DNA of 64,000 nt from the NCBI GenBank assembly GCA_044354475.1, contig JBIKZY010000001.1, forward strand, positions 10,233 through 74,232, read 5' to 3'. A program made the position numbers and the translations under genes. The notes under the pieces were generated by a model. The model was not told the origin of the DNA and did no database searches. It saw nothing but the letters and a program-made list of their open reading frames with translations. Source of the stretch: Phycisphaerales bacterium. GTDB lineage: Bacteria; Planctomycetota; Phycisphaerae; Phycisphaerales; SM1A02. Of this stretch, positions 1-64,000 are shown piece by piece; within the stretch, counting starts at the first letter, position 1; every line of letters begins with the position of its first letter.

Positions 1-1
1 G

Positions 2-1270
2 GTTGACTTTCGTGGAACAATCGCGCTTGCGCTCCTGAACACCCAGGGAGAGATTGAAACCGGCTCAACCGTTCCGCCGGAGCAGGCTGAGCGACTGAAA
101 TCAAACCTCGGCAGCATTGCCACAGCGGCGCGCGCCGGCGACCGAGCCATGACTGCGCATGGGACGCATGTCCTGATGGCCACGCCGGCTTCAAACGGTC
201 GCGTGCTCGTGGCGTTGGTCGATGCCCCCGCCATCGTGCAGCCCATCAGCGCTGGAATTGCTCACGACCTTGCGCTGACCGTCAACATCAATGGCCCAGG
301 AAGCGACCGAGTCACCATCGAAAGTTCCGTGCAGGGGGTGGCCATTCTTGACCCTCCACCGGAGTGCACGTTTGGAACCGCTGGACTGTTGTGGACGGTG
401 CAACTTCGCCCAACCAGCGGATGGATTGATAGCCACCATCATCGCGCCAACACCATCATCTTGCTGCTCGGAGCGATTGCTTCGTTCGCGTGCGCCCTTG
501 CCATTCGCTCCATATCCACAGAGCTTGACGCGCGTGCTGCCCGCGAGTTCGCGGATCGTGCGGCACAGGGCGCTTCGGCGCGTGCACGCATCAGCGGACA
601 CGCGCGCGACGCCATTTCTCAAGAAGCGAGCCATGTCATTCGGGCACGCCTTCGTGAGACCGCGCGCGCACTTGATGCGGCCACTGATTCGCGCGGAAGT
701 GATGTCTCACGCGCAGAAGCGCTGCAGCGGATTGGTGCCAGCCTCACTCACGCAGAAACCGAAGTAGCCGCCTTGCTTGAAGCAACGCCGCACACCCGAG
801 TAGCACAAGCTGAACACGCCGCTGAGATTGACCACCATTACGCAGCGGCGGTGCTGGAATTTCCGGGCGGGCCAACGGTTTCGCTCAGCGAGCCCGTCTC
901 CGCCGAAGCCATGGCACAGATCCAGCGTGAACTTGGATCAAGCACATTTGCCGTCATCACCAGCGACAATCCGATGAGTATTCCCGGATCACCGCACGCC
1001 AACATGTTGCGGCGCAGCGTCCTATCACTGGAATTGCGCAATGCGAAGTTGGTGCATCGACCGGTGATCGGGAGAAGTGCTGACGGCAAATGGTCCGAGA
1101 ACGGCTTTGCGATCGCTGCAAGTATTGGAGAAGCGGACGCATTGTCAGAAATTCACGGGCAACGTGCGTACTACTGGTTTAATGGTTCTTATTTTCTGAT
1201 TCACGGCATGACCGCCGATCACGGCGCGATTCGCCTCCCACGCACGCACTCCGCATCGCCCGAGACATGA
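2..1270 (+). CDS. membrane protein with C-terminal DUF3293-like domain (5' end may lie outside the window; first in-window ATG at 149)
   Basis: The frame has no stop from the window edge to 149. It shows one clear TM helix (TIILLLGAIASFACALAI) and an Ala/Arg-rich helical linker. The C-terminal ~110 aa (AVITSDNPMS..GKWSENGFAI..GQRAYYWF) fits the DUF3293 pattern as I recall it. The stop overlaps the next start (ATGA at 1267). Confidence 0.55.
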   Translation, partial: VDFRGTIALALLNTQGEIETGSTVPPEQAERLKSNLGSIATAARAGDRAMTAHGTHVLMATPASNGRVLVALVDAPAIVQPISAGIAHDLALTVNINGPGSDRVTIESSVQGVAILDPPPECTFGTAGLLWTVQLRPTSGWIDSHHHRANTIILLLGAIASFACALAIRSISTELDARAAREFADRAAQGASARARISGHARDAISQEASHVIRARLRETARALDAATDSRGSDVSRAEALQRIGASLTHAETEVAALLEATPHTRVAQAEHAAEIDHHYAAAVLEFPGGPTVSLSEPVSAEAMAQIQRELGSSTFAVITSDNPMSIPGSPHANMLRRSVLSLELRNAKLVHRPVIGRSADGKWSENGFAIAASIGEADALSEIHGQRAYYWFNGSYFLIHGMTADHGAIRLPRTHSASPET

Positions 1271-1896
1271 AGACGGACACCCATGCTGAATCGATCTTGC
1301 ATCAGGTTGCCGCGGGTACGCCCGGCGCCATGGATGCATGCATGGAGAAATTCAGCGGACTGGTGTGGTCGCTGACCCGGCAGCTTTCATTTGCTGGGTC
1401 CGATGCAGATGACGCTGTGCAAGAAATCTTTATCGACATCTGGAAGAGCGCCGTTCGGTTTGACCCGGCGATTGCCAGCGAATCAACGTTTGTTGCGATG
1501 ATTGCTCGACGAAGACTGATCGATCGCGGGCGGCGGCGGCAGCGGCGGCTTGACTCAACTTCATTGCCCGATGCGATGGCGCCGGAGGCAGATCCGACCC
1601 CTGATATGCCAGAGCGAACCGAAGAAGCGAGCCGCGCCACGGTCGCTTTGGGGAAATTGCGACCGGAGCAACAGCGTGTTCTGCAACTTGCCATCTACCA
1701 CGGTTGCTCGCATGAGGAGATTGCGCGCTGCACCGGACTACCACTGGGAACGGTGAAGACACACGCGCGGCGCGGCTTGATTCGGCTGCGTGAAATCTTG
1801 GAGTCCGAAGGCGCACTCCAACCGACTCGCCCGGAGGCCCCGGACGTCGCGAAAGTGGCTGATCAAGCAACTGATCGCCGCAAAAAGCCTCAATAA
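1267..1896 (+). CDS. ECF-type RNA polymerase sigma-70 family factor
   Basis: Region 2 (DAVQEIFIDIWKSAVRFDP) and the region 4 HTH (CSHEEIARCTGLPLGTVKTHARRGLIRLREIL) are present. There is a 4-nt ATGA overlap with the upstream gene. Confidence 0.9.
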   Translation: MKTDTHAESILHQVAAGTPGAMDACMEKFSGLVWSLTRQLSFAGSDADDAVQEIFIDIWKSAVRFDPAIASESTFVAMIARRRLIDRGRRRQRRLDSTSLPDAMAPEADPTPDMPERTEEASRATVALGKLRPEQQRVLQLAIYHGCSHEEIARCTGLPLGTVKTHARRGLIRLREILESEGALQPTRPEAPDVAKVADQATDRRKKPQ

Positions 1897-1962
1897 CTCA
1901 GTAAAGGCATCCCGCCGCGCCCAACGCGCGCTGTCCGCGCGGGTAAAACTTCACCTCTTCAC

Positions 1963-4900
1963 ATGCTGACCTCCTACCTTTCCGCGATCGTCGCGGCCGC
2001 GCTCAGCGCCGGCCCAACCACCACGCCCGATGCCTCCATGCTTCGCTACCCGGATATTGGGCGCGAAGACATCGTCTTTGTCTATGCGGGCAACCTGTGG
2101 CTCGTACCCAAGGCTGGCGGCATGGCGCGCCCGCTGACCAGTGCGGCGGGTGCAGAGGTCATGCCGCGCTTCTCACCGGATGGGAACAAGATTGCGTTCG
2201 TCGGCAACTATGACGGCAACCGTGACATCTACGTGATGCCCACCGTTGGTGGCGCACCGGAACGTGTCACGCACCATCCGACCGCGGAACTGGTGAATGA
2301 ATGGACCGCTGACGGTTCGCTGCTCTTCAGTGCCAGTGGCATGGAGGGCATCGCCCGTGCTGGTCGTTTGTACACGGTGAAGGAAGCCGGCGGACTACCC
2401 GAGGCGTTGCCCGTTCCGTACGGCACCAACGGCACTATCAGTCCCGATGGCGAGTGGTTGGCATACACGCCGCATTCCATCGATGGCCGCACCTGGAAGC
2501 GCTACCGCGGCGGAATGCAAACGGATGTGTGGGTCTACAACCTGCGCAGCAACGAAGCCAAGCGCGTCACTGACTACGAAGGAATCGACACGCTGCCAAT
2601 GTGGGGCGGCACCACGTTGTACTACTTGAGCGACGCCACCACCGACCCCAAGGCACCGCACAAGCTCAACATTTGGTCATGGGATTCCAAGTCCGGCACC
2701 ACCAAGCAAGTCACCTCATTCACCGATGAAGACATCAAGTGGCCAGCGATCGGTGATGGCGAAATTGTCTTCCAAAAGGGCACAAAGTTGATGGTGTTGG
2801 ATCTTGGATCCGGCAGGTCGCGCACGGTGGAAGTGAAGATTCCAGGCGACCGCCCCACCATTCGCACGCGCACTGAAGATGTCAGCGACGAACTGCAAGG
2901 CTCCAGTATCAGCCCAAGTGCCAAGCGCGTGGCAGTCGCTGCGCGCGGCGATATCTGGACCGCTCCTGCAGAGAATGGTGTTCCGCGCAACCTGACCCGC
3001 ACCGACGGTATTGCTGAGCGCACACCAGCATGGAGCCCGGATGGCAAGTGGATTGCTTACTTTGATGACTCCACCGGTGAGTATGAACTGTGGGCGATGC
3101 CTGCTGATGGCAAGGGTGAGAAGAAACAACTCACCAAGGATGGCGGTCCCTTCAAGACCAACATTCAGTGGTTCCCTGATTCCAAGAAACTGATCTATCA
3201 AGACAAGACCGCCACGGCGTACCTGGTGGACTTTGCAAGTGGCGAACGCAAGATGATCGACAAGGAGCCGTGGGACGGCAACCTTGATATCAGTGTCAGT
3301 CACGATGGTGCATTCTTGGCCTACGCAAAGTCACTGCCTGAGCGTCGCACCGCCAGCATTTGGTTGTACGACGTAGCGAAGGGCGAGAGTCACGAAGTCA
3401 CCAGCGGTGAGTTCAATGACAGCAATCCCACCTTCGATCGCGCCGGCGACTGGCTGTACTTCTCCAGCCAACGCGGCTTCGGCAAGGCTGAGTACGGTGA
3501 GTTGGACGAAACCTGGGTCTATCAAGACACCGTTCGCGGCTACGCCGTACCGCTTCGCAAAGACGTCAAGAACCCGTGGCTCCTGGAAATTGATGAGGAG
3601 AAGGGTAAAGACACTAAGAAAGACGACAAGTCCGACGACAAGAAGGACGAGAAGAAGGACGAAGCCAAGCCCGCCGGAGCCGCTGGCGAGGGTGCACCCG
3701 CGGGCGATCGCCCGCGTCGTCGCCGTCCGAGCAGCGATATTCAAGACGAGCCAAAGCCTGCTGATCCAAAGCCCGCTGATCCAAAGCCTGCTGACCCGAA
3801 GCCCGCCGAGCCCAAGCAAGAAGAGAAGCCCGCGACCCCAGCCGCAGCCACGGCACCTGCCGCGACTGGCCCTGCTGGTACTTGGAACTGCACCACCAAG
3901 GACGGCGAAACGGCGTTGACCTTCACGCTGGTAGTGACGCTCGGCGATGCCGGCGCCGCTACCGCCAAGTTCACCTCTGAGAAACAGAACGGCGAACTCG
4001 CCGGGCAGTGGGACGCCGAGGCGAAGAAGCTGACGCTCACCGGAAAGAACGACGCAGGCACCGAGAAGGAGATGTCCTACTGGCTTGAAGCCACCGTCGA
4101 CGGTGACGCCATCACTGGCAACGGCACTGCCACCGGTAAGGACGGCGAGACCAAGTACGCCTTCACCGGCACCCGCGCCACTGACACCAAGAAGGACGAG
4201 AAGAAGCCCGAAGAGAAGAAGCCGATCACGATCGACTTTGATGGCTTTGAATCACGCGTCATTGAGCTGCCACTTGGCACCAGCCGCATCGGCGGTATGG
4301 GAGTCAATGATAAGAACCAACTGATCTTCAGCCAAGGCGGCCAGATCAAGGTGTTCGACATCAAGGACAAGAAGAAGGAAGTCAAGAAAGTTGCCGATGG
4401 CGGCGGCTTCCAACTCACTGCTGATGGCAAGAAGATGCTGATGGGGCTGCAGATTCTGGACGCTTCCGCCGGATCAACCGGCAAGACCATTGTTAGCCAA
4501 CCCATGCTCACGGAAATCAATCCCAAGCGTGAATGGAAGCAAGTGGTCAAGGATGCGTGGCGCATCTTCCGCGACTACTTCTATGACCCGAACATGCACG
4601 GCGTTGATTGGAACGGCATCGGCGAGCGATACTTGGCAATGGTCAATGATGCCAACAGCCGCGAAGATGTCAGTTACATCATCAGCGAGATGATCAGCGA
4701 ACTGAACGTTGGTCATGCCTACTACAACGGGCGTGACGGTGGCGGCGGACCAAGCGTCAGTATCGGAATGCTTGGCGTTGACTGGGAAGTAGCGATCGGA
4801 CCAGACGGCAAGAACGTCTACCGATTCAAGCACTTGGTATCCGGCGCTCCGTGGGATACTGATGCGCGCAATCCATTGCAAGAGCTTGGCATGAATGTCA

Positions 4901-5778
4901 AGGAAGGCGAGTACCTGCTGGCCGTCAATGGTCTGCCTGTCAACGGCGCCAAGGATCCATGGGCTGCATTCGAAGGTCTGAGCGGCAAGACCGTTGCGCT
5001 CACCATTGGAACAAACCCAACGATGGATGACAAGGTGCGCGAAGTAGTCGTCAAGCCAATGGGCGGCGAAGACAATCTGCGCTACCGCGACTGGATTGAA
5101 TCAAACCGCCGCTATGTCTCCGAGAAATCTGGCGGCAAGGTGGGCTACATCTACGTGCCCAATACGGGGCTCGACGGACAGTCTGATCTGGTGCGCCAAT
5201 TCCAAGGCGAGCAATTCAAACAAGCGCTGATCATTGATGATCGTTGGAATGGTGGCGGACAGATTCCATCACGCTTCATTGAAATGCTCAATCGCCCGGT
5301 CACCAACTACTGGGCGCGCCGCGACCAGCACGATTGGATCTGGCCCGGCAGTTCGCACAACGGACCGAAGGCCATGCTCATCAACGGGCTCGCTGGCTCG
5401 GGCGGCGATATGTTCCCGTGGCTCTTCCGGCATGAGAACCTTGGCCCGCTGGTTGGCACCCGCACGTGGGGCGGCCTGGTGGGAATCAGTGGTAATCCTG
5501 GAATGATCGATGGCTCCGGCGTCCGCGTCCCAGTCTTTGCGTTCTATGAGAAGGACGGCACGTGGGGCATCGAAGGCCACGGCGTTGATCCAACCGTCGA
5601 GGTGCTTGATGACCCCGGCGTTATGAAGGGTGGACCGCATTACGGCGGCGTTGACCCGCAGATGGACAAGGCTGTTGAACTGCTGCTTGCTGAGTTGGCG
5701 CGTGCACCGGTCACGCACCCTGCTCGCCCGGCGTATCCGAACCGCTCAGGATTTGGAATCACGCCGGAAGACAAGTAA
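1963..5778 (+). CDS. tricorn-type protease homolog (S41 family) with an enlarged internal insertion
   Basis: The N-terminus (MLRYPDIGREDIVFVYAGNLWLV..SPDGNKIAFVGNYDGNRDIYVM) is typical of tricorn protease beta-propellers. The C-terminal S41-like core is present (VGYIYVPNTG..IIDDRWNGGG..GLAGSGGDMF). The signal-like N-terminus is MLTSYLSAIVAAALSAG. Confidence 0.9.
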   Translation: MLTSYLSAIVAAALSAGPTTTPDASMLRYPDIGREDIVFVYAGNLWLVPKAGGMARPLTSAAGAEVMPRFSPDGNKIAFVGNYDGNRDIYVMPTVGGAPERVTHHPTAELVNEWTADGSLLFSASGMEGIARAGRLYTVKEAGGLPEALPVPYGTNGTISPDGEWLAYTPHSIDGRTWKRYRGGMQTDVWVYNLRSNEAKRVTDYEGIDTLPMWGGTTLYYLSDATTDPKAPHKLNIWSWDSKSGTTKQVTSFTDEDIKWPAIGDGEIVFQKGTKLMVLDLGSGRSRTVEVKIPGDRPTIRTRTEDVSDELQGSSISPSAKRVAVAARGDIWTAPAENGVPRNLTRTDGIAERTPAWSPDGKWIAYFDDSTGEYELWAMPADGKGEKKQLTKDGGPFKTNIQWFPDSKKLIYQDKTATAYLVDFASGERKMIDKEPWDGNLDISVSHDGAFLAYAKSLPERRTASIWLYDVAKGESHEVTSGEFNDSNPTFDRAGDWLYFSSQRGFGKAEYGELDETWVYQDTVRGYAVPLRKDVKNPWLLEIDEEKGKDTKKDDKSDDKKDEKKDEAKPAGAAGEGAPAGDRPRRRRPSSDIQDEPKPADPKPADPKPADPKPAEPKQEEKPATPAAATAPAATGPAGTWNCTTKDGETALTFTLVVTLGDAGAATAKFTSEKQNGELAGQWDAEAKKLTLTGKNDAGTEKEMSYWLEATVDGDAITGNGTATGKDGETKYAFTGTRATDTKKDEKKPEEKKPITIDFDGFESRVIELPLGTSRIGGMGVNDKNQLIFSQGGQIKVFDIKDKKKEVKKVADGGGFQLTADGKKMLMGLQILDASAGSTGKTIVSQPMLTEINPKREWKQVVKDAWRIFRDYFYDPNMHGVDWNGIGERYLAMVNDANSREDVSYIISEMISELNVGHAYYNGRDGGGGPSVSIGMLGVDWEVAIGPDGKNVYRFKHLVSGAPWDTDARNPLQELGMNVKEGEYLLAVNGLPVNGAKDPWAAFEGLSGKTVALTIGTNPTMDDKVREVVVKPMGGEDNLRYRDWIESNRRYVSEKSGGKVGYIYVPNTGLDGQSDLVRQFQGEQFKQALIIDDRWNGGGQIPSRFIEMLNRPVTNYWARRDQHDWIWPGSSHNGPKAMLINGLAGSGGDMFPWLFRHENLGPLVGTRTWGGLVGISGNPGMIDGSGVRVPVFAFYEKDGTWGIEGHGVDPTVEVLDDPGVMKGGPHYGGVDPQMDKAVELLLAELARAPVTHPARPAYPNRSGFGITPEDK
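3751..3819 (+). repeat. 15-bp in-frame tandem repeat (about 4.5 copies) encoding PKPAD repeats inside the tricorn insertion
   Basis: ccaaagcctgctgat / ccaaagcccgctgat / ccaaagcctgctgac / ccgaagcccgccgag / cccaagcaa, read directly. Confidence 0.85.
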
Positions 5779-5795
5779 GCACTTCCATAAACACA

Positions 5796-5833
5796 CAGGT
5801 GGGTACGTGAGCCTTGGCTCGCGTACCCACCTG
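5796..5833. terminator. long hairpin between convergent genes (bidirectional terminator candidate)
   Basis: caggtgggtacg-t-gagcc tt ggctc-g-cgtacccacctg, followed by ttcatttct on the + strand. Confidence 0.6.
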
Positions 5834-5880
5834 TTCATTTCTGCGCTATCACCACAGGCGTCGTCTGCAGTCAACAGCCG

Positions 5881-8358
5881 TCATCGCGGCGTTGCAACGT
5901 GATCGCCGGAGTCGCTGTACTCAGTACCGCGAATGCCCTCGCCTGCCCATCGGTCGTAGGTGCCCCAGCCACCGTGACCTGTAGGAGACGAGTACGGGCC
6001 CGCGTTTGGCCCAAGGTTGTTGCCAATCTGCGTGCCCGAACCCCAGTACGCGCCTGGATTGGCGAACTGCTGTGGCGGGTGGAATCCGTTGGGACGCGCC
6101 AGGGGTGAATACCCCCAGTTTCCGCCAAGGTCGGAGCCCATGCCGTTCCAACTCCGGTACGCCGCAGCGGGGTATCCGTACTCATTGCCCGGACCACGGA
6201 ACGCCGCCGGCGCATCGCCAGCCGCGCCTTGGAACTGCCGATTAATGGCCTGCTGATTCTCAGTTGATGCCTCAGGAGAAGCATCGCGACGCGAGCCTTG
6301 ATTGGCCGCGCTACGGATGCCGGTCTGCCCCGCATTCGCCATGGAGCCGCGCGCCGCTGGCCATGAACGCTTGTCGATCGGCTTATTCCGCTCAGCGTTG
6401 CGCTTGGCTGCATCGGTCAGACCTTGCTTCTGCCAATCCGAGTGATTGTCTGCCCAGCGGTTGTAGTACGGGTGCCACTGATTCATCCACCAGCCCCAGT
6501 GATTCCAACCCCACCAGTTGTTCATGCCGTAGCCCCAACCGACGTTCCAGCCGGAGCACCAACCCCATCCGCCCCAACCGTCGCCAGTGAGGTACATGGG
6601 ATTCACATCCGCGCTTCCGTAGTACGCGTAATCATCGTTCGGATCATCCGGCGGCGAGAACGTGCCGGTCTGCGAGTCATAGGTTGCATCGCTGCCGTAA
6701 GTGGCTGGGTACGCGCGGTACGCGCCGCCCGCAGGCGCTGTGTACACACGACCGGTTCCATACACCGGCGTTCCGTCCATCAAATACGTGCCGAGGTATC
6801 CCGGTGAAAATCCATAGGTCACCGTATCCGGCGTTGCGCCAAAGACCCACACGTAAGTGCACGCATACGCGGGGCACGAAGTTGGGAGCGCATAGATCGC
6901 ACCCGGAACGGTCTCCGCAAGCGCCCACGGTCCGGTGACTGACGGCGCCATGAACCATGCACCGGAATCGCAGCAATAAGCCTTGCCCTCAAAGAGCAAC
7001 ACCGGCTGCGAAGCACCGGGCAACCACTTCACTGGCGAGTCCGCAATGGACGCCCATGCAGTGTTGCCATCCGGCATGCCACCCGCAACGGTGAATTTCG
7101 GCTGCGCGCCAGCACGATTGAGCGTGACGGTGCGAATCTCGCGCGCGGCAAGCGTTGCTTCGTCGGCCTCATCGGTACCGGGGACTGCAGCGCGTGCGCC
7201 GTCGTAACGCTTGGTGTGCGACAGACCAGCAAACTGCGCCGGTACTGCGCCGGGCGACACTGCGCTCCATGCGCCCGTGCCGAGCGAAGTGGTCATAAAC
7301 CATCGCCCTGAAGCCAACAGATAGAACGCATTGCCATCGGTGGTCAGCAGAATGCTGTTAGTGTTCTTGACGCATTGCACGCCGGGACCAGCGTTACCAA
7401 GTACTGGCGCGCCATCCATGGAGACCAACACGGTTGGCTTGGTAGCCACCACCACTGCGGCGGTCTTGAGTGCAGGCGCCTTTACTAGGGGCGGCATCGC
7501 GGAGACAGCCTTGGGTAGCGCAGGTGCCGTACCGAGTGCGGCGACTACATCCGCGGGCGGCGGCGCCGACGCAGCCAGATATCCAGTCTCCATCACCGCG
7601 GACGAAACCCACGCTCCACCAACGCGCGTCCACCACGAGCCGTCCTTTGATTTGAGCAATACCGAAGCGGTGTTCGTCACCATGGTCCAACCGGTGGCAC
7701 CAAGCGGAGCCATCCGCGGTGCGCCATCCACAGCGATAAGCACCGTTGGCTGCTGCGTCAAAGTGATTGCCGGCACTTCGGAAACAACGCCCGGCGTTGA
7801 ACTGCCGCGCGCATTCACAAGCCGCATGTTCTGCAGCAAGATGGGACGAGTGGTGGTCATGGCTACCACATAGAGCGCCTGCGACAGCGCCTTCACATCG
7901 GCATCGGAGGCAGGTTTGCCATCGATCGTGAACGCGCGCACTGCAAACTGATTGATCTCTATTTCGCCGGGAACGTCAGCAGCCATCATCTCCGCCTGCA
8001 ACTGTGCATTGCCAGTCACGGTCTTGCCATCAGCGTCGTCCATGGAAACCTGCGTGACCAAGTACGCACGCGCGCCGTCGATGCCGGTGACACGCGGCTG
8101 AAAGACTCGGTAGGTCTTGCCGTTGGAAGTGATGTCCTGCGGCCAGAGATTGGGGTGCGCGGGCATGGCTGCAGTTTGTGCGGGGGCAGCCCTGTTCCCC
8201 GCCGCAGGCGCGGGGGCGCTCGCCGGAGGCGCGGGATTGCCAACTGCTGGCGCCTGGGTGGGGGCAACGAAGGCGATGGAAAGGCTGACGAGGGTGGCGG
8301 CGATTGTGTGGATCATGTGGATCATGTGGATCATGTTGTTCCGAGAGGCGCGGTGCAT
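5881..8358 (-). CDS. secreted hypothetical protein with repeated GxW modules and a Trp/Gly-rich C-terminal region
   Basis: This is an 825-aa ORF with a signal-like N-terminus (..MIHTIAATLVSLSIAFVAPTQAPA). It carries recurrent modules (SGRWFMTTSLGTGAWSAV, SGAWFMAPSVTGPWALA). A W/G-rich tract is present (GDGWGGWGWCSGWNVGWGYGMNNWWGWNHWGWWMNQW). I do not recognise a named family. Confidence 0.75.
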   Translation of the reverse strand: MHRASRNNMIHMIHMIHTIAATLVSLSIAFVAPTQAPAVGNPAPPASAPAPAAGNRAAPAQTAAMPAHPNLWPQDITSNGKTYRVFQPRVTGIDGARAYLVTQVSMDDADGKTVTGNAQLQAEMMAADVPGEIEINQFAVRAFTIDGKPASDADVKALSQALYVVAMTTTRPILLQNMRLVNARGSSTPGVVSEVPAITLTQQPTVLIAVDGAPRMAPLGATGWTMVTNTASVLLKSKDGSWWTRVGGAWVSSAVMETGYLAASAPPPADVVAALGTAPALPKAVSAMPPLVKAPALKTAAVVVATKPTVLVSMDGAPVLGNAGPGVQCVKNTNSILLTTDGNAFYLLASGRWFMTTSLGTGAWSAVSPGAVPAQFAGLSHTKRYDGARAAVPGTDEADEATLAAREIRTVTLNRAGAQPKFTVAGGMPDGNTAWASIADSPVKWLPGASQPVLLFEGKAYCCDSGAWFMAPSVTGPWALAETVPGAIYALPTSCPAYACTYVWVFGATPDTVTYGFSPGYLGTYLMDGTPVYGTGRVYTAPAGGAYRAYPATYGSDATYDSQTGTFSPPDDPNDDYAYYGSADVNPMYLTGDGWGGWGWCSGWNVGWGYGMNNWWGWNHWGWWMNQWHPYYNRWADNHSDWQKQGLTDAAKRNAERNKPIDKRSWPAARGSMANAGQTGIRSAANQGSRRDASPEASTENQQAINRQFQGAAGDAPAAFRGPGNEYGYPAAAYRSWNGMGSDLGGNWGYSPLARPNGFHPPQQFANPGAYWGSGTQIGNNLGPNAGPYSSPTGHGGWGTYDRWAGEGIRGTEYSDSGDHVATPR
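8308..8334 (-). repeat. 3 x 9-bp perfect tandem repeat (ATGATCCAC on the coding strand) giving three in-frame ATGs (MIH MIH MIH)
   Basis: The + strand reads gtggatcat gtggatcat gtggatcat. Confidence 0.9.
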
Positions 8359-8395
8359 GCGCCGAGCGGGGCAAAGTCTACCCCCAATAACCCGC

Positions 8396-8435
8396 TGAAA
8401 ATAGAACCAAGGCGACCCATACGGATCGCCCTGGT
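8396..8435 (-). terminator. rho-independent terminator, copy 1 of a conserved 3' module of PEP-CTERM family A genes
   Basis: The minus-strand RNA forms ACCAGGGCGAUCC-GUAU-GGGUCGCCUUGGU, a 13-bp stem with 2 G.U pairs, followed by UUCUAUUUUC. The G.U pairs would be C.A mismatches on the other strand. Confidence 0.7.
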
Positions 8436-8466
8436 GTCATTCGAATCTTCAGATCGTCAATACGCT

Positions 8467-9012
8467 TCAGGCGCGTCGATGACGGCTGCAGAAGCCTGCG
8501 AGTCCCAAGAGCGCCATGGCGCCTGGGGCTGGAACTGCGGTCACGCCGAGCAGCGTGATGGTGCCGGACCAGGTGCCGAAGTTGTAATTAGCGCTGTAAC
8601 CGTTACCGATCCAGATGGACTGGGTGGGATTGGCAGCCATGTCGATGCCGGTCGTGAAGTTCACGGTGCCGATTGAGGTGGTGCCGGGAGCGTAGTTATC
8701 GCCGTTCGGCCAGCTGTAGCGCTGGGTTGCTTGCAGGTCCGAGGTGCCGCCACACTGCAGCAGGCCGCCGTCATTGAACGGCGTGGGTGCCACGTAAACG
8801 CACAGGTCTTTGGCGTAGGTGTAATTGGTGGACGCATTCAATGTCACATCGATGGACGCGCCAGTCAGGACGCCGGTGAGGCTGCCTGCGGCATAGACTT
8901 CGTTGAAATCAAATTCACCGAAGGTCGCGTTGGTGAGGGTGTAGGTAATGTCCGCCGATGCGGCTGAAACCAAAGCTGCTGCGGCGATGCCGGAAGCGAT
9001 CAGAGTCTTCAC
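8467..9012 (-). CDS. PEP-CTERM sorting domain protein, family A paralog 1
   Basis: The start is set at GTG (VKTLIASGIAAAALVSAASAD) by alignment with paralogs that start MKTLIASG. The C-terminus is VPAPGAMALLGLAGFCSRHRRA. The conserved core is DLCVYV..GGLLQCGG..WPNG..IGTVNFTTGIDMAANPTQ. Confidence 0.85.
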   Translation of the reverse strand: MKTLIASGIAAAALVSAASADITYTLTNATFGEFDFNEVYAAGSLTGVLTGASIDVTLNASTNYTYAKDLCVYVAPTPFNDGGLLQCGGTSDLQATQRYSWPNGDNYAPGTTSIGTVNFTTGIDMAANPTQSIWIGNGYSANYNFGTWSGTITLLGVTAVPAPGAMALLGLAGFCSRHRRA

Positions 9013-9060
9013 GATGTGTGTCCAATTGTGGGGGAAACGGAAATGGATCGTCAATCCGCT

Positions 9061-9606
9061 TCAGGCGCGTCGACGACGGCTGTAGATGCCTGCGAGTCCC
9101 AAGAGCGCCAATGCTCCCGGAGCTGGAACGGCGGTCACGCCAATCAGCGTGATAGTGCCGGTCCACGTGCCGGAGGTGTTAGAACTAGTTTGACCGTTAC
9201 CGATCCAGACGATCTGGGTGGGATTTGTGGCCATGTTGATGCCGGTCGTGAAGTTCACGGTGCCGATCGAGGTGGTGCCGGGCACGCTGCTTTGGCCGTT
9301 TGGCCAGCGGTAATTCTGGGATGCGCTGAAGTTGTCGAAGCCGCCGCACTGCAGCAGACCGCCAAGATTCAACGGAGGTGCGTCCACGTAAACGCATAGG
9401 TCGCTTGCCCAGCAGGTGGAAGTGGACGCATTCAACGTTACGTTGATGGACGCGCCCGTCAGGGTGCCGGTGAGGGTTCCTGCGGCATAGGCTTGTATGA
9501 AATCAAATCCACCGAAAGTCGCGTTGGTTAAGGTGTAGGTGACGTCCGCTGATGCTGCTGAAACCAAAGCTGCTGCGGCGATGCCGGAAGCGATCAGAGT
9601 CTTCAT
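9061..9606 (-). CDS. PEP-CTERM sorting domain protein, family A paralog 2
   Basis: The signal peptide is MKTLIASGIAAAALVSAASAD and the C-terminus is VPAPGALALLGLAGIYSRRRRA. It lies 48 bp upstream of paralog 1 with no terminator between, so the two are probably co-transcribed. Confidence 0.88.
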   Translation of the reverse strand: MKTLIASGIAAAALVSAASADVTYTLTNATFGGFDFIQAYAAGTLTGTLTGASINVTLNASTSTCWASDLCVYVDAPPLNLGGLLQCGGFDNFSASQNYRWPNGQSSVPGTTSIGTVNFTTGINMATNPTQIVWIGNGQTSSNTSGTWTGTITLIGVTAVPAPGALALLGLAGIYSRRRRA

Positions 9607-9736
9607 AATGTGTGTCCAATTGTGGGAAATAAGGAAATGGATCGTCACAACGAAGATTGCGACACCTATAAAGGCGCAAAGCGGGTCCCGAATCGATCAT
9701 GATTTCCGCGCGACGCCATATTTTTCCGCACCCACT

Positions 9737-9776
9737 CCAAAAACAAACCAAGGCGACCCATACGGATCGCCCTGGT
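9737..9776 (-). terminator. rho-independent terminator, copy 2 of the family A 3' module
   Basis: It has the same hairpin as copy 1, followed on the minus strand by UUUGUUUUUGG. Confidence 0.75.
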
Positions 9777-9807
9777 GTCATTCAAATCTTCAGATCGTCA
9801 ATGCGCT

Positions 9808-10356
9808 TTAGGCGCGTCGACGACGGCCAGTGAGGCCTGCAAGTCCCAAGAGCGCCACGCCGCCTGGGGCTGGAACTGCGCTCACGCCGATCAGCGTGAT
9901 GGTGCCGGTCCACGTGCCGGTGGGGCCATTCGGGTTGGTGTAACCGTTACCGATCCAAATGGACTGGGTTGGATTGGCGGCCATGTCGATGCCGGTCGTG
10001 AAGTTCACGGTGCCGATCGATGTGGTGCCGGGGATGCTCGAGCCGCCGGTTGGCCAGGTGTAGCGCTGGGTTGCGTATAGGTCCGAGGAGCCGCCACACT
10101 GCAGCAGACCGTTGCTCGAGGTAGGAACTTGGTTCATGTAAACGCACAAATCACTCGCCAAGGTGCCACGAAAGGACGCATTCAATGTCACATCGATGGA
10201 CGCGCCGGTCAGGGTGCCGATGAGGGTTCCTGGGGCGTAGGCTTCGATAAAGGTAAAGCTGGAGAAGGTTTCGTTGGTCAGGGTGTAGGTGACGTCCGCT
10301 GATGCGGCTGAAACCAATGCTGCTGCGGCGATGCCGGAAGCGATCAGGGTCTTCAT
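9808..10356 (-). CDS. PEP-CTERM sorting domain protein, family A paralog 3
   Basis: An internal ATG gives MKTLIASGIAAAALVSAASAD. The C-terminus is VPAPGGVALLGLAGLTGRRRRA. The upstream 135 bp is clearly homologous to the upstream region of paralog 2. Confidence 0.88.
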   Translation of the reverse strand: MKTLIASGIAAAALVSAASADVTYTLTNETFSSFTFIEAYAPGTLIGTLTGASIDVTLNASFRGTLASDLCVYMNQVPTSSNGLLQCGGSSDLYATQRYTWPTGGSSIPGTTSIGTVNFTTGIDMAANPTQSIWIGNGYTNPNGPTGTWTGTITLIGVSAVPAPGGVALLGLAGLTGRRRRA

Positions 10357-10489
10357 AATGTGTGTCCAATCATGAGAGCTAAGGGCATGAATCGTCACAA
10401 CGAAGATCGTTGCACCCATTGAGGCGCAAAGCGAGTCCAGAGTCGATCATGCTTTTTCACATCACGCCGAATTTTTGACCACCGCCACT

Positions 10490-10529
10490 CCAAAAACAAA
10501 CCAAGGCGACCCATACGGATCGCCCTGGT
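10490..10529 (-). terminator. orphan copy (3) of the family A terminator module with no gene upstream of it
   Basis: The hairpin and T-tract are identical to the other copies. Similarity to the intact 3' UTRs continues to about 10550 and stops where a stop codon would be. A + strand ATPase gene follows instead. Confidence 0.7.
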
Positions 10530-10630
10530 GTTATTCGTATCTCCGATCGACGAGCCCTGTGCACGCCCGCGTGTTCATAAATGGTTTCAAATAGCCGAAT
10601 TAAAAAGTTGCACATAGACGGTAAAAAAGG

Positions 10631-10660
10631 TTTCAAATAGACGCACCTAAAGGTTACAAT
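10631..10660 (+). promoter_or_regulatory. candidate sigma-70-like promoter for the ATPase gene (possible leaderless transcript)
   Basis: TTTCAA, an 18-nt spacer, then TACAAT, with the ATG only 7 nt after the -10 element. It sits in an AT-rich stretch carrying two 12-bp direct repeats GGTTTCAAATAG (10583-10594 and 10629-10640). Confidence 0.3.
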
Positions 10661-10667
10661 CAGCCGG

Positions 10668-11909
10668 ATGTCAAATCATCCACCACTGCCGCGGCTTGCA
10701 GAAGGCGCCTTGACCGAAGCCCTTTCGGACACGCCGGTGGTACTCGTCCACGGCCCGCGGCAATGCGGCAAGACGACGCTTGCGAAGCAGGTTGGCGAAC
10801 GCCTTGGATTCGCGTACTTGAACCTTGATGATGATGCGGCGAGGCGCGCCGCGCAGGACGATCCCGCCGGCTTCGTGGCGCGGCTTCCAGAGCGCGTGAT
10901 CATTGACGAGGTGCAGCGGGCGCCCGAGATCTTCCTGCCGCTCAAAATGGAGGTCGACCACCGGCGCAAGCCTGGTCGCTTCCTGCTCACCGGCTCTACC
11001 AACGTGCTCCTGCTGCCAAAGATGGCTGACTCGCTCGCTGGCCGGATGGGCTCGATCCGACTCCACCCGCTCGCGCAGTGCGAACTGGAGCGGCGGGAAC
11101 CAACGCTCCTACGGACGCTCCTGCGAGGTGATTTCAAGATGCGTACTTCTCAGCGTCTTGGAGAGGAACTTGCCGCACGTGTCGCAGGCGGCGGCTTTCC
11201 TGCTGCACTCGCTCGAAAGGCACCCGCGCGGCGAAAGCAGTGGTACGCGGATTACGTTGATTCGCTGGTGCAGCGCGACGTGCGGGATCTTGCGCGGATC
11301 GGCTCCCTTCACTCGATACCGAAACTACTGAAGTTGGCCGCTTCGCAGACGGCCCGGCTGATCAACGTCAGTGAGCTTGCAGCACCGTTTCAGATAACGC
11401 GACCGACGATCCGCGACTACATCACGCTGCTCGAGCGCATCTTCATTCTGGAAGAACTGCCGCCATGGCACAGCAACCGCCTGAAGCGGCTAGTGAAGAC
11501 ACCAAAGCTCCACGTCACTGACAGCGGCTTGGCGTGCGCGCTGCTTAGTCTGTCGCCAGCGGCGCTGTGGGAGGACCGCGAGGCGCTTGGCCAGTTGCTC
11601 GAGACATTCGTCTTGGGCGAACTGCGGCGCCAGTCCTCAGCATTCGATGACGGGATCGAGTTTTCGCACTTCCGCGACAAGGATTTAGCCGAGGTGGACA
11701 TCGTGCTCGAGCACTCCGGCTCGCGCGTCAGCGGCGTCGAGGTCAAGGCATCATCCACCGTGCATCCGACCGATTTCCGAGGCATGCACCGCCTGCGCGA
11801 GGCAAGCGGAAAGCGGTTCGTCTGCGGCATCGTCCTGTACGACGGCGAAGTCACCGTGGGATTCGGCGAGGGGATGTTCGCGGTGCCGATCGCCGAACTG
11901 TGGCGTTGA
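10668..11909 (+). CDS. AAA-type ATP-binding protein (COG1373-like, DUF4143-type C-terminus)
   Basis: Walker A is GPRQCGKTTL and Walker B-like is VIIDEVQRAPEIF. The length and the C-terminal region (EVDIVLE..GVEVKAS) fit the ATPase-plus-DUF4143 architecture. Confidence 0.85.
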   Translation: MSNHPPLPRLAEGALTEALSDTPVVLVHGPRQCGKTTLAKQVGERLGFAYLNLDDDAARRAAQDDPAGFVARLPERVIIDEVQRAPEIFLPLKMEVDHRRKPGRFLLTGSTNVLLLPKMADSLAGRMGSIRLHPLAQCELERREPTLLRTLLRGDFKMRTSQRLGEELAARVAGGGFPAALARKAPARRKQWYADYVDSLVQRDVRDLARIGSLHSIPKLLKLAASQTARLINVSELAAPFQITRPTIRDYITLLERIFILEELPPWHSNRLKRLVKTPKLHVTDSGLACALLSLSPAALWEDREALGQLLETFVLGELRRQSSAFDDGIEFSHFRDKDLAEVDIVLEHSGSRVSGVEVKASSTVHPTDFRGMHRLREASGKRFVCGIVLYDGEVTVGFGEGMFAVPIAELWR

Positions 11910-11940
11910 TTCCCAAGTTGATTCCCAAGTAGGTCGGCCG

Positions 11941-11977
11941 AAAAAGAACCAAGGCGACCCATACGGATCGCCCTGGT
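11941..11977 (-). terminator. rho-independent terminator, copy 4 of the family A 3' module
   Basis: It has the same hairpin, followed on the minus strand by UUCUUUUU. Confidence 0.75.
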
Positions 11978-12008
11978 GTCATTCGTATCTTCAGATCGTC
12001 AATGCGAT

Positions 12009-12554
12009 TTAGGCGCGACGACGACGGCTGCAGAAGCCTGCGAGTCCCAAGAGCGCAACGGCGCCTGGGGCTGGAATTGCGGTCACGCCGAGCAGCGTGA
12101 TGGTGCCGGTAAAGGTACCGGAGGTGCCAGCAGCACCGTAGCCGTTACCGACCCAAATAATCTGGGTCGGGCTACGACCCATGTCGATGCTGGTCGTGAA
12201 ATTCACGGTGCCGGTCACGGGCGTACCGGGAGCGTCTGAGGCGCCGTTTGCCCAACTGTAGCGCTGACCTGCGTTGAGGTTCGAGAAGCCGCCGCACTGC
12301 AGCAGGCCGCCGAGTGCCAACGGAGCTGGTGCCACGTAAACGCACAAGTCGTCGGCATAGGTGTAATTGGTGGATGCATTCAACGTCGCGTTGACGGTCA
12401 CGCCTCTCAGGTTACCGGTGAGGGTTCCTGCAGCGAAGGCTTCGGTAAAGTTGAAGCCGGTCCAGGTTTGGTTGGTGAAGGTGAAGGTAACGTCCGCTGA
12501 TGCGGCTGAAACCAAAGCGGCTGCGGCGATGCCGGAAGCGATCAGAGTCTTCAT
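12009..12554 (-). CDS. PEP-CTERM sorting domain protein, family A paralog 4
   Basis: The signal peptide is MKTLIASGIAAAALVSAASAD and the C-terminus is IPAPGAVALLGLAGFCSRRRRA. The DLCVYV..LLQCGG core is present. Confidence 0.9.
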   Translation of the reverse strand: MKTLIASGIAAAALVSAASADVTFTFTNQTWTGFNFTEAFAAGTLTGNLRGVTVNATLNASTNYTYADDLCVYVAPAPLALGGLLQCGGFSNLNAGQRYSWANGASDAPGTPVTGTVNFTTSIDMGRSPTQIIWVGNGYGAAGTSGTFTGTITLLGVTAIPAPGAVALLGLAGFCSRRRRA

Positions 12555-12710
12555 GATATAAGTCCTAAATAAGGGAAACGAAGGGGAAACAAACGGAAGG
12601 GAATCGTCAGAGGGGGGAAACCAACTGACTGTTGAGAACTATGCCCGGCGCACGGGTAATTGCAAGCAACTTTCTGAAAAATCCCGCCACGAGGCACGGT
12701 AAAGTCCCTG

Positions 12711-14138
12711 ATGCCAATGGCTTCCCCCTCTGAAACCCCTGATATTGAGGCCCTCCTGACCCGTGGAGCCTTTGGGGAAGTCCTGCTGCGAACCAGCGCA
12801 AGCCTGCGCCGAAACCCCCGCGATTTCCGCTCGTGGTACGCCAACGCCCGGGCAGCCTTTGCTCTGGGGCGCCTGACCGTTGCCGACGAATCCGTCGAAC
12901 GCGCCATCCGCCTCAGCGGAACCTCACCGGAGATTGCCCTGCTGCGGGCCATCATCGACCACCGACTCGGCCGCAGCGACGCCGCCATCGACCGCCTCCG
13001 CACTCTCATCGCCCGCGGGTCAGCCAACACCACGGACGCCACCATGGTGCTTGCGGAAGTGCTCCACCGCGCCGGGCGCCGGCAAGAACTGCAAGCGCTG
13101 GTGAGCAGCGGCGGCGCGTGGCTCAACGACCCGCGCGCGCCGATCTTCACCGCACGAGTGACCGCACTGACGGACCCCACTGGCACCGCCGACCGACTGG
13201 AAGCCTTCGCACGCAGCGACGCGCTTGCCATGGCGCGCCGCATCGCCGGCTTCGATGCGGTCCGCATGCTTGATGCCGCGGGCGAGTACCGCCGTGCCTT
13301 TGCACTGGCGGAACACCTACACGCCACCACCGGCGAACGCTTTGATGTTGAAGGAGTGATTGTCGATGCCAACGCACAATCCACACTGCTCGCCCGCGGC
13401 AAGCCATGGTTCACGCCGCGCGCACCCGCGGTGAATGGCGTTGCGCTGGTGGTTGGCATGCCCCGTAGCGGCACCACCCTGCTTGAGCAGATGCTTGATC
13501 GCCATTCCGCGGTCACTGGCATCGGCGAGTACGACGGCATCAACACACTGGGCACTGCAGTCATCTCCGCTGGCGCATGGCCAACCGGACTGGCAATGCT
13601 GCCCACTGATGAAGCGCTGGCGATGCAGCAGGCCTATCTATCAGGCATCGCTTCCATGCGACGCGGCAATACTCAGTGGATGTTCGACAAGTCACTCAAC
13701 ACCTGGCACTGGCTGCCCGCTGTCGCCGCCGTCATGCCGGGCGCCGTGTGTTTCCACATCATGCGTGAACCGCGCGACACGGCGGTCAGCTTGTTCCTCT
13801 CGAACTTCCATCCGAAGAACGTCGGTTGGACCAGTTCGTTGGAGAGCATCCGCCGCATCATCGCCGCCGAACGGGCACTGGTGCCGCAAGCCCTGCATAC
13901 GCTCGGAATCCCGCACGAATCGATCGTCTACGAAGCGTTGGTTGCCGACCCGCGCGGCCACATGGAGCGGTGCCTGAAGCGTATGGGCTTGCCGATGGAA
14001 GATTCCGTTCTTGCGCCGGAAGCAAACGCGCGCACCGTGCTGACCCTCAGCCATGAGCAGGTGCGCAAGCCGATCAACCGATCGTCGATTGGACGCTGGA
14101 AGAATTATGAGTGGGCGTTCGGCAAAGAGTGGGACTGA
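12711..14138 (+). CDS. TPR repeat-containing sulfotransferase family protein (paralog 1)
   Basis: The N-terminus has TPR-like helices. The PAPS-binding 5'-PSB motif is VVGMPRSGTTLLEQMLDRHS. The conserved C-terminal tail is VLTLSHEQVRKPINRSSIGRWKNYE. Confidence 0.88.
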   Translation: MPMASPSETPDIEALLTRGAFGEVLLRTSASLRRNPRDFRSWYANARAAFALGRLTVADESVERAIRLSGTSPEIALLRAIIDHRLGRSDAAIDRLRTLIARGSANTTDATMVLAEVLHRAGRRQELQALVSSGGAWLNDPRAPIFTARVTALTDPTGTADRLEAFARSDALAMARRIAGFDAVRMLDAAGEYRRAFALAEHLHATTGERFDVEGVIVDANAQSTLLARGKPWFTPRAPAVNGVALVVGMPRSGTTLLEQMLDRHSAVTGIGEYDGINTLGTAVISAGAWPTGLAMLPTDEALAMQQAYLSGIASMRRGNTQWMFDKSLNTWHWLPAVAAVMPGAVCFHIMREPRDTAVSLFLSNFHPKNVGWTSSLESIRRIIAAERALVPQALHTLGIPHESIVYEALVADPRGHMERCLKRMGLPMEDSVLAPEANARTVLTLSHEQVRKPINRSSIGRWKNYEWAFGKEWD

Positions 14139-14191
14139 TCGAGCATTTCGCGCAGCGGCCGCACCGCTGTGACTAGTAGCATCCGAATTCC

Positions 14192-15655
14192 ATGCCACCT
14201 CCTGTCAATCAACGGGCAGAACTTCAGCGCTTGCTGCAACGCGGCGACTTCCTGAATGCCAAGCATCTTGCGGGCGACATGTTGCGCCGCAACCCGCGCG
14301 ACGGCGAGGCCTGGCTTGGCGTTGCACGTTGCGCGATCGGTATGAACCGCATGCGAGTTGCAGAAGAAGCGCTCGAACGCGCGGAGCGCATGATCACTGG
14401 CGACCACCGCATTGGCATGGCGTGGGCGATTGTTGATCACTACCTCGCTCGCAGCGACAAGGCCATTGATCGCCTGCGCGTGTTGATTGCGCGGAAGGCG
14501 CCGAACGCGCTGGATGCAACCATCTTCCTCGCTGACATCCTGCACCGCACCGGAAAGCGCGCGGAAATGAAGACCTTAGTTGAGCAAGGCGGCATGTGGC
14601 TCACTGATGTGCGCGGCCGAATCATGGCGGCGCGCGTGCGTGCCAAGGATGACCGCGAAGGTGCGGTTACTGAGTTTGAAGCAATCGCACGCGAGCCAGG
14701 CGAAATGTCCATGCGCCGTAACGCGGGGTTCGAAGCAGTGCAGTTGCTCGATTCTGCTGGCGAGTATCGCCGCGCGTGGGAACTTGCCACGTACATCCAC
14801 GAGAACACGGCTCCGGTCTTCAACCTCTCCGACATGCACGCGGATGTGCATGCGCAGCGACAACTGCTTGCCAATGGCAAGGCATGGTTCAACCCGCGAG
14901 TTCCGGACGTGCAAGGCATTGCATTCATTGTTGGAATGCCGCGCAGTGGCACAACGCTCCTTGAGCAAATGCTTGACCGCCATTCGTGCGTCGCTGGAAT
15001 CGGCGAGTACGAAGGGATCATGGCGCTTGGAGATTCGCTGGTTCATGCGGGCGCATGGCCGCGCGGACTTGGCACCCTGAGTCCAGAAGATGCGGTGATG
15101 TTTCAGAACAACTACATCTCCGGCGCGCGGACACCAGACGTAGCAGACAAGGCGTGGCTGGTAGACAAGTCGCTGCAGACGTGGCGCTGGCTGCCTGCTG
15201 TTGCGGCCATTCTTCCGGGTGCAAGCTGCATGCACATCACCCGTGATCCGCGTGACACGGCGGTGAGTTTGTATCTCTCTAGTTTCAACCCCAAGCACTT
15301 TGGATGGACCGGTTCGCTTGGCGGCATCCGCGAAGTCATGACCGCCGAACGCGCGCTCTCCATGGAAGCACTCTCCGTACTCAAGATTCGCCACGAAGAA
15401 ATTGTGTACGAAGACTTGATTGAAGACCCCGACGGACACGCGCAGCGGGTGACCAAGTTCTTGGGAATTGCCCAAGAATCTGACATGCTGCGCCCGGAGG
15501 ACAACACGCGCACGGTGTTGACGCTGAGCCATGAGCAAGTCCGACGCCCGATCAATCGAACCTCGATCGGCCGCTGGAAGAACTACGAATCCGCGTTTGG
15601 ACCGGAATGGGACGCGCTGGTGGCCACCCACAATTCCCGCCGGCGTTGTCCCTGA
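14192..15655 (+). CDS. TPR repeat-containing sulfotransferase family protein (paralog 2)
   Basis: It has the same architecture and motifs (IVGMPRSGTTLLEQMLDRHS; VLTLSHEQVRRPINRTSIGRWKNYE). It is a tandem duplicate of the preceding gene. Confidence 0.88.
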   Translation: MPPPVNQRAELQRLLQRGDFLNAKHLAGDMLRRNPRDGEAWLGVARCAIGMNRMRVAEEALERAERMITGDHRIGMAWAIVDHYLARSDKAIDRLRVLIARKAPNALDATIFLADILHRTGKRAEMKTLVEQGGMWLTDVRGRIMAARVRAKDDREGAVTEFEAIAREPGEMSMRRNAGFEAVQLLDSAGEYRRAWELATYIHENTAPVFNLSDMHADVHAQRQLLANGKAWFNPRVPDVQGIAFIVGMPRSGTTLLEQMLDRHSCVAGIGEYEGIMALGDSLVHAGAWPRGLGTLSPEDAVMFQNNYISGARTPDVADKAWLVDKSLQTWRWLPAVAAILPGASCMHITRDPRDTAVSLYLSSFNPKHFGWTGSLGGIREVMTAERALSMEALSVLKIRHEEIVYEDLIEDPDGHAQRVTKFLGIAQESDMLRPEDNTRTVLTLSHEQVRRPINRTSIGRWKNYESAFGPEWDALVATHNSRRRCP

Positions 15656-15683
15656 GTAGCTGCGTCGGGCAACAGTGGTTGCA

Positions 15684-18383
15684 ATGACGCGCACTTTCCA
15701 CGTATCCGCTCTCGCCGCCCTCGCTATCGCTCTGCCTGCCATTGCGCAGAGCGCCTCGTTTGTGAACTGGGAATCACCGCAGTCACACCCCATCGACCTC
15801 ACGCCGAACGGACTCGTCCTGCTCGCCGTGAATACTGCCGATGCGCGCCTGGAGGTGTACGACGTTGTGGGCGGCTCGCCGGTGAAGCGCGGCTCAGTGC
15901 CGGTTGGTCTTGACCCGGTGTCGGTGCGCGCACGCAGTGCTACGGAAGCGTGGGTCGTCAATCAGATTTCTGACTCCGTCAGCGTGGTTGACCTTGCCAC
16001 CATGCGCGTGACCAGAACCATCTTGATCGGCGACGAGCCATCAGACGTGGTCTTTGCCGGCACTCCGCAGAAAGCGTTTGTTTCACTCTCACTCGCCGAG
16101 CGACTGGCGGTGGTTGATGCTGCAAGCCCAGCGACTGTGACAACGGTAGCGATTGCCGGCAGTCAACCGCGTGCACTCACTGCGAGTGCTGATGGCAACA
16201 CCGTGTACCTGGCCATCTTTGAATCTGGTAATCACTCCACCATGTTGCCGCACGCAACGGTGAGTCTGGCAAGTGGTCCGTACGGCGGCGTGAATCCGCC
16301 TCCGAATTCTGGCACCACCTTCAGCCCCGCGAAGGCTGCATCGAACGGCACTGCGCCAAGGGTTGGTCAAATCGTTCGCAAGAACACCACCACCAACCAG
16401 TGGCTTGATGGAAACAATCGCAACTGGACCAGCTTGGTCACGTGGGACCAACATGACAACGACATTGCTGTCATCAACGCGCAGACCAACGCAGTGAGTT
16501 ACGTGAAGGGTCTCATGACGATCGTTGCCGGCATTGGCACTGCGCCCAACGGCGATGTGGTTGCCATCGGCATGGAATCACGCAACGAACTGCGCTTTGA
16601 ACAGAATGTCAATAGCGTGTTTGTGAAGTGCGTCGCTGCGCGCCTTGCTGGCGGTGCAGGCCCGGGCTCGGTGATTGATATGAATCCGCACCTCACCTAC
16701 ACCAGCCCGACCACATCGGTGCTCAATCGATTACAGTCGATTGGTGATCCGCGCGGCGTGGCGTTCAGCGCAAACGGCACGACGTGGGTTGCTGGTCTTG
16801 GCTCCAACAATGTGATTGGGTTTGACGCAAGTGGCGGGCGCACTGCCACGATCACTGTTGGCGAAGGCCCAACTGGTCTGGTGATGAATGCCGACGGTAG
16901 CCGGCTCTATGTGTTGAATCGATTTGAAGGATCGGTGTCTGCAGTCAGCACCGCCACCAATTCTGAGATTGCACGGATTGCGTTCCATGATCCAACGCCT
17001 GCCACCGTGAAGGAGGGGCGCAAGTTCCTGTTTGACACGCATCTCACCTCCGGCCTTGGGCAGTCAAGCTGCGCATCGTGCCATGTGGATGCACGGAGCG
17101 ATCGTGTGGCGTGGGACATTGGTAATACCCAAGGCACCGTGCAGCTCTTTGATGAATCGTGCCAAGTACCGGGCTGCATCAGTTGGCACCCGATGAAGGG
17201 ACCGATGACGACGCAGACGCTCTTTGGAATCATCGGCACCGAGCCGTTCCACTGGCGCGGCGAGAAGAATGATCTGGCTGAGTTCAATGAGGCGTACGTC
17301 CATCTGCAGGGGCGTGACAGTGAAATCACCGTGACTGAGATGGCCAGCATGGAGCACTATGTTGCCTCGCTCACCTTTGGACCAAACCCCAATCGCAACA
17401 TTGACAACACGCTGAAGGCTTCCATTCCGATCGTTGGTGGCGTGGTCACTGGTGCTGGCGGCACGGGTAGTCCAACTGCTGGGCAGACCATCTTTAATAC
17501 CTCGCAGATCTTTGGAGCGCCTCCCGGACTCACGTGCATCAATTGCCACGCTGGGATCACTGGCACCAATCAGAAGGTTGATATCCCGGCTCCACCGCCG
17601 GCAAATGAGCCGCAGAACCGCAAGAATTCTCCACTGCGCGACACGTACCGAAAGGTCGGCGCCAACAAGAGTTCGCTGGTCAACAACCGCGGCTTCGGGT
17701 TCGATCACGGTGGCGATGAAGCAACGCTGCAGGATGTTCTCAACATTGGCTTCCGATTCCCTGCTGGCGCCACCGGCGCTACGCAACGGCGTGACGTGGA
17801 AGCGTTCCTGTTGAGTTTCGGTACTGACACGCATGCTGGCGCTGGTCAGCAAGTCACTGCGCGCAACGCGGGCGGAAGTGGTGATGACAGTGCGCGCATT
17901 ACGCAGCTCATTACGTTGGCAACAAGCCAGAGCACACAAGTTGGCTTGATTGCCAAGGGAAATCGTGACGGTGTGGCGCGCGGCTGGCTGCTGCAAGCCG
18001 GAAGCTTTGTGAGCGACCGTACTGGCGAAACTATCACCGCCGCGGCGCTCCTTGCTGGTGCCACTAGTGGCAATGAAGTCACCTACACACTGGTGCCTCC
18101 GGGCATGGCGCGTCGATTGGGTATTGATCGCGACGGAGATGGCGCGCTCGACCGCGATGAGGTGATTGCGGCTACCGATCCGTCGGATCCGAATAGTTAC
18201 CCAGGTGCGTGCCCGGCGGACATTGCCCCAATCAACGCGCGGAACGGCGTGGTTGGTGGCGAGGACCTTGGATTGCTCCTGAGCGCATGGGGACTTTCTG
18301 GCCCTGGCGACCTTGACGGCAACGGCGTAGTGAATGGCTCGGATCTTGGGCAGCTCCTGAGCGCCTGGGGTGCATGCCAGTGA
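15684..18383 (+). CDS. beta-propeller (YVTN-like) / di-haem cytochrome c peroxidase-like protein with C-terminal dockerin-like anchor
   Basis: ATG at 15684 gives the signal peptide MTRTFHVSALAALAIALPAIAQSA. There are two CxxCH haem-c motifs (SCASCHVDARSD; LTCINCHAG) in a CCP/MauG-like context. The tail is DLDGNGVVNGSDLGQLLSAWGACQ. Confidence 0.8.
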   Translation: MTRTFHVSALAALAIALPAIAQSASFVNWESPQSHPIDLTPNGLVLLAVNTADARLEVYDVVGGSPVKRGSVPVGLDPVSVRARSATEAWVVNQISDSVSVVDLATMRVTRTILIGDEPSDVVFAGTPQKAFVSLSLAERLAVVDAASPATVTTVAIAGSQPRALTASADGNTVYLAIFESGNHSTMLPHATVSLASGPYGGVNPPPNSGTTFSPAKAASNGTAPRVGQIVRKNTTTNQWLDGNNRNWTSLVTWDQHDNDIAVINAQTNAVSYVKGLMTIVAGIGTAPNGDVVAIGMESRNELRFEQNVNSVFVKCVAARLAGGAGPGSVIDMNPHLTYTSPTTSVLNRLQSIGDPRGVAFSANGTTWVAGLGSNNVIGFDASGGRTATITVGEGPTGLVMNADGSRLYVLNRFEGSVSAVSTATNSEIARIAFHDPTPATVKEGRKFLFDTHLTSGLGQSSCASCHVDARSDRVAWDIGNTQGTVQLFDESCQVPGCISWHPMKGPMTTQTLFGIIGTEPFHWRGEKNDLAEFNEAYVHLQGRDSEITVTEMASMEHYVASLTFGPNPNRNIDNTLKASIPIVGGVVTGAGGTGSPTAGQTIFNTSQIFGAPPGLTCINCHAGITGTNQKVDIPAPPPANEPQNRKNSPLRDTYRKVGANKSSLVNNRGFGFDHGGDEATLQDVLNIGFRFPAGATGATQRRDVEAFLLSFGTDTHAGAGQQVTARNAGGSGDDSARITQLITLATSQSTQVGLIAKGNRDGVARGWLLQAGSFVSDRTGETITAAALLAGATSGNEVTYTLVPPGMARRLGIDRDGDGALDRDEVIAATDPSDPNSYPGACPADIAPINARNGVVGGEDLGLLLSAWGLSGPGDLDGNGVVNGSDLGQLLSAWGACQ

Positions 18384-18441
18384 TGTGACGGACGCGTTCG
18401 GCAGGAACGCACAGTCGGCGAATTCTTGACCCCCACGCTCA

Positions 18442-18478
18442 CGCGCTCGGCCTGTCTGGCGAGCGCGCGAGTTTTTTT
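18442..18478 (+). terminator. rho-independent terminator
   Basis: cgcgctcg-N10-cgagcgcg is followed by a run of 7 T. The T run overlaps the stop codon of the convergent gene. Confidence 0.7.
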
Positions 18479-19718
18479 ATGGCGCGAGTTGCAGCGTGCC
18501 GTTCGCAACGGAAACGATCCAGACTTTCTTTTGGGGAACTGGGCCGTTGGCGTAACTGATCGTGCCGGTGATGCCTTGGAAATTGGTGGTTGCGGCCAGT
18601 GCAGCGGCGATGGCTTTGGGATCGTCGCTGCCGGCGCGCGCACGTGCGTCAATGGCTAGGCGAGCGGTGTCGTAACCGAGTGCTGCAAACGCGTTGGGCG
18701 GCGGAGTTCCGTACGCGGTGGAATACGCATCGACAAATGTAAGTGCGGCGGGCGAGGCGCCAGCGCCAAGCCACGCGTGAGTGGTGAACCAGACGCGATT
18801 GCTGGGGACCGTTGCGGACGCGGCGTTCGTACTTGCTTGGCTGTTGGCGGTGGGCGTATTCAGTACCGCTGCGCAGTCGAATGAATCACCGCCGATGATC
18901 GGGGTTGTTGCCAGTGCAGATCGAACGGACTTCAGTACCGCAGCGATGTCCTCTGGCATGCAGGCAACAAAGATGAAGTCCGCTTGGTTGGCTGGCGAAA
19001 CCAAGTGCGGTGCAACGGCGGCTGCGGGTGTGAAGCTCAGGTCAAACTCTGCAACCACGGTGCCGCCCAAGTCGTTGCCCATGTGGCTGCGAAAGTAGCT
19101 AGCGAGCGTGCGCGTGTATTCATGGCGTGAGTCGAAGATGACGAGTGTGCGTTTCCCAAAGCGCGCAGCGCCAAAGTCGGCGGCGGCGATGGCTTGTGCG
19201 TCGTCGCCAAAGCATGCAAGGAACGTGCCAGCGCCGCAGCGGGCGGGCAGCTTTGGGTCAGTGGCGCCGAGCACCACGAATGGTTTGCCAAGGCGTGTGA
19301 ATTCGGGGACGGCCACCAGCGCGGGGTCACTGTCGGTGAAGCCGATGCCAAGCGTGTTGCGAGCGGCGGCGGCGCGGGCGAGTTCAGTGGCGCGTGGTGA
19401 TGAGCTCTGCGTGTCGATGCACTCGGTGTCGAAGCGGAGTGTGGATGTGCGGTTGTGTTCAGTGATGGCCAGTTGCGCCCCGCGCATGGCAGCGATACCG
19501 ATGGGTGACATCGATCCGGTCTCAGCGGCGATCACGGCGATGTGGGTGGGTGCGGATGCGGAGGCGGGCGGCGCGAGTGGAGAAGGCGGCGCGTTGAGTG
19601 TGTTCGGGATGTTTGCGGCGTTCGGAGCGCACGCGGTGGCCAGGCATACGCAGGTGATGGCGGAGGCGCGGATGATGGTGGCGACGCTGTTGCGAACGGC
19701 GTATGTGGAGGCTTGCAT
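18477..19718 (-). CDS. periplasmic binding protein (type 1, Leu/Ile/Val-binding-like) lipoprotein
   Basis: An internal ATG gives a lipoprotein-like signal (..ITCVCLATACAP). The body (IAVIAAETGSMSPIGIAAMRGAQLAITEHN) resembles LivK-type ABC substrate-binding proteins. No permease genes are adjacent. Confidence 0.6.
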   Translation of the reverse strand: MQASTYAVRNSVATIIRASAITCVCLATACAPNAANIPNTLNAPPSPLAPPASASAPTHIAVIAAETGSMSPIGIAAMRGAQLAITEHNRTSTLRFDTECIDTQSSSPRATELARAAAARNTLGIGFTDSDPALVAVPEFTRLGKPFVVLGATDPKLPARCGAGTFLACFGDDAQAIAAADFGAARFGKRTLVIFDSRHEYTRTLASYFRSHMGNDLGGTVVAEFDLSFTPAAAVAPHLVSPANQADFIFVACMPEDIAAVLKSVRSALATTPIIGGDSFDCAAVLNTPTANSQASTNAASATVPSNRVWFTTHAWLGAGASPAALTFVDAYSTAYGTPPPNAFAALGYDTARLAIDARARAGSDDPKAIAAALAATTNFQGITGTISYANGPVPQKKVWIVSVANGTLQLAP

Positions 19719-19909
19719 GGGGGGATCGTATGGAGCGTCGCGTCGATACTGCGCAGCGCCGTTTGGCTGCGATTTATGCAACGTCCGCCGTGTTATCAAG
19801 TTGCAGTTACCCCTTGCGCACGTTGTCGGCTGTGACTACAATCTCTCTTTCCGAGATCGGGCGCGCGCGAAGTTCGAAGTAGCCGGTTGCGCGCCCGACC
19901 GGAGGTTTT

Positions 19910-19981
19910 GCGGGTGTAACTCAGTGGTAGAGTGCCACCTTGCCAAGGTGGACGTCGAGGGTTCGAGTCCCTTCACCCGCT
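19910..19981 (+). tRNA. tRNA-Gly (anticodon GCC)
   Basis: The cloverleaf was folded by hand. The acceptor stem is GCGGGTG/CACCCGC, the anticodon stem CCACC/GGTGG with loop TTGCCAA, and the T arm GAGGG-TTCGAGT-CCCTT. CCA is not encoded. Confidence 0.92.
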
Positions 19982-19990
19982 CTCAAGCTC

Positions 19991-20028
19991 GAAGCCGAAG
20001 GTCATGTGCCTTCGGCTTCTGCGCTTTT
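19991..20028 (+). terminator. rho-independent terminator after the tRNA
   Basis: gaagccgaagg-tcatgtg-ccttcggcttc followed by tgcgctttt. Confidence 0.7.
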
Positions 20029-20157
20029 CCGGGGCGGGCGGCCGCGAAGCGGGCTCCTTCGACCATTCGGGATCCCGGGGCGATTCTTCCCAATCCACAC
20101 ATTTCCGAAAATGGGTGATGACCTGCCCCCCTCCCGTTCGCGCTCTCTGCGAACACC

Positions 20158-21234
20158 ATGCGATCCACCTCCCCCATCCTCGCCGTCACCGCCGCCCTGA
20201 TCGCCCTTCCCGCGTCCTCCGCCGGCGCCCAGGCCACCAAGGTCCGGGGCTGGGGCGAGAACTTCGAGCGCCAGACGATGGCGCCTGTCACGCTGCCGGA
20301 CGCGGTGCAGGTGGCCGCCGGCGAATACCACACCGTGGTGCGGCTGGCCGACGGCACCATCCGGGTGTGGGGCCGGAACTTCGAGGGACAGGCGAACGTC
20401 CCGACCGGCCTCGGCACGGTGGCATCGGTCGCCGCGGGCGAATACTGCACGCTGGCTGTCCTGACCTCCGGCACGGTCCGGGCCTGGGGCTGGAACAACG
20501 GCGGGCAGACCGACGTCCCTGCCGGCCTGAGCGGCGTGACCAAGGTGGATGCGGGCTGGGGGCACTGCATCGCACTGAAGTCCGACGGATCGATCGTCAT
20601 GTGGGGACGCAACGACTCGGGCCAGACCTCGGTCCCGAGCGGGCTCGGCCCGATCCTCGACGTCGCAGCCGGCGGCGACCACACCGTGGTGGTGCTGCAG
20701 TCCGTCGGAACCGTCCGCGCGTGGGGGCGCAACAGCAGCGGACAGGCGACCGTCCCCGCCAACGTCGGCTCGGCCCTCAAGGTCGCGTGCGGCAAGTGGC
20801 ACTCGGTCGCGCTGCGGAGCAGCGACCGAACGGTCCGGCAGTGGGGGAGCTTGAGCGCCGGGGTTCCGACCGGCCTGACGCAGGTGGTCGACATCGCCGC
20901 GGGGAACGGACACACGGTCGCCCTCCGCGCGGATGGAACCGTCCGCGCCTGGGGCAACAACACCGCGCTTCAGAGTTCCATCCCGCTGAACCTCGGGACC
21001 GTGTCCCAGGTCGCCGCGGGCGGGAACTTCTCGCTCGCCATCTCCACCATCGCCACGCCCCCGTGCCCCGGTGACCTGAACGGCGACAAGCTCGTCGACG
21101 GCAGCGACCTCGGGATCCTGATCGGCGCCTGGGGCAGCACCTCCGGCGGCGCCGGCGACTTCGACGGCGACGGCCGCATCACGGGCCTCGACCTGGGCGC
21201 GCTGCTCGGCGACTGGGGCCGGTGCATGGACTGA
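20158..21234 (+). CDS. RCC1-repeat protein with C-terminal dockerin-like anchor
   Basis: It has a signal peptide and repeated RCC1/BLIP-II units (VRGWGENF.., IRVWGRNFEGQ, VRAWGWNNGGQ, IVMWGRNDSGQ, VRAWGRNSSGQ, VRAWGNN). The tail is CPGDLNGDKLVDGSDLGILIGAWG..DFDGDGRITGLDLGALLGDWGRC. Confidence 0.9.
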   Translation: MRSTSPILAVTAALIALPASSAGAQATKVRGWGENFERQTMAPVTLPDAVQVAAGEYHTVVRLADGTIRVWGRNFEGQANVPTGLGTVASVAAGEYCTLAVLTSGTVRAWGWNNGGQTDVPAGLSGVTKVDAGWGHCIALKSDGSIVMWGRNDSGQTSVPSGLGPILDVAAGGDHTVVVLQSVGTVRAWGRNSSGQATVPANVGSALKVACGKWHSVALRSSDRTVRQWGSLSAGVPTGLTQVVDIAAGNGHTVALRADGTVRAWGNNTALQSSIPLNLGTVSQVAAGGNFSLAISTIATPPCPGDLNGDKLVDGSDLGILIGAWGSTSGGAGDFDGDGRITGLDLGALLGDWGRCMD

Positions 21235-21402
21235 GCGGCGCGCTCGCCCGGCGCTCTCCGATTCACCCTTGCAGGCATCATGCAAGGAATCGACGCCGAG
21301 CCCGGCGCCCTCGGGAGCTCCGAGGACGAACAGGTCCTCCGGCCCGAGCCGCGCCGCCAGGCGGTTCGCGTCCGTGAGCGCCGATTGGTGGGCGACCGCG
21401 TG

Positions 21403-21590
21403 TGGACCTCCACCCGATTCGTGGACACCCCCAGGCGGCAGGATTGCACCTGCCGGAGGGAGCGTGTTTCATGGCCACGATGCGAGTTTGTACCCGCGAG
21501 CTTCGTGAGTCCGCCGTCGGCATGGTGCTGTCCCAGGGTCTGCCGCCAAACCGCGTTCAAAGCGCGCAATCTTCCCGCGGAATCTGTTGA
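21403..21590 (+). mobile_element. IS3-family element, left end only: IRL plus truncated orfA N-terminus
   Basis: The IR begins 5'-TGGACCTCCACCCGATTCGTGGACACCC. ATG at 21471 opens MATMRVCTRELRESAVGMVLSQGL.., matching the xxELRExAVxMVLxxG start of IS3 OrfA HTH proteins. The frame ends at 21590 and the rest of the element is absent. Confidence 0.6.
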
Positions 21591-21614
21591 CAGCCCCGTG
21601 GCGTGGGCTAGCAT
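21587..21614 (+). promoter_or_regulatory. candidate sigma-70-like promoter at the IS-remnant/cargo junction
   Basis: TTGACA, a 16-nt spacer, then TAGCAT, 33 nt upstream of the ATG at 21647. The -35 hexamer spans the orfA-remnant stop codon. Confidence 0.3.
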
Positions 21615-21646
21615 TTGGGGATCCTGGCGCCGCCTCGGACTCTCCC

Positions 21647-23062
21647 ATGAAGACTTCCCTCCGGATCCTCGTCGCGGCCGCCTCGCTCGGCCTTTCCGCA
21701 GTGTCGCTCGCCGACTGGTCGAACCTGGGCGGCAACGCACGACAGAACTCGCTCGCCGCGGTGGCCGGCCCCGATGCCGCGACAGCGACGTGGACGCGGA
21801 GCGACATGCCGTGCCTCATCGCGTGGAGCCCGATCACCGAGGGCCACCGCATGTTCACGGTGCGCCAGACCTACGCGTGGGCCCCGTACGAGCCGCCCGC
21901 TGTCGACGCACGCGTGCACTGCCTCGACATCCGGACCAGCGTGACGCTGTGGACGTTCGACTGCCCGTTCGAGCCCGACGACTGGTCGACGGTCGTCTAC
22001 GGCGCGCGCGATGGACGCGTGTACGTGGGACGTGGCGGAAACGGCGCAGCTTCGGCGGCGCGCGTCCACTGCCTGAGCGCGCAGACCGGCGCCGTGCTGT
22101 GGGTGTCGAACGACGAGGTCAGGACTGCGGCCAACGAGGGCATTGCCTTCATGGACGACGGTGACCCGATTTTCGCGAGCCACAACGAGATCCGCCGGAT
22201 CGACGCCATGACGGGCGCGACGGTCTGGCATTCGACGCGCACATGCAGCGTCAGCGGCCATTGCGGGCCGGCACGTGACGGAGATGCCATCTACATCGAT
22301 GAGACCGCGCCCAGCGGCCAGCGGATCTCGCGCTTCAGCGCAGTCACCGGTCTGAGGCAGTACTCCAGCCAGACGATGCCGGGATTCCTGAACCAGAACT
22401 CGCCGTTCTGCGCGCCGGGCGGCTTCGTCTTCTACCTGCGCTCGAGCAACGAGGGGCCGACGGTTGACCTCTTCTACGCCTTCCGCGACACCGGAAGCGG
22501 CTTCGAGCTGCTGTGGACCGCGCCGACCAGGTACGAACCGTTCGCCCGCCACGGCATCACCCCGGACGGAGGCGTGACGCTCCTCTCGCCGCTCGGGCAC
22601 CTGCAGATCCGCGACCAGCAGACGGGCGTGCTCCGGGCCGAATCGGCGAGCCCCGTGCTTGCCGCGCACGGCTTCACCTCGTCGCTCGTTGCGGTCGACT
22701 CGCGCGGCCGCGTGTTCCACAACAACTCGAACGGCGCGGGCGACGTGATCGGCGACCTTCGGGCCTTCTCGCCGACGCTCTCCGAGGAGTGGCGCATTTC
22801 CGTCATGGGGATGAACCAGAGCCCGGCGCTCGCGGCCGACGGCAGCCTGCTCGTGACCGGGACCGACGTGCTGCACCGCTACTGGTCCGCCCCTTGCGCG
22901 AACGCCGACCTCGATTGCGACGGAGCCGTCAACGGCCGCGACCTCGGCATCCTGCTCGGCGCGTGGGGCCCGTGCGCCGGGTCTCCGTGCGCCGGCGACA
23001 TCAATCGCGACGGCACGGTGAACGGCTCCGACCTCGGCGTGCTGCTCGGCGCATGGGGTTGA
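21647..23062 (+). CDS. PQQ-like beta-propeller repeat protein with C-terminal dockerin-like anchor
   Basis: ATG at 21647 gives the signal peptide MKTSLRILVAAASLGLSAVSLA. WSNLGGNARQNS follows, then propeller-like repeats. The tail is DLDCDGAVNGRDLGILLGAWGPC..DINRDGTVNGSDLGVLLGAWG. Confidence 0.8.
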   Translation: MKTSLRILVAAASLGLSAVSLADWSNLGGNARQNSLAAVAGPDAATATWTRSDMPCLIAWSPITEGHRMFTVRQTYAWAPYEPPAVDARVHCLDIRTSVTLWTFDCPFEPDDWSTVVYGARDGRVYVGRGGNGAASAARVHCLSAQTGAVLWVSNDEVRTAANEGIAFMDDGDPIFASHNEIRRIDAMTGATVWHSTRTCSVSGHCGPARDGDAIYIDETAPSGQRISRFSAVTGLRQYSSQTMPGFLNQNSPFCAPGGFVFYLRSSNEGPTVDLFYAFRDTGSGFELLWTAPTRYEPFARHGITPDGGVTLLSPLGHLQIRDQQTGVLRAESASPVLAAHGFTSSLVAVDSRGRVFHNNSNGAGDVIGDLRAFSPTLSEEWRISVMGMNQSPALAADGSLLVTGTDVLHRYWSAPCANADLDCDGAVNGRDLGILLGAWGPCAGSPCAGDINRDGTVNGSDLGVLLGAWG

Positions 23063-23176
23063 CCGAAGGCACGCATACGCCGCATGCCGGCGATCTCATC
23101 TCGCCGCGAAGGCCGCAAGGGCCACCATGCCGAGCGCGACGACCGCCCACGCTGCGGACTCAAGGGCGGAGCACGG

Positions 23177-24430
23177 TCACCCGTACGTGCACCACCGCCA
23201 CAATCGCTCCATGGGGCCGCTGCCGAAGACCCGGGTCCACGCCAGCGCCGCCACCATCAACCCGGCCCATACGCCGATCACTATCGCGGTGAACTGGACA
23301 TCGGTCATGGTGCCGAAGCGGGCCAGTCCCCACCAGGATGCAATGCCAGTGCAGACCAGCGATTCGCAGAGGTACACGGTGAGCCCGATCGAGCCCGCGG
23401 CCTGGATTGGTGCCCGCAGCAGGGTCGGAAGCCGCGGTCCGAACTCGACCGCGAGGCAGGCGTAGCCCACAGGCAGCAACAAGGCGCTCATCTGCAAGGC
23501 AAGCGTGAAGAGCGCGATTGCCGCGGGGCTTTCCCGCCCGAGGAAACACCCCGGCAGCACTGCAGCCGCTGCAAACGGAAGCCCCGCGGCAATCAGTCGC
23601 ACGGCAAGCACGCGTCGACGGGAACTTGACTCTGGCGCGAAGAGCCGAGTCCGCTGCGCCCACACACCGACCAGCATCATGAGGAGCACCTGCCAGCCAT
23701 ACGAGATGGGCGCGATCAGCAAGCTGAGTGCGTAGGAAACCGCTCGGAATGCTGTCGCATCAAGCCATGGCCCTTGGCGGGAGGCGAACGCCTCGGCTTC
23801 GATCCAGGTCCGCGAGGAGATGTCGAAATCAGCGGCCGTCATAGCATCGACGCCGCGCAGCGGATGCTCTGCCACCACCGCGACTGATCCATCGTCCGCT
23901 GCTGCGCCGAAGAACCCCCACTCCATCCCGGCGCTAGCCACGGTGACGAGCAGGACCAGCGCCACAACGCCCATCGTCACCCTGTACAGCCAGCGGTCAT
24001 CCAAGCCGATGCACGCGAGCACCACAGTTCCAATGATCGCGTAAAGCGTCAGGATGTCGCCGTCCCACACGAGCAGCCCGTGCAGTAGGCCGATGGCCAG
24101 CAGCAGCCCCAGCCTGCGGAGGCCCATGCGCCAGCGAGAATGACCCGAGGCCGCGCACCGGGCCGCCTGTTGCGCAAGCCCGAACCCGAACAGCAGCGAG
24201 AACACCGAGATGAACTTGTAGTTGGCGAGCACATCCACCACGTCGTGCACGGCCCAGTCGAGGGAGGATCGCTGCAGCCCCTCGGGCAGCGGGCCTATCT
24301 CGGCCGCCGACGCTGACGGCAGGAAGAAGAAGCGCGCATTCACCACGATGATGCCGAGCAGCGCAAGCCCGCGGGCGATGTCGATGCCCCCGGAACGCTC
24401 GGCGCGGGGAACCGGGATGAGGGATGGCAT
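23177..24430 (-). CDS. DUF418/YeiB-like polytopic membrane protein
   Basis: The N-terminus (RSGGIDIARGLALLGIIVVNARFF) and multiple TM segments match the YeiB/DUF418 pattern. Confidence 0.7.
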   Translation of the reverse strand: MPSLIPVPRAERSGGIDIARGLALLGIIVVNARFFFLPSASAAEIGPLPEGLQRSSLDWAVHDVVDVLANYKFISVFSLLFGFGLAQQAARCAASGHSRWRMGLRRLGLLLAIGLLHGLLVWDGDILTLYAIIGTVVLACIGLDDRWLYRVTMGVVALVLLVTVASAGMEWGFFGAAADDGSVAVVAEHPLRGVDAMTAADFDISSRTWIEAEAFASRQGPWLDATAFRAVSYALSLLIAPISYGWQVLLMMLVGVWAQRTRLFAPESSSRRRVLAVRLIAAGLPFAAAAVLPGCFLGRESPAAIALFTLALQMSALLLPVGYACLAVEFGPRLPTLLRAPIQAAGSIGLTVYLCESLVCTGIASWWGLARFGTMTDVQFTAIVIGVWAGLMVAALAWTRVFGSGPMERLWRWCTYG

Positions 24431-24453
24431 GCGGGCATTATGCCAAAGACGCC

Positions 24454-24499
24454 AAAAAAGACCGATCCCGCGAGCCGCATACGCGACCCGCGGGATCGG
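24454..24499 (-). terminator. rho-independent terminator
   Basis: The minus strand reads ccgatcccgcg-N16-cgcgggatcgg followed by tctttttt. Confidence 0.7.
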
Positions 24500-24524
24500 A
24501 TGTCAAATCACACCAGCGTCGGCA

Positions 24525-25184
24525 TCAGGCGCGACGACGGCTGCGGATCGCCAGCGCGAGACTCGCGAAAGCGACCACGCCCGGGCCGGGGACCAAGATC
24601 GCAGTGCCCAGCGAGCCAATGTTGCCCAACGCATCCGCGGACACAAATCCGACCTGCGTGCCGATCGTTCCGACGGTGCTCACCACGGCCGAATAGTTCG
24701 GGTCGATCGAGCCCTGCGCATCCCAGCCCCAGAAGAAGCTGGAACCGGTAGTTGCGGCGCCGAAGCTGACCTGGTTCACGTTGACGCTCAGGTTGTTGAA
24801 CAAGCAGACGCCGTCGCCGCCGGAGCTGAAGCCGATCCCGCTGCCGGAGTAGTAGCCGACCTGCACGTTGGTGAGGCCGCCCCAGAAGGTGCGGAAGGAA
24901 GCGACGCCCGCGCCGGCTGCGCTTTCGAGGAAGATCACCGACTCACCGGCGCCGATCGAGGTGATGCCGCTGAGCGCAACTGCGGCGTTGATGTTGAAGG
25001 AACCATCGTCCATCTTCCAGCCGGTGAGGCTCACGGCGGAGCTGCCGTCGTTGGTGACTTCAATCCAGTCGGGAGTTCCGTTGGTGCCGCTCGAACTCAT
25101 CACCTCGGTGATGACGATGCCGGCGTGCGCAGCGGGAATAGTGACAGACGTGACCACGAGGGCCGAGAGAAGGGAGTAACGCAT
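24525..25184 (-). CDS. lamin-tail-domain (LTD) protein with PEP-CTERM anchor
   Basis: An internal ATG gives the signal peptide MRYSLLSALVVTSVTIPAAHA. The LTD signature is IVITEVMSSSGTNGTPDWIEVTNDGSSAVSLTGWKMDD. The C-terminus is VPGPGVVAFASLALAIRSRRRA. Confidence 0.85.
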   Translation of the reverse strand: MRYSLLSALVVTSVTIPAAHAGIVITEVMSSSGTNGTPDWIEVTNDGSSAVSLTGWKMDDGSFNINAAVALSGITSIGAGESVIFLESAAGAGVASFRTFWGGLTNVQVGYYSGSGIGFSSGGDGVCLFNNLSVNVNQVSFGAATTGSSFFWGWDAQGSIDPNYSAVVSTVGTIGTQVGFVSADALGNIGSLGTAILVPGPGVVAFASLALAIRSRRRA

Positions 25185-25371
25185 TGAGATAGCTCCAAGT
25201 AAGGGGAAAGGGAAAGGGAAGGGAAACAAAGCAGAAGACGAATGCCCGTGGACGTTTGGAACGCCACGTTGCCCCTTGAACCAAACCTCCGTGTGCAATC
25301 AAACTAAGACAGCCCTGTGAGCAATGTGTTCAGAACCGATGTAGTTGCCGTTCGGACATTGTTTGAATTGT

Positions 25372-28314
25372 TCAGCCCCATTTAGACAGCAGGAATGCGA
25401 GATCCGCACCGTCAACCAATCCGTTCCCGTCCAGATCGGCGGGACACGGTGACGTGCACGGTCCCCACGCCCCCAAGAGCAGGGCAAGGTCGAGCCCGTT
25501 GACGATGCAATCAGCATTCAGGTCGCCGATGCCGTCGCAGATGGCGTTCACCTGGAAGACTGACAGCGTGCCGCTAATTTCGTTTGCCACCAGCACCAGC
25601 GGATAGCCGTTCGGCGATTGCGCAGCGGGGACGAAGCACACGCCCTCGGAGCCAAGGTCACCGGCGTTGCCGCTCGATGGAAGTGCCGTGAAGATGCGAC
25701 TGTTCACGTAGCCCTCGAAGCTTGGCGATGCGGGGGTGTCTACGCAGATGGCGAACAGGCCGCCGATTCGCTCCGCGACGCCGAAGACAAACTGGCGCCC
25801 CGCAACAACGCCGACCGTCACGCCTTCGGGCTCTGGACCCTTCGATCGGCTGCGATTGTCGCGCGTGTTGTTGGTGTGGCTTGCGTTGAAGTAAAGGGGA
25901 TACAAGGATGCCGTGACCTGCTCAAGCAGATCACCGGAGTCCCACACCCGACTGCCGTCCGCGGCCCAGATGGTGACGCCACGTCCGCCGTAGGACACGA
26001 TGCGGTCGAAATCGCCGTCGCCATCAAGGTCACCCAGGTCCTTACGGATCTGCAGGCGGCCCAACCGCGCGTTGCCGCGCAGCCAACTGCGTCCGGGGAA
26101 TACGTGCTTGTCGAGCGTCACAGCGGACACCGTGGTGCCGTCTACGAAACTGCCCCACTCGCGGGCGTCGCCCTCGTTGGCGGTCACGTAGTAATCCTGT
26201 CCGCCAGACCGGAACGCGGCGATCGCGTCCGGCATGTAGGCGCCGTCAACCGGCCATCCACGAATGGCATTCGCACTGTCTTGGTCGCTGGGATCAAGCC
26301 CGTTGCCGGAGAAGGTGATCATCCCGAGCACCGTCGACGCAGGCGACGGATTTGAAGTCAAGAGGCCGGTGGTACGGTCGAACGTGCCCTGCAACTGGAA
26401 ATCGTTGTCGTTGATGACGAAGATCGTGGACGGGTCTCGCATTGCCAGACCCTCCACCTTGTCGCCGACCGCGGCGTAGCCCACGGCGGCAAGGTCAACC
26501 TTCAACGTCTTGCGGACCGGCACGATGCCAGCAGCCGCAAGCTGAGCCGGGGTCATACGTTCAAGCGTTCCGCCGGGACCAGCGATCGACGCAGAGAGCG
26601 TTGAGAGGTCGGTGGCACCGGCAAGGTCGATCTCGTAGATGCGCTTCTGGCTGGACGCACCGACGGCGCTGTCGCGCTCGACCACCAGGAAACGCCCGGG
26701 GCCGAAGGCGCAGGCGTCACCAAGCTTGTCGCTGGCGCCGCCCTCCAAGATGTACGCATACTCGGCAACGACGCTGCGGGTGACGGGATTGAACTTAGCA
26801 ATCCGCACCAGCCGCGAGGCCTTCGAGTTCGCATCGTTCGCCACGTCCGGGTTGTCGAGCGGGCTCTGCACAAAGCAGAACAGCTGGTCATCCCACACCG
26901 CAATCGCCTCAAACCCGCGGTTATCGCGGCGCTGCGCATACACCGCAGGGAACGCCTCGGTCCCCAGCGTCACGCCGTAACTGTTGGCGCCGATCGGCAC
27001 GAAACGCTCGACCATGAGACCGGTCGCATTGAACCGGTACAGCGAAGGTCGGTACTCGTCGCACATCCAGAACGAGCCGTCGGCGGTGCGCACCAAACCT
27101 TCCAGGTCGGCGCCCAGTGGATCGAGCGCGAGTGGGTTGCCAAACAGGTCGCAGGGATCCTCATCGGTGTTCGCCAACCCAGGGGACTGACCGAGCACGT
27201 TCGGAAGACCGGTGAGCGGGGAGCCGTCAGGCTTGCGGAGCAGAAGTTGCCCGGTGAGCGCGAGTGCGTTGGTCGTCGGGTTGTAGGTGAACGTGCAGAT
27301 GCGCGGCTGGTAAGCGGGCAGCACGAACGGTCGCTCGAGCGCCGCATCGCCGTCCAAATTCAGGGGCTCGCAGTTCGGGCCGCGGTCCGGGTTCGCAAGG
27401 AACGTGATCACGCCGGTGGTTGCATCAACGGAATCGATCCACAGGCCGCTGAAGCCGCCGAGCAGAATGTCCTGTCCCGCGGCGGTGGTACCGACCACGG
27501 GCGGTGCAGTGAACGTGGCGGTGGTCAAGGACGCGGTGCCGGAGCCATGGGGCTTGTAGCCAAGAGGACGCACAGCGACAATGGTGCGCGAGGCGATGTC
27601 AACAACCGCCACCGCGCTGTGTTCCTGCAGTGTGGCCCAAGCGGTGGAGGAATCGGCGGAGACAGCGATGTACTCGGGCTCAAGGTCCTGCCCGATGGTT
27701 GGCGAGTTCGGGCCGAATGCGCGGATGGCTGGGTCGATCACGCCGGCGGGCAATCCGTTGAAACCAATGGTCGTGACGCTCGCCTGTGAGATCGTGCCGG
27801 TCACGTCGATGATGCTGATCGATCCCTCTGGGTCAACAACGTAGTTGGCGTCTGGCTCGCCCTCATTGGCGGTCATGACCTTGGTTCCGTCCGGCGTGAA
27901 GCAGACCATGTCCGGACCCGCGCCGACCGTGACAACGGCTACGAAGGTACCGGTGGTGGTGTAGAAGACGATCTTGCCAGGGTCAGTATTGGTTGTGGCC
28001 GAAACGGCAGCCGCGACGAGTCCGTTACGCACGGCCAAACTTTGCAACTGCGCGCCGTACGGCATCATCGGAATGGAGCCAACGCGAATCGGCGCCGCGG
28101 GGATCGAGAGGTCCATGATCTCAACCGAGGCGGAGAGCGCGTTGACCACAAAGGCGCGGGAGGTAGCGGGGTCGTACGCGGCAATCTCCGCGGCGGAGAC
28201 GTCGTATCCACCGGAGGTTGAGCGACCGAGGAACTGCAGCGAGATGAACGGCGTACCCGCGAAGGTTGCGGCACAGAGCGAAGCGGCGAGGAGCGAGGCG
28301 TAGTGCGAGCGCAT
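25372..28314 (-). CDS. large secreted beta-propeller protein (choice-of-anchor-I-like with inserted phytase-like esterase domain) with dockerin-like anchor
   Basis: ATG at 28314 gives MRSHYASLLAASLCAATFAG. The next segment is SAAEIAAYDPATSRAFVVN..VEIMDLS. The phytase-like part is DLEGLVRTADGSFWMCDEYRPSLYRFNATG. The tail is DLNADCIVNGLDLALLLGAWGPC..DLDGNGLVDGADLAFLLSKWG. Confidence 0.8.
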   Translation of the reverse strand: MRSHYASLLAASLCAATFAGTPFISLQFLGRSTSGGYDVSAAEIAAYDPATSRAFVVNALSASVEIMDLSIPAAPIRVGSIPMMPYGAQLQSLAVRNGLVAAAVSATTNTDPGKIVFYTTTGTFVAVVTVGAGPDMVCFTPDGTKVMTANEGEPDANYVVDPEGSISIIDVTGTISQASVTTIGFNGLPAGVIDPAIRAFGPNSPTIGQDLEPEYIAVSADSSTAWATLQEHSAVAVVDIASRTIVAVRPLGYKPHGSGTASLTTATFTAPPVVGTTAAGQDILLGGFSGLWIDSVDATTGVITFLANPDRGPNCEPLNLDGDAALERPFVLPAYQPRICTFTYNPTTNALALTGQLLLRKPDGSPLTGLPNVLGQSPGLANTDEDPCDLFGNPLALDPLGADLEGLVRTADGSFWMCDEYRPSLYRFNATGLMVERFVPIGANSYGVTLGTEAFPAVYAQRRDNRGFEAIAVWDDQLFCFVQSPLDNPDVANDANSKASRLVRIAKFNPVTRSVVAEYAYILEGGASDKLGDACAFGPGRFLVVERDSAVGASSQKRIYEIDLAGATDLSTLSASIAGPGGTLERMTPAQLAAAGIVPVRKTLKVDLAAVGYAAVGDKVEGLAMRDPSTIFVINDNDFQLQGTFDRTTGLLTSNPSPASTVLGMITFSGNGLDPSDQDSANAIRGWPVDGAYMPDAIAAFRSGGQDYYVTANEGDAREWGSFVDGTTVSAVTLDKHVFPGRSWLRGNARLGRLQIRKDLGDLDGDGDFDRIVSYGGRGVTIWAADGSRVWDSGDLLEQVTASLYPLYFNASHTNNTRDNRSRSKGPEPEGVTVGVVAGRQFVFGVAERIGGLFAICVDTPASPSFEGYVNSRIFTALPSSGNAGDLGSEGVCFVPAAQSPNGYPLVLVANEISGTLSVFQVNAICDGIGDLNADCIVNGLDLALLLGAWGPCTSPCPADLDGNGLVDGADLAFLLSKWG

Positions 28315-28339
28315 AGGGTTGTCCAGTCGCAAAGAGGGC

Positions 28340-28697
28340 AGAACCGTTCCGATTGAGTTGGGGATGCTCCGCCATGATCATGTGATTCCCATTCAGGGAG
28401 GACTCACGAACGGTCAAATTGCGGTTAAGTGGCAGGTTGCGCATGACGGCTCAGGCGATGGAGCAGACCTCGCCATGATGGAAAGCCTTTGAGCGACCCT
28501 GAAGAAGGAACTCGTCCAAGATCAGCACTTCCGCACGCACAACGAGCCGCGTGCAGCAATCTTTGAATGGATAGAGGTGTGGGGCCAACAAGTCAGAATC
28601 CACGGCTCACTCGACTACGTCAGCCCCGAAGCGTTCGAGGCGACCGAGAGGGTCGGATAGGTTCGTCATGGGTATCCATGAATGGTGTGCAGGTCCA
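28340..28697 (+). mobile_element. IS3-family element, right end only: decayed orfB (DDE integrase) C-terminus plus IRR
   Basis: The frame ending at TAG 28658-28660 reads ..GSGDGADLAMMESL*ATLKKELVQDQHFRTHNEPRAAIFEWIEVWGQQVRIHGSLDYVSPEAFE. This fits the IS3 OrfB C-terminal pattern DNAxxESxxxxLKxE...EAxxAIFxYIExxYNxxRxHSxLGYxSPxxFE. It carries an in-frame TGA at 28490. The element ends ...AGGTCCA at 28697, and its reverse complement matches the IRL at 23 of 29 ungapped positions. Confidence 0.7.
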
Positions 28698-28704
28698 GCC
28701 GTGC

Positions 28705-29352
28705 TCAGCGGCTTGCTGTATCCAGCCCGATGGGAGGGACCGGAGCGCTGATCACAGAAGAGAGGGCCGCAAGCGATGACACTAGGATCAGGACATACGC
28801 GAAAAACTCGCTTATCTCCTCCCAATAAACACGGTTCACGATGGCTTCGTACTTGTCAAAGAATTCCCCGATGAAGAGGAAGACGCCGCCGGCGATCAAT
28901 AACATCCCGGGCCTTGACTTGATAAATCCTTTCGCCGCTTTCTCGTAGACGCAAAAATTTCTCAAGGCGGCACAGGCGAGTATTGCGATGAAGGCGATCG
29001 CTATCGTCACGTTTCGGCCTGCGCCGGACCCGATGAATATCAGGGGATAGGGGATGTCGAATTTTTCGACATCGAGTTCTCTGAGTACGAAGCTGTAGCA
29101 AAGAAGGGAGCAGAACAAAAAGATCAGTTTCCCTGGTTTCTCTTTGAGCGCGGCCGCCGCCAGATAGACGATGCAGGAGACGGCCAAAAGAACGGTCTGC
29201 ATGGTTTCGATCAGCCCGTTTTCGACAGACATGCGGGCTTGATCATCAAGAGAAGAGCGCAAGGACCAAAAGACGAATCCGATCCAGGCACATATTGTGG
29301 CGGCGCTTATGGCATCGACGCCGTTTTTCAATATGGTCTTCTTTTTAGGCAT
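28705..29352 (-). CDS. hypothetical polytopic membrane protein (low-GC islet)
   Basis: ATG at 29352 opens MPKKKTILKNG... About 5-6 hydrophobic helices are visible. No family is recognised. The GC content is visibly lower than the surroundings. Confidence 0.6.
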   Translation of the reverse strand: MPKKKTILKNGVDAISAATICAWIGFVFWSLRSSLDDQARMSVENGLIETMQTVLLAVSCIVYLAAAALKEKPGKLIFLFCSLLCYSFVLRELDVEKFDIPYPLIFIGSGAGRNVTIAIAFIAILACAALRNFCVYEKAAKGFIKSRPGMLLIAGGVFLFIGEFFDKYEAIVNRVYWEEISEFFAYVLILVSSLAALSSVISAPVPPIGLDTASR

Positions 29353-29636
29353 GACGATCCGATTTGGACGTGTTGCCCTTATGGCGGGTCCGGGATTCTT
29401 AACCAATCACCCATGCTACGTTAACAGTTGTTCGCGCCGGATGTCGCTCAGGTCTTCAAAGGGGACATTGCGAACAGCGAGAGCGAAAGCCGCCCAGACG
29501 CAACATGGTCGCTAAGTAGTGCATTTCAGCACCGCGGTGTTACCCTAAAAGTCTGAACCCGCCGCTTCACAGTGGACTTAGGACTTGTCGGGCGCGCGCA
29601 CCCACAACTACCCCCACAGCGCGGAGTACCCCTGCA

Positions 29637-30026
29637 ATGACATCCATCAAGTTCTACAAAGGAGCCGGCTCAAGTACGGTGCTCTTCAACAGCAACGGTC
29701 GCAACTTCTATGAGGGCGCCGGCTCAAGCAAAGTACTACTCAACGTGAGCGGCACCAAGGCCTACGAGGGCGCGGGTAGCTCCAAGGCGCTGTTCACCGT
29801 GTCCGGCACAAAGGTGTACCGCGCCGCAGGCACATCGGAGTGCTTGTGGAACATCACTGGCGGCAAGGTGTACGAAGGCGCTGGTTCCTCCAAGGCGCTG
29901 TTCAACATCTCCGGCACCAAGCTATACCGCGGCGCAGGGACATCGGAAGTGGTGTGCAACTGGTCCGGCGGCAGCCTGGAAACAAGCGAGATTGCGGCGA
30001 TGGTGTGGTTGATTGAAGCGCCGTGA
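29637..30026 (+). CDS. hypothetical protein made of six 18-aa repeats (xYxGAG[ST]Sxx[LV]xNx[ST]Gxx, repeats 1 and 4 slightly degenerate)
   Basis: The repeats are read directly. Repeat copies differ mostly at synonymous sites (for example agc versus tcc for Ser), which argues for real coding under selection. Confidence 0.65.
   Translation: MTSIKFYKGAGSSTVLFNSNGRNFYEGAGSSKVLLNVSGTKAYEGAGSSKALFTVSGTKVYRAAGTSECLWNITGGKVYEGAGSSKALFNISGTKLYRGAGTSEVVCNWSGGSLETSEIAAMVWLIEAP
29652..29975 (+). repeat. 6 x 54-bp in-frame tandem repeat (108-bp super-repeat) within the CDS
   Basis: Copies 3-4 and 5-6 pair as YEGAGSSKALFx[VI]SGTK + xYRxAGTSExxx[NW]x[TS]GG[KS], with Cys and Trp only in copies 4 and 6. Confidence 0.85.
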
Positions 30027-30076
30027 CGCACGCACAACCTCTGCCACCCGACTACCAATGGGTATAGTTATTTCTT

Positions 30077-30328
30077 ATGAGCGAGACACCTGCACCTCCG
30101 ATTCAACTCGTCCCAGGGAATTCGTTGATCACTAAGACGCCAGAGGAGGGGCGGATGCTTGCCATCAAGATGTCGAGGCTCATCATCAAGGCCACCCAGC
30201 CCGACAACGCAGTACGTGAACGGCTCCGCGGGGTCTATGCCGAAGATGCCGGCATGTTGATCGCCATCGGCCAGACAGTCGCTACTGAGTTTGCGACCAT
30301 CGCTGCTGCCAACAATTATTGGCGATAA
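30077..30328 (+). CDS. small hypothetical protein (83 aa)
   Basis: The call rests on the ORF alone. There is no recognisable motif and no obvious Shine-Dalgarno sequence. Confidence 0.35.
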   Translation: MSETPAPPIQLVPGNSLITKTPEEGRMLAIKMSRLIIKATQPDNAVRERLRGVYAEDAGMLIAIGQTVATEFATIAAANNYWR

Positions 30329-30504
30329 CGAGGCCGGAAGAGTTTGTATTCCGTAAATGCGTTGCCTTTGCTTGCCTTGCTTTCATTACGTGGCACACTT
30401 CTAACTCTTAGAGAGGCTGTGAAAAGGGGTCGTCCGCGCACATTCCCGTGTGCACGGACGGGTGTGTTGTTTGTCCCTTTCCCCTGTTAGATAAGTTTCC
30501 AGCC

Positions 30505-31065
30505 ATGATCACCAACAAGTTGTTTCTCTCCGGGTTTGCCACCGTTGCTCTCATTTCATCCGCCGCATCTGCTGACGTGACGATTTCGTTCACCGGCTTG
30601 ACGCTCGCTGGATACCAATTCGCCGAGGCCATCACGCCCGGGCAGATCGCTGGCACGCTGACTGGCGCCACCATCAATGTTGAAATGACCAATTCGTTTT
30701 GGTTCACAAAGGCCAACGATTTGACCCTGTACATGGACGTCGCTCCCCTGAGCACCGGCGGTCTGCTGCAAATCGGTGGCGCGGTGAATACCGGCGCCGC
30801 TGAGCGTCGTGCATGGCCAACCGGTGGCGGACTCTTCTCCACCACCTCCACCGGGCGCGTGGACTTGGACAACGCCATCGACCTGGCAAACCATCCAACC
30901 ATGTCATTCTGGGTTGGTAACGGTCGCGAGAGTTACATCGCGTCCGGAACATGGACCGGAAGCATCGTTCTGCATGGCGTCAGTCTGGTGGGTGTGCCCT
31001 CCCCAGGTGCCCTCGCCCTGCTGGCAGTGTCAGGCATGGTTGCCCGTCGCCGTCATCGCGCGTAA
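30505..31065 (+). CDS. PEP-CTERM sorting domain protein, family A paralog 5 (divergent)
   Basis: An internal ATG gives MITNKLFLSGFATVALISSAASAD. The core aligns with family A (DLTLYMD..GGLLQIGG..WPTGGG..SGTWTGSIVLHGV). The C-terminus is VPSPGALALLAVSGMVARRRHRA. Confidence 0.85.
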   Translation: MITNKLFLSGFATVALISSAASADVTISFTGLTLAGYQFAEAITPGQIAGTLTGATINVEMTNSFWFTKANDLTLYMDVAPLSTGGLLQIGGAVNTGAAERRAWPTGGGLFSTTSTGRVDLDNAIDLANHPTMSFWVGNGRESYIASGTWTGSIVLHGVSLVGVPSPGALALLAVSGMVARRRHRA

Positions 31066-31094
31066 GCGTGGCGGCTGCCGAGTAACCTGACCTG

Positions 31095-31604
31095 ATGACC
31101 GTCAATACCAAGACCGCCGCACGTCGTCACCTGTTCTTCAAGTGCATGGGATGTCTGCGCGGTGAATTGGATCGGATCGAGGCGGCATATCGTGCTGGAA
31201 CGCTGACCACCACCGGTAACTGGACGCCGGGTCAGAACCTTGACCACTGCGCGGTGCCTCTTGAGGAGGGCCTTGACGGCTCGACCAAGAAGGTGTCGTT
31301 CGTGGTGCGGCTCTTTGCCAAACTGATCAAGCCGGTGATCCTGAAAGCAAAGCCCGACGCAATGCGTCCGGGATTCAACGTCGGCAAGTCCAACCCGGAG
31401 CTCATGCCCAGCCCCGGCGTTACCTTTGAGCAAGGCATGGGACGAATCCGCAAGGCGCTCGCACGGATCGAAGCCGGCGAGCGCATGACCAAGCCCAGCC
31501 CGTGGCTCGGCGCCATGACGCACGAGGAATGGGTGCGGCTCAACCTGAACCACACGGCCATGCACTTTGGATTCTTGACGTACCCGGGGGCGGCACCTCT
31601 TTAG
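31095..31604 (+). CDS. DinB-superfamily / DUF1569-like protein
   Basis: The C-terminus (LGAMTHEEWVRLNLNHTAMHFGFL) resembles the DUF1569/DinB helical-bundle His motif. Confidence 0.5.
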   Translation: MTVNTKTAARRHLFFKCMGCLRGELDRIEAAYRAGTLTTTGNWTPGQNLDHCAVPLEEGLDGSTKKVSFVVRLFAKLIKPVILKAKPDAMRPGFNVGKSNPELMPSPGVTFEQGMGRIRKALARIEAGERMTKPSPWLGAMTHEEWVRLNLNHTAMHFGFLTYPGAAPL

Positions 31605-31613
31605 AATGCCGGT

Positions 31614-34600
31614 ATGAGATCGATCTACACGGCTGCCGGGGCACTCCTGTTTGCAACACACGCACTGTTCGCACAGATGGTCGCAACAGCGCCCACTACT
31701 CCACCAGCGATCGCAGCGCCGGATTGGCTGCTTGATCAGCCCAAGGTGATCGCAGAAGCGAAGGATGTCACCACCGAGAAGTACCCAGACGCCGACACGG
31801 TAATGGTCTCTGAATACCAACGCACCGAATACAAGGCGGACGGAAGTTTTGTGACCCTTGATGATCAGTATGTGAAGGTGCTCACCGAGGCTGGCCGTAC
31901 GAATGCTCGGGAGCGCGCCTTTGGTTTCGATGCCGCATACGGCGGTATGGAAATCCTTGGAGTCGATGTCATCAAGCCAGATGGTGCGGTGACTTCACAT
32001 GATCCATCGCGGATCAGTAAAGAACAGGTGAGCACATCAAGTATGGGCGCGAACATTTTCGATCCGAATGAAAAGATGGTCGTTGCGGCCGTGCCGGGAG
32101 TAGAAGTGGGCGACCTTGTGCATTTCTATGTACGCAGCTGGGAATCGAAGCCGCGTATGCAAGACAACTTTGCAGACCTGTGCGTGCTCGAATCGCCAGA
32201 TCCAATCAAGAATTGCGTCTACGAATATGTGTGCCCGAAGGATCGACCGCTGCGCAGCAAGGCACTGCTCGCGGAGATCAAGGGAACCGTCACATCGTCT
32301 GAGCGCACCGACGGTGACAAAGTCATCTGCACATGGACCGGCAAGGACATTCCGCAACTGTTCCCCGAGCCGCAGATGCCTGACTACTACACAGTTGGGC
32401 AACGCCTGCGCGTCAGCACACTTGCTGACTGGAAGGAAGTGAGTCGCTGGTACTCCAAACTCACCAAGCCGCACTTGGATGCAGTAACCCCCGAAATGAA
32501 GGCGAAAGTGGCCGCAATCACCGCCGGACTCAAGACCGACGAAGAGCGCATCAAGGCGATCTTCAAGTTTGTCAGTCAAGAGGTCCGCTACATGGGCATC
32601 ACCACAGAGAAGGACGCCCCCGGCTACGAACCGCACGATGTCAACATCACCTTCGAGAATCGATATGGCGTGTGTCGCGACAAGGCTGCGCTATTAGTGG
32701 CACTGCTTTCCGTTGCCGAGATTCAATCGTTCCCGGTGCTTGTGAACGCTGGCGAGAAACTTGATGTTGAAGTTCCGTCCTTCTGGTTTAATCATGCCAT
32801 TACCGCGGCGCGTGGCAAGGATGGCAAGTACATCCTGATGGACAGCACCGATGAGAGCACCGCCGATTTGTTGCCGCAATATCTGCAAGACAAGAGTTTC
32901 TTGGTTGCCACACCGGAGGGCGAAACCCTCATGACGTCACCGGTCGCATCCGCCGATGACAACATGATGACCGCCAAGACCACCGTCAAAGTGGCTGACG
33001 ATGGCAGCGCTACCGGCACCACCGTGATCGCCTTTGAAGGCATCAACGACAACGCTTACCGCGGGTCCTTTCTGCAAGCCAAGCCCGCCGATATCCGCCG
33101 CGGTTTTGAGGGCGCAGTCAAAGGAATGCTGCCTGGTGGAACACTCACCGGCATGAGCCTCACGCCGAAAGACATGAAGGACAGCACGCAGAAGATTCGC
33201 CTCACTCTTGAATGGACTGCGCCGAATCTCTTGGTGGCGGGCGGCAACGCTGCGCAACTTGATCTTCCGTACATGGGCTACGGCTTCGGCGTTGTCACAC
33301 GGATGATCGGCGCGGGGCTACAGCTTGACAAGCGCCGATTTCCGCTGGTGATGCAACAGCCGTGCGGGGTGCATGAAGACTTAGAAATCACCCTGCCCCC
33401 AAGTTTGGGAGCGCCGATTGCGCTGCCGCAATATGAGAACACCGAGCATAAGGACTTCACCGTTTCGCAATTGATTTCAGCGACGTCGGGGCAAATCAAT
33501 GCCTCCATTGATATCCGCGTGAAGTCACCGGAAATCGCACCCGACCAGTACCCGCTCCTCAAACGCGCCATGGCAAATATGGAAATCAATGGCCGACAGC
33601 AGCCCGTGTTTACGCGGGTTTCAACCACTAACGCACCGCCAGCTCCGAGCGCGAATTTGGAAATCGTTCACACGACGCGGACGCTCCGCATGGACAGCCC
33701 AACGAGCTGGTCGACGCGACGCGAGGTGACGGAGAAGGTGCTCACCACTGCAGGAGTGAAATCGGCAAGCGAACTCCAGATTGACTACAACCCTGCGTGG
33801 GAAACCGCAAAGCTTGAGTATGCACGGGTCACCCAGAAGGACGGCACCGTTCGTACTGTGAGGCCCGAGGAAATCAATGTGATGGACGCGGGAGGGGTGG
33901 CCAGTGCGCCGCGCTATCCGGGCGGGAAGACGTTGGTGGTTTCCTTGCCGGGCGTCGAAGTGGGTTCGACCATTGAGTACGCGGTGACGGAGACCGCTAA
34001 GGAGCAGCTCATCTTCAGTAGTGGCGCTGCATTCACAACCAGTGACCGCATTCGTGAGATGGTGCTGACCTATGACCTGCCGGACGGAGTCACTCCGAAG
34101 ATGGAAATGGACTTCCCCGCCGAAGGCCACATGACTGAAGAGAAGAAGGACGGGCGGCGCGTCATCACCTTCACATGGAAGGACCTTGAGCCGCGCCAGC
34201 GCGAGGCATCTGCCCCGCCATCATGGATGGATTCACCCGATTTCATCATGAGCGCTGGTAGCTGGACCACCTACGCCACCGAAGTGGGTAGCCACGCAAA
34301 TCCCATGCTTGTTGGGCAAACCGCCAGTATCGCCAAAGCCAAAGAATTGGCTGCAACCAAGGACACCCCGGTTGCCCAGATGACTGCCATCCGTGACTTT
34401 GTGGCGCGACAGATTCGCACCGACGGTCCAGGCCTCGGTTCACTCCCGCTCTCCGCAGCATTCTCGCCAGCCGATGTGACGCTGAAAGATGGCTACGGAA
34501 ACTTTGACGACCGATCAATCCTCCTCTGCACCATGTTGCGCGGTGCGGGCTTTGACGCGGAGATTAACTTGGCTTCGTGGGGCACGAAGGAACCAACCAT

Positions 34601-35477
34601 CCAGAAGCGCCAACTCGACTATCCGTCGGACACCTACTTTGGCGGCATCGTCTGCCGCGTGAAGCATCCGCAGAGCGGTGAGTGGCTACCACTCGACAGA
34701 CTCTCGCAGTACGCGCCACTCGGCGCAACTTCACTCAACGGCCAGCCAGGGCTCACCATGGACGGCTCATCGTTCACATGGAAGGATCCGAAGGGCATGG
34801 AGGATCTTGGCGAGACCGAGATCACCATGAACTTTGACGCCGAAGGCACTGCGATCATCACGACGGTTTCCCACTTCCATGGAAATGATCACGCCGGATT
34901 CGTGCAGGCGTTCACAGAGATGACGCCCGAGGAGCGAAGCCGAACGTTCCAAGGGATGGTCAGTGGCATTGCGCAGAACGCTGTGCCGCAGGGCGAATTA
35001 GAGACGGATTTCACATACCCCGCAACATTGAAGTTCGCCGTGAAGGTGGACCGGTATGGAGTGAAGAACGCGGGCGGCCTGTACTTTGACCTGCCGAATG
35101 TTCCGGCACAAATCATGCCGACCGATGCAGATCACCGCGAACGCGCCCTCCTCTCCAGCACAGAACAGAAATCTCGCAACACGTGGAAAGTGACCGCGCC
35201 GCCCGGACTTGAGCCGATCATTCAGCCTGAGCAACTCGATTGGCGCGGACCGGGAAACCTTGGTTCCGTGCGATTTACTGCTGAAAACGGGGTAGGTACT
35301 GACGAAACGCGCTTGACCTACACACTCACCATGGACTTGGCACCTGCCATCGTCCCAGTGGGCAATTACCGCGCGCTGCTTGATTTGAATCGCCACTTCA
35401 CACACCCGTCTGCGCGACGAGTGCTGTTGCAACCAGTTGCAAAGGCGGACGCAGTGACACCACTCTCGCGCAAATGA
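31614..35477 (+). CDS. DUF3857 / transglutaminase-like protein, internally duplicated
   Basis: It has a signal peptide. The transglutaminase-core Cys motif is YGVCRDKAALLVALL in the first half. The second half has the aligned segment YGNFDDRSILLCTML without the Cys. Confidence 0.8.
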   Translation: MRSIYTAAGALLFATHALFAQMVATAPTTPPAIAAPDWLLDQPKVIAEAKDVTTEKYPDADTVMVSEYQRTEYKADGSFVTLDDQYVKVLTEAGRTNARERAFGFDAAYGGMEILGVDVIKPDGAVTSHDPSRISKEQVSTSSMGANIFDPNEKMVVAAVPGVEVGDLVHFYVRSWESKPRMQDNFADLCVLESPDPIKNCVYEYVCPKDRPLRSKALLAEIKGTVTSSERTDGDKVICTWTGKDIPQLFPEPQMPDYYTVGQRLRVSTLADWKEVSRWYSKLTKPHLDAVTPEMKAKVAAITAGLKTDEERIKAIFKFVSQEVRYMGITTEKDAPGYEPHDVNITFENRYGVCRDKAALLVALLSVAEIQSFPVLVNAGEKLDVEVPSFWFNHAITAARGKDGKYILMDSTDESTADLLPQYLQDKSFLVATPEGETLMTSPVASADDNMMTAKTTVKVADDGSATGTTVIAFEGINDNAYRGSFLQAKPADIRRGFEGAVKGMLPGGTLTGMSLTPKDMKDSTQKIRLTLEWTAPNLLVAGGNAAQLDLPYMGYGFGVVTRMIGAGLQLDKRRFPLVMQQPCGVHEDLEITLPPSLGAPIALPQYENTEHKDFTVSQLISATSGQINASIDIRVKSPEIAPDQYPLLKRAMANMEINGRQQPVFTRVSTTNAPPAPSANLEIVHTTRTLRMDSPTSWSTRREVTEKVLTTAGVKSASELQIDYNPAWETAKLEYARVTQKDGTVRTVRPEEINVMDAGGVASAPRYPGGKTLVVSLPGVEVGSTIEYAVTETAKEQLIFSSGAAFTTSDRIREMVLTYDLPDGVTPKMEMDFPAEGHMTEEKKDGRRVITFTWKDLEPRQREASAPPSWMDSPDFIMSAGSWTTYATEVGSHANPMLVGQTASIAKAKELAATKDTPVAQMTAIRDFVARQIRTDGPGLGSLPLSAAFSPADVTLKDGYGNFDDRSILLCTMLRGAGFDAEINLASWGTKEPTIQKRQLDYPSDTYFGGIVCRVKHPQSGEWLPLDRLSQYAPLGATSLNGQPGLTMDGSSFTWKDPKGMEDLGETEITMNFDAEGTAIITTVSHFHGNDHAGFVQAFTEMTPEERSRTFQGMVSGIAQNAVPQGELETDFTYPATLKFAVKVDRYGVKNAGGLYFDLPNVPAQIMPTDADHRERALLSSTEQKSRNTWKVTAPPGLEPIIQPEQLDWRGPGNLGSVRFTAENGVGTDETRLTYTLTMDLAPAIVPVGNYRALLDLNRHFTHPSARRVLLQPVAKADAVTPLSRK

Positions 35478-36364
35478 ATAACGTAAGTGACATCACCCGT
35501 AACGGCGCAAGCGATGTCACTCAGCGGAGTGTTGCCACAGCGATTGTTCGATTTCAAGGCGATGCGCGCAGCGAACTGACTGACCGGGTGGCGATTGAAG
35601 AGCCGCTGGAGATTCGCGTTGACTTTGTTACCAACGGTGAGCGTTGCGTCCGTAGCCTCTCCATCACCATGCGCACGCCGGGGCAGGATGAAGAGTTGGC
35701 CGCCGGATTCCTGATGTCCGAGGGGCTGGTGCGTTCTGCGCGCGACATCGAATCGATCCGCCCGTGTGGCCCCGAGAGCGGCGCTCACGATGGAAACAAT
35801 GTGGTCAAAGTACGCCTTGCCGATCACGCCACCATTTCATGGCCAAGCGTGGAGCGGCACTTTTACGCAACTTCTAGTTGCGGCGTGTGCGGCAGAGCAT
35901 CGCTTGAGGCATTGGAAGTGCCCGGACTGTGCCCCATTCCGCGCGATGGATTCCGCTTTCCGGTTGAGGCCGTTCGCATGTTGCCCGCTCGCCTCCGCGC
36001 GCAACAATCAGTGTTTGAAGAAACCGGCGGACTGCATGCGGCAGCGCTCTTTAACTCAGCGGGCGAAATACTTGCTATCCGCGAAGATGTTGGGCGCCAC
36101 AACGCCGTCGACAAGTTGCTCGGTGCGCAGTTCTTGCAGGGGCATACGCCACTCGCACGCAACCTGCTCTTCCTGAGCGGGCGCATCAGCTTTGAACTTG
36201 CGCAGAAGGCGCTGGCAGGCGGTATTCCGATGGTGGTGGCGGTGGGTGCCCCGTCCAGCCTGGCGATTGAACTTGCAAAGCGATTTGACATTACGCTGAT
36301 CGGATTCCTGCGCGGCGAGCGCTTCAATGTGTACAGCGGCGAATGGCGACTGACTGGCGACTGA
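35474..36364 (+). CDS. fdhD: formate dehydrogenase accessory sulfurtransferase FdhD
   Basis: The motifs SSCGVCGRASLEAL, GGLHAAALF and EDVGRHNAVDKLLG are present. There is an ATGA overlap with the upstream gene. Confidence 0.9.
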   Translation: MNNVSDITRNGASDVTQRSVATAIVRFQGDARSELTDRVAIEEPLEIRVDFVTNGERCVRSLSITMRTPGQDEELAAGFLMSEGLVRSARDIESIRPCGPESGAHDGNNVVKVRLADHATISWPSVERHFYATSSCGVCGRASLEALEVPGLCPIPRDGFRFPVEAVRMLPARLRAQQSVFEETGGLHAAALFNSAGEILAIREDVGRHNAVDKLLGAQFLQGHTPLARNLLFLSGRISFELAQKALAGGIPMVVAVGAPSSLAIELAKRFDITLIGFLRGERFNVYSGEWRLTGD

Positions 36365-36377
36365 CTGGCGAAACGGC

Positions 36378-36761
36378 ATGAAACTCCGAATCCGAAAGAA
36401 CTCCCTGCGCCTGCGACTTCAACAACATGAAGTGAAGCAACTCATTGCGGATGGCGCGGTGATCGATGAAACATGCTTCAGCACAGAGACGCTGCGCTGC
36501 TCGATCGAGGTGAGTGCCGACGTGAGCGCCATATGCGCTGATTTCGCAAGCAACACCATCCGCATTCGCGTGCCGTTGGCTCCTGCGTTGCAATGGGCGA
36601 ACTCAGATGAAGTTGGAATGATTGCTGAACAAGTCACGCCGACAGGCCCGCTGCTACTTCTTGTTGAAAAAGACTTCGCCTGTCTGCAACCGCGCGACCC
36701 TGCGCTACGCGAGGACGACTCCGACGCGTTCATGAATCCAAATTCATCGTGTGGCCCGTGA
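36378..36761 (+). CDS. small hypothetical protein between fdhD and the molybdoenzyme gene
   Basis: This is a 127-aa ORF in operon context (MKLRIRKNSLRLRLQQHEVKQL..). The family name is not recalled with confidence. Confidence 0.6.
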   Translation: MKLRIRKNSLRLRLQQHEVKQLIADGAVIDETCFSTETLRCSIEVSADVSAICADFASNTIRIRVPLAPALQWANSDEVGMIAEQVTPTGPLLLLVEKDFACLQPRDPALREDDSDAFMNPNSSCGP

Positions 36762-36786
36762 AGCACCTGCTCCACCAACTCATTTC

Positions 36787-39132
36787 ATGAACCAAACCAC
36801 ACACCGTCCGCGTGCCCCGCTATTTCTCAGCCCCGAGTTGCTCGACCAAGCAATTCAAATTAGTGCTCCCGCGACAGTCGCCGGCGGCGCACCAGCGGTG
36901 ACGGTGGCTCTCACCACATCGGTGGCGCAAATGGGTGTGGCGCGCACCATGGCAACGCTCCTGCGTGTCAACCAAACCACCGGCTTTGACTGCCCCGGCT
37001 GCGCGTGGCCAGACCCTGCAGGCAGCCGTTCCAAGTTTGAATTCTGCGAAAACGGCGCGAAGGCGATCGCCGAAGAAGCGACGCTGGCCCGCGCCACTCC
37101 AGCATTCTTTGCCGCGCATTCCGTTGAAGAACTTTCACACCAAAGCGATTACCAACTCGGCAAACAGGGTCGCATCACCGAGCCGATGTATCTGCCGCGC
37201 GGGGGCACGCACTATGTGCCAATCTCATGGGCAAACGCCTTCACGGTGATTGCCGATGAACTGAAAGCCCTGAAATCCCCAAACGAAGCGCTCTTCTATA
37301 CGTCCGGCCGCACCAGCAACGAAGCTGCGTTCCTCTATCAGTTGTTCGTGCGCATGTTCGGCACCAACAATCTCCCCGACTGTTCGAACATGTGTCACGA
37401 GTCGAGCGGCGTTGGCATGATGCGAACGATCGGATCTGGTAAGGGCACTGTCACGCTCAAAGACTTTGAGTCCGCAGACTGTATTGTGGTGATCGGTCAG
37501 AATCCGGGCACCAACCATCCGCGCATGCTGATCACGCTGCAAGAAGCCGCGCGCCGCGGTTGCAAGATCGTGAGCATCAACCCGCTTGCAGAAGCTGGCC
37601 TGAAGCGATTCCGCCACCCGCAAGAAGTCGGCGGCATGTTGGGTATGAGCACCGCCCTTGCCACGCACCACGTGCCGGTGCGCATCAATGGCGATGTTGC
37701 GCTTCTGAAGGGCATTCAAAAGGCAATCCTGGAAACGCCGGGCGCGCGCATTGATCGTGCATTCATCAGTCAATACACCGAAGGCTTCGATGCCTACCGC
37801 GCGAATCTGGAGGCGGAGGAGTGGAGCGCCATCGTGGATGGCTCTGGCATTTCCGAAGCGGAGATTCGTGATGTTGCAGCCGTGATCGGCCAGTCAAAGG
37901 CCATGATCTGCTGCTGGGCGATGGGATTGACCCAACACCAGAACGCGGTTGCAAACATTCAGGAGATCATCAATCTCTTGATGCTGGGCGGGCACCTTGG
38001 GCGCCCGGGCGCTGGCGCATGCCCCGTGCGTGGTCATAGCAATGTGCAAGGCGACCGCACCATGGGAATCTGGGAACGCCCAAGCCCGGCGTTCTTAAAG
38101 AGTCTCGCCGATGAGTTTGGTTTCGAGCCGCCGGTTGAGCACGGACACAGCACCGTTGAAGCCATCAACGCCATGCACCATGGACAAGCCAAAGTGTTCA
38201 TCGCACTTGGTGGCAACTTCCTGTCAGCAACACCGGATACCGCATACACCGCACAGGCGCTCACTAACTGCAGCCTGACCGTACAGATTTCAACCAAGCT
38301 GAATCGATCGCATCTGATCACCGGCGAGCATGCGTTGATGCTGCCCTGCCTCGGTCGCACCGAGCGAGACATCCAAAGCAGCGGCGCGCAGTTTGTGAGC
38401 GTGGAAGACTCCATGGGAATCGTTCATGCATCCACTGGAACACTGGCACCGGCATCCGAGCACCTGCTGAGCGAGCCCGCGATTGTCGCCGCCATGGCGG
38501 GCGCAACGCTCGGCGTTGATTGGAGCGGCTACGTGGCGAACTATGACGCTATCCGCGCCCGCATTACGCGCGTCATTCCCGGCTTTGAGGACATGAACAT
38601 GCGCATTCGGCAGCCGAATGGATTTGAATTGCCGCACGCAGTCCGCGATCGCCGCGAGTTCCGCACCGCGGATGGCAAGGCGAAATTCACTGTTCACCAC
38701 ATTCCCAAGCTGCCCGTTGGTCCTGGTCAGTTCATCATGACCACCATCCGGTCGCATGATCAGTTCAACACCACCATCTATGGTCTTGACGACCGGTACC
38801 GCGGCATTCGCAACGGCCGCCGCGTGGTGCTCATGAATGCCTCGGATATCACGTCACACCAGTTCGCTGATGGCGATGCCGTTGATATCGTGAGTCACTA
38901 CAACGGAACCGAACGGCGCGCGCACAATTTCCGCATCGTGTCTTATGAGATCCCGCGTGGGTGCCTCGCGAGTTACTTCCCGGAGACAAATGTGTTGGTG
39001 CCGATTGATAGTTTCGCCGAAGGCAGCCATACGCCTACTTCAAAGTCGGTGATCGTGTCCCTGGTGAAGGCGACGCAAGTGCAGGCGACCCAAATGAAGG
39101 CGATCCAAGCAAAGGCGACTATTGGCCACTGA
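36787..39132 (+). CDS. FdhF/YdeP-family molybdopterin oxidoreductase
   Basis: The YdeP-type N-terminus is GFDCPGCAWPDP..FEFCENGAKA. The active-site region is CSNMCHESSG (Cys, with no in-frame TGA). The length is typical. Confidence 0.9.
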   Translation: MNQTTHRPRAPLFLSPELLDQAIQISAPATVAGGAPAVTVALTTSVAQMGVARTMATLLRVNQTTGFDCPGCAWPDPAGSRSKFEFCENGAKAIAEEATLARATPAFFAAHSVEELSHQSDYQLGKQGRITEPMYLPRGGTHYVPISWANAFTVIADELKALKSPNEALFYTSGRTSNEAAFLYQLFVRMFGTNNLPDCSNMCHESSGVGMMRTIGSGKGTVTLKDFESADCIVVIGQNPGTNHPRMLITLQEAARRGCKIVSINPLAEAGLKRFRHPQEVGGMLGMSTALATHHVPVRINGDVALLKGIQKAILETPGARIDRAFISQYTEGFDAYRANLEAEEWSAIVDGSGISEAEIRDVAAVIGQSKAMICCWAMGLTQHQNAVANIQEIINLLMLGGHLGRPGAGACPVRGHSNVQGDRTMGIWERPSPAFLKSLADEFGFEPPVEHGHSTVEAINAMHHGQAKVFIALGGNFLSATPDTAYTAQALTNCSLTVQISTKLNRSHLITGEHALMLPCLGRTERDIQSSGAQFVSVEDSMGIVHASTGTLAPASEHLLSEPAIVAAMAGATLGVDWSGYVANYDAIRARITRVIPGFEDMNMRIRQPNGFELPHAVRDRREFRTADGKAKFTVHHIPKLPVGPGQFIMTTIRSHDQFNTTIYGLDDRYRGIRNGRRVVLMNASDITSHQFADGDAVDIVSHYNGTERRAHNFRIVSYEIPRGCLASYFPETNVLVPIDSFAEGSHTPTSKSVIVSLVKATQVQATQMKAIQAKATIGH

Positions 39133-39676
39133 GCTGTACGGCTTGGTGCTGACCGGCGGGGCAAGTTCCCGTATGGGCCGCGATAAAGCAGAAATCATTT
39201 ACGGCGAACAGCCACACTGGCGCGCGGCGGCTGACATCTTGGCGCCGATCTGCGCGCGCACCTACTGGTCCTGCACCGCAAAGCAACGAGATGATTGGGG
39301 AGTTGGCGAATCGGGGGTCCTTGATCACATACCTGGTCACGGCCCCGCAAGCGGACTGCACGCCGCTTTCCTGCGCGCGCCGGATGCTGCATGGATCGTC
39401 ATCGGATGCGATTACCCATTCTTGGAAACGCAAGACATCCGCCGCCTGCTTGAAGCGCGCGCACCCGGAAAGGACGCGGTGACATTCCTCAATCACGAGA
39501 CAGATGAGATCGAGCCCATGATTTCCCTCTGGGAGCCCTTAGCCGTGCAGCACTTCATGCAACGCTTTGCGGCAGGCGAACACAGCCCGCGCCGCATACT
39601 GCAGTCCTGCAAGTTAGTGACCGTGATGCCGCGCGAGCAGCAAGTCCTACACAATCGCAACAGCCCTAAGGAGTAG
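39122..39676 (+). CDS. mobA: molybdenum cofactor guanylyltransferase MobA-like
   Basis: The N-terminal motif is LYGLVLTGGASSRMGRDKAEI. The putative TTG start overlaps the end of the preceding gene, so the start is uncertain. Confidence 0.75.
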   Translation: MATELYGLVLTGGASSRMGRDKAEIIYGEQPHWRAAADILAPICARTYWSCTAKQRDDWGVGESGVLDHIPGHGPASGLHAAFLRAPDAAWIVIGCDYPFLETQDIRRLLEARAPGKDAVTFLNHETDEIEPMISLWEPLAVQHFMQRFAAGEHSPRRILQSCKLVTVMPREQQVLHNRNSPKE

Positions 39677-39786
39677 TCGAAGATGGACCCGAACGGAATG
39701 GTGGCAATCAGAGCACGCCTCGCCCAAGCGGCTGCCATGGTGGCTGCTATGTTCATACTCGCGGCTTCCAAGCCGACAACGGTTCA

Positions 39787-39996
39787 AACAATATTGTGGT
39801 GCGGGCCAGTGACGACGGCGGGTCCACATGGCCACGCGCACTACCCATCTATCCCGGCAACTTTGCATACAGCGTCCCCGTGGTGCTCGGCGACTCACGC
39901 ATTGGAATACTCTTCGAACGCGATTCCAACAGCAAGATCTCATTCATCACGCTTGAACTCACCATCAACGCCGCACCTGCGCCAAAGATCCCATGA
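39787..39996 (+). pseudogene. C-terminal fragment of a BNR/Asp-box sialidase-like glycosidase
   Basis: NNIVVRASDDGGSTW is an Asp-box (SxDxGxTW). It is followed by FAYSVPVVLGDSRIGILFERD..ISFITL, typical of the last blade of sialidases. The frame is closed upstream at 39667 inside mobA, so at most about 109 aa remain. Confidence 0.5.
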
Positions 39997-41099
39997 ATAA
40001 AGTACTTGTCTCTGCCCTCCGCTATTCGCAAGGTCCGGACGCCACCGCAGGCTTGGCTACCGAAATGGTGGGGCTCGGTCTGCGTGGTCCAGTCTGCATC
40101 ATTGCTAGTCGATCGGCACAGAAAGAACTTGAAGCAACATGGACCACGGTGTTCGCTGCGGCTGGCATGGTGTTCGTGATTCATCCGTTTAGCGGCGAAT
40201 GTTCGCGCAACGAGATCGCACGCGGGCGCGCGGCAGCAGCGGCATGCGGAGCACAGGTGATCGTGGGGGCTGGCGGCGGCAAGGCGCTCGACACCGGTCG
40301 CGCTGTCGCGGCAGAGCTTGGCATTCCCGCTGTCTGCTGCCCAACCATTGCGTCAACTGACGCGCCATGCAGCGCCATCTCCGCCGTCTACAGCGATGAA
40401 GGTCTGTTTGAAACCTATCTCTTTCACCCGCACAATCCAAACTTGGTCTTGGTGGATTCCACAGTGATTGCGCGTGCACCGGTACGGCTCTTAGTGGCCG
40501 GTATGGGCGACGCACTTTCCACGTGGTTTGAAGCACGCGCGTGCATGCGCAGCGGCGCGCGCAACTCGCGCAACGGCGTTTCCACCGGCGCTGGCATGGC
40601 GATCGCGGAACTCTGCTGGCGCATCCTGCAAGCGGACGGGGTAAGCGCGTTGGACGCCATGAAGACACCAACCGCTACGCCCTCGCCAGCGCTCGAACGC
40701 ATCATCGAAGCGAACACCCTGCTCTCTGGTATCGGATTTGAATCAGCCGGACTCGCGGCAGCGCACGCCATTCACAACGGCCTCACCGTTGCGCCCGAGG
40801 TGCATGCATTTCATCACGGCGAAAAAGTTGCCTTTGGAACACTTGCGCAATTGATGCTTGAAGACGCTCCGCAAGAAGAAATCACCGCGGTGCTCAACTT
40901 CTGCACATCGGTCGGCTTACCGGTGACGCTTGCCCAGATCGGGCTTCATGACCCGAGTGATGTACTGTTACTACGCATCGCCGAGCGAGCCACCATCGCC
41001 TCAGACACCATTCACAACGAACCGTTCCAAGTCACAGCCAACGCCGTACTGCAGGCGATCAAACGCGCGGATACCGCGGGACGTGCTGCTATTCAGTGA
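39993..41099 (+). CDS. gldA: glycerol dehydrogenase (iron-containing ADH family)
   Basis: The motifs GAGGGKALDTGRAVA, PTIASTDAPCS and AAHAIHNGLT are present. Confidence 0.88.
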   Translation: MNKVLVSALRYSQGPDATAGLATEMVGLGLRGPVCIIASRSAQKELEATWTTVFAAAGMVFVIHPFSGECSRNEIARGRAAAAACGAQVIVGAGGGKALDTGRAVAAELGIPAVCCPTIASTDAPCSAISAVYSDEGLFETYLFHPHNPNLVLVDSTVIARAPVRLLVAGMGDALSTWFEARACMRSGARNSRNGVSTGAGMAIAELCWRILQADGVSALDAMKTPTATPSPALERIIEANTLLSGIGFESAGLAAAHAIHNGLTVAPEVHAFHHGEKVAFGTLAQLMLEDAPQEEITAVLNFCTSVGLPVTLAQIGLHDPSDVLLLRIAERATIASDTIHNEPFQVTANAVLQAIKRADTAGRAAIQ

Positions 41100-41697
41100 C
41101 GCCGTCACGGGCTTCACGAAGCGTGACATCGGGAAAGTGGTACACGGCCACGTTGTGTCGCTTACCGCGCCGCTGGGCACGGGCCTCACGAACGAAAGAC
41201 ATCAGTTCGTTGACCTTGGCGTTGACTTCCTGAAGTTGTTGGTCATCAAGCCACGTGGTTTCCGAAACCAACGCAGCATTACGCAGGTCGCGTGCCTCAA
41301 CCGCCTTTTTCATACGCGCCTTACCCCAGCGGCGCAGGCGCAGGGCAAGATCACTAAGAAGTTGCGCGCCCAAGGAAATGGACGAATGACCATCGCTTGA
41401 TTGTTCAGTGGACTGTCGATTCCAAGCGACGGCTGCACCAGGCCTGAACACGCGCCGCGGGCGTCCCTTACCAACTTCAATCTCCACCGCCACCAACTGC
41501 GCGGCCTCTAGAATCTCTAGATGCGGATAGAGCGAAGTGCCGGTCCGCCCGGTCCATCCACTCAGGTCCTTGATGGTGGCGCGACCAGCCCCCTCGATGA
41601 ATTGCAGCAGTTGCAGGCGATGGGCGGATGAAATGGCGTCCCATTGGACTGCCGTCCAAGAAGGAAGGGTGCCATCAGGGGAGGTGTGGGTAGACAT
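41089..41697 (-). CDS. winged-helix (ArsR/MarR-like) transcriptional regulator
   Basis: The HTH-like segment is HRLQLLQFIEGAGRATIKDLSGWTGRTGTSLYPHLEILEAAQLV. It overlaps gldA convergently by 11 bp. Confidence 0.6.
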   Translation of the reverse strand: MSTHTSPDGTLPSWTAVQWDAISSAHRLQLLQFIEGAGRATIKDLSGWTGRTGTSLYPHLEILEAAQLVAVEIEVGKGRPRRVFRPGAAVAWNRQSTEQSSDGHSSISLGAQLLSDLALRLRRWGKARMKKAVEARDLRNAALVSETTWLDDQQLQEVNAKVNELMSFVREARAQRRGKRHNVAVYHFPDVTLREARDGVTE

Positions 41698-42124
41698 ATG
41701 AGGTGGGGATTGGGTATGGGGTGCGGGTTATCAGAACAAAATTGCGTGAGAGATAGCCACCTCAGCAAAGGCCCACGGTGCGGTTTCGCTGCCTCCGGGT
41801 GCCGGATTCATTCAAAGCGGCTATTTCTGAAAACACTTCCCGAAGCTGGCCCGTCACCCCGGCCCGGTTCGAACCCATGGTCATTGCCACCAACAAACGA
41901 CACTCCAACGTCAATACCCCTGCAATTATTGAAAAACTCCCGATCTGCTGCTTGTTGACGGGCACATCCGCGCTACCTTTCGTCTTAGTGAAAGTCTGAC
42001 AATTGCCACGCAATTTCGGTGCGCGTGGTGACCAAATGACTGTTCGGTAGACCCCGGACACATGTGTGAAGCGAGCAGATCGCCTGCCCGTCATCATCTT
42101 TATTAGACAAGGAACTTCTCCAGG

Positions 42125-43699
42125 ATGTCAATCTTCAAGTCTTCCATCGCCGTTCTCGCCACCGCGTGTCTTGCCGCTTCGGCGCAGGCGCAGTTGGATC
42201 CACCAGTGTTTACTGCCGGACCGGATACTTCTACGCGATACAACGTCAATTCAACCAGTACCACCTACCCGACCGGTCGCCCCGACGCGACTGCCTACGC
42301 ACCGGTGTACGTGACATCAAACGGCGGGTCGACCCTCCGACTGAACCAAGCCAGCGTCGGTATCCGCCGCGTTGGCAGCGTCGCAACGCCAGCAGTGGCA
42401 GTGACCGTGGAAGTCACCATCCTGGAGATGACCTTCGACGGCACCAACTACAACCTTGGCAATGTGGTCCAGACCTTCACGCAGGACTTAGCCGCGTCCA
42501 CCACCTCGCTCACGCAAGTGGTTTCCAAGTCATGGGGCGATGCTGACCCAGCGGTTCGTCCAGTGGTGAACCTGCAGACCGTTACCAACGGCGCCAATGG
42601 TTACGCCGGCTTCTGGGTTGGCGTCCGCTTCACCGGCGCTGGGTCGAGCAGCAGTACCAACGGATGGCGCGTCGTCACTGAGCCCGTCCTTGGTCGTTCC
42701 AACAACAACTTCGGCATCAATGACCCAACCAACACGGGTTGGGGTGCAAACTTCTACTTTGGCACCACCGTCGGTACTGACGGCGTGACCCGCGAGAACC
42801 AAGCTCGTTTCTCCGTGAACGTGAACGGTTTGGTGACTGATTCAGTCACCCCGCCCCCAAACTTTGTGTACGGCAAAGTCTTTGAAACCGGCGCGTACTG
42901 GAAGCCGACCGATGCGCTCGATGGCGTTGGTTCCAAGTGGTTCTACAACAGCGCCTTCGTGCGAGCCAATGCTGGCGATGCCCTGACCCCAAACAAGGTG
43001 TCGATGGACGTCTACCGCGGCGGCACGGCCCTGACTCCGGCTCCGGCCGTCGGCGTCGAACTGGCATTGGTCAAGATGACTTGGGACGCAGTTGCTGGCA
43101 CCTACGGTGTTGGCGATGTGGTGGCAACCCAGACGTTCCAGCTTGCAGCGTCCGAAACGGCCAGGACGGATCGCATCGATTGGACGTGGAGCAACCCAGC
43201 GACGGCGCCAGTAGTTGCTTTGAACACCGACAATCCTGCGAACGCCAACCTGGGCGGACTGTGGGTGGGTGCTCGTTTCCTCGGTGACGCCGACGCACTG
43301 TTCGGCAACAACGGCCCAATCACCGGGTTCACTCCAGCGTACGGCGCCTCGTTTAATAGTTTCGCTATGGACGATGCTGGGGTGCTCACCACCTACACCT
43401 TCACCCCGGCGTACACCTGGACCCCAGCCGCGACGGGCGTCGCTGTGTTCTACAACCGTCCATCGCGCTTCATGCTTGACCTGCTCGGAGTGGTTGGACC
43501 GAACGTTCCGCCACCTCCGGCCTGCCCTGCTGACTTGAACCGCGACGGCGTGGTCAACGGTGCCGACCTTGGTCTGATGCTCGGCGCATGGGGCCCATGC
43601 CAATCCAGCCCATGTGCTGCTGACTTGAACCTCGACGGCGTGGTCAACGGTGCTGACCTTGGTCTGATGCTCGGTGCTTGGGGCAACTGCCCAGTCTGA
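42125..43699 (+). CDS. secreted protein of unknown function, internally duplicated, with dockerin-like anchor
   Basis: The signal peptide is MSIFKSSIAVLATACLAASAQAQ. Two homologous ~200-aa halves are visible. The tail is CPADLNRDGVVNGADLGLMLGAWGPC..CAADLNLDGVVNGADLGLMLGAWGNC. Confidence 0.85.
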   Translation: MSIFKSSIAVLATACLAASAQAQLDPPVFTAGPDTSTRYNVNSTSTTYPTGRPDATAYAPVYVTSNGGSTLRLNQASVGIRRVGSVATPAVAVTVEVTILEMTFDGTNYNLGNVVQTFTQDLAASTTSLTQVVSKSWGDADPAVRPVVNLQTVTNGANGYAGFWVGVRFTGAGSSSSTNGWRVVTEPVLGRSNNNFGINDPTNTGWGANFYFGTTVGTDGVTRENQARFSVNVNGLVTDSVTPPPNFVYGKVFETGAYWKPTDALDGVGSKWFYNSAFVRANAGDALTPNKVSMDVYRGGTALTPAPAVGVELALVKMTWDAVAGTYGVGDVVATQTFQLAASETARTDRIDWTWSNPATAPVVALNTDNPANANLGGLWVGARFLGDADALFGNNGPITGFTPAYGASFNSFAMDDAGVLTTYTFTPAYTWTPAATGVAVFYNRPSRFMLDLLGVVGPNVPPPPACPADLNRDGVVNGADLGLMLGAWGPCQSSPCAADLNLDGVVNGADLGLMLGAWGNCPV

Positions 43700-43728
43700 C
43701 CGAAGCGCTCCATTTCACTGCTACTAAC

Positions 43729-43772
43729 AAGTTCGCTGCTCGAGGCCACCCCTCGAGCAGCGAACTTCTTTC
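43729..43772 (+). terminator. 17-bp perfect hairpin ending 5 nt before the DUF485 start codon
   Basis: aagttcgctgctcgagg-ccacc-cctcgagcagcgaactt, then ctttc, then ATG. Confidence 0.6.
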
Positions 43773-44081
43773 ATGGGCAGAGCAGGCACATCACCCGGGT
43801 TCGCTCCTATCCTCCGCACCGTGCCAGACCAACCAGCAGCGCGTTCCTCAACCAGCACTCCAAATCGCCACCAGCATCGACGTGATTGGAAACGCTGGGC
43901 GCTGCTGTCCCTGTACATCGCTGCATACGGCGGATTCATTGGCGTAGCAGTCAGTGCGCCAGCACTGTTGGCGACCACCGTCATCGGTGGCATCAATCTT
44001 GCAGTGGTGTGGGGATTTGCACTGATCGTGCTGGCCTTCGTTATTGCGCTGGCTGCACTTCGCCTTCCGGAGCAAGCCTGA
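43773..44081 (+). CDS. DUF485 (YjcH-like) small membrane protein
   Basis: It has two TM helices after RRDWKRWALLSLYIAAYGGFIG. It lies directly upstream of actP, which is the canonical pairing. Confidence 0.8.
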   Translation: MGRAGTSPGFAPILRTVPDQPAARSSTSTPNRHQHRRDWKRWALLSLYIAAYGGFIGVAVSAPALLATTVIGGINLAVVWGFALIVLAFVIALAALRLPEQA

Positions 44082-44082
44082 C

Positions 44083-45831
44083 ATGCTGGCAAACACCATC
44101 CCCACCGACTGGGTTTCCGTTGGCGTCTTCGGCGCCTTCACTGTGGCCGTACTGGTACTGAGTTCACTGCTCGGCCGCCGCGCATCAAGTGCCAAGGGCT
44201 ACTTTGCAGCGCACGGGCAAATCGGTTGGTTTGTGAATGGCATTGCGTTTGCGGGCGACTATCTCTCCGCCGCCAGTTTCCTGGGTATCTGCGGACTGAT
44301 TGCATTCTGGGGCTATGACGGCTTCCTCTACTCCATCGGATACCTGGCTGGATGGATCGTGGCACTGCTAGTGGTTGCAGAACCCATTCGTCGGCTTGGT
44401 AAGTACACGTTTGCAGATGCACTCAATGCACGATTCGGCTCACGCCTGGTCACGCTTGCTGCAGCTGTGAGCACGCTACTGGTCAGCCTCTTCTATCTCA
44501 TCCCGCAAATGGTGGGCGCGGGTGCACTCATCAAACCATTGCTGGGGCTGCCATCATGGGTGGGAGTTGGACTGGTGGGCGTGGTAGTGACGGTGATCGT
44601 GACTACCGCCGGAATGGTCAGTACCACGTGGGTGCAGTTCATCAAGGGCGGACTCTTGCTTTCTTTGTGCGCCATTCTTGCTGCACTGATTCTGGGGCGC
44701 GGATTTGAAGTACGCGCGTCAGGACCGGCGCGCGAGGCACCCGCGCGCAACGTTGGATCCGTGGTTGCACTGCCCGCGTGGGCCATCATAGAAGGTCCAC
44801 CAGGCGAAGGGGCAATCTTCGCAGTGGATCCGGATGGACTGGTACGTACCGAAGGCGCGCGCACTGGTCCACTCGGCCCGATCGACTTCCTACGCGTCTT
44901 CTCCGCAAGCGACATTGCTGCGTGGCGCACTATCAGTGCCAAGGATGAAACCGGCGCCGTGCACAGTATGGCTACCCCGGAGACGATCCATGGTGATGTG
45001 CTGCTCCAACCAGGAAACAGCCCCGCATTCAGGGGCTTGCGTTCTGGAAGCGTGATGGACCGCGTTGACTTTGTATCACTGATGCTGGCGCTCTTCTTAG
45101 GGACGGCCAGCCTGCCGCACATCTTGATCCGTTACTACACCGTGTCCGATGTACGCAGTGCGCGGCTCAGCACCGTGGTGGGCATTGGCGCCATCGGATC
45201 GTTCTACATTCTGACGCTGTACTTGGGTCTTGGTGCCATGACTGGTGGCGCGCTGGACACCTCCGATAGCAATATGTCTGCGCCACTCTTGGCGCGCAGC
45301 TTTGGCAGCGTGCTCTTTGCGCTGATTTCCAGCGTGGCGTTCTTCACGGTGCTTGGAACGGTCAGTGGGTTGGTGCTTGCGGGTAGCGGCGCTGTGGCGC
45401 GCGACTTGGTCATCACCGTGCTCGGTCGCACGCCGGATGATCACGCACAAGTACGCATCGCGCGTATTGCAGCGTTGGCGCTGGGCACGTGCGCCATGAT
45501 TCTTGGGCTGCTGTTCAAAGACCTGAATGCATCGTTCCTGGTGGGATGGGCATTCAATATTGCTGCCAGCGCCAACCTACCAGCGCTGCTGATGGCACTG
45601 TTCTGGAAGCGCGCCACTCAGGAGGGCATTGCCACCGCCATCATCGTGGGGCTGTCCTCCAGCTTGGTGTGGGTGCTGCTTTCCAAGGATGCGTTTGAGA
45701 AGGTCTACGGTCTTCCTGGCGCCGATGCGTGGATGCCATTTAGCCAGCCCGCGTTGGTCACCATCCCGCTGGGCGCGGTAGCCGGCATCTTGGTGTCACT
45801 GGCAACGCGCCCGCGAACGCAGCCCGTCTGA
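44083..45831 (+). CDS. actP: cation/acetate symporter ActP (sodium:solute symporter family)
   Basis: ATG at 44083 lies 1 nt after the DUF485 stop. SSS-family motifs are present (GDYLSAASFLGI, GTASLPHILIRYYT). Confidence 0.85.
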   Translation: MLANTIPTDWVSVGVFGAFTVAVLVLSSLLGRRASSAKGYFAAHGQIGWFVNGIAFAGDYLSAASFLGICGLIAFWGYDGFLYSIGYLAGWIVALLVVAEPIRRLGKYTFADALNARFGSRLVTLAAAVSTLLVSLFYLIPQMVGAGALIKPLLGLPSWVGVGLVGVVVTVIVTTAGMVSTTWVQFIKGGLLLSLCAILAALILGRGFEVRASGPAREAPARNVGSVVALPAWAIIEGPPGEGAIFAVDPDGLVRTEGARTGPLGPIDFLRVFSASDIAAWRTISAKDETGAVHSMATPETIHGDVLLQPGNSPAFRGLRSGSVMDRVDFVSLMLALFLGTASLPHILIRYYTVSDVRSARLSTVVGIGAIGSFYILTLYLGLGAMTGGALDTSDSNMSAPLLARSFGSVLFALISSVAFFTVLGTVSGLVLAGSGAVARDLVITVLGRTPDDHAQVRIARIAALALGTCAMILGLLFKDLNASFLVGWAFNIAASANLPALLMALFWKRATQEGIATAIIVGLSSSLVWVLLSKDAFEKVYGLPGADAWMPFSQPALVTIPLGAVAGILVSLATRPRTQPV

Positions 45832-45870
45832 CGCACTCAGCCTGATGGACTCAGGCTGCCGCCCTACGCA

Positions 45871-45998
45871 AATGAAACAGGACCTCAATGAAACAGGACC
45901 TTAATGAAACAGGGCCTTAATGAAACAGGGCCTTAATCAACCAGGGCCTCAATGAAACAGGGGCTCAATGAAACAGGGGCTCAATGAAACAGGGGCGA
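45871..45998. repeat. 16-bp tandem repeat, 7 full copies plus an eighth that forms the left arm of the terminator hairpin
   Basis: AATGAAACAGGACCTC/..GGACCTT/..GGGCCTT/..GGGCCTT/AATCAACCAGGGCCTC/..GGGGCTC/..GGGGCTC/AATGAAACAGGGGCGACC.., read directly. Confidence 0.9.
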
Positions 45999-46018
45999 CC
46001 GTGATGGTCGCCCCTGTT
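45988..46018. terminator. 13-bp perfect hairpin between convergent actP and a PEP-CTERM gene
   Basis: aacaggggcgacc-gtgat-ggtcgcccctgtt. The flanks are moderately T-rich on both strands. Confidence 0.6.
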
Positions 46019-46044
46019 GTGTTTCCGTGAGTTCCGCAGTTCTC

Positions 46045-46650
46045 TTAGCGGCGCTTGCGCGAACCACCGATGAGACCGGCGAGGCCGATGAGCGCTACTG
46101 CGCCTGGAGCTGGCACTGCGAAGTAGAGATTGTCAACGGTGGCGAAGTGGGTTCCAGCGGGCAAGTTGCCTGCCACCGAGACGGAGATGCTGGAGATAGC
46201 AGCACCGGTTGAGTAGAACCCAACGAAGTCAGCGGCGGATGCTGCGTAGCCCACGTAGGCCGAACCGTCAGCAAGTTGCACGCCAATGATGGCGGGGAGG
46301 ACGGCGAAGCTGGCGTCAGTCGCGAAGAAGTTGCCGGCAACTCCCTGCACGCTTGGCGACAAGTTGAACGTGAGGAGCGCTTCAGGACTGTTGGTGGACA
46401 TGAAGCCGGAACCTGCATAGAGGTTTCCCGGCGCACTGGCTGTCCATTGGATCCCGCCGGTATTACCGGTGAGGCCGTTGGCATAGAAGCCGTTGTACGA
46501 GTTGAAATCTTCGGTCGCAACGGATGCACCCTGGGCGACTGAGAAGCCGTTCCACAGTGTGGCGTTGGTGAAAGTGACCATGGCAGCAGAGGCGGCCTGG
46601 GTCATCACTACGGTCATAGCCGCGGCTGAGAGAGCGATTCGAATTGACAT
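46045..46650 (-). CDS. PEP-CTERM sorting domain protein, family B paralog 1
   Basis: The signal peptide is MSIRIALSAAAMTVVMTQAASA and the C-terminus is VPAPGAVALIGLAGLIGGSRKRR. It aligns with the next gene (FN..GFY..G..G..GI.WTA). Confidence 0.88.
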   Translation of the reverse strand: MSIRIALSAAAMTVVMTQAASAAMVTFTNATLWNGFSVAQGASVATEDFNSYNGFYANGLTGNTGGIQWTASAPGNLYAGSGFMSTNSPEALLTFNLSPSVQGVAGNFFATDASFAVLPAIIGVQLADGSAYVGYAASAADFVGFYSTGAAISSISVSVAGNLPAGTHFATVDNLYFAVPAPGAVALIGLAGLIGGSRKRR

Positions 46651-46875
46651 TGAGGAAACTCCGAATAAGGGGAACTAGGGAAACTTCAAACGGGAACGAA
46701 ATGGGAAAGCAAGCAAATCCGAGCAGGAGACGCGTAACTGCACGTTTGGGAGAACATGCACCTTTCCAACATTTGCACACCGACACGATCAATATGCCCC
46801 GGCATCGGATCGATGCAAGCAATGCCGAGAAAAGAACTCTGGATAACGCATAAATATTGATTCAGTTTCTGCCGC

Positions 46876-46912
46876 AAAAGAAATCCCGCCCAGCGCGTTC
46901 GCGCTGGGCGGG
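46876..46912 (-). terminator. rho-independent terminator
   Basis: The minus strand reads cccgcccagcgc-gaac-gcgctgggcggg followed by atttctttt. Confidence 0.7.
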
Positions 46913-46951
46913 GATGTGCCTGTAGTGACCAATAACTATTCCGAGGCCCGG

Positions 46952-47575
46952 TCAGACAAGACGCTCCCGACGTCGAGCAACCAGTCCGGCGAGTCCAATC
47001 AGCGCTACGGCACCAGGTGCCGGCACTGCTGCAAAGTAGAGGTTGTCCGCGGTGGCATAGATGGGGTTCGAACTGCTCGGGTTGTTTGCCGCCGTAACTG
47101 AGAGGCTCGAGATGGTGGCGCCCGTCGAGTAGAAGCCAATGAAATCCGAGGGTCCGTTTGAGTAGCCGAAGTAGATAGTGCCATCGGACAGGGCCACCAT
47201 GATGGTGGCCGGGACAGCGGCGAAACTGGAGTTAGTTCCGTAGATGTTGCCCCCGATGCCGTTCACGCCAGGTGCAAAGGCGAAGTTGAGCGTGTTCGAG
47301 GCGTTGGCGGTGGTCACCAGGCCCGCCGATGCGTCAACACCGCCACTGGCGTTGGCGGTCCAAGAAATACCGGCGGTTGAGCCGGCAATACCGGATCCGT
47401 AGAAACCGCTCGACACAGTGTTGAAGTTCTCGGTGCTGATGGACGCTCCACGGCTTGTGGAGTAGGTGGCCCAGGCAGCGGCATCAACGGTGTAGAAGAT
47501 CGATGACACGCCCGCAGTGGCATAGCCAGCGGAGGTCAAGGCGATAACGGATGCGATAAGGGCGCGGGAAGACAT
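46952..47575 (-). CDS. PEP-CTERM sorting domain protein, family B paralog 2
   Basis: An internal ATG gives MSSRALIASVIALTSAGYATA. The C-terminus is VPAPGAVALIGLAGLVARRRERLV. Confidence 0.85.
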   Translation of the reverse strand: MSSRALIASVIALTSAGYATAGVSSIFYTVDAAAWATYSTSRGASISTENFNTVSSGFYGSGIAGSTAGISWTANASGGVDASAGLVTTANASNTLNFAFAPGVNGIGGNIYGTNSSFAAVPATIMVALSDGTIYFGYSNGPSDFIGFYSTGATISSLSVTAANNPSSSNPIYATADNLYFAAVPAPGAVALIGLAGLVARRRERLV

Positions 47576-47598
47576 AAGTAAGGCTCCGAAAGAAATAG

Positions 47599-47628
47599 GG
47601 AACAGGAACAGGAACAGGAACAGGAACA
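47599..47628 (-). repeat. perfect hexanucleotide repeat (GTTCCT)5 in the 5' leader or promoter, 24-53 nt upstream of the ATG
   Basis: The + strand reads ggaaca x5. Confidence 0.9.
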
Positions 47629-47935
47629 AGGAAGACTTCAAACACAGTGCTGGGGGAGCAACACTGTTGGTGACCCATGAATCCGCGGAAGCGGGATTCA
47701 TGCCCTGATCACTTTCTCCAAGTACGAGAACGAGAATGGCGGGTGCTACCCATCACGCTGGTGCGAAAAGAAATGAACTTTGTTTAGTGACTGATAAATA
47801 AGCGCGAAACATCCTTAAATCAATGTTTGGCGAAACGCTCCACAGTGAATATCTGAAGAGCCAAGAGCATTTTTTGCTTCGCTTGCGCTGCACGGAACGG
47901 CGGCGCGACCGCTGCGGGGCTCGTAAAGTGCTCGG

Positions 47936-48580
47936 ATGACCCTGAACCACGCTCAGCCGCGCATCCGATTCGCCACACTCACCGCCGCAGCGCTTGGAAT
48001 GGCCGCTCTGTCGCTTGGAATGGCAGTTGCGCCGAGCCGGACGGCGGATCCGGCAACCATCACGCTCGATCCGGTGCATTCGGTGGCACTGTTCCGCATC
48101 CAACACTTGGAGGCGGGACTCTTCTGGGGGCGATTCAATGCCCTTGAGGGCACGGTGAAGTGGACGATGGAACCGACCGCGGCGCCCACCTTTGACATTT
48201 CAGCCAAGATCGCCAACGCCGATACGGGCAGCGAGAGGCTTGATGGCAATCTGCAGGGACCCAACTTCTTCAATGCGAAGGAGTTCCCCACCATCACCTT
48301 CAAGTCAACGGGCGCCACTGCTGCTGGCGATCGGCACTGGATGGTGAAGGGTGATCTCACCCTCCACGGTGTGACCAAACCCGTTGAGGTGGACTGCGTG
48401 GCAACCGGCATTGGCACGGGCCCGGCGGGTACCAAGGTGGGGTTTGAATGCAACCTCACGCTCAAGCGCAGTGACTTTGGCATGAAGTGGGGCATTGAGA
48501 AACCAGCCAAGGCGCTTGGCGATGAAGTGAAACTGATCATTGCGCTTGAGGGCGATGCCGTTGGCGGAACGGCGCAGTGA
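47936..48580 (+). CDS. YceI-family polyisoprenoid-binding protein
   Basis: The motifs LDPVHSVALFRIQHL, FFNAKEFPTITFKST and LTLHGVTKPVEV are present. Confidence 0.88.
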   Translation: MTLNHAQPRIRFATLTAAALGMAALSLGMAVAPSRTADPATITLDPVHSVALFRIQHLEAGLFWGRFNALEGTVKWTMEPTAAPTFDISAKIANADTGSERLDGNLQGPNFFNAKEFPTITFKSTGATAAGDRHWMVKGDLTLHGVTKPVEVDCVATGIGTGPAGTKVGFECNLTLKRSDFGMKWGIEKPAKALGDEVKLIIALEGDAVGGTAQ

Positions 48581-49371
48581 ATTACCTGGTCAGCGTGGTG
48601 CTGCTACCAATACTGGTGGGGAGCGGCGTTGCCGGTGCCGCCCTGCTTGGTCCGCTCCGGCAACGAGCGGCCATCATTGAATGCTGCGTGGCATACGGCA
48701 TAGCGATTGCATTTCTCATCGCGTTTGTGCGCGAAGTCGATCTGCCTGCACTGCTACGGCAATTGCCGGTTGAATTGAAAGATGATGACGCGCCGTTCGA
48801 GCGTTGGCACCAGCTTGGGCTGGTTGCATTGCTGTTGGCGATTGTGTCGCCGACGCTGGCGCTGCTGACGGCTGCACTGCCGGCACAACGCAAAGCGATA
48901 GTGATGACCGCCACGCTGCTCGCGGCGTGCGGCGTGGCGGTGTTCGTTGCATTTCCTGGGGCAAGTAACGGAAGCCGCGCATTGTTCGCTGTGGTGTGCG
49001 CCCTGTCATCCGGCGCGATCGCCATGTGTGGGCTGCGCACTGCGCTGGGTGCGCTAGCGATGTCCTGCGTCGGCATGGCGGTGTGTGCGGTGATGACGGG
49101 ATTCCCATCGCTTGCCGTCATGTGTGTGGCCGTGGCGGGGACTGCTGGAAGTATTGCCTTGGTTGCGTGCTGGAGACGGAGTCCACGTATGCATTCCGTG
49201 GCTGGCGCCATTTCCGTGGTGTCCGGAACGCTGGTGGGAACCGTGGCGGCGTGCGGCGAGGTATACGCCAGCGGTAACTTGCCACACTGGACGTGGAACT
49301 TGTTGGCGGTGGGCGTGCCAGTTGCAGGCGCCCTGCTCTATCGAACGACCACTTCCTCCACACCGTCATGA
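48577..49371 (+). CDS. hypothetical polytopic membrane protein
   Basis: The ORF is hydrophobic throughout. It overlaps the genes on both sides by 4 nt, so it appears to be part of an operon. Confidence 0.6.
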   Translation: MNYLVSVVLLPILVGSGVAGAALLGPLRQRAAIIECCVAYGIAIAFLIAFVREVDLPALLRQLPVELKDDDAPFERWHQLGLVALLLAIVSPTLALLTAALPAQRKAIVMTATLLAACGVAVFVAFPGASNGSRALFAVVCALSSGAIAMCGLRTALGALAMSCVGMAVCAVMTGFPSLAVMCVAVAGTAGSIALVACWRRSPRMHSVAGAISVVSGTLVGTVAACGEVYASGNLPHWTWNLLAVGVPVAGALLYRTTTSSTPS

Positions 49372-50492
49372 ACTCCAAATTGCCCGTACCACCGCCGCTT
49401 GACGCTCCTGCAACAAGGCGTCATCGCGTCATTCACCACGGGTTTGGCGTGGTGTGGCGAATACCGCTGGGGTTCTTGTGGCTAGCGCTCACTACGTGGT
49501 GCACCGTGGCGATTGGATACGCCCCCGATGGACCTTCTGCCATCACGTGGTCCATGGGCGCTGCATGTGCGCTGGCGTGCGGGGCGCTGGCGGCTGGACA
49601 CCTGCCAAGATTCGCGCGCGCACGGGTGGTGCGATGGATGGGATTGGTCGTCTTGTGGGGCTCGGTAATCACGTGGTTCTGGTTCGTCCCGGCACCAGCA
49701 CAGGCGGACTGGCAACCCGACGTACAGGACACTGCGACGTTCGCAGTGACTGGCGACGAAGTGACAGTGTCGGGTATTCGAAACTTCCGATACCGCAGCA
49801 GTGACACCGACTGCGAAGAAGTCTGGGTGGAGCGCACCTATGACCTATCACGACTGCGCACGGTGGACTTGTTCTTTTCGTTCTGGGGGCCGCAGCGCAT
49901 TTGTCACAACTTTGTCAGTTTCGGCTTTGAGCGCGCCGATGGAACCATGACGTACTTGGCCGCATCTATTGAGGCGCGCAAGCGTGTTGGCCAGCAATAC
50001 TCCGCGGTGGGTGGATTATTTCGGCAATACACGCTGATCTATGTGTGGGCGGATGAGCGGGATGTCGTGCGCGTGCGCACAAACTTTCGAGATGAAACCG
50101 TACGCCGCTATCGGATTGAGTGCACACAAGAGAATGCGCGTATTTTGTTCGAGCGCTACGCGTTACGTTCGATTCAAGTGGCGCATGGGCCGCGTTGGTA
50201 CAACGCCATCACACAGAGTTGCGGCGTGGACATCCTGCGCACCGCGTTTGGTCAGCAAATTCCGATGTTCCCGTCACCACGGTTGCTACTGAACGGAACG
50301 TGGGAACAACAGGCATGGGATGACGGATGGGTGAGGTCTGCCGCAAGCTTTGCGGACGCGAAACAGCAGGCCGATATCACTGACGACGCCAAGCATGCTG
50401 GGATGGATGACTTCTCACAGGCGATTCGCAAGCGAGATGTTTCGCTGCAGATTCGCACGGGTGACGGTGCGGGTGAAGAAGTAGAGCCGTAG
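49368..50492 (+). CDS. DUF4105-like (Lnb N-terminal domain-like) membrane-anchored protein
   Basis: The ATG overlaps the upstream stop (ATGA). The segments YLAASIEARKRVGQQYSAVGGLFRQYTLIYVWADERDVV and WYNAITQSCGVDIL fit DUF4105. Confidence 0.6.
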   Translation: MNSKLPVPPPLDAPATRRHRVIHHGFGVVWRIPLGFLWLALTTWCTVAIGYAPDGPSAITWSMGAACALACGALAAGHLPRFARARVVRWMGLVVLWGSVITWFWFVPAPAQADWQPDVQDTATFAVTGDEVTVSGIRNFRYRSSDTDCEEVWVERTYDLSRLRTVDLFFSFWGPQRICHNFVSFGFERADGTMTYLAASIEARKRVGQQYSAVGGLFRQYTLIYVWADERDVVRVRTNFRDETVRRYRIECTQENARILFERYALRSIQVAHGPRWYNAITQSCGVDILRTAFGQQIPMFPSPRLLLNGTWEQQAWDDGWVRSAASFADAKQQADITDDAKHAGMDDFSQAIRKRDVSLQIRTGDGAGEEVEP

Positions 50493-50500
50493 CGGCGCAC

Positions 50501-52228
50501 TTACCCGGGGTTCGGAAGCGCTGGCGCTGCAGTTGGAGCAGCCGTGGCGGGAACCGGGCGTGGCTTGGTGGGCTCGGGACCGGGGGGTCCAGTGCGGAAT
50601 TTCTGCAGCGCTTGTTCGTACTGCTCGCGGGTCTTCTGGTCTTTCTCAAGCTTCACCGCGCGTTCGGCATTCTCAATGGCTTTCTCTCGATTGCCCTTCG
50701 AGAACCAGGCGAGACCCAATGTATCGGCGGCGCGCGCATCTTCACCCTTGGCCAGTGTGTCGGCTGTCACCGCAAGTTCCATGGCGAAGTCAATATCGCG
50801 TCGCTTGGCATACGGCGAATTCAGAATCGCCCGCGCTAAGGAGCGCGTAGTGAGCATGTCTTGCGCATACTCCTTGGCAATGCGGCGACCGAATTCGTAG
50901 CCGGCGTCGGGCATATCGCCAAGACCAATCATGATGACGAAACGCTGCGCGTCGTACTGGCCCGCGCGTTCCGGAATCACTGCGCGTACCGCGTCGAGCG
51001 CTGCAAACATGGGCGTCCAATCGCCGGTCTTGTCACAGTCACGCGCGACGCGGTCTAAGAGATCTTTGGCGCGCGACACAGTGGAGTCGGTGATCGCCGC
51101 GGCACGGACCGTTTCAGGATCCCATGTTCCAGCAACCACCTTTGCGATCGGCTCCTCTGCCTCCTTGGGATGGCCAAACCACTGCACGATGCCGTTCTTG
51201 ATGACAAAGAAGCGTGGATTGAAGTTCCGAAACGTGCCGTTCTGCAAGGTGATCATGGCTGATCGATCCGGATCAGAGACCACTGAATACGGCACTTCAT
51301 TGAGCTTCCCGGGTTGGGCAAGCCATGCCTTGACGATGGGCGCTTCCTCATCAGTAATGGCAATGAACTCCGCGCCCTGCGCTCCGTAGGTGCGAGCCAA
51401 GCGAGTGATCAGTTCTGCAAATTCCTTGCAGTGCGAGCACGACGTACTGAAGAACTCAAAGACGTACACCTTGCCCGGCGTGAATGAAGTGATCGGCGTG
51501 CCCTTGACCCATGACGCGAATGATGGAAATGAAACCCGAGCGCCAGGCTGAATAGGTGGATTGACGCGCGCAAAGGTGATGGGGCGCTGTGCGGGCGGCG
51601 CTGCGGGCGCGGCAGGTGTTGCGGGCTTCGTCGTCGGTGCGGCGGCGAGTGGCTGCGCGGGCGTGACGGGCGTGACGGGCGCGGGGATAGTCGGCGTCGC
51701 TGGCTGCGATACAGTCGGACGATCGGCGAGCGCCAACTCTTCCACCGAGTCAACCGTTGTCGGCGGTGCAACGGTGCCGGGTGCCGACTTCATCACGTGA
51801 CCAAGCACGGTGAGCGAAACCGGTTCCGCGCCCTCCACCACAAAGGTCACCGACTTCATCAGCGATTCATCCTGCGTGACCGGAGCCTTCACGGTGACGA
51901 GTGCCTCGGCGGTGCCGCCGGCAAGAATGGGGTCCGCAGGGAACGTTGATGTTGTGCATCCGCAGTTGGCGATCGCGGCGGTGATTCGAATGGTTCGTGC
52001 AGAAATGTTCCGAAGCGTGACTGCGACTGTCTTGGGTGCTTCGGCTATGAGTTCGCCCATCTGCAGCGTGGCCGGCTCGAAGGCAATGACTGGAGCGGCG
52101 GGCGCGGGCGCGAGGGTTCGTGTTGGCAGAAATCCACGGGCAACCATGACGGCGCCGGCGGCAATTCCAGCCAGTGAGACCGCTATTAAGAGTGGACGGG
52201 CAGTGGGGCCTGGGCGCCGAATCATCAT
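50501..52228 (-). CDS. DUF1573 / thioredoxin-fold / TPR multidomain protein
   Basis: The DUF1573 motif is ANCGCTTSTF. A Pro/Ala-rich linker follows. The thioredoxin-like motif is CSHC (YVFEFFSTSCSHCKEF). The C-terminus is TPR-like. Confidence 0.75.
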   Translation of the reverse strand: MMIRRPGPTARPLLIAVSLAGIAAGAVMVARGFLPTRTLAPAPAAPVIAFEPATLQMGELIAEAPKTVAVTLRNISARTIRITAAIANCGCTTSTFPADPILAGGTAEALVTVKAPVTQDESLMKSVTFVVEGAEPVSLTVLGHVMKSAPGTVAPPTTVDSVEELALADRPTVSQPATPTIPAPVTPVTPAQPLAAAPTTKPATPAAPAAPPAQRPITFARVNPPIQPGARVSFPSFASWVKGTPITSFTPGKVYVFEFFSTSCSHCKEFAELITRLARTYGAQGAEFIAITDEEAPIVKAWLAQPGKLNEVPYSVVSDPDRSAMITLQNGTFRNFNPRFFVIKNGIVQWFGHPKEAEEPIAKVVAGTWDPETVRAAAITDSTVSRAKDLLDRVARDCDKTGDWTPMFAALDAVRAVIPERAGQYDAQRFVIMIGLGDMPDAGYEFGRRIAKEYAQDMLTTRSLARAILNSPYAKRRDIDFAMELAVTADTLAKGEDARAADTLGLAWFSKGNREKAIENAERAVKLEKDQKTREQYEQALQKFRTGPPGPEPTKPRPVPATAAPTAAPALPNPG

Positions 52229-52248
52229 TGAAAGGGTATCGTCCCGGC

Positions 52249-53643
52249 ATGCTTCAAGCACCACTTTCCATTTCCGCGTCGCTCCTACTTACCGCATCCA
52301 TGGCGCTGACCTGCGCCGTACCCGCTACCGCCGATGACACGGCGCCCGGAGCCCCCGCCCAAGGCGTCCCGAGGCTTCCGATGATGACCAAGACCAAGGC
52401 TCCCGGCACGCCCGAAGCCCCCAAGGCTGTCGACGTGATCGATGCCAAGGCGAAGGCGATCCACGACCGCGGCGTTGAGACCGTCAAGAAGTTGAAGGGC
52501 ATCGAAATGATTGCTGAGATGAAGGTCGCGGGCGTGGACCCAAGCATGTTGCCACCGGGGCTTGATGGCCAGTCGCACGTGGTGCTTGACTTTAAGAATG
52601 ACGGTGGTGGACCCGCTCCGTTCGGTCGCGTGGTGCTTGAGTCCTTGAAGGATGGCAAGCCGCAGATGCGCTTCGCGTTCGATGGCAAGGGCGCCGTCAT
52701 GATTGACGAGGCCAAGAAGAGCTATACCTTCTCCGATACACAGGGGTTCCAGATGCTCGGCCAGCGCGCCGCGGCACTGCCGCAGTGGTACATCGAGAAC
52801 CGCATGGATATGGCCGCGATGGGTGGAAGCCCAGAGGACATGCCGCAGATGGTTGCCGCAACCATCGTCGGCGAAGAGACCTTGGATGGCACGCCGTGCG
52901 ATGTAGTGAAGGTGGTGCGCAGCATGAAGCTTGAAGGCATGGAGGATGATGACGGCAAGGCGCTTCCAGCGAGTGAAATGCGCATCACTGACACGATCGC
53001 GTTCGCTCGTACGGATGGACTGCCCCGCCGCGTTGCAAGTGCAGCGGAGATTCCTGGCGAAGAAGCCATGTCCGGCATGAACACCACTGCCACGTTCAGC
53101 GGTGTCAAGGCCGACCCAACCATGGACGAGAAGACCTTCTCGACCGCTACTCCTGCTGGCTACAAGAAGCAGGACTTGGCCGCTGCGCCTGATCAACAGG
53201 GCCCAGAGATGAAGGTCAAGGCCGGCGACGCCGCCTTGGACTTCAAGCTCATGGACCTTGCTGGCAAGGAAGTAACGCTTGCATCACTGAAGGGCAAGGT
53301 TGTGCTGCTGGACTTCTGGGCCACCTGGTGCGGACCCTGCGTGAAGGCTATGCCTTCTATTCAGAAGATCAGCGAGGACTATAAGGGTAAGGATGTAGTC
53401 ATCCTCGGCGTGAATACATTTGAGCGAAAAGAAGGCGCTGGCAAGAAGTACATGACCGACAAGGGCTTCACCTACGGGTGCCTCTTAGCGGGTGATGACT
53501 TGGCCGTTGCCTACGGCATCTCTGGCATTCCCACCTTGATCGTGATTGGTAAGGACGGCAAGATTGAGAAGATCGAAGTGGGCTTTGGACCAGATGGTGA
53601 CAAGGGTCTGCGCGCAGCGATCGATGCTGGCTTGGCGAAGTAA
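52249..53643 (+). CDS. LolA-like domain / TlpA-family thiol:disulfide oxidoreductase
   Basis: It has a signal peptide. The C-terminal redoxin domain is KVVLLDFWATWCGPCVKAMP..GIPTLIVIGKDGKI. Confidence 0.8.
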   Translation: MLQAPLSISASLLLTASMALTCAVPATADDTAPGAPAQGVPRLPMMTKTKAPGTPEAPKAVDVIDAKAKAIHDRGVETVKKLKGIEMIAEMKVAGVDPSMLPPGLDGQSHVVLDFKNDGGGPAPFGRVVLESLKDGKPQMRFAFDGKGAVMIDEAKKSYTFSDTQGFQMLGQRAAALPQWYIENRMDMAAMGGSPEDMPQMVAATIVGEETLDGTPCDVVKVVRSMKLEGMEDDDGKALPASEMRITDTIAFARTDGLPRRVASAAEIPGEEAMSGMNTTATFSGVKADPTMDEKTFSTATPAGYKKQDLAAAPDQQGPEMKVKAGDAALDFKLMDLAGKEVTLASLKGKVVLLDFWATWCGPCVKAMPSIQKISEDYKGKDVVILGVNTFERKEGAGKKYMTDKGFTYGCLLAGDDLAVAYGISGIPTLIVIGKDGKIEKIEVGFGPDGDKGLRAAIDAGLAK

Positions 53644-53666
53644 GTAGTTCCCTGCAAGTAACAAAC

Positions 53667-53708
53667 AAGGCGCCCTCCACAGTGATGCGGAGGGCGCCTT
53701 TCATTTGG
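53667..53708 (+). terminator. rho-independent terminator (between convergent genes)
   Basis: aaggcgccctcc-N10-ggagggcgcctt followed by tcatttggg. Confidence 0.65.
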
Positions 53709-53759
53709 GTGCTTCGTTCACAGCGCGCGGGTGCGGCGCCTGTCGCGCGCGGGATCAAG

Positions 53760-55601
53760 TCAGTAAGCCGGCTGCGCTTGGCGCTTCTCAATCCACTTGA
53801 TGGCATCGGCCGACGGCAGTGGGCGCGACCACCAGTAGCCCTGCCCTTGCTGGCATCCCATGACGCGGAGCAAGTCTGCTTGTTCTTGCGTCTCCACGCC
53901 TTCAGCGGTGACGCGCATGCCGCACGCAGCGGCCATGCGAAGTGCTGCCTCGCACAGCGCGGTGCCAGCACCGTTGTCGCCAAGGCATTGCGTGAAGCTG
54001 CGGTCAATCTTCACCACGTCAAACGGAACGCTCTGCAGGAGGCGGAGTGATGCGTAGCCGGTACCGAAATCATCAAGTGCGAGGCGGAATCCCATCGCCT
54101 TCAGTTCCAGCAGCGCGCTGCGCGCTGGACCATCACTGTCAAGCCACTGACTCTCAGTGATTTCCAGGCACAGGCGACTGGGTGCAACGCCGGACTCTGC
54201 AGCGGCGGCAGCGGCAGCCTTTGGGAATCCGTCGCGCATCAACTGGCGGAGCGACACATTGACATTGGCAGTCATGCCGTCAAGTTGCGAACCAGTCGAC
54301 GCCAAGAGTTGGCATGTGGAACGGAGCACACTCATTCCCAGGGAATCGATCAGCGCACTTTCTTCGGCAATCGGAATGAACACCGACGGCATGATCACGC
54401 CTGATGGCGTATCCGCGAGGCGGGCGAGCATTTCAAACCCCACCGGCGCGCCGGTGGCGAGGTCGATGATCGGCTGAACGTGAGTGAATACCTTGTCCGC
54501 GGCAATGGCATCGGCGAGAACGCGCGCAACGCGGCGGCGCTCGTTGGCAAGCTGGCGATCTTCGGCGCTAAACGCCACCCACCGATCACGGCCGCGATCC
54601 TTGGCGGCGATACATGCTTGCTCAGCCTGGTAAAGGGCGGCCTCAAAGTCGGTGGTGTACGGATCCCACTCAACAATGCCAGCGGAAACCGAAAGCCGGA
54701 TGGGTAGCCCGTCAGCAATGAATGGCTGCTTAAATGACGCAATCAACCGACTGAAGCGCGCGTGCATGGCCTCATTGTTGGCCGGCGTAATCAGGACAAA
54801 TTGATCGCCACCGAAACGAATTGGCAGGTCACCAACACCAGCGGCCTCGGCAATACGCGCGCCCACGTCCTGTAGAAGTAGGTCCGCGGCGCGATGGCCA
54901 AGGTTCTCGTTGTGCATCTTGAAATGGTCAAGATCAACAATGGCAATGCAGCGCGGCGTTGTGGTTGGATCGGCGACCAGGCGTGCAACCTCACGCTCAA
55001 GCTTGCGACGATTACCAAGACCAGTGAGGCTGTCGTGCGTGGTCTGATGATCGCGATCCGCATCGACGCGATGGCGCTCAATGGCAACGGCGGCGAGGTG
55101 GACGAAGTGGTCAACAAACGACAAGTCTTCCGTAGTCGGTGCACGGCAATCGCCGTAGTACATGCCGAACACGCCCAAGAGGCGTCCATCAGCACCCAAG
55201 ATGGGCGACGACCACGCCGACTGAATACCGTAGGAGGCAGCAAATTCGCGGAACGCGCCCCAGAGTGGATCGATGCGAACGTCCTCACTGATGACGCGCT
55301 CGCGACGGAATGCGGCGGTTCCACAACTGCCGGTGGCGGGACCAGGCACCATTCCATCCACTGCGGCAGCGAAGGTGGCGGGCAGACAGCCGTATCCACC
55401 CTTGCGCAACGATTGCGTGGCTTCGTCGTACACCAAGATGGAGGCCATCATGGTTGGGATGGACGTTTCGGAGTAGCGCGAAATGGCGGTGAGCGTGTCA
55501 AAGAGCGGCGCAGCACTCGCGACTTGTTCCAGCACCTGTTGCTGAGCGGCTAGGAGTTGCTCAGGAGCGAGCCGACCAATCGTTTGAGCGGCTGATTTCA
55601 T
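53760..55601 (-). CDS. GAF-GGDEF-EAL protein (degenerate GGDQF; EAL domain apparently intact)
   Basis: The GGDEF site reads RFGGDQFVLI. The EAL-domain motifs are QPIIDL..GFEMLARL, LEITES, DDFGTGYASL, KIDRSF, AEGVET and QGYWWSRP. Confidence 0.88.
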   Translation of the reverse strand: MKSAAQTIGRLAPEQLLAAQQQVLEQVASAAPLFDTLTAISRYSETSIPTMMASILVYDEATQSLRKGGYGCLPATFAAAVDGMVPGPATGSCGTAAFRRERVISEDVRIDPLWGAFREFAASYGIQSAWSSPILGADGRLLGVFGMYYGDCRAPTTEDLSFVDHFVHLAAVAIERHRVDADRDHQTTHDSLTGLGNRRKLEREVARLVADPTTTPRCIAIVDLDHFKMHNENLGHRAADLLLQDVGARIAEAAGVGDLPIRFGGDQFVLITPANNEAMHARFSRLIASFKQPFIADGLPIRLSVSAGIVEWDPYTTDFEAALYQAEQACIAAKDRGRDRWVAFSAEDRQLANERRRVARVLADAIAADKVFTHVQPIIDLATGAPVGFEMLARLADTPSGVIMPSVFIPIAEESALIDSLGMSVLRSTCQLLASTGSQLDGMTANVNVSLRQLMRDGFPKAAAAAAAESGVAPSRLCLEITESQWLDSDGPARSALLELKAMGFRLALDDFGTGYASLRLLQSVPFDVVKIDRSFTQCLGDNGAGTALCEAALRMAAACGMRVTAEGVETQEQADLLRVMGCQQGQGYWWSRPLPSADAIKWIEKRQAQPAY

Positions 55602-55770
55602 ACGGGGAAATTTACTTGCATTGCGGCGGATGTACAGATAAATGCGTGAAAATGATTGCATTGGTAGGGAGGCGCACCGATCGCACCCGCTTCCTGCTCA
55701 CTCACCCGCCGCAATTTGATGCCTGTTCCTGCCACAACCGGACAAATACTGGAAGGTTGAGGCGCCCCAC

Positions 55771-57645
55771 TCACCCGCCGCGCTTTGATTCCAATTCCTG
55801 CCAGCGCGCGTAGAGCGTGGTGACCGCCAGTTGCGCCACTTCAAGCGCTTGGCAGGCGGCGGCCATCTTGGCGTGATTGGCGGCGATGCCGGGTTCGCCA
55901 ACGCGGGCTTCAGCCAGGGCGTGCGCGCGTTCGGCGGCTTCAACGGCGGCTTCCATGCCGTCAAACTCGCGCTGCTCCTTGAAGTTCAGACGGCGGCGTT
56001 GGCTGGATACATCCGCGGCGGGTGACTGCGCTGCGGGGGCAGTGCTGCGCGCGGCGCGGTCGCGTTCTTGCACGCTGCGTTCGGCGCGTTCAAGTGATGC
56101 GAGCGCCTGATCAAGGCTGGCAACCACGGAAACCGATGCATCGGGGGCGCCGATCACCGCAATGGTCTTGGCAAGCCGCTTGAGCATGGTGCGGTCATGG
56201 GTGACCAGCAGCACGGCGCCTGGGAATGATTCGACGGCTTCTTCAAGCACTTCGAGCGTGGGGATATCAAGGTCGTTGGTGGGTTCGTCAAGCACCAAGA
56301 TGTCGGCGGGCTCAAGCATCATGGCGGCAATGTGCGCGCGTGCGCGTTCGCCGCCCGAGAGCGTGCCGATGGTCTGCAACAGTTGCGCGTCCTTGAACAG
56401 GAAGCGACGGCTCCATGCAGTGATATGCATGGGGCGACCTTGGAAATCAACAACATCGCCGTGCGGGCAGATGGCATCGCGGAGCAATGTGTCGGGCGGA
56501 ATGTCGGTGCGCTGCTGGCGCAAGACCACAATGCGCGGCTTTGGATCTGCAAAGCGCACGGTGCCGGCGTCGGCGGCAAGGTCGCCGCACAAGATGCGCA
56601 GCAGTGTGGTCTTGCCGCTGCCGTTGGGACCCATCAGACCAAGGCGATCGCCAGGGATGAGTTCCAAATCAAGATCACGGAAGAGTGTTCGTCCCTCAAA
56701 GCCCTTGGAAATACCGGTGGCATGCACCAAGCGACGCGTACGGCGACCGCTAGCGGTGAAGTCAACGCGCGCGCCACCGGCTCCGGCGGCGGCGTTGCGT
56801 TCGGCGATCGCGCCGAGTTCTTCGCGACGTTCTGCGCTGTCTTCAATGCGGCCCTTTGCCTTGGTGCGCCGCGCCTGGGCGCCGCGACCGAGCCAGGCGT
56901 CATCGATGCGCACTTCGTTGGCAAGCACTGCTTCGGCGCGCGCTTGCCCTTCTAAGAATTCACCGCGGCGGCGGAGGAACTCTGAGTAGTTTCCCTCGGC
57001 GGCAAGCGTGCCCTGCGGATAGGCGCGGCTCAGTTCCACCACGCGAGTGGCGACGCGCTCAAGAAATGCGCGGTCATGGGTGATGAAGACGCACGCACCG
57101 GCACGAATGTCGTTGGAGGCGCGTGAAAGAAACTGTTCAAGCCAGCGGATGCCTTCGACGTCCAGGTGGTTGGTTGGTTCATCCAAGAGCAAGAGGTCTG
57201 GCGTACCGCCCGCTTCGGCAAGTCCGCAGGCGATGGAGAGGCGCTTCTTCCAACCACCGGAGAGGCGCTCCACGGGTTCATCCATGCGCGCTTCGGGGAA
57301 GCCGAGTTTGCCAAGGATCATGCTGCCAAGCACCTCGGCTTCGTGATGATCGCCGTGCACGGACGCAGCCTTCATGGCGGCGGCGGTCGCGGCCATGCGC
57401 GGCGTGAGGCCATCGTCAAAGTCATCACGCTGCGGGACGTAGACGATCACTGCGCCGCGCTGCGTGCGCACGATGCCTTCGTCTGGCTCTTCCGCGCCGG
57501 CAAGCATGCGCAGGAGCGTGGACTTGCCCGCGCCGTTCGGGCCGATGAAACCCACGCGGTCGCCGTCGGCCACGCTGATACTGACCCCGTGAAAGAGTTC
57601 GCGCAGGCCGTGGGACTTGGAAAGATCAGTGGCGACGAGGAGCAT
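55771..57645 (-). CDS. ABC-F family ATPase (Uup-like, C-terminal coiled coil)
   Basis: It has two ABC cassettes (GPNGAGKSTLL/LSGGWKKRL and GPNGSGKTTLL/LSGGERARA) and no TM domain. The C-terminal tail is helical. Confidence 0.88.
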   Translation of the reverse strand: MLLVATDLSKSHGLRELFHGVSISVADGDRVGFIGPNGAGKSTLLRMLAGAEEPDEGIVRTQRGAVIVYVPQRDDFDDGLTPRMAATAAAMKAASVHGDHHEAEVLGSMILGKLGFPEARMDEPVERLSGGWKKRLSIACGLAEAGGTPDLLLLDEPTNHLDVEGIRWLEQFLSRASNDIRAGACVFITHDRAFLERVATRVVELSRAYPQGTLAAEGNYSEFLRRRGEFLEGQARAEAVLANEVRIDDAWLGRGAQARRTKAKGRIEDSAERREELGAIAERNAAAGAGGARVDFTASGRRTRRLVHATGISKGFEGRTLFRDLDLELIPGDRLGLMGPNGSGKTTLLRILCGDLAADAGTVRFADPKPRIVVLRQQRTDIPPDTLLRDAICPHGDVVDFQGRPMHITAWSRRFLFKDAQLLQTIGTLSGGERARAHIAAMMLEPADILVLDEPTNDLDIPTLEVLEEAVESFPGAVLLVTHDRTMLKRLAKTIAVIGAPDASVSVVASLDQALASLERAERSVQERDRAARSTAPAAQSPAADVSSQRRRLNFKEQREFDGMEAAVEAAERAHALAEARVGEPGIAANHAKMAAACQALEVAQLAVTTLYARWQELESKRGG

Positions 57646-57704
57646 GGGGAGCGGCACGCGCGGGGTGCCGGGGTGGGGATCATAGGTGGAGGTACAAAGC
57701 ACCA

Positions 57705-57731
57705 CCGCGCGCCTCTGAACGGGGCGCGCGG
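57705..57731 (-). terminator. GC-rich hairpin in the conserved 3' module of PEP-CTERM family C (copy 1)
   Basis: ccgcgcgcc-N9-ggcgcgcgg. The downstream T-tract is weak. Confidence 0.35.
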
Positions 57732-57765
57732 CGGAGAATGAGACGAAAGAGATCGAAGCCGAGGC

Positions 57766-58476
57766 TTAGCGACGACGGCGTGAGCCGACGAGGCCAGCGA
57801 CGCCGAGGAGCGCGATGGCGCCGGGGGCGGGGACGGCGGTGGTGGTTGCCGTCAACGTCAGGTCATCAATACGCCAATTGGCCGAGTTGGTGTTTGGGGA
57901 TCCAGATCCGCCGTAACCGTACAGGCGGAACGTCACGGGCGTCGCTGCCGTCAAACTTGCCGCCGTCGTTAGCGGCGCGGTCTTGTAGTACCAATTGTTG
58001 TTGGACAAGCTGGTAGCAGTCGCAAGATCGGAGGCGTAACCGTCTGCGCTCGAGCGGAGGGTGAACGAGACCGGAGCAGTGCCGGTTGATCGAGTACCAA
58101 ACCCCAACGCGGTCAGCGATCCAGAATATCCAGCATCCGCCGTCAATGTGAACTGGAAGTATGCGCTGCCACTCTCGCCGGTGACGAGCGCGCCGGTCCG
58201 AGCCGCTGCACCCGCAATGAACGTACCCGAAGCGGAGGTCGAGGTCCCATTGAGGTCGAACGTGTAGCCGGACGACGACGCAGTCTGTGTGATCATGACT
58301 GTGGAGCCGTTGTTGTTGCCCTGCGTCAGGTCGCCGACAGTGAGGTTGCCGACGTTGTTGGACGTGGGGCTGGCAGTGCCCATGTCCCAATACACCATTC
58401 CGGCCTGCGCCGCACTCGCTGCGATCATCGCGCAAGTTCCAACAGCCAGGAGGGTCATTGTGTTCATGTTCTTCAT
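57766..58476 (-). CDS. PEP-CTERM sorting domain protein, family C member 1
   Basis: An internal ATG gives MKNMNTMTLLAVGTCAMIAASAAQA. The C-terminus is VPAPGAIALLGVAGLVGSRRRR. Confidence 0.85.
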   Translation of the reverse strand: MKNMNTMTLLAVGTCAMIAASAAQAGMVYWDMGTASPTSNNVGNLTVGDLTQGNNNGSTVMITQTASSSGYTFDLNGTSTSASGTFIAGAAARTGALVTGESGSAYFQFTLTADAGYSGSLTALGFGTRSTGTAPVSFTLRSSADGYASDLATATSLSNNNWYYKTAPLTTAASLTAATPVTFRLYGYGGSGSPNTNSANWRIDDLTLTATTTAVPAPGAIALLGVAGLVGSRRRR

Positions 58477-58691
58477 ATTGAGCGTTCTTTCGATCGTTTG
58501 AGAGATACGGGGGACTAGGAAATGCAAGGAATGACCGCTATTGTTGATGTGAACGAAAATCACGGCGGTGATCCATCAGGGTTTGACAGATACTTTTTAG
58601 AATCGTGTTGCGGTGTAGCACGAGTGTGTGTGTCCGTGATTCGAGTGGAAGTCCAGTGTGTGTGGAGGCGGTGAAACACCACCGCGCGCCT

Positions 58692-58718
58692 CTGAACGGG
58701 GCGCGCGGCGGAGAGTGA
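58692..58718 (-). terminator. GC-rich hairpin in the conserved 3' module of PEP-CTERM family C (copy 2)
   Basis: It has the same hairpin as 57705-57731. Confidence 0.35.
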
Positions 58719-58742
58719 GACGAAGGAGAGCGAAGCCGAGGC

Positions 58743-59438
58743 TTAGCGACGACGGCGTGAGCCGACGAGGCCAGCGACGCCGAGGAGCGCGAGGGCGCCG
58801 GGGGCGGGGACGGCGGTACCAGAGACAACGATGTTGTCGACTCGACCAGTACCCCCAGCCGGGGAACTACCAGTCGGTGCAACAGTCGCGGTGAACCGAA
58901 TTCGAACATTTGCCGCATCATTCGCTCCCGCTGCGAGCGCCTGCGTTGTTGTGAACGAGCTTTGATAAGTGGTTGAATTCCAGGCAGTCGTGCTAGTCGA
59001 GACGCCAACGGTGTACGAAGCGACTACATCAGTAAATGAGCCGTTGTTGATGCTGACTTGGAACTTAAACGTCGCAGGACCTGTGCCACTGCGCGCCTGA
59101 TCCCAACTAACAGAAAGGTCCTGGTAGCCAGTTGTGGCGAACGAAACTTGGTAGTAGTCGCCGATAGCCCAGTTGTTGCTCGAGAATGAATTCGTACTAC
59201 CATTGCCAGAGGGGCTAGACCAAACTGTTGACGCCGACGCATGGACTCCGGTGAGATTGCTACCAACCTTGTTTGCACCGTCATTAGCTTCACCGACTGC
59301 GTAATTTGCACCTGTCAGCGTGCCTGTCAGCGCTGCAGGGATCGACCATCCGACGACGACCGCCGCATTCGCCGCACTCGCTGCGACCATCGCGCAAGTT
59401 CCAGCAGCCAAGAGCGTCATTGTGTTCATGTTCTTCAT
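58743..59438 (-). CDS. PEP-CTERM sorting domain protein, family C member 2
   Basis: The N-terminus is MKNMNTMTLLAAGTCAMVAASAANA and the C-terminus is VPAPGALALLGVAGLVGSRRRR. Confidence 0.88.
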   Translation of the reverse strand: MKNMNTMTLLAAGTCAMVAASAANAAVVVGWSIPAALTGTLTGANYAVGEANDGANKVGSNLTGVHASASTVWSSPSGNGSTNSFSSNNWAIGDYYQVSFATTGYQDLSVSWDQARSGTGPATFKFQVSINNGSFTDVVASYTVGVSTSTTAWNSTTYQSSFTTTQALAAGANDAANVRIRFTATVAPTGSSPAGGTGRVDNIVVSGTAVPAPGALALLGVAGLVGSRRRR

Positions 59439-59598
59439 ATTGAGTGTTCTTTCGATCGTTTGAGAAGTAAGGGGGACTAGGGGATTCGGGGAAAGACCTG
59501 TGTCACCTATGCAAACGAAAGGCAGAGGCTTGAACCATCATCGAAGTGCGTACTGTTGCGCTAGGAATGCGCTAAGACCGCAGTCGACTTCGTGCCAG

Positions 59599-60234
59599 TC
59601 AGCGACGCTTGCGCGTGCCGATGAGGCCAGCAACGCCCAAGAGCGCAAGTGCGCCCGGGGCGGGAACAACAGAGAAGGTGCCAGTACTGGTGGTGGTGGT
59701 GCCATTCACCTGTGAGGTCGAACCGTCGTACTGGTTGAAGTTGTAGGTAGTGGTAAAGGACACCGAGTAGCTGCCGTTGGGCAGACCCGCGGCGAGATTC
59801 ATGCCTTGGTAGCCAGCAACGAGCTGCCAGAAGCGGTTGTTGCCGCTGTTGCCAGTTTGATAGAGACCGTAGGTGTTGCTCGAGAGCTGCGATGAGCCCT
59901 GTGACAACGTCACCACCAGTGAGGCGATGTTGGCGCCGTCAAGCCAGTTATTGTTCGTGGTACCGCCGGGAGGAGTGCTGCCTCCGTTGTAGGCATAGTT
60001 CTCGAAATACCAATTCTGCAGGAGGAGCGACTGGCCAGTGAGGGCGTTGACCGAGCCGAAGTCGTAACCATTGAGGCGCGGATTCTGCCCTGCGCCGATG
60101 GCCGACACGTACGTGTTGCTGCTGCCGCCCGGGAGTTGGAACATGCCGGTGGCCTCAACTACGCCGACATCCGCATTGGCAACTGCGGTCAGCGATGCGA
60201 GGACGCACAACGATGAAATGTAGGTTCGGGTCAT
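59599..60234 (-). CDS. PEP-CTERM sorting domain protein (singleton)
   Basis: An internal ATG gives MTRTYISSLCVLASLTAVANA. The C-terminus is VPAPGALALLGVAGLIGTRKRR. Confidence 0.85.
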   Translation of the reverse strand: MTRTYISSLCVLASLTAVANADVGVVEATGMFQLPGGSSNTYVSAIGAGQNPRLNGYDFGSVNALTGQSLLLQNWYFENYAYNGGSTPPGGTTNNNWLDGANIASLVVTLSQGSSQLSSNTYGLYQTGNSGNNRFWQLVAGYQGMNLAAGLPNGSYSVSFTTTYNFNQYDGSTSQVNGTTTTSTGTFSVVPAPGALALLGVAGLIGTRKRR

Positions 60235-60474
60235 GAAAATGCTCCAAGAGGAAATGCGAGTGATTCGAGGAATTGAGGCGGAACCAAGAAAAGGGGAAGG
60301 TTCCGACTCAGCGAACGACGACGGAAGGACCCCGAAAGGGAAGGAATCCATCTGACACCCTTATGAACGAAATCTGCAGGTGCCACCCATCACGGATTCT
60401 GAATAAATCTCCAACCGGCCGACAATTGTTGGCCCAACCGCCCGTTGCAGCGCGTGGCGGCTATCGTTAACCCC

Positions 60475-61737
60475 ATGCCTGACACCCGCCAGCCCCCGGT
60501 TCCGCGCACTGCCTGCGTGGTCGGCGGGGGTCCGGCCGGGGCGGTTTCGGCGGCCGTTCTGGCCCGCCATGGCTGGCAGGTGACCCTTCTGGAGCGGCAG
60601 CCCGCGCCCCGGACAAAGTGCTGCGGCGAATGCCTGGTGCCCCGCGCCGCGGCGTGGCTCGCGGAGCTTGGCTTGGGGGACGCGCTGGAGCAGGCACGCG
60701 CCGGTTCCACGCGGGAGGTGCGCATGTTGGACGCTCGGGCCGGGAATGCACACCCTGTGTGGACGCACGCGTTTGGCGGTCAGCCGGGCGTGATCGTGCC
60801 GCGCGCGGCGTTCGATGCAGCGTTGCGCGATGGGGCCCGCCGCGCGGGAGCCGCGATTTACGCGGGGCGCGGAGCGAAGCTCATCCAAGCGGGTGGAGAT
60901 GTCGGCGCGCAGGTGGGCGGACGTGTCGCGGGTGGCGCGCTTGCGACCAGCGCATCGGTAGACGGCGCGCGGATTGGCGCCCCAGCGGTCGTGACCATCA
61001 CCGCGCTCAACGATCCATCAGTGGCGCCGCGTGATGTGCACTTTGATCTGGTGGTGGCGGCGGACGGAGTGGGCAGCGCCATCGCGCGCGCCGCCGGACT
61101 GGCGCCCACGACAATGGGCTCGCGCGCCGGTTGGAGCTTTACGTTCGAACAATGCACTGACGACCACACGTTGGCACCAGCAGGAACCATCGAACTGATT
61201 CTCTTTGGAAGCGCGTACCTAGGCCTGGTACGGCGCGGGCATGTGGTGCACATGGCGGCGATTGTGGAGCGCGGTGATCGTTGGCCGTCGGCGCCCGCGG
61301 AGGCGCTGCGCATGATGGCCACGCGCGCGCCGCAGTTGGCGCGGTTTCTTGCGCACTATGAAGCATCGCAACCGCTGCCCGCGTTGGAAGCGGCATGCGG
61401 TCCACTGCCTTGGCAACCGCGCGCCGTTACGGCGGGTCGCGTGGCGCTGGTTGGTGATGCGGCGGGCTACGCAGAGCCGTATACCGGTGAAGGAATGGGC
61501 TGGGCGATCGAAGGTGCCATGCTGCTCGGCGAGTGTTTCCGCGACGGATGGACCGCGGCGGCGGCAGCGGAATACCAACGGAGATGGCGCGCCACGGTTG
61601 GCCGCGCGCAAACACACAACTTGCGCGTGGGCATGTTGCTGCGCGGCGGACGAGTAGCGGCACACGCCACACGCGCGGCGGTGAAACTTGCACCGTGGGC
61701 TGCGCGACGCGCCAGCGAAATAGTGGTGGGCGCGTGA
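60475..61737 (+). CDS. FAD-dependent oxidoreductase (geranylgeranyl-reductase-like)
   Basis: The dinucleotide-binding motif is VVGGGPAGAVSAAVLARHGWQVTLLER. The second motif is LVGDAAGYAEPYTGEGMGWA. Confidence 0.8.
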   Translation: MPDTRQPPVPRTACVVGGGPAGAVSAAVLARHGWQVTLLERQPAPRTKCCGECLVPRAAAWLAELGLGDALEQARAGSTREVRMLDARAGNAHPVWTHAFGGQPGVIVPRAAFDAALRDGARRAGAAIYAGRGAKLIQAGGDVGAQVGGRVAGGALATSASVDGARIGAPAVVTITALNDPSVAPRDVHFDLVVAADGVGSAIARAAGLAPTTMGSRAGWSFTFEQCTDDHTLAPAGTIELILFGSAYLGLVRRGHVVHMAAIVERGDRWPSAPAEALRMMATRAPQLARFLAHYEASQPLPALEAACGPLPWQPRAVTAGRVALVGDAAGYAEPYTGEGMGWAIEGAMLLGECFRDGWTAAAAAEYQRRWRATVGRAQTHNLRVGMLLRGGRVAAHATRAAVKLAPWAARRASEIVVGA

Positions 61738-62849
61738 GTACACCCCGTCCATTGCTACACGCGCCGGGAGTGGCAACACCAACGTTGGTGCGCGCGCAAG
61801 CGGACATTGCAGCAGAACAAGCGGAGCGTCTGGGGCTTTCATCCACGGCGCAGCAATTCTTGGCACGCGTGGTGGCTGGCAGCGGCATCGAACAGCGTGC
61901 CGCAGTGTTGCCGCTGGCTGATGTGTTACACATGAGTACCGCTGAGCGCATGCATGCGTTCCACGTGCATGCGCCGCCGCTGGCCGAACGCGCCGCGCGG
62001 CAGGCGTTAGTGAACGCGGGAATTGGCGCGCAAGACATCACCGATCTGATCATCGTCACCTGCACTGGGTTTCGCTCGCCGGGCGTTGGCTTGGCGATCG
62101 CTCAATCGATGGGTATGCGTGATTCCGTGCGGCACATGCAGGTGGGATTCATGGGCTGCTTCGGCGGCGTCACCGGACTGCGTGCTGCTGCTGGTCTGGC
62201 CTGTGCCGATCCAGAGGCGCGCGTTCTCTTGGTGTGCGTGGAACTGTGCTCGCTGCACTTTCGACCCGATGCTGATCCACAGAACTTGGTGGCGATCACA
62301 CTCTTTGCTGATGGCGCGGCGGCGGCGGTGATTTCCTGCGCGCAGTTGCCGGGCGCGGCGATGGCGGCGATCGGTGCTGGACGCAGCCGCGTTATTCCGG
62401 GCACGGAAGATCACATGACGTGGACCGTGACTGACAGCGGGTTTGCCATGACGTTGGCGCGCGAGGTTCCAGAAGCAGTGGAACACGCCATGCGTGAGTT
62501 CGCGGGGCCGGACGCGGCGGTGATCTTGCATCCGGGCGGCGCGGGCATCATTGATGCATGCGTGCGTGCCGGCGTGGTGCGCGCGGGTGAGCCGAGTGCC
62601 GAGGTTCCGCGTGCGGTGTTGCGGGAGCATGGCAACATGTCAAGCGGAACGGTGCTCTTTGTACTGGAGCGGATGTGGCGATCGGCGGGCGCTGCAGACG
62701 GCGCTGCTCCATCCGCCCTGCCCCAACCAGCGTTAGTCACGGCGTTTGGCCCGGGATTGACGGTGGATTCCGTGATGCTGCTGCAACCCAACGTGCCCGC
62801 TATGGCCGAGCGCCACGCGCCCGCGACGCTGATCACCGCCAATACATGA
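61734..62849 (+). CDS. type III polyketide synthase (chalcone/stilbene synthase family)
   Basis: GTG at 61734 overlaps the upstream stop (GTGA). The catalytic triad contexts are IIVTCTGFRSPG (Cys), ILHPGGAGII (His) and HGNMSSGTVLFVL (Asn). Confidence 0.85.
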   Translation: MSTPRPLLHAPGVATPTLVRAQADIAAEQAERLGLSSTAQQFLARVVAGSGIEQRAAVLPLADVLHMSTAERMHAFHVHAPPLAERAARQALVNAGIGAQDITDLIIVTCTGFRSPGVGLAIAQSMGMRDSVRHMQVGFMGCFGGVTGLRAAAGLACADPEARVLLVCVELCSLHFRPDADPQNLVAITLFADGAAAAVISCAQLPGAAMAAIGAGRSRVIPGTEDHMTWTVTDSGFAMTLAREVPEAVEHAMREFAGPDAAVILHPGGAGIIDACVRAGVVRAGEPSAEVPRAVLREHGNMSSGTVLFVLERMWRSAGAADGAAPSALPQPALVTAFGPGLTVDSVMLLQPNVPAMAERHAPATLITANT

Positions 62850-64000
62850 TGGTGACGGGGCCGACCGACTCAGAGCTGTCGGCTGCAGGAAGTCCAGGAG
62901 TCTGCGCCAAGCGTTCGAGTTCATGGGTTGAACCGAGTACGGCGATGGATTGTGCAGGGGCGAGCGCTTTGGTGGCAAGCACCTTGGCCGCCACGGCAGA
63001 CCATGCGATCTTGCGCGATTCCTCGTGCGGAAGATTGAGTTCGTTATCAAACTCGCCGGGCGGGCCGGCAATCACCAGGTCGCGGCGACCGGTGACCCAG
63101 GAAAGTGCGTGCGCAGGTGCTGCACTGGTCACCAACACATTGGCTGATCGCAATTCTGCAGCGTGGCGCTCTAAGAGCGGCCATGGATGCTTCATAGCGG
63201 TGAGCGCGGCTTCGGGATAAAGGAATGGGATGACAAGCAAGACGGGCGCGGGAGCAAGTGCCGTGCGTAGGAGCCACGTGCGCGGATCGGTGGCCTTCCA
63301 ACTCCACACATCAAGTTGCGCCCACAGGAGGAGCGCGGCGCCGATGTACGTGAAGCGCAGTGACTCACCGGAATCCCACAAGATGGGAATGCCGAAGCGG
63401 CGCCCACCGGCGATGGCGATGATGAACGCAGCAACCGCGGCAATGCGCACCAGCGTGCGCGCAAAGACTGCCAGGCGATCCGGCATAACTCGCTCTGAGG
63501 CGCGGGCGCGGAGCAGCCCGATGGCAACCAGCACTGCGACTGGCGCAAAGAGCGGTAGCACGTAGGTGGGCAGTTTGCCGCTACTCAATGAAAGAAGTGT
63601 GATCGGTGCGATCACCCACGCGGCCATGAAGCGCATGCCACTGCGCCATTCGGTGGCATCGCGCAGACCTTTCCATGCGTTGGGCCACGCAAGTGTCCAC
63701 AACATGGCGCCGATCGGGAACAACACTACGAATGTCCACCACGGTTCCGGATGCTGATTGGAATCCGGGCTGGCAACGCGCCGGAAATGTTCGACCACGA
63801 TGAAGTATTCCCAGAAGCCCGGCTCGGCACGGTGGATCATCCATGCGAACGGCGCGATGGTGACGGCGGCGGCGCCGAGTGGAATCCACGGCATGGTGAG
63901 CATGTCCTTCCAGCGCCGCTCCCATGCCAGGAACAGCAGCGCGGTGACGCCGGGAATTGCGAAGGCCAGCAACCCTTTGGTGAGGAACGCGAATCCGGCA
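62833..64000 (-). CDS. ArnT-like (GT39/GT83-type) polyprenyl-phosphate-dependent glycosyltransferase, N-terminus outside the window
   Basis: The frame stays open to the window edge (..AGFAFLTKGLLAFAIPG.., similar to the ArnT loop motif). It is polytopic. It overlaps the PKS gene convergently by 17 bp. Confidence 0.65.
   Translation of the reverse strand, partial: AGFAFLTKGLLAFAIPGVTALLFLAWERRWKDMLTMPWIPLGAAAVTIAPFAWMIHRAEPGFWEYFIVVEHFRRVASPDSNQHPEPWWTFVVLFPIGAMLWTLAWPNAWKGLRDATEWRSGMRFMAAWVIAPITLLSLSSGKLPTYVLPLFAPVAVLVAIGLLRARASERVMPDRLAVFARTLVRIAAVAAFIIAIAGGRRFGIPILWDSGESLRFTYIGAALLLWAQLDVWSWKATDPRTWLLRTALAPAPVLLVIPFLYPEAALTAMKHPWPLLERHAAELRSANVLVTSAAPAHALSWVTGRRDLVIAGPPGEFDNELNLPHEESRKIAWSAVAAKVLATKALAPAQSIAVLGSTHELERLAQTPGLPAADSSESVGPVTIMYWR

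Follow-up and report, generated by a model that had tools for sequence, protein, structure and literature searches.

The window analysed here is a stretch of 64,000 nucleotides from a Phycisphaerales genome. In its first half, two relics of an IS3-family insertion sequence (IS) enclose four genes, and the variable region in which they lie begins beside a tRNA gene. The locus contains the following features.

19910 to 19982, + strand: tRNA-Gly(GCC), the anchor of the variable region (ARAGORN; Rfam RF00005, 69.3 bits).
19966 to 20028, + strand: att-like unit, made up of the final ~17-20 tRNA nucleotides followed by AAGCTCG, then hairpin variant hpB (a terminator) and CTGCGCTTTT.
20158 to 21234, + strand: RCC1-repeat dockerin gene, outside the left inverted repeat (IRL) (Pfam RCC1_2, 1.2e-55, and Dockerin_1).
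21403 to 21545, + strand: left IS3 relic, corresponding to nt 1-143 of an intact 1271-bp IS3-family element.
21546 to 21646, + strand: upstream region of the PQQ gene, which stems from the 3' portion of a pseudo-tRNA-Gly and is homologous to the IS-free loci L086 and L088.
21647 to 23062, + strand: PQQ-propeller dockerin gene, accessory (Pfam PQQ_2 and Dockerin_1).
23177 to 24430, - strand: DUF418/YeiB-like membrane protein gene, accessory and PQQ-linked (Pfam DUF418, 3e-24; NCBIfam YeiB-like).
24446 to 24450, no strand: junction at which the window lacks ~1.3 kb present in L090 and L115.
24525 to 25298, - strand: LTD-domain gene, conserved at the locus (Pfam LTD, 2.8e-15; PEP-CTERM-like tail).
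25372 to 28314, - strand: choice-of-anchor-I/phytase-like/dockerin gene of 980 aa, conserved at the locus (Pfam and NCBIfam choice_anch_I, Phytase-like, Dockerin_1).
28315 to 28458, no strand: choice-of-anchor upstream region, not IS-derived and colinear with the IS-free L005.
28472 to 28697, + strand: right IS3 relic, corresponding to nt 1045-1271 of the intact IS.
28705 to 29406, - strand: p215/p233 membrane protein gene of low GC (0.52-0.55), its stop codon 8 bp from the right inverted repeat (IRR).
29619 to 30026, + strand: rep129 repeat-protein gene, 5'-truncated, lacking the 41-aa signal-peptide N-terminus seen in L005.
58621 to 58655, - strand: third relic of this IS, consisting of a left end alone (nt 1-35).

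An earlier note on this DNA had described the stretch from 21403 to 28697 as two halves of one IS3-family element around four genes. Pfam searches confirmed the genes as a PQQ dockerin, a DUF418, an LTD and a 980-aa choice-of-anchor-I protein; the PEP-CTERM assignment of the LTD protein rests on its tail (VPGP...RRRA) as judged by eye, and NCBIfam gave no match to that tail. A promoter scan found a promoter-like TTGACA-16-TAGCAT at 21587-21614, in the PQQ upstream region. The loci compared with the window, given here as L numbers, are all metagenome or MAG contigs, which may be chimeric at repeats.

The left relic comprises the IRL (21403-21430), the 5' UTR and the first 24-25 codons of orfA. 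Its coordinates were given correctly in the earlier note: the IRL TGGACCTCC... begins at 21403, an ATG follows 68 nt later at 21471, and the frame stops at 21588-21590. The 39-codon frame is an OrfA-type N-terminus only up to 21545, and its last 15 codons are not orfA. Identity over 143 bp is 89% to L003 and 86.7% to L120, and tblastn with orfA residues 1-24 gave 83%. The right relic holds the last ~62 orfB codons, with an in-frame TGA, and the IRR (28670-28697), which ends in ...AGGTCCA at 28697, 37 nt past a TAG at 28658-28660, as first reported. Over 227 bp it is 90.3% identical to L120 and 85% to L003. A lack of transposase similarity in profile searches, which the earlier note had allowed for, is not what was found, as the right frame matches Pfam rve_2 (E 3.9e-8) and rve_3. 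The reading of 28340-28660 as an OrfB C-terminus holds from 28472 onward, whereas 28340-28458 is upstream DNA of the choice-of-anchor gene, shared with the IS-free L005. The relic is preceded by 13 bp of filler (28459-28471), and the IS-derived part perhaps starts at ~28466.

The search for an intact relative, suggested by the earlier note, was successful. An intact copy of 1271 bp lies at L120:160-1430, on a metagenome contig. It has an orfA of 99 aa with HTH_Tnp_1, an overlapping orfB of 289 aa with HTH_21/rve, an A7G slippery site between the frames and imperfect inverted repeats of ~28 bp with 5'-TG...CA-3' termini. A decayed contiguous copy of 1116 bp lies at L003:5225-6340, and L003 and L114 also contain pieces with a single IS end. 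With NF033516 (cutoff 160), a reconstructed orfB reaches 243.8 bits. OrfB of the best annotated plasmid relatives is only 47% identical, and judging from these collections, the IS belongs to a lineage without a name that occurs in freshwater metagenomes of Phycisphaerales type. The identity of the relics to the intact IS, and their colinearity with it, are observed directly: one relic aligns with each end of the same uninterrupted copy, both in L003 and in L120, on the + strand and in the order IRL-orfA' ... 'orfB-IRR that had been described. This supports the assignment of both pieces to the IS3 family and, on alignment, to the same IS species, rather than to different ones as the earlier note had thought possible. 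The interior missing between them is 901 bp (nt 144-1044 of 1271), not the ~750 bp estimated before. IRL and IRR agree at 23/28 positions, with position 29 mismatched, and the inverted-repeat match with TG...CA termini stands. It is far beyond chance: when the window IRL and two consensus variants, each of 28 nt, were scanned against both strands of the 64-kb window, only 21403, 28697 and 58655 scored >19/28. The third of these, the relic at 58621-58655, matches the IRL consensus at 27/28 positions and L120 by blastn at 88.6% identity (E 9e-7), and sits between PEP-CTERM-type genes. There is no intact copy within the window, and neither of the enclosing relics is expected to be functional. The unit has no target-site duplication (TSD), as noted earlier. 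Even the intact copies have no clear 3-5-bp repeat around them, which makes TSDs unusable as a test.

The left part of the locus is variable among relatives. The same tRNA-Gly is found in L009, L090 and L114. Homology of the window with its relatives breaks off at 20028-20031, the end of the att-like unit; a copy of this unit lies at L112:1-56, the contig start, and a second direct copy at L090:4579-4640 and L114:5293-5360. In L009 (91% nucleotide identity) the order is tRNA-Gly, AAA-like gene, LTD and choice-of-anchor-I. Window positions 20031-24455 are absent there, and with them the left relic and the PQQ and DUF418 genes. The AAA-like gene stands at the site of the 24446-24450 junction, where the ~1.3 kb of L090 and L115 consists of an att-like repeat and an RCC1-like dockerin paralogue. 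The RCC1-dockerin gene (GC 0.70-0.73) is also absent from L009, and together with the genes 'inside' the relics it belongs to one high-GC accessory block. The PQQ gene has relatives at 31 metagenome loci, and the DUF418 gene accompanies it in L085 and L090. Among the 8 close PQQ loci, four have no IS upstream, three have a relic and L085 starts inside the relic. The gene stands without any IS in L086, L087, L088 and L113, and keeps its own upstream region in L086 and L088. Homology of L086 to the window begins at 21544, and the decayed 5' part of a pseudo-tRNA-Gly precedes that point in L086.

In the window, the left relic meets the PQQ upstream DNA at a CCAGGGT microhomology, and this junction at nt 143 is common to L090 and L112. 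None of the metagenome or MAG contigs compared carries a fuller IS at the left site. Since IS-free PQQ loci exist and L086 has the pseudo-tRNA-Gly before 21544, the right part of the left copy was probably deleted together with flanking DNA and not displaced. The outer flank changes exactly at IRL base 1: the window and L112 have the RCC1-dockerin gene outside the IRL, and L090 and L114 have a different dockerin gene there, so that each state is found in two independent assemblies. This exact change, after a shared truncation, is not accounted for by simple decay.

A different history is evident on the right. In L005 (96% identity) the choice-of-anchor gene is followed by 152 bp and then by rep129 with an intact signal peptide. 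Positions 28459-29618 are absent there, including the right relic and p215, and L005 homology upstream of the choice-of-anchor gene stops at GGCTCAGGCG, position 28458. The p215 gene has no Pfam family, and its relatives beyond its own population are <=67% identical, the named ones being mostly from Proteobacteria. It occurs together with the relic in L043, L116, L118 and L119, and thus travels with it. The truncation point of the p215-linked relic and its inner neighbour both take three different forms (L120 coordinates): nt ~862 in L118, where an HTH_3 gene and a 5' fragment of rep129 lie beside it; nt 1045 in the window and L043, where it is joined to the upstream region of the choice-of-anchor gene; and nt ~1103 in L116, where the HTH_3 gene is the neighbour. 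The in-frame TGA is shared with L118. No right relic on the contigs compared includes nt 1-143.

The LTD gene adjoins choice-of-anchor-I in L009, L090, L115 and the 72%-identical L008. Nucleotide identity of the choice-of-anchor gene is 91-96% in L005, L009, L043 and L090, the same as in flanking core DNA, and the divergence of the pair equals that of the outer core (91.0% in both L009 segments). Because synteny links the pair to the tRNA-Gly side in L009 and to rep129 in L005, and its divergence is that of the flanks, these comparisons indicate that it is ancestral at the site. Each relic likewise appears to lie in a different presence/absence segment with its own history. The possibility raised in the earlier note, that the genes are ancestral and the IS fragments inserted independently, is therefore largely what the relatives suggest. 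The presence/absence patterns and the junction sequences are directly visible, the L009 and L005 states in one contig each. No single related contig covers both relic sites, and among the contigs compared no genome is shown with one relic and without the other. An empty site for the whole 21403-28697 unit would read ...GACCGCGTG joined directly to GCCGTGCTC.... The synteny search proposed earlier yielded a left empty state in L009 and a right one in L005, and the 7.3-kb unit was at no other locus among 31 PQQ-gene and 80 choice-of-anchor loci.

These observations make it next to inconceivable that the unit is a single non-autonomous cassette whose four passengers an intact IS could move in trans, the first option of the earlier note. 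Its outward ends with TG...CA termini and a 23/28 match, the lack of a transposase inside, and the occurrence of intact relatives in metagenomes agree with such a cassette. However, relatives hold the LTD/choice-of-anchor pair at the site without either relic, and the outer and inner DNA of the right end adjoin in L005. There is also no second locus, no TSD and no intact copy in the window, and the enclosed DNA is compositionally heterogeneous, with three GC domains within 7.3 kb and a high-GC block that begins 1.4 kb left of the IRL. The division of one IS by 6.9 kb of foreign DNA inserted in its interior, with a loss of 901 bp, is scarcely credible either. The relics complement each other without overlap (nt 1-143 and nt 1045-1271) and are on the same strand and in the correct order, as such an insertion would leave them. 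But removal of the right relic and p215 restores the choice-of-anchor/rep129 adjacency of L005, so the inserted piece there would be these two and not 6.9 kb. The right relic of the common ancestor with L118 extended at least to nt ~862 and lay directly against a rep129 fragment. At the left junction, the DNA on the right side is the upstream region of the PQQ gene, and in IS-free relatives this region runs on into a pseudo-tRNA.

A former composite transposon, in which two full copies moved ~6.7 kb here and then lost their inward halves, is structurally closest to the data, since two separate copies in direct orientation, each inwardly deleted, are suggested. As an account of how the genes arrived it is highly unlikely, and no evidence was found that the pair ever transposed anything. 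Some of the bracketed genes are syntenic with both outer flanks in the relic-free L009 and L005, and because of this partial synteny the bracketed DNA was probably not imported as a unit. Moreover, the left accessory block runs beyond the IRL, and the right relic arrived with p215, outside the bracket.

We consider it likely that the two relics are separate insertions of the same IS, independently truncated, in a hypervariable tRNA-Gly-linked array of surface-protein genes. That there were two copies is inferred from context and not from overlapping parts, because no fuller left IS and no right relic with nt 1-143 was found. The hypervariable stretch would start just 3' of tRNA-Gly(GCC) in this freshwater Phycisphaerales genome. 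One copy may once have stood upstream of the PQQ-dockerin/DUF418 cassette, where a deletion would have taken IS nt 144-1271 and flanking DNA, into the middle of the pseudo-tRNA-Gly before the PQQ gene. The other may have stood against the stop codon of the low-GC p215 gene, and the IS and p215 as a block would have broken the 5' end of rep129. Its inner part would later have been eroded by different deletions in each lineage, and in the window lineage a deletion would have fused IS nt 1045 to the choice-of-anchor-I upstream region. The order of these events, and the role of deletions rather than insertions in making the junctions, are our inference. The ~6.9 kb between the relics would then be a mosaic and not cargo, composed of the accessory high-GC block (PQQ and DUF418), which runs left past the IRL into the RCC1-dockerin gene, and of the vertically inherited LTD/choice-of-anchor-I pair. 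The outward-facing, complementary geometry would be coincidental. Relics of this IS are dense here, and in a simulation with three such relics in 64 kb, two of them formed a split-IS-like pair within 7.3 kb with a probability of ~10%. IS relics tend to lie at the seams of rearrangements, and this may have contributed.

In a stronger form of that idea, the juxtaposition is not due to chance and the relics are seams, as portable homology or fragile sites, for the exchange of surface-gene cassettes. This is compatible with separate, independently truncated insertions and adds a mechanism; we regard it as a tentative possibility. If the relics act as seams, the boundaries of variable segments should tend to coincide with ends or breakpoints of the IS. 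The flank change at IRL base 1 (window/L112 versus L090/L114), the three partners at the eroded end of the right relic, the position of the third relic between PEP-CTERM-type genes, and the cassette shared by L114 at 93-97% identity despite a core identity of ~72% are in its favor. Against it, the five substitutions in the first 22 nt of the window IRL do not cluster significantly (hand-calculated binomial P ~0.07), no donor configuration was found among the loci compared, the sample of loci is small, and much of the cassette turnover could be due to tRNA-att-type recombination, with no part played by the IS. It is very improbable that the relatives differ through chimeric joins at repeats and that the window arrangement alone is real. 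Breakpoints do coincide with repeats (IS ends and tRNA 3'-end repeats), but the relic repeats are short and 10-15% diverged, and at the L005 junction the gene start is intact and encodes a signal peptide. The left-flank states and the HTH_3/relic adjacency were each seen in two independent samples (window and L112, L090 and L114, L116 and L118).

The finding is thus ordinary: most likely, two IS copies decayed separately in a patchwork region next to a tRNA gene, and they do not form a mobile cassette. IS3-family elements carry orfA and orfB with a programmed -1 frameshift, as in ISSau2 (PMC5771124) and IS2 (PMC3219604). The L120 relative has the same HTH_Tnp_1 OrfA, overlapping rve/DDE OrfB, A7G run and TG...CA repeats, and the window relics are its two ends; unlike these elements, the window has only fragments of 143, 226 and 35 bp and no transposase. 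Mobile insertion cassettes, such as MIC231 of Bacillus cereus and the qnrD 'mic' elements (PMC3913671), also have IS-type inverted repeats around non-transposase genes. Mobility defines them: they have a TSD, one unit recurs at several sites and it is mobilized in trans, whereas the window unit has neither a TSD nor a second locus, and relatives keep the bracketed genes without inverted repeats. Composite (compound) transposons, of which Tn5 and Tn10 are examples, have other genes between two copies of one IS. The window also has two copies of one IS around genes, but both are dead fragments, the enclosed genes appear partly ancestral, and there is no evidence of movement. The locus also resembles tRNA-linked genomic islands and the integrase-less att-flanked remnants that accrete in tandem (CIME-type elements). 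None of the loci examined here has an integrase, and the window itself has no second att-like repeat. As in such islands and remnants, the variable DNA starts ~46-50 bp 3' of the tRNA-Gly, the tRNA 3' end and hairpin are repeated distally in L090 and L114 with L009 as an empty site, GC is atypical, and the cassette is common to genomes with a 72%-identical core. The cargo differs, as it consists here of dockerin and PEP-CTERM surface proteins.

The assignment of the two transposase remnants in the window to the IS3 family is correct, but the reading of them as the two ends of one gene-carrying cassette is rejected. Most likely they are relics of two independent insertions, lying in a mosaic region of surface-protein genes linked to a tRNA. 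Both relics derive from one IS3-family IS species, which left a third, shorter trace in the window:

21403-21545, plus strand: left relic, with the left inverted repeat (IRL) and the start of orfA
28472-28697, plus strand: right relic, with the end of orfB and the right inverted repeat (IRR)
58621-58655, minus strand: third relic of the same IS, a solo left end (IS nt 1-35; 88.6% identity, E 9e-7; 27/28 positions against the IRL consensus)

The parent IS was found in related metagenome and MAG contigs, whose handles begin with L. A protein search with the orfB tail initially gave short fragments only, one of which pointed to the metagenome contig L003 (33 kb), where positions 5225-6340 hold a contiguous copy in a decayed state. 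Window 21403-21545 is identical to its left end at 127 of 143 positions, and window 28471-28697 to its right end at 194 of 227. The reconstructed OrfB of L003 scores 243.8 bits on the NCBIfam IS3 model NF033516 (cutoff 160), a threshold out of reach for the window fragments because they are too short. A search with this OrfB retrieved full-length relatives of 289 aa, and an intact IS of 1271 bp is present at L120:160-1430. It carries orfA (228-527; 99 aa, HTH_Tnp_1, PF01527) and an overlapping orfB (524-1393; 289 aa, HTH_21/rve, PF13276, PF00665, PF13683, PF13333), with an A7G slippery run preceding the overlap. Its termini are imperfect inverted repeats of about 28 bp with the TG...CA ends that are an IS3 trait. 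Among annotated plasmid transposases, the closest reach only 47% identity. The window relics follow the intact copy colinearly at its two ends, nt 1-143 for the left relic (86.7% identity) and nt 1045-1271 for the right one (90.3%), and the missing transposase interior is 901 bp rather than the roughly 750 bp estimated earlier.

None of the 114 relatives of the orfB C-terminus exceeded 125 aa (range 39-125 aa), which raised the suspicion that the IS lineage is extinct or that the proteins belong to deletion derivatives forming a family of their own. This was dropped once the longer query found many full-length 289-aa relatives and the intact copy; the short orfB-tail proteins come from genes called on decayed copies and at the ends of contigs. 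Several decayed copies (proteins P0005, P0006, P0024 and P0026) have tandem five-codon expansions (MESxG or LESLG, two to five times) immediately ahead of the conserved ESLWATLKKE motif. A further left end of this IS stands alone in L003 (46 bp, at 10474-10521), 4 kb from the decayed copy in a gene cluster for polysaccharide synthesis; such short terminal relics of the L120-type IS are common.

Much of the anatomy described in the earlier note holds. IRL (TGGACCTCCACCCGATTCGTGGACACCC) begins at 21403, the ATG at 21471 opens MATMRVCTRELRESAVGMVLSQGL..., and this frame stops at 21590. The right frame reads ...AMMESL*ATLKKELV...IHGSLDYVSPEAFEATERVG and matches Pfam rve_2 (E 3.9e-8) and rve_3, in agreement with an OrfB signature; the right end, ...AGGTCCA, terminates at 28697, 37 nt past the stop codon. 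The two ends do match as inverted repeats, at 23 of 28 positions with the right end reverse-complemented. Pfam also returned the four genes between the relics as described: a PQQ_2/dockerin protein, a DUF418 protein, an LTD protein and a 980-aa choice-of-anchor-I/phytase-like/dockerin protein. The PEP-CTERM motif of the LTD protein is visible by eye, and NCBIfam gave no confirmation of it.

An end-sequence scan of both strands of the 64-kb window, with three 28-nt queries (the window left end and two consensus variants), gave scores above 19/28 only at 21403, 28697 and 58655. No further large IS pieces and no orfAB were found in the window. The third relic sits in the spacer separating two minus-strand ORFs, of which at least the upstream one (58743-59438) has a PEP-CTERM-like tail at its end. 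An Rfam scan of 19-31 kb returned nothing besides the tRNA, and no NCBIfam family matched a 56-codon minus-strand reading of the 168-bp spacer at 21235-21402. Both window inverted repeats have T at position 16 (ATTC; window 21418 and 28682). AATC is found at this position in the left ends of L090, L114, L120 and L121 and in the right ends of L003, L043, L116, L118 and L120-L122. L043 shares the right relic yet retains the A, and the shared T in the window is probably a coincidence.

The history of each relic was followed in relatives from a GTDB genome scan (Phycisphaerales MAGs of Lake Mendota type) and from a metagenome scan with the PQQ protein, which added 31 loci to give 111 in all. JGI contigs from freshwater metagenomes carry the choice-of-anchor gene in exact or near-exact copies. 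The relatives are without exception metagenome or MAG contigs, none of which covers both relic sites.

On the left, identity to the IS extends to ...CAGGGTCTGCCG (21545). The DNA beyond is the PQQ gene upstream region, as in the IS-free contigs L086 and L088; the PQQ gene also stands without any IS in L087 and L113. In L086 the upstream region is preceded by the decayed 5' two-thirds of a tRNA-Gly (L086:1649-1694), in which ARAGORN called no tRNA. Window 21546-21600 retains only the 3' part of this decayed tRNA-Gly, fused to the left relic, and a CCAGGGT microhomology at the join is common to the IS and the pseudo-tRNA. In the simplest reading, a single deletion would have started at IS nt 144, run across the remaining IS and some flank, and ended inside the pseudo-tRNA. 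A promoter-like TTGACA-16-TAGCAT at 21587-21614 lies outside the left relic and is conserved in IS-free relatives.

The outer flank of the left relic is variable. L090 (93% identity) is homologous to window 21403-24446, beginning exactly at IRL base 1. To the left of IRL it has a different dockerin gene that ends 17 bp before the repeat, and it has an extra 1.3 kb separating DUF418 from LTD. L114 agrees with L090 in its left flank, and its relic, cut down to 38 bp, joins PQQ position 21728 across a GGCGGCA microhomology; L112 has the same left flank as the window. Each flank state is therefore present in two independent assemblies. The junction at nt 143 is common to the window, L090 and L112, so the truncation is older than the flank change. 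Simple decay does not explain an exact switch at IRL base 1, and recombination through another IS copy is a possibility. Five of the 16 mismatches between the window and L090 fall in the first 22 nt of IRL, which is not significant as a sign of recombination inside the relic (P ~0.07, hand-calculated binomial). The 3.04-kb block 21403-24446 (truncated IRL end, PQQ, DUF418) was also considered as a one-ended mobile unit with a cryptic right IRR and was rejected; no IRR-like sequence lies near 24446 or at the equivalent place in L085 and L090, and elsewhere in L090 the highest score is 20/28.

On the right, homology to the IS-free contig L005 (96% identity) spans the choice-of-anchor upstream region and ends at GGCTCAGGCG (28458). 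It is followed by 13 bp of filler, and the IS starts at CGCCATGATGG (28472); L043 carries the identical join. The stretch 28340-28458, previously counted as orfB, is homologous to IS-free DNA and hence is not transposase. Bases 318-3086 of L005 correspond to window 28457-25689 and bases 1-166 to window 29784-29619. The 152 bp in between code for the N-terminal signal peptide of the repeat protein rep129 (L005:1-267, reverse strand), and the window rep129 (29619-30026; a GAGSS-repeat protein) is without this 41-aa N-terminus. From the L005 adjacency, the extra DNA on the right of the window consists of the relic, p215 and 212 bp (28459-29618, GC 0.52-0.55), interrupting rep129. The p215 gene (28705-29352) encodes a membrane protein without a Pfam family, and its GC of 0.52-0.55 is well under that of its surroundings. 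Its relatives beyond its own population are 40-67% identical, the named ones mostly from Proteobacteria. The distant relatives and low GC suggest that p215 was laterally acquired.

The right relic is always linked to p215, with 8 bp separating IRR from the stop codon of p215. The TGA stop in ESL*ATLKKE is common to the window and L118. The inner ends differ, in L120 coordinates: nt 1045, joined to the choice-of-anchor upstream region, in the window, L043, L001 and L002; nt ~1103, joined to an HTH_3 gene, in L116; and nt ~862-913 plus ~1006-1271, abutting a rep129 5' fragment of 80 bp and an HTH_3 gene, in L118. The shared stop and the differing inner ends point to one ancestral copy next to p215 that was eroded independently. 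In L118 (reverse complement, 281-360), a 64-bp piece of the rep129 5' region is duplicated on both sides of the relic and p215 block.

The genes between the relics do not share one history. In L009 (91% nt identity), bases 1-2728 correspond to window 27189-24455 and bases 3994-11279 to window 20031-12727, and a 348-aa AAA/RuvB-like gene stands in place of window 20031-24455. The 4.4 kb absent from L009 holds RCC1-dockerin, the left relic, PQQ and DUF418, and it coincides with a block of GC 0.65-0.73 that starts 1.4 kb left of IRL. LTD and choice-of-anchor are kept together in L009, L090, L115 and the 72%-identical L008, and their divergence is that of the outer core in L009 and L005, each of these two states being represented by one contig. 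From this comparison, LTD and choice-of-anchor are apparently resident genes, not cargo. Further right, window 30327-31094 (768 bp) and 31597-35546, the latter a 1287-aa DUF3857/transglutaminase-like gene (31614-35477), are missing from the close relatives L043 and L116, and indel polymorphism thus extends far to the right of the relics.

These observations bear on three arrangements that the earlier note had offered. A mobile insertion cassette (MIC) has in its favour that IS-type inverted repeats bracket genes and no transposase; there is no target-site duplication (TSD) and no unit behaviour. Relatives lack each relic separately with LTD and choice-of-anchor still in place, and the 7.3-kb unit was not seen at another locus among the 111 loci. 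The window pair is indeed flanked by GTG (left) and GCC (right), a weak test since the intact or contiguous copies (L120, L121, L122 and L003) show no clear repeat of 3-5 bp either. A composite transposon would be left with only 143-bp and 226-bp fragments and no functional copy in the window, and its cargo would not be foreign, LTD and choice-of-anchor being syntenic with both flanks (L009, L005) and having core-like divergence. As a unit, either structure would be expected to be present or absent as a whole or to recur, and neither pattern was seen among the 111 loci. Insertion of 6.9 kb into one IS predicts outer flanks once joined through the IS and foreign DNA inside. It fails because removing the relic and p215 restores the choice-of-anchor/rep129 adjacency of L005, and because the DNA right of the left junction runs into the pseudo-tRNA in IS-free relatives. 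Two independent relics can produce the same geometry by chance. In random placements of two left-end relics and one right-end relic over 64 kb, about 10% of trials had a left and a right end no more than 7.3 kb apart, on one strand and in the correct order, and such a pair would be expected to turn up when many windows are scanned.

The left relic lies within a hypervariable array adjoining tRNA-Gly(GCC) (19910-19982). The variable block begins about 46-50 bp past the tRNA, and window homology to L009, L090 and L114 ends at 20028-20031. The repeated element and the order of genes are as follows, where hpA and hpB are terminator hairpins and t' is a partial repeat of the tRNA 3' end:

19966-20028: att-like unit, the last ~20 nt of tRNA-Gly, a terminator hairpin (hpB here; hpA is the other variant) and CTGCGCTTTT
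Window: tRNA, hpB, RCC1-dockerin, block of truncated IRL end, PQQ and DUF418, LTD
L009: tRNA, hpA, AAA gene, LTD
L090: tRNA, hpA, gene X, block of truncated IRL end, PQQ and DUF418, t'-hpB, RCC1-like gene, LTD
L114: tRNA, hpB, t'-hpA, gene X, degraded relic, ~9 kb of lectin/TIG/propeller genes, AAA gene

The candidate att-site sequence of the array is CTTCACCCGCTCTCAAGCT. Second direct copies of the att-like unit are present at L090:4579-4640 and L114:5293-5360, and another lies at the contig start of L112 (1-56); the window yielded no distal direct copy of the tRNA 3' end. The repeats of tRNA-Gly 3' end and hairpin resemble the attL and attR of tandemly accreted islands. In the window genes and the tested large ORFs of the L114 island, no domain of an integrase or recombinase was detected. 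The L114 core (72-4617) is 66-72% identical to the window, and its cassette of dockerin gene, IS relic and PQQ fragment (5289-6960) is 93-97% identical to L090 and the window, which suggests that the cassette was transferred laterally between species, and recently. This disparity between a core at about 72% and a cassette at 93-97% also hints at a broader idea, which we consider improbable: that dead IS3 ends and tRNA-Gly 3'-end repeats serve as portable recombination seams for dockerin/PEP-CTERM cassettes, even across species. If it were true, the split IS would be a by-product of cassette shuffling without a resident integrase or transposase.

The overall picture is ordinary biology. The relic pair matters little alone, decayed IS3 fragments being commonplace in variable regions. 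It does carry a caution: where relics are dense (three in 64 kb), two independent ones can give a convincing geometry of IRL-orfA' followed by 'orfB-IRR, and synteny with relatives tells cassette from coincidence. A by-product of the analysis is an intact 1271-bp IS3-family element defined for freshwater Phycisphaerales-type metagenomes. The tRNA-Gly-linked hot spot, with its fast turnover of dockerin-type genes, may interest researchers of planctomycete cell-surface variation.

Among known systems, a MIC is defined as a unit bracketed by inverted repeats that has no transposase, usually has a TSD and is mobilised in trans (PMC3913671), and by these criteria the likeness of the window pair is one of geometry alone. 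The block 20029-24446 has two of the features of a tRNA-linked genomic island, namely insertion immediately 3' of the tRNA and an empty site in L009, from which the block is missing.

What the first reader, a model, noticed from the sequence alone, without database searches (positions are those of the whole stretch)
28705..30328. Low-GC islet with an 18-aa-repeat protein, a small partner ORF and an orphan membrane protein
This islet abuts the IS3 right end. It holds three ORFs with no family I can recognise. The first is a 215-aa polytopic membrane protein on the minus strand. The second is a 129-aa protein that is almost entirely six copies of xYxGAG[ST]Sxx[LV]xNx[ST]Gxx. Its copies are organised as a 36-aa super-repeat in which Cys and Trp occur only in copies 4 and 6, and it ends in a short hydrophobic tail (IAAMVWLIEAP). 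The third is an 83-aa ORF 50 bp downstream. Differences between repeat copies are largely synonymous, which supports a real, selected coding sequence. The regular Gly/Ser-turn plus alternating hydrophobic pattern suggests a small beta-solenoid or propeller-like fold. The compact, foreign-looking, IS-adjacent context is typical of accessory modules such as toxin-immunity, defence or phage-derived pairs. Any functional assignment is speculation.
Basis: partly seen in the sequence, partly recalled or inferred. Interest (0 to 1): 0.62.

Follow-up and report, generated by a model that had tools for sequence, protein, structure and literature searches.

The report
Leaderless beta-flower gene in a variable island
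The three "orphan" genes are a member of the known beta-flower barrel family that has lost its export signal, a known small haem protein (HTHP) and an uncharacterised membrane protein, which sit side by side only because this spot is a patchwork hot spot in freshwater Planctomycetota, not because they work together.

Summary
All three ORFs are real, but two belong to known families. The 129-aa repeat protein is a six-fold beta-flower (Pfam PF21786). AlphaFold2 gives 12 strands plus a C-terminal helix at pLDDT 90. The 83-aa ORF is HTHP, the hexameric tyrosine-coordinated haem protein (PF11534; PDB 2OYY).

The membrane ORF (215 aa, six hydrophobic helices) belongs to a conserved family with no annotation.

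About 20 related contigs show that this site, between a choice-of-anchor-I gene and a DinB-like gene, is hypervariable. The IS3 relic, membrane gene, an MqsRA-like cassette, the beta-flower leader, the beta-flower body, HTHP, a 689-aa ORF and a PEP-CTERM-like gene are each independently present or absent.

The membrane gene arrived as one block with an IS3 relic and a second ("type-2") beta-flower allele. That allele has its own signal peptide, still intact in one contig. In the window a 97-nt microhomology deletion removed its start codon and hydrophobic core, leaving a leaderless ORF that starts at the first residue of the mature domain.

Beyond this lineage, beta-flower relatives never neighbour HTHP or the membrane gene, and 77 other HTHP loci lack a beta-flower. 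There is no three-gene module.

Verdict: a new member of a known kind, of modest interest.

The parts
28470..28697 (+). Relic of an IS3-family transposase. It covers only about the last 63 codons of OrfB, carries an in-frame stop, and runs to the element's right end.
Evidence: PF13333 rve_2 E=2.4e-8. Frame read. L120 has a longer copy of the same relic. It is single-copy in the MAG.
28705..29352 (-). Gene for a 215-aa membrane protein with six hydrophobic helices, from an uncharacterised conserved family. It is 52% GC. The ORF can be extended to TTG 29406, but homologs start at MPKKK.
   Evidence: There are 26 homologs at 30-94% identity and 132-235 aa, none with Pfam. Invariant residues are E44, E49, Q52, R91, E92, G108/110/112, R113 and E178/179/182. 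AF2 gives pLDDT 79 and an all-helical model. Foldseek finds no PDB match.
29353..29636 (.). Divergent intergenic region between the membrane gene and the beta-flower gene, holding the remains of the 'type-2' beta-flower leader. The 97-nt deletion junction lies at 29596|29597, between CGCAC microhomologies. A 7-nt tandem duplication lies at 29574-29580. An in-frame linker remnant (APTTTPTARSTPA) occupies 29598-29636. A GGAG lies at 29623-29626, 10 nt before the ATG.
   Evidence: Alignment of the window with L018, L120, L121 and L118. The intact type-2 leader in L118 reads MQIPISLCLTSLFALLLAITNATAIAT....
29637..30026 (+). Six-fold beta-flower protein, 129 aa, without a leader. It has six 18-aa hairpin repeats plus a C-terminal hydrophobic helix. 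The ORF starts exactly at the first residue of the mature domain of its exported relatives.
   Evidence: PF21786 at 62.4 bits. AF2 gives pLDDT 89.8 and pTM 0.85, with 12 strands and helix 116-127. Relatives carry signal peptides. dN/dS is 0.04-0.14.
30027..30076 (+). Spacer containing one weak promoter-like site and one weak terminator-like site.
   Evidence: CTGCCA-16-TATAGT at 30041-30068 and a hairpin at 30046-30063. These are consensus matches only.
30077..30328 (+). HTHP, the hexameric tyrosine-coordinated haem protein, 83 aa. It has the R51-x-x-Y54 motif and no signal peptide.
   Evidence: PF11534 at 116.9 bits. PDB 2OYY E=6e-21, with RGVY aligned to RAVY. dN/dS against L018 is 0.007.
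25372..28332 (-). Left flank, conserved in all haplotypes: a 986-aa surface protein with choice-of-anchor I, phytase-like and dockerin-like domains.
   Evidence: It is syntenic in L001, L005, L016-L019 and L102-L106.
30448..31604 (+). Right flank: a 205-aa PEP-CTERM-like protein (absent in L018 and L118) and a 169-aa DinB/DUF1569 protein.

Best explanation
The stretch is not a functional unit. It is one haplotype of a hypervariable patch in a flexible island downstream of tRNA-Gly in a freshwater Phycisphaerales (Planctomycetota) population.

1. **Repeat ORF.** It is a six-fold beta-flower protein: a small 12-stranded barrel built from six hairpins, followed by a C-terminal hydrophobic helix. 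In this lineage the protein is normally made with a Sec-type signal peptide and a short Thr/Pro/Ala linker, so it is an exported envelope protein.
2. **Two leader types.** Type 1 sits next to the choice-of-anchor-I gene. Type 2 is divergently paired with the membrane-protein gene.
3. **How the window's haplotype arose.** A block of [IS3 relic, membrane gene, type-2 beta-flower] landed in, and largely replaced, a type-1 beta-flower gene. A 97-nt deletion between CGCAC microhomologies then removed the type-2 start codon and hydrophobic core. Recombination with a type-1 allele gave the body its present 5' end, including the ATG.
4. **Result.** The outcome is a leaderless 129-aa ORF preceded by GGAG. 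If it is translated, the protein stays in the cytoplasm.
5. **Is it still in use?** I put about 55% on the ORF still being functional and about 45% on it being a young relic.
6. **HTHP.** It is an independent haem-binding, peroxidase-type gene that is adjacent to the beta-flower gene only in this lineage.
7. **Membrane protein.** It is a recently acquired, weakly constrained passenger from a family that elsewhere follows GT2 glycosyltransferases.

Shown here: the family identities, the predicted fold, the haplotype structures, the deletion and the lack of linkage. Inferred: export of the intact forms, the order of events, and any biochemical role. My best guess for that role is lipid or envelope binding, as proposed for the Tubby clan.
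For: **Families.** PF21786 and PF11534 and PDB 2OYY.

**Fold.** AF2 gives pLDDT 89.8, with 12 strands plus a helix. Foldseek finds no PDB match, as Durairaj et al. reported for this fold.

**Leaders.** Type 1 is seen, and type 2.

**Deletion.** The 97-nt deletion is shared by the window, L018, L120 and L121, and is absent in L118.

**Remnant of the type-1 gene.** L120 keeps the type-1 leader tail and 15 codons to the left of the IS3 relic.

**Haplotype table.** Every element is independently present or absent.
- L019 lost the repeat body but kept the leader stub and HTHP.
- L105, L106 and L118 have the beta-flower gene without HTHP.

**No linkage elsewhere.**

**HTHP neighbours elsewhere.** These are catalase-related, SOUL haem-binding, multicopper oxidase and Crp/AraC proteins.

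**Selection.**
- Beta-flower dN/dS is 0.04-0.14, including among leaderless alleles.
- The ORF is open in all leaderless haplotypes. A neutral simulation gives 0.09-0.25 for that outcome, counting substitutions only.
- Natural leaderless family members exist, for example P0034.
- The membrane gene has dS of 0.01-0.11 and dN/dS of 0.44-0.93.
- Membrane-gene homologs lie after GT2 genes or next to an unrelated IS3.
Against:
- All comparison sequences are metagenome contigs or MAGs, so some haplotypes could be chimeric. However, the window's junctions recur in an independent MAG (L018) and in three further contigs.
- Recombination among alleles is evident: the window's body is closer to the intact allele L102 than to leaderless L018. 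The low dN/dS therefore cannot be assigned to the period after loss of the leader.
- The membrane gene and the type-2 beta-flower always co-occur in the five haplotypes that carry either one, so a lineage-specific functional link between those two is not excluded.
- Signal peptides were judged by eye, not with a predictor.
- The function of beta-flower proteins is unknown.
Confidence: 0.8

Rival explanations
1. One reading: the membrane protein, repeat protein and 83-aa protein form one accessory module (toxin-immunity, defence or phage-derived) that was brought in by the IS.
For: - The three genes are compactly arranged next to an IS3 relic.
- An MqsRA-like cassette occupies the same site in other haplotypes.
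- A four-fold beta-flower protein (PF21784) is part of the experimentally active Cernunnos anti-phage system.
Against: - Each gene occurs without the others.
- HTHP and the beta-flower gene are native to haplotypes that lack the IS and membrane block.
- There is no co-occurrence outside the lineage.
- No PADLOC model matches.
- HTHP is a known haem protein with redox and haem neighbours elsewhere.
- The intact beta-flower forms are exported, whereas HTHP has no leader.
Confidence: 0.04
2. The membrane protein and the type-2 beta-flower are a genuine divergently transcribed pair, for example a membrane partner for the exported barrel, that moved together as a unit.
For: - All five haplotypes with the membrane gene carry the type-2 leader, or its deleted remnant, next to it across a shared region of about 230-330 bp.
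- No type-2 leader was seen without the membrane gene.
Against: - Seven homologs of the membrane protein examined in other taxa (L096-L101, L119) have no beta-flower neighbour.
- Type-1 beta-flower haplotypes and more distant relatives lack the membrane gene.
- The membrane gene is much younger (dS 0.01-0.11 against 0.25-0.9) and only weakly constrained.
- In four of the five haplotypes the beta-flower leader has been deleted while the membrane gene persists.
Confidence: 0.1
3. The window's beta-flower ORF is simply a dead gene. Once the signal peptide and start codon were deleted it was no longer expressed, and it looks intact only because the event is recent and gene conversion from intact alleles keeps refreshing it.
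For: - The 97-nt deletion removes the start codon and hydrophobic core.
- Other haplotypes show outright loss of the body (L019), so the gene is dispensable.
- Recombination with intact alleles is evident.
- The flanking block is young.
Against: - The ORF is open in all four leaderless assemblies, despite about 3-11% divergence in the neighbouring non-coding DNA.
- A start codon (ATG or GTG) with an upstream GGAG sits exactly at the domain boundary.
- dN/dS is 0.05-0.14 among leaderless alleles.
- Leaderless family members exist naturally.
Confidence: 0.4

Closest known systems
Six-fold beta-flower proteins, Pfam PF21786 (Bflower_3), clan CL0395; Durairaj et al., Nature 2023 (PMC10584680)
   Same: - The Pfam match is above the gathering score.
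- There are six roughly 18-aa hairpin repeats, with N-x-x-G at the hairpin tips.
- The predicted fold is a 12-stranded barrel followed by a C-terminal hydrophobic helix.
- Foldseek finds no PDB match.
- Many relatives carry signal peptides.
   Different: - This copy has lost its leader through a 97-nt deletion.
- The sequence sub-family is very small: 78 hits among 1.84 billion representatives.
- A close relative has four repeats instead of six (L117).
- The family's function remains unknown.
HTHP, hexameric tyrosine-coordinated haem protein of Ruegeria (Silicibacter) pomeroyi, PDB 2OYY, Pfam PF11534
   Same: Residues 16-83 align over the whole domain (E=6e-21). The Arg-x-x-Tyr pair is conserved; according to PMC4813847 it supplies the proximal Tyr and distal Arg of the haem site.
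   Different: There is a 15-residue N-terminal extension. Haem binding and hexamer formation were not tested here. The physiological role of the family is still not established.
Cernunnos anti-phage system of the Vibrio cholerae superintegron (Darracq et al., bioRxiv 10.1101/2024.07.02.601686)
   Same: It contains a beta-flower domain and is carried as variable cargo.
   Different: Cernunnos has the four-fold PF21784 domain. The protein here is PF21786 and is normally exported. It matches no PADLOC model, and no defence genes are consistently adjacent.
Flexible genomic islands of aquatic bacteria, tRNA-adjacent patches rich in surface-protein genes with strain-level presence/absence (established concept, stated from my own knowledge)
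   Same: The site is tRNA-Gly-adjacent and flanked by surface proteins (choice-of-anchor I/dockerin and PEP-CTERM). It holds IS relics and a TA cassette. At least six haplotypes occur among closely related strains.
   Different: Here the variation is at the scale of single genes and gene parts within about 2 kb. No phenotype is known.
IS3-family insertion sequences
   Same: The C-terminal integrase-core motif (rve_2) and the right end are present.
   Different: Only about 230 nt remain, with an in-frame stop. It is not a mobile element.

Membership tests
Beta-flower, six-fold (PF21786) | Match to the Pfam HMM above the gathering score | tested here: met
   62.4 bits against a cut-off of 34, E=5e-17.
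Beta-flower, six-fold (PF21786) | Six beta-hairpin 'petals' forming 12 short antiparallel strands | tested here: met
   The AF2 model has 12 strands, at pLDDT 89.8 and pTM 0.85. Six 18-aa repeats are visible in the sequence.
Beta-flower, six-fold (PF21786) | C-terminal hydrophobic alpha-helix enclosed by the barrel (true of 'many' members) | tested here: inconclusive
   Helix 116-127 is predicted.
Beta-flower, six-fold (PF21786) | Semi-conserved [DNEQ]xxG motif at the hairpin tip | tested here: met
   The tips read NSNG, NVSG, (T)VSG, NITG, NISG and NWSG, so five of six repeats have N-x-x-G.
Tubby C-terminal domain (same Pfam clan CL0395) | Detectable structural similarity to solved Tubby or scramblase structures | tested here: not met
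   The best Foldseek PDB hit has E=0.36, and no Tubby entry appears among the top 50. Clan membership rests on the Pfam curators' judgement.
HTHP (PF11534) | HMM match and homology to PDB 2OYY | tested here: met
   116.9 bits against a cut-off of 25. 2OYY E=6.3e-21 over residues 16-83.
HTHP (PF11534) | Haem-ligand Tyr with a nearby Arg | tested here: met
   R51-G-V-Y54 aligns with R-A-V-Y of 2OYY. The roles of Tyr and Arg come from PMC4813847.
HTHP (PF11534) | Hexameric ring that binds six haems | not testable with these tools
   This needs biochemistry or multimer modelling.
Two- or three-gene defence or toxin-immunity module | Conserved co-occurrence of the components across genomes | tested here: not met
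Two- or three-gene defence or toxin-immunity module | Similarity to known defence proteins | tested here: not met
   No PADLOC hits for any of the three proteins. No PHROG hits.
IS3-family insertion sequence (functional element) | Complete orfA/orfB and both inverted repeats | tested here: not met
   Only the OrfB C-terminus is present, with a stop. No other copy exists in the MAG.

The most novel reading that the evidence does not exclude
The leaderless allele is not a relic. On this reading a population of uncultured Planctomycetota maintains both exported and cytoplasmic versions of the same beta-flower barrel, and also four- and six-petal versions. These are switched by short microhomology or repeat-mediated deletions in a flexible island, because the protein is a target of, or a shield against, phages or other envelope-directed attack. 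That would give the functionally dark beta-flower family its first natural 'allelic series' and point to an envelope or defence role.
Probability: 0.12. Interest if true: 0.55.

Novelty: new member of a known kind. Interest (0 to 1): 0.27.

Why it matters
The beta-flower fold was named in 2023 and still has no solved structure and, for the six-fold family, no known function. This locus adds three things:
- a clear natural series of variants of one beta-flower gene: two different signal peptides, a leaderless form, a four-petal form and complete loss;
- evidence that the gene is dispensable, strain-variable cargo in an island rich in surface-protein genes;
- a negative result, namely that its adjacency to the hexameric haem protein HTHP is coincidental.

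It also flags a conserved membrane-protein family of about 210 aa, with no Pfam entry and invariant Glu/Arg residues. That family often follows GT2 glycosyltransferases and would merit a DUF entry. None of this changes current understanding, so the value is in annotation and as a lead.

Tried and rejected
1. **A 6:6 complex or operon of the six-fold beta-flower with hexameric HTHP.** Rejected. The adjacency is confined to alleles at least 88% identical. Each gene occurs without the other (L019; L105, L106, L118). The intact beta-flower is exported while HTHP has no leader.
2. **My first model: a simple 1.2-kb insertion at 28407-29618 that truncated a type-1 gene, with 29500-29636 as a decayed type-1 signal peptide.** Rejected. 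The local alignment scores no better than shuffles. L118 shows that the region is a different, type-2 leader carrying a 97-nt deletion.
3. **The membrane gene as an IS3 passenger.** A homolog in L098 also abuts an IS3, but that IS is unrelated to the relic here. I treat this as coincidence.
4. **Function of the membrane protein.**
   - Pfam gives nothing.
   - NCBIfam gives only an 18-bit PgaD hit against a cut-off of 180.
   - PHROGs and PADLOC give nothing.
   - AF2 plus Foldseek give nothing below E=0.1.
5. **Phage origin of the 39-40% relatives (L112-L116).** No match in the phage collection and no structural PHROGs; only a DNA methylase was found.
8. **Exact-sequence cluster look-ups of the leaderless and type-2 proteins.** Nothing found.
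Full report
**1. What is in the sequence**

- 28705-29406 on the minus strand. This is 233 aa from TTG. Homologs start at the ATG at 29352, which gives 215 aa.
- 29637-30026 on the plus strand (129 aa).
- 30077-30328 on the plus strand (83 aa).

The 129-aa protein reads MTSIK, then six 18-aa copies, then LETSEIAAMVWLIEAP. Cys and Trp occur only in copies 4 and 6. Tandem Repeats Finder reports period 108 nt (2.0 copies, 79% match) and period 54 nt.

GC content is 52% for the membrane gene, 59% for the repeat gene and 57% for the 83-aa gene. The whole window is 61%. "Low-GC islet" therefore describes only the membrane gene.

Just upstream of the membrane gene's stop codon lies the C-terminal end of an IS3-type transposase. 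It carries an in-frame stop (...NAMMESL*ATLKKELV...LDYVSPEAFE). It matches PF13333 rve_2 at E=2.4e-8.

**2. Two of the three proteins belong to described families**

The repeat protein matches PF21786, "6-fold beta flower protein". The score is 62.4 bits against a gathering score of 34. The 83-aa protein matches PF11534, HTHP, at 116.9 bits against a cut-off of 25.

HTHP also aligns over residues 16-83 with PDB 2OYY (E=6e-21). Its R51-G-V-Y54 lies on R-A-V-Y of the solved protein. According to PMC4813847, the haem iron of HTHP is bound by a Tyr with an Arg on the distal side.

The beta-flower fold was defined by Durairaj et al. (Nature 2023, PMC10584680). They describe it as follows:
- a shallow barrel of 8, 10 or 12 strands built from hairpin "petals";
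- many members enclose a C-terminal hydrophobic helix;
- some members carry signal or lipoprotein leaders;
- a semi-conserved [DNEQ]xxG motif sits at the hairpin tip;
- no match to the PDB, and a loose resemblance to Tubby C-terminal domains.

AlphaFold2 on the window protein, with eight close sequences, gives mean pLDDT 89.8 and pTM 0.85. The model has 12 strands and a helix at residues 116-127. Foldseek against the PDB finds nothing better than E=0.36. Five of the six repeats have N-x-x-G at the tip. Membership in PF21786 is therefore well supported.

The sequence sub-family is small. An exhaustive HMMER scan of 1.84 billion representatives gives only 78 hits. These include forms with leaders (P0040, P0043, P0041, P0042) and without (P0033, P0034, P0057, P0066, P0087).

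**3. The membrane protein**

It has 26 homologs of 132-235 aa at 30-94% identity. They come from diverse bacteria, and source names include Desulfobacterales and Burkholderiaceae. None carries a Pfam domain.

The alignment shows six hydrophobic segments. The invariant polar residues are E44, E49, Q52, R91, E92, G108, G110, G112, R113, E178, E179 and E182. The AF2 model is all-helical (pLDDT 79) and has no significant PDB neighbour.

Homologs lie in three kinds of context:
- directly after GT2 glycosyltransferases in polysaccharide clusters (L096, L097, L100, L101);
- after an acetyltransferase (L099);
- next to an unrelated IS3 (L098).

I can say only that this is a real, uncharacterised inner-membrane protein family, possibly connected to glycan biosynthesis.

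**4. Comparative anatomy of the site**

The genome is a 75%-complete freshwater Phycisphaerales MAG. I collected about 20 related contigs by four routes:
- exact-protein look-ups;
- an HTHP scan of GTDB genomes;
- a beta-flower scan of JGI metagenomes;
- feature-by-feature BLAST.

The flanking genes are constant. They are the choice-of-anchor-I gene on the left and the DinB/DUF1569 gene on the right. Everything between them varies:

| Haplotype | Content between the flanks |
|---|---|
| L001-L005 | type-1 beta-flower + HTHP |
| L016, L102-L104 | the same, plus a 689-aa ORF after HTHP |
| L017 | MqsR/MqsA-like cassette + type-1 beta-flower + HTHP |
| L105, L106 | MqsRA-like cassette + type-1 beta-flower + 689-aa ORF, no HTHP |
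| L019 | leader stub + HTHP; the repeat body was deleted between AAGCGC microhomologies |
| L117 | a four-repeat beta-flower (one 36-aa super-repeat missing) + HTHP |
| window, L018 | IS3 relic + membrane gene + leaderless beta-flower + HTHP |
| L120, L121 | MqsRA-like cassette (L120 only; L121 is too short to show it) + fragment of a type-1 beta-flower + IS3 relic + membrane gene + leaderless beta-flower (+ HTHP in L120) |
| L118 | MqsRA-like cassette + IS3 relic + membrane gene + type-2 beta-flower with an intact leader; no HTHP and no PEP-CTERM-like gene |

The same-genus genome G382 has no PF21786 gene at all, and only 2 of 401 genomes sampled from the phylum score above the cut-off.

The site lies in the region downstream of tRNA-Gly(GCC) at 19910-19982. 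Two earlier notes (e1-4006742, e1-4006743) had already described that region as a mosaic containing IS3 relics.

**5. History of the window's allele**

In relatives the beta-flower protein starts with a signal peptide. There are two kinds:
- Type 1: MKHISKRSGLRALGLCFAALLPLTIASATSTALGAWTTAA, followed by MTSIKFYKG.
- Type 2, seen intact only in L118: MQIPISLCLTSLFALLLAITNATAIATAPTTTPTARSTPA, followed by VTSTKFFKG.

Type 2 lies next to the membrane gene and is transcribed divergently from it.

Aligning the window, L018, L120 and L121 with L118 shows a 97-nt deletion in the first four. It is bounded by the pentamer CGCAC on both sides, and the window junction is 29596|29597. The deletion removes the type-2 ATG and the hydrophobic core. 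It leaves the linker codons (APTTTPTARSTPA) in frame but without a start.

The first codon of the mature domain is GTG in L118, L120 and L121. It is ATG in the window and L018. The first roughly 40 nt of the body in the window and L018 carry type-1 states (ATG, ATC, TAC, AAA...). They are therefore recombinants, with a type-2 upstream region and a type-1-like body.

To the left of the IS3 relic, L120 still holds the tail of a type-1 leader and 15 codons of a type-1 body. The block [IS3, membrane gene, type-2 beta-flower] therefore entered, or replaced, a type-1 gene. In the window that left remnant has been deleted, along with most of the IS (left junction about 28469|28470).

**6. Is the leaderless gene alive?**

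For:
- The ORF is open in all four leaderless assemblies.
- A start codon with GGAG 10 nt upstream sits at the domain boundary.
- dN/dS among leaderless alleles is 0.05-0.14, similar to the range of intact alleles (0.05-0.07).
- Family members without leaders exist naturally.
- A substitution-only neutral simulation gives 0.09-0.25 for three lineages all staying open at 3-5.5% divergence per lineage.

Against:
- The window's body is closer to the intact allele L102 (15 differences) than to leaderless L018 (25 differences). Gene conversion could therefore explain both the low dN/dS and the intact state.
- The gene is clearly dispensable, since L019 and G382 lack it.
- No expression data could be obtained.

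I put 55% on "still used, now cytoplasmic" and 45% on "young relic".

**7. No module**

From the HTHP side, among 80 GTDB loci only the three with at least 99% identical HTHP carry a beta-flower. This holds with phmmer and with a 12-sequence family profile. Other HTHP genes sit beside different partners:
- a Crp-family regulator;
- a catalase-related protein;
- an isochorismatase;
- an AraC regulator plus an FAD monooxygenase;
- a SOUL haem-binding protein;
- a multicopper oxidase.

That fits a haem or peroxide role that does not depend on the beta-flower.

From the beta-flower side, relatives at 63-67% identity (L107-L110) and at 39-40% identity (L112-L116) have no HTHP and no membrane-family gene within up to 4 kb of flank, or to the contig end where that is nearer. 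No PADLOC or PHROG model matches any of the three proteins.

The membrane gene is much younger in this population (dS 0.01-0.11) than the beta-flower gene (dS 0.15-0.9) or HTHP (dS 0.8). It is also weakly constrained, with dN/dS of 0.44-0.93.

The only residual linkage is that the membrane gene and the type-2 leader always occur together in five haplotypes. I give that a 10% chance of being functional.

**8. Function**

The following are inference, not demonstration:
- The intact beta-flower proteins of this lineage are exported small barrels.
- They sit among genes for surface proteins (choice-of-anchor I/dockerin, PEP-CTERM-like).
- They vary at strain level, as expected for envelope components under frequency-dependent selection.

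The Tubby-clan analogy suggests lipid or membrane binding. The one experimentally linked role for any beta-flower domain is the four-fold PF21784 protein of the Cernunnos anti-phage system, which belongs to a different Pfam family.

**9. Verdict**

The stretch holds a new member of the beta-flower family with an instructive history of leader loss, an ordinary HTHP gene and an orphan membrane-protein gene. They were juxtaposed by recombination in a hypervariable island. Interest is modest.

Noticed in passing
L117:790-1191 (protein P0005): A 94%-identical relative has only four of the six repeats. Exactly one 36-aa super-repeat is missing, with the breakpoint inside the shared YEGAGSSKALF of copies 3 and 5. 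This would be a natural six-petal to four-petal conversion. Assembly collapse is not excluded.
   Followed up: partly
L019:3700-3870: The beta-flower repeat body is cleanly deleted between two AAGCGC microhomologies. That leaves the type-1 signal-peptide stub directly upstream of HTHP.
   Followed up: yes
L017:400-1600; also L105, L106, L111, L118, L120: A 1.2-1.4 kb MqsR/MqsA-like toxin-antitoxin cassette occupies the same intergenic site in several haplotypes. Its Pfam scores are below cut-off for MqsR (19.8 bits) and MqsA (27.7 bits), but HTH_3 is clear.
   Followed up: partly
L016:4215-6284; L102-L106: A 689-aa ORF with no Pfam, PHROG or PADLOC match is 100% identical across four contigs whose flanks are only 91-96% identical. 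It either follows HTHP or replaces it. It looks like a recently spread cassette.
   Followed up: no
L112-L116 (e.g. L114:3956-4387): Leaderless 143-aa beta-flower relatives (39-40% identity) lie in lower-GC-looking contigs full of orphan ORFs, with an N6/N4 DNA methylase nearby. This may be a virus or mobile element, but the INPHARED phage collection gave no match and no structural PHROGs were found.
   Followed up: partly
L120 (reverse strand) about 1876-1960: About 66 nt of the beta-flower 5' end (leader tail plus 15 codons) is present on both sides of the [IS3 relic, membrane gene] block. Such a duplication is far longer than an IS3 target-site duplication, and the mechanism is unexplained. 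Single-crossover integration of a circle, or two gene copies, are possibilities.
   Followed up: partly
window 30077-30328 vs L018:2594-2845: HTHP shows 30 synonymous against 1 non-synonymous difference (dS 0.80, dN/dS 0.007). That is extreme conservation of a protein whose physiological role is still unclear.
   Followed up: partly
L029, L030, L045 (SOUL); L034, L037, L059 (catalase-related): HTHP is next to a SOUL haem-binding protein in L029 and to a 329-aa catalase-related protein in L034. Same-sized ORFs sit at the same position in L030 and L045 and in L037 and L059, but those were not scanned. This could be informative about HTHP's real function.
   Followed up: partly
window 28705-29352 and alignment A4: The membrane-protein family has no Pfam entry but has strikingly invariant Glu/Arg/Gly positions (E44, E49, R91-E92, GSGxGR 108-113, EExxE 178-182). 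It often lies directly after GT2 glycosyltransferases.
   Followed up: partly
window 29574-29580: A 7-nt tandem duplication (GGACTTA GGACTT) is unique to the window and absent from L018, L118, L120 and L121.
   Followed up: yes
L018:2846-3439: This otherwise collinear MAG lacks the 205-aa PEP-CTERM-like gene, so the DinB-like gene follows HTHP directly. This is another presence/absence polymorphism.
   Followed up: partly
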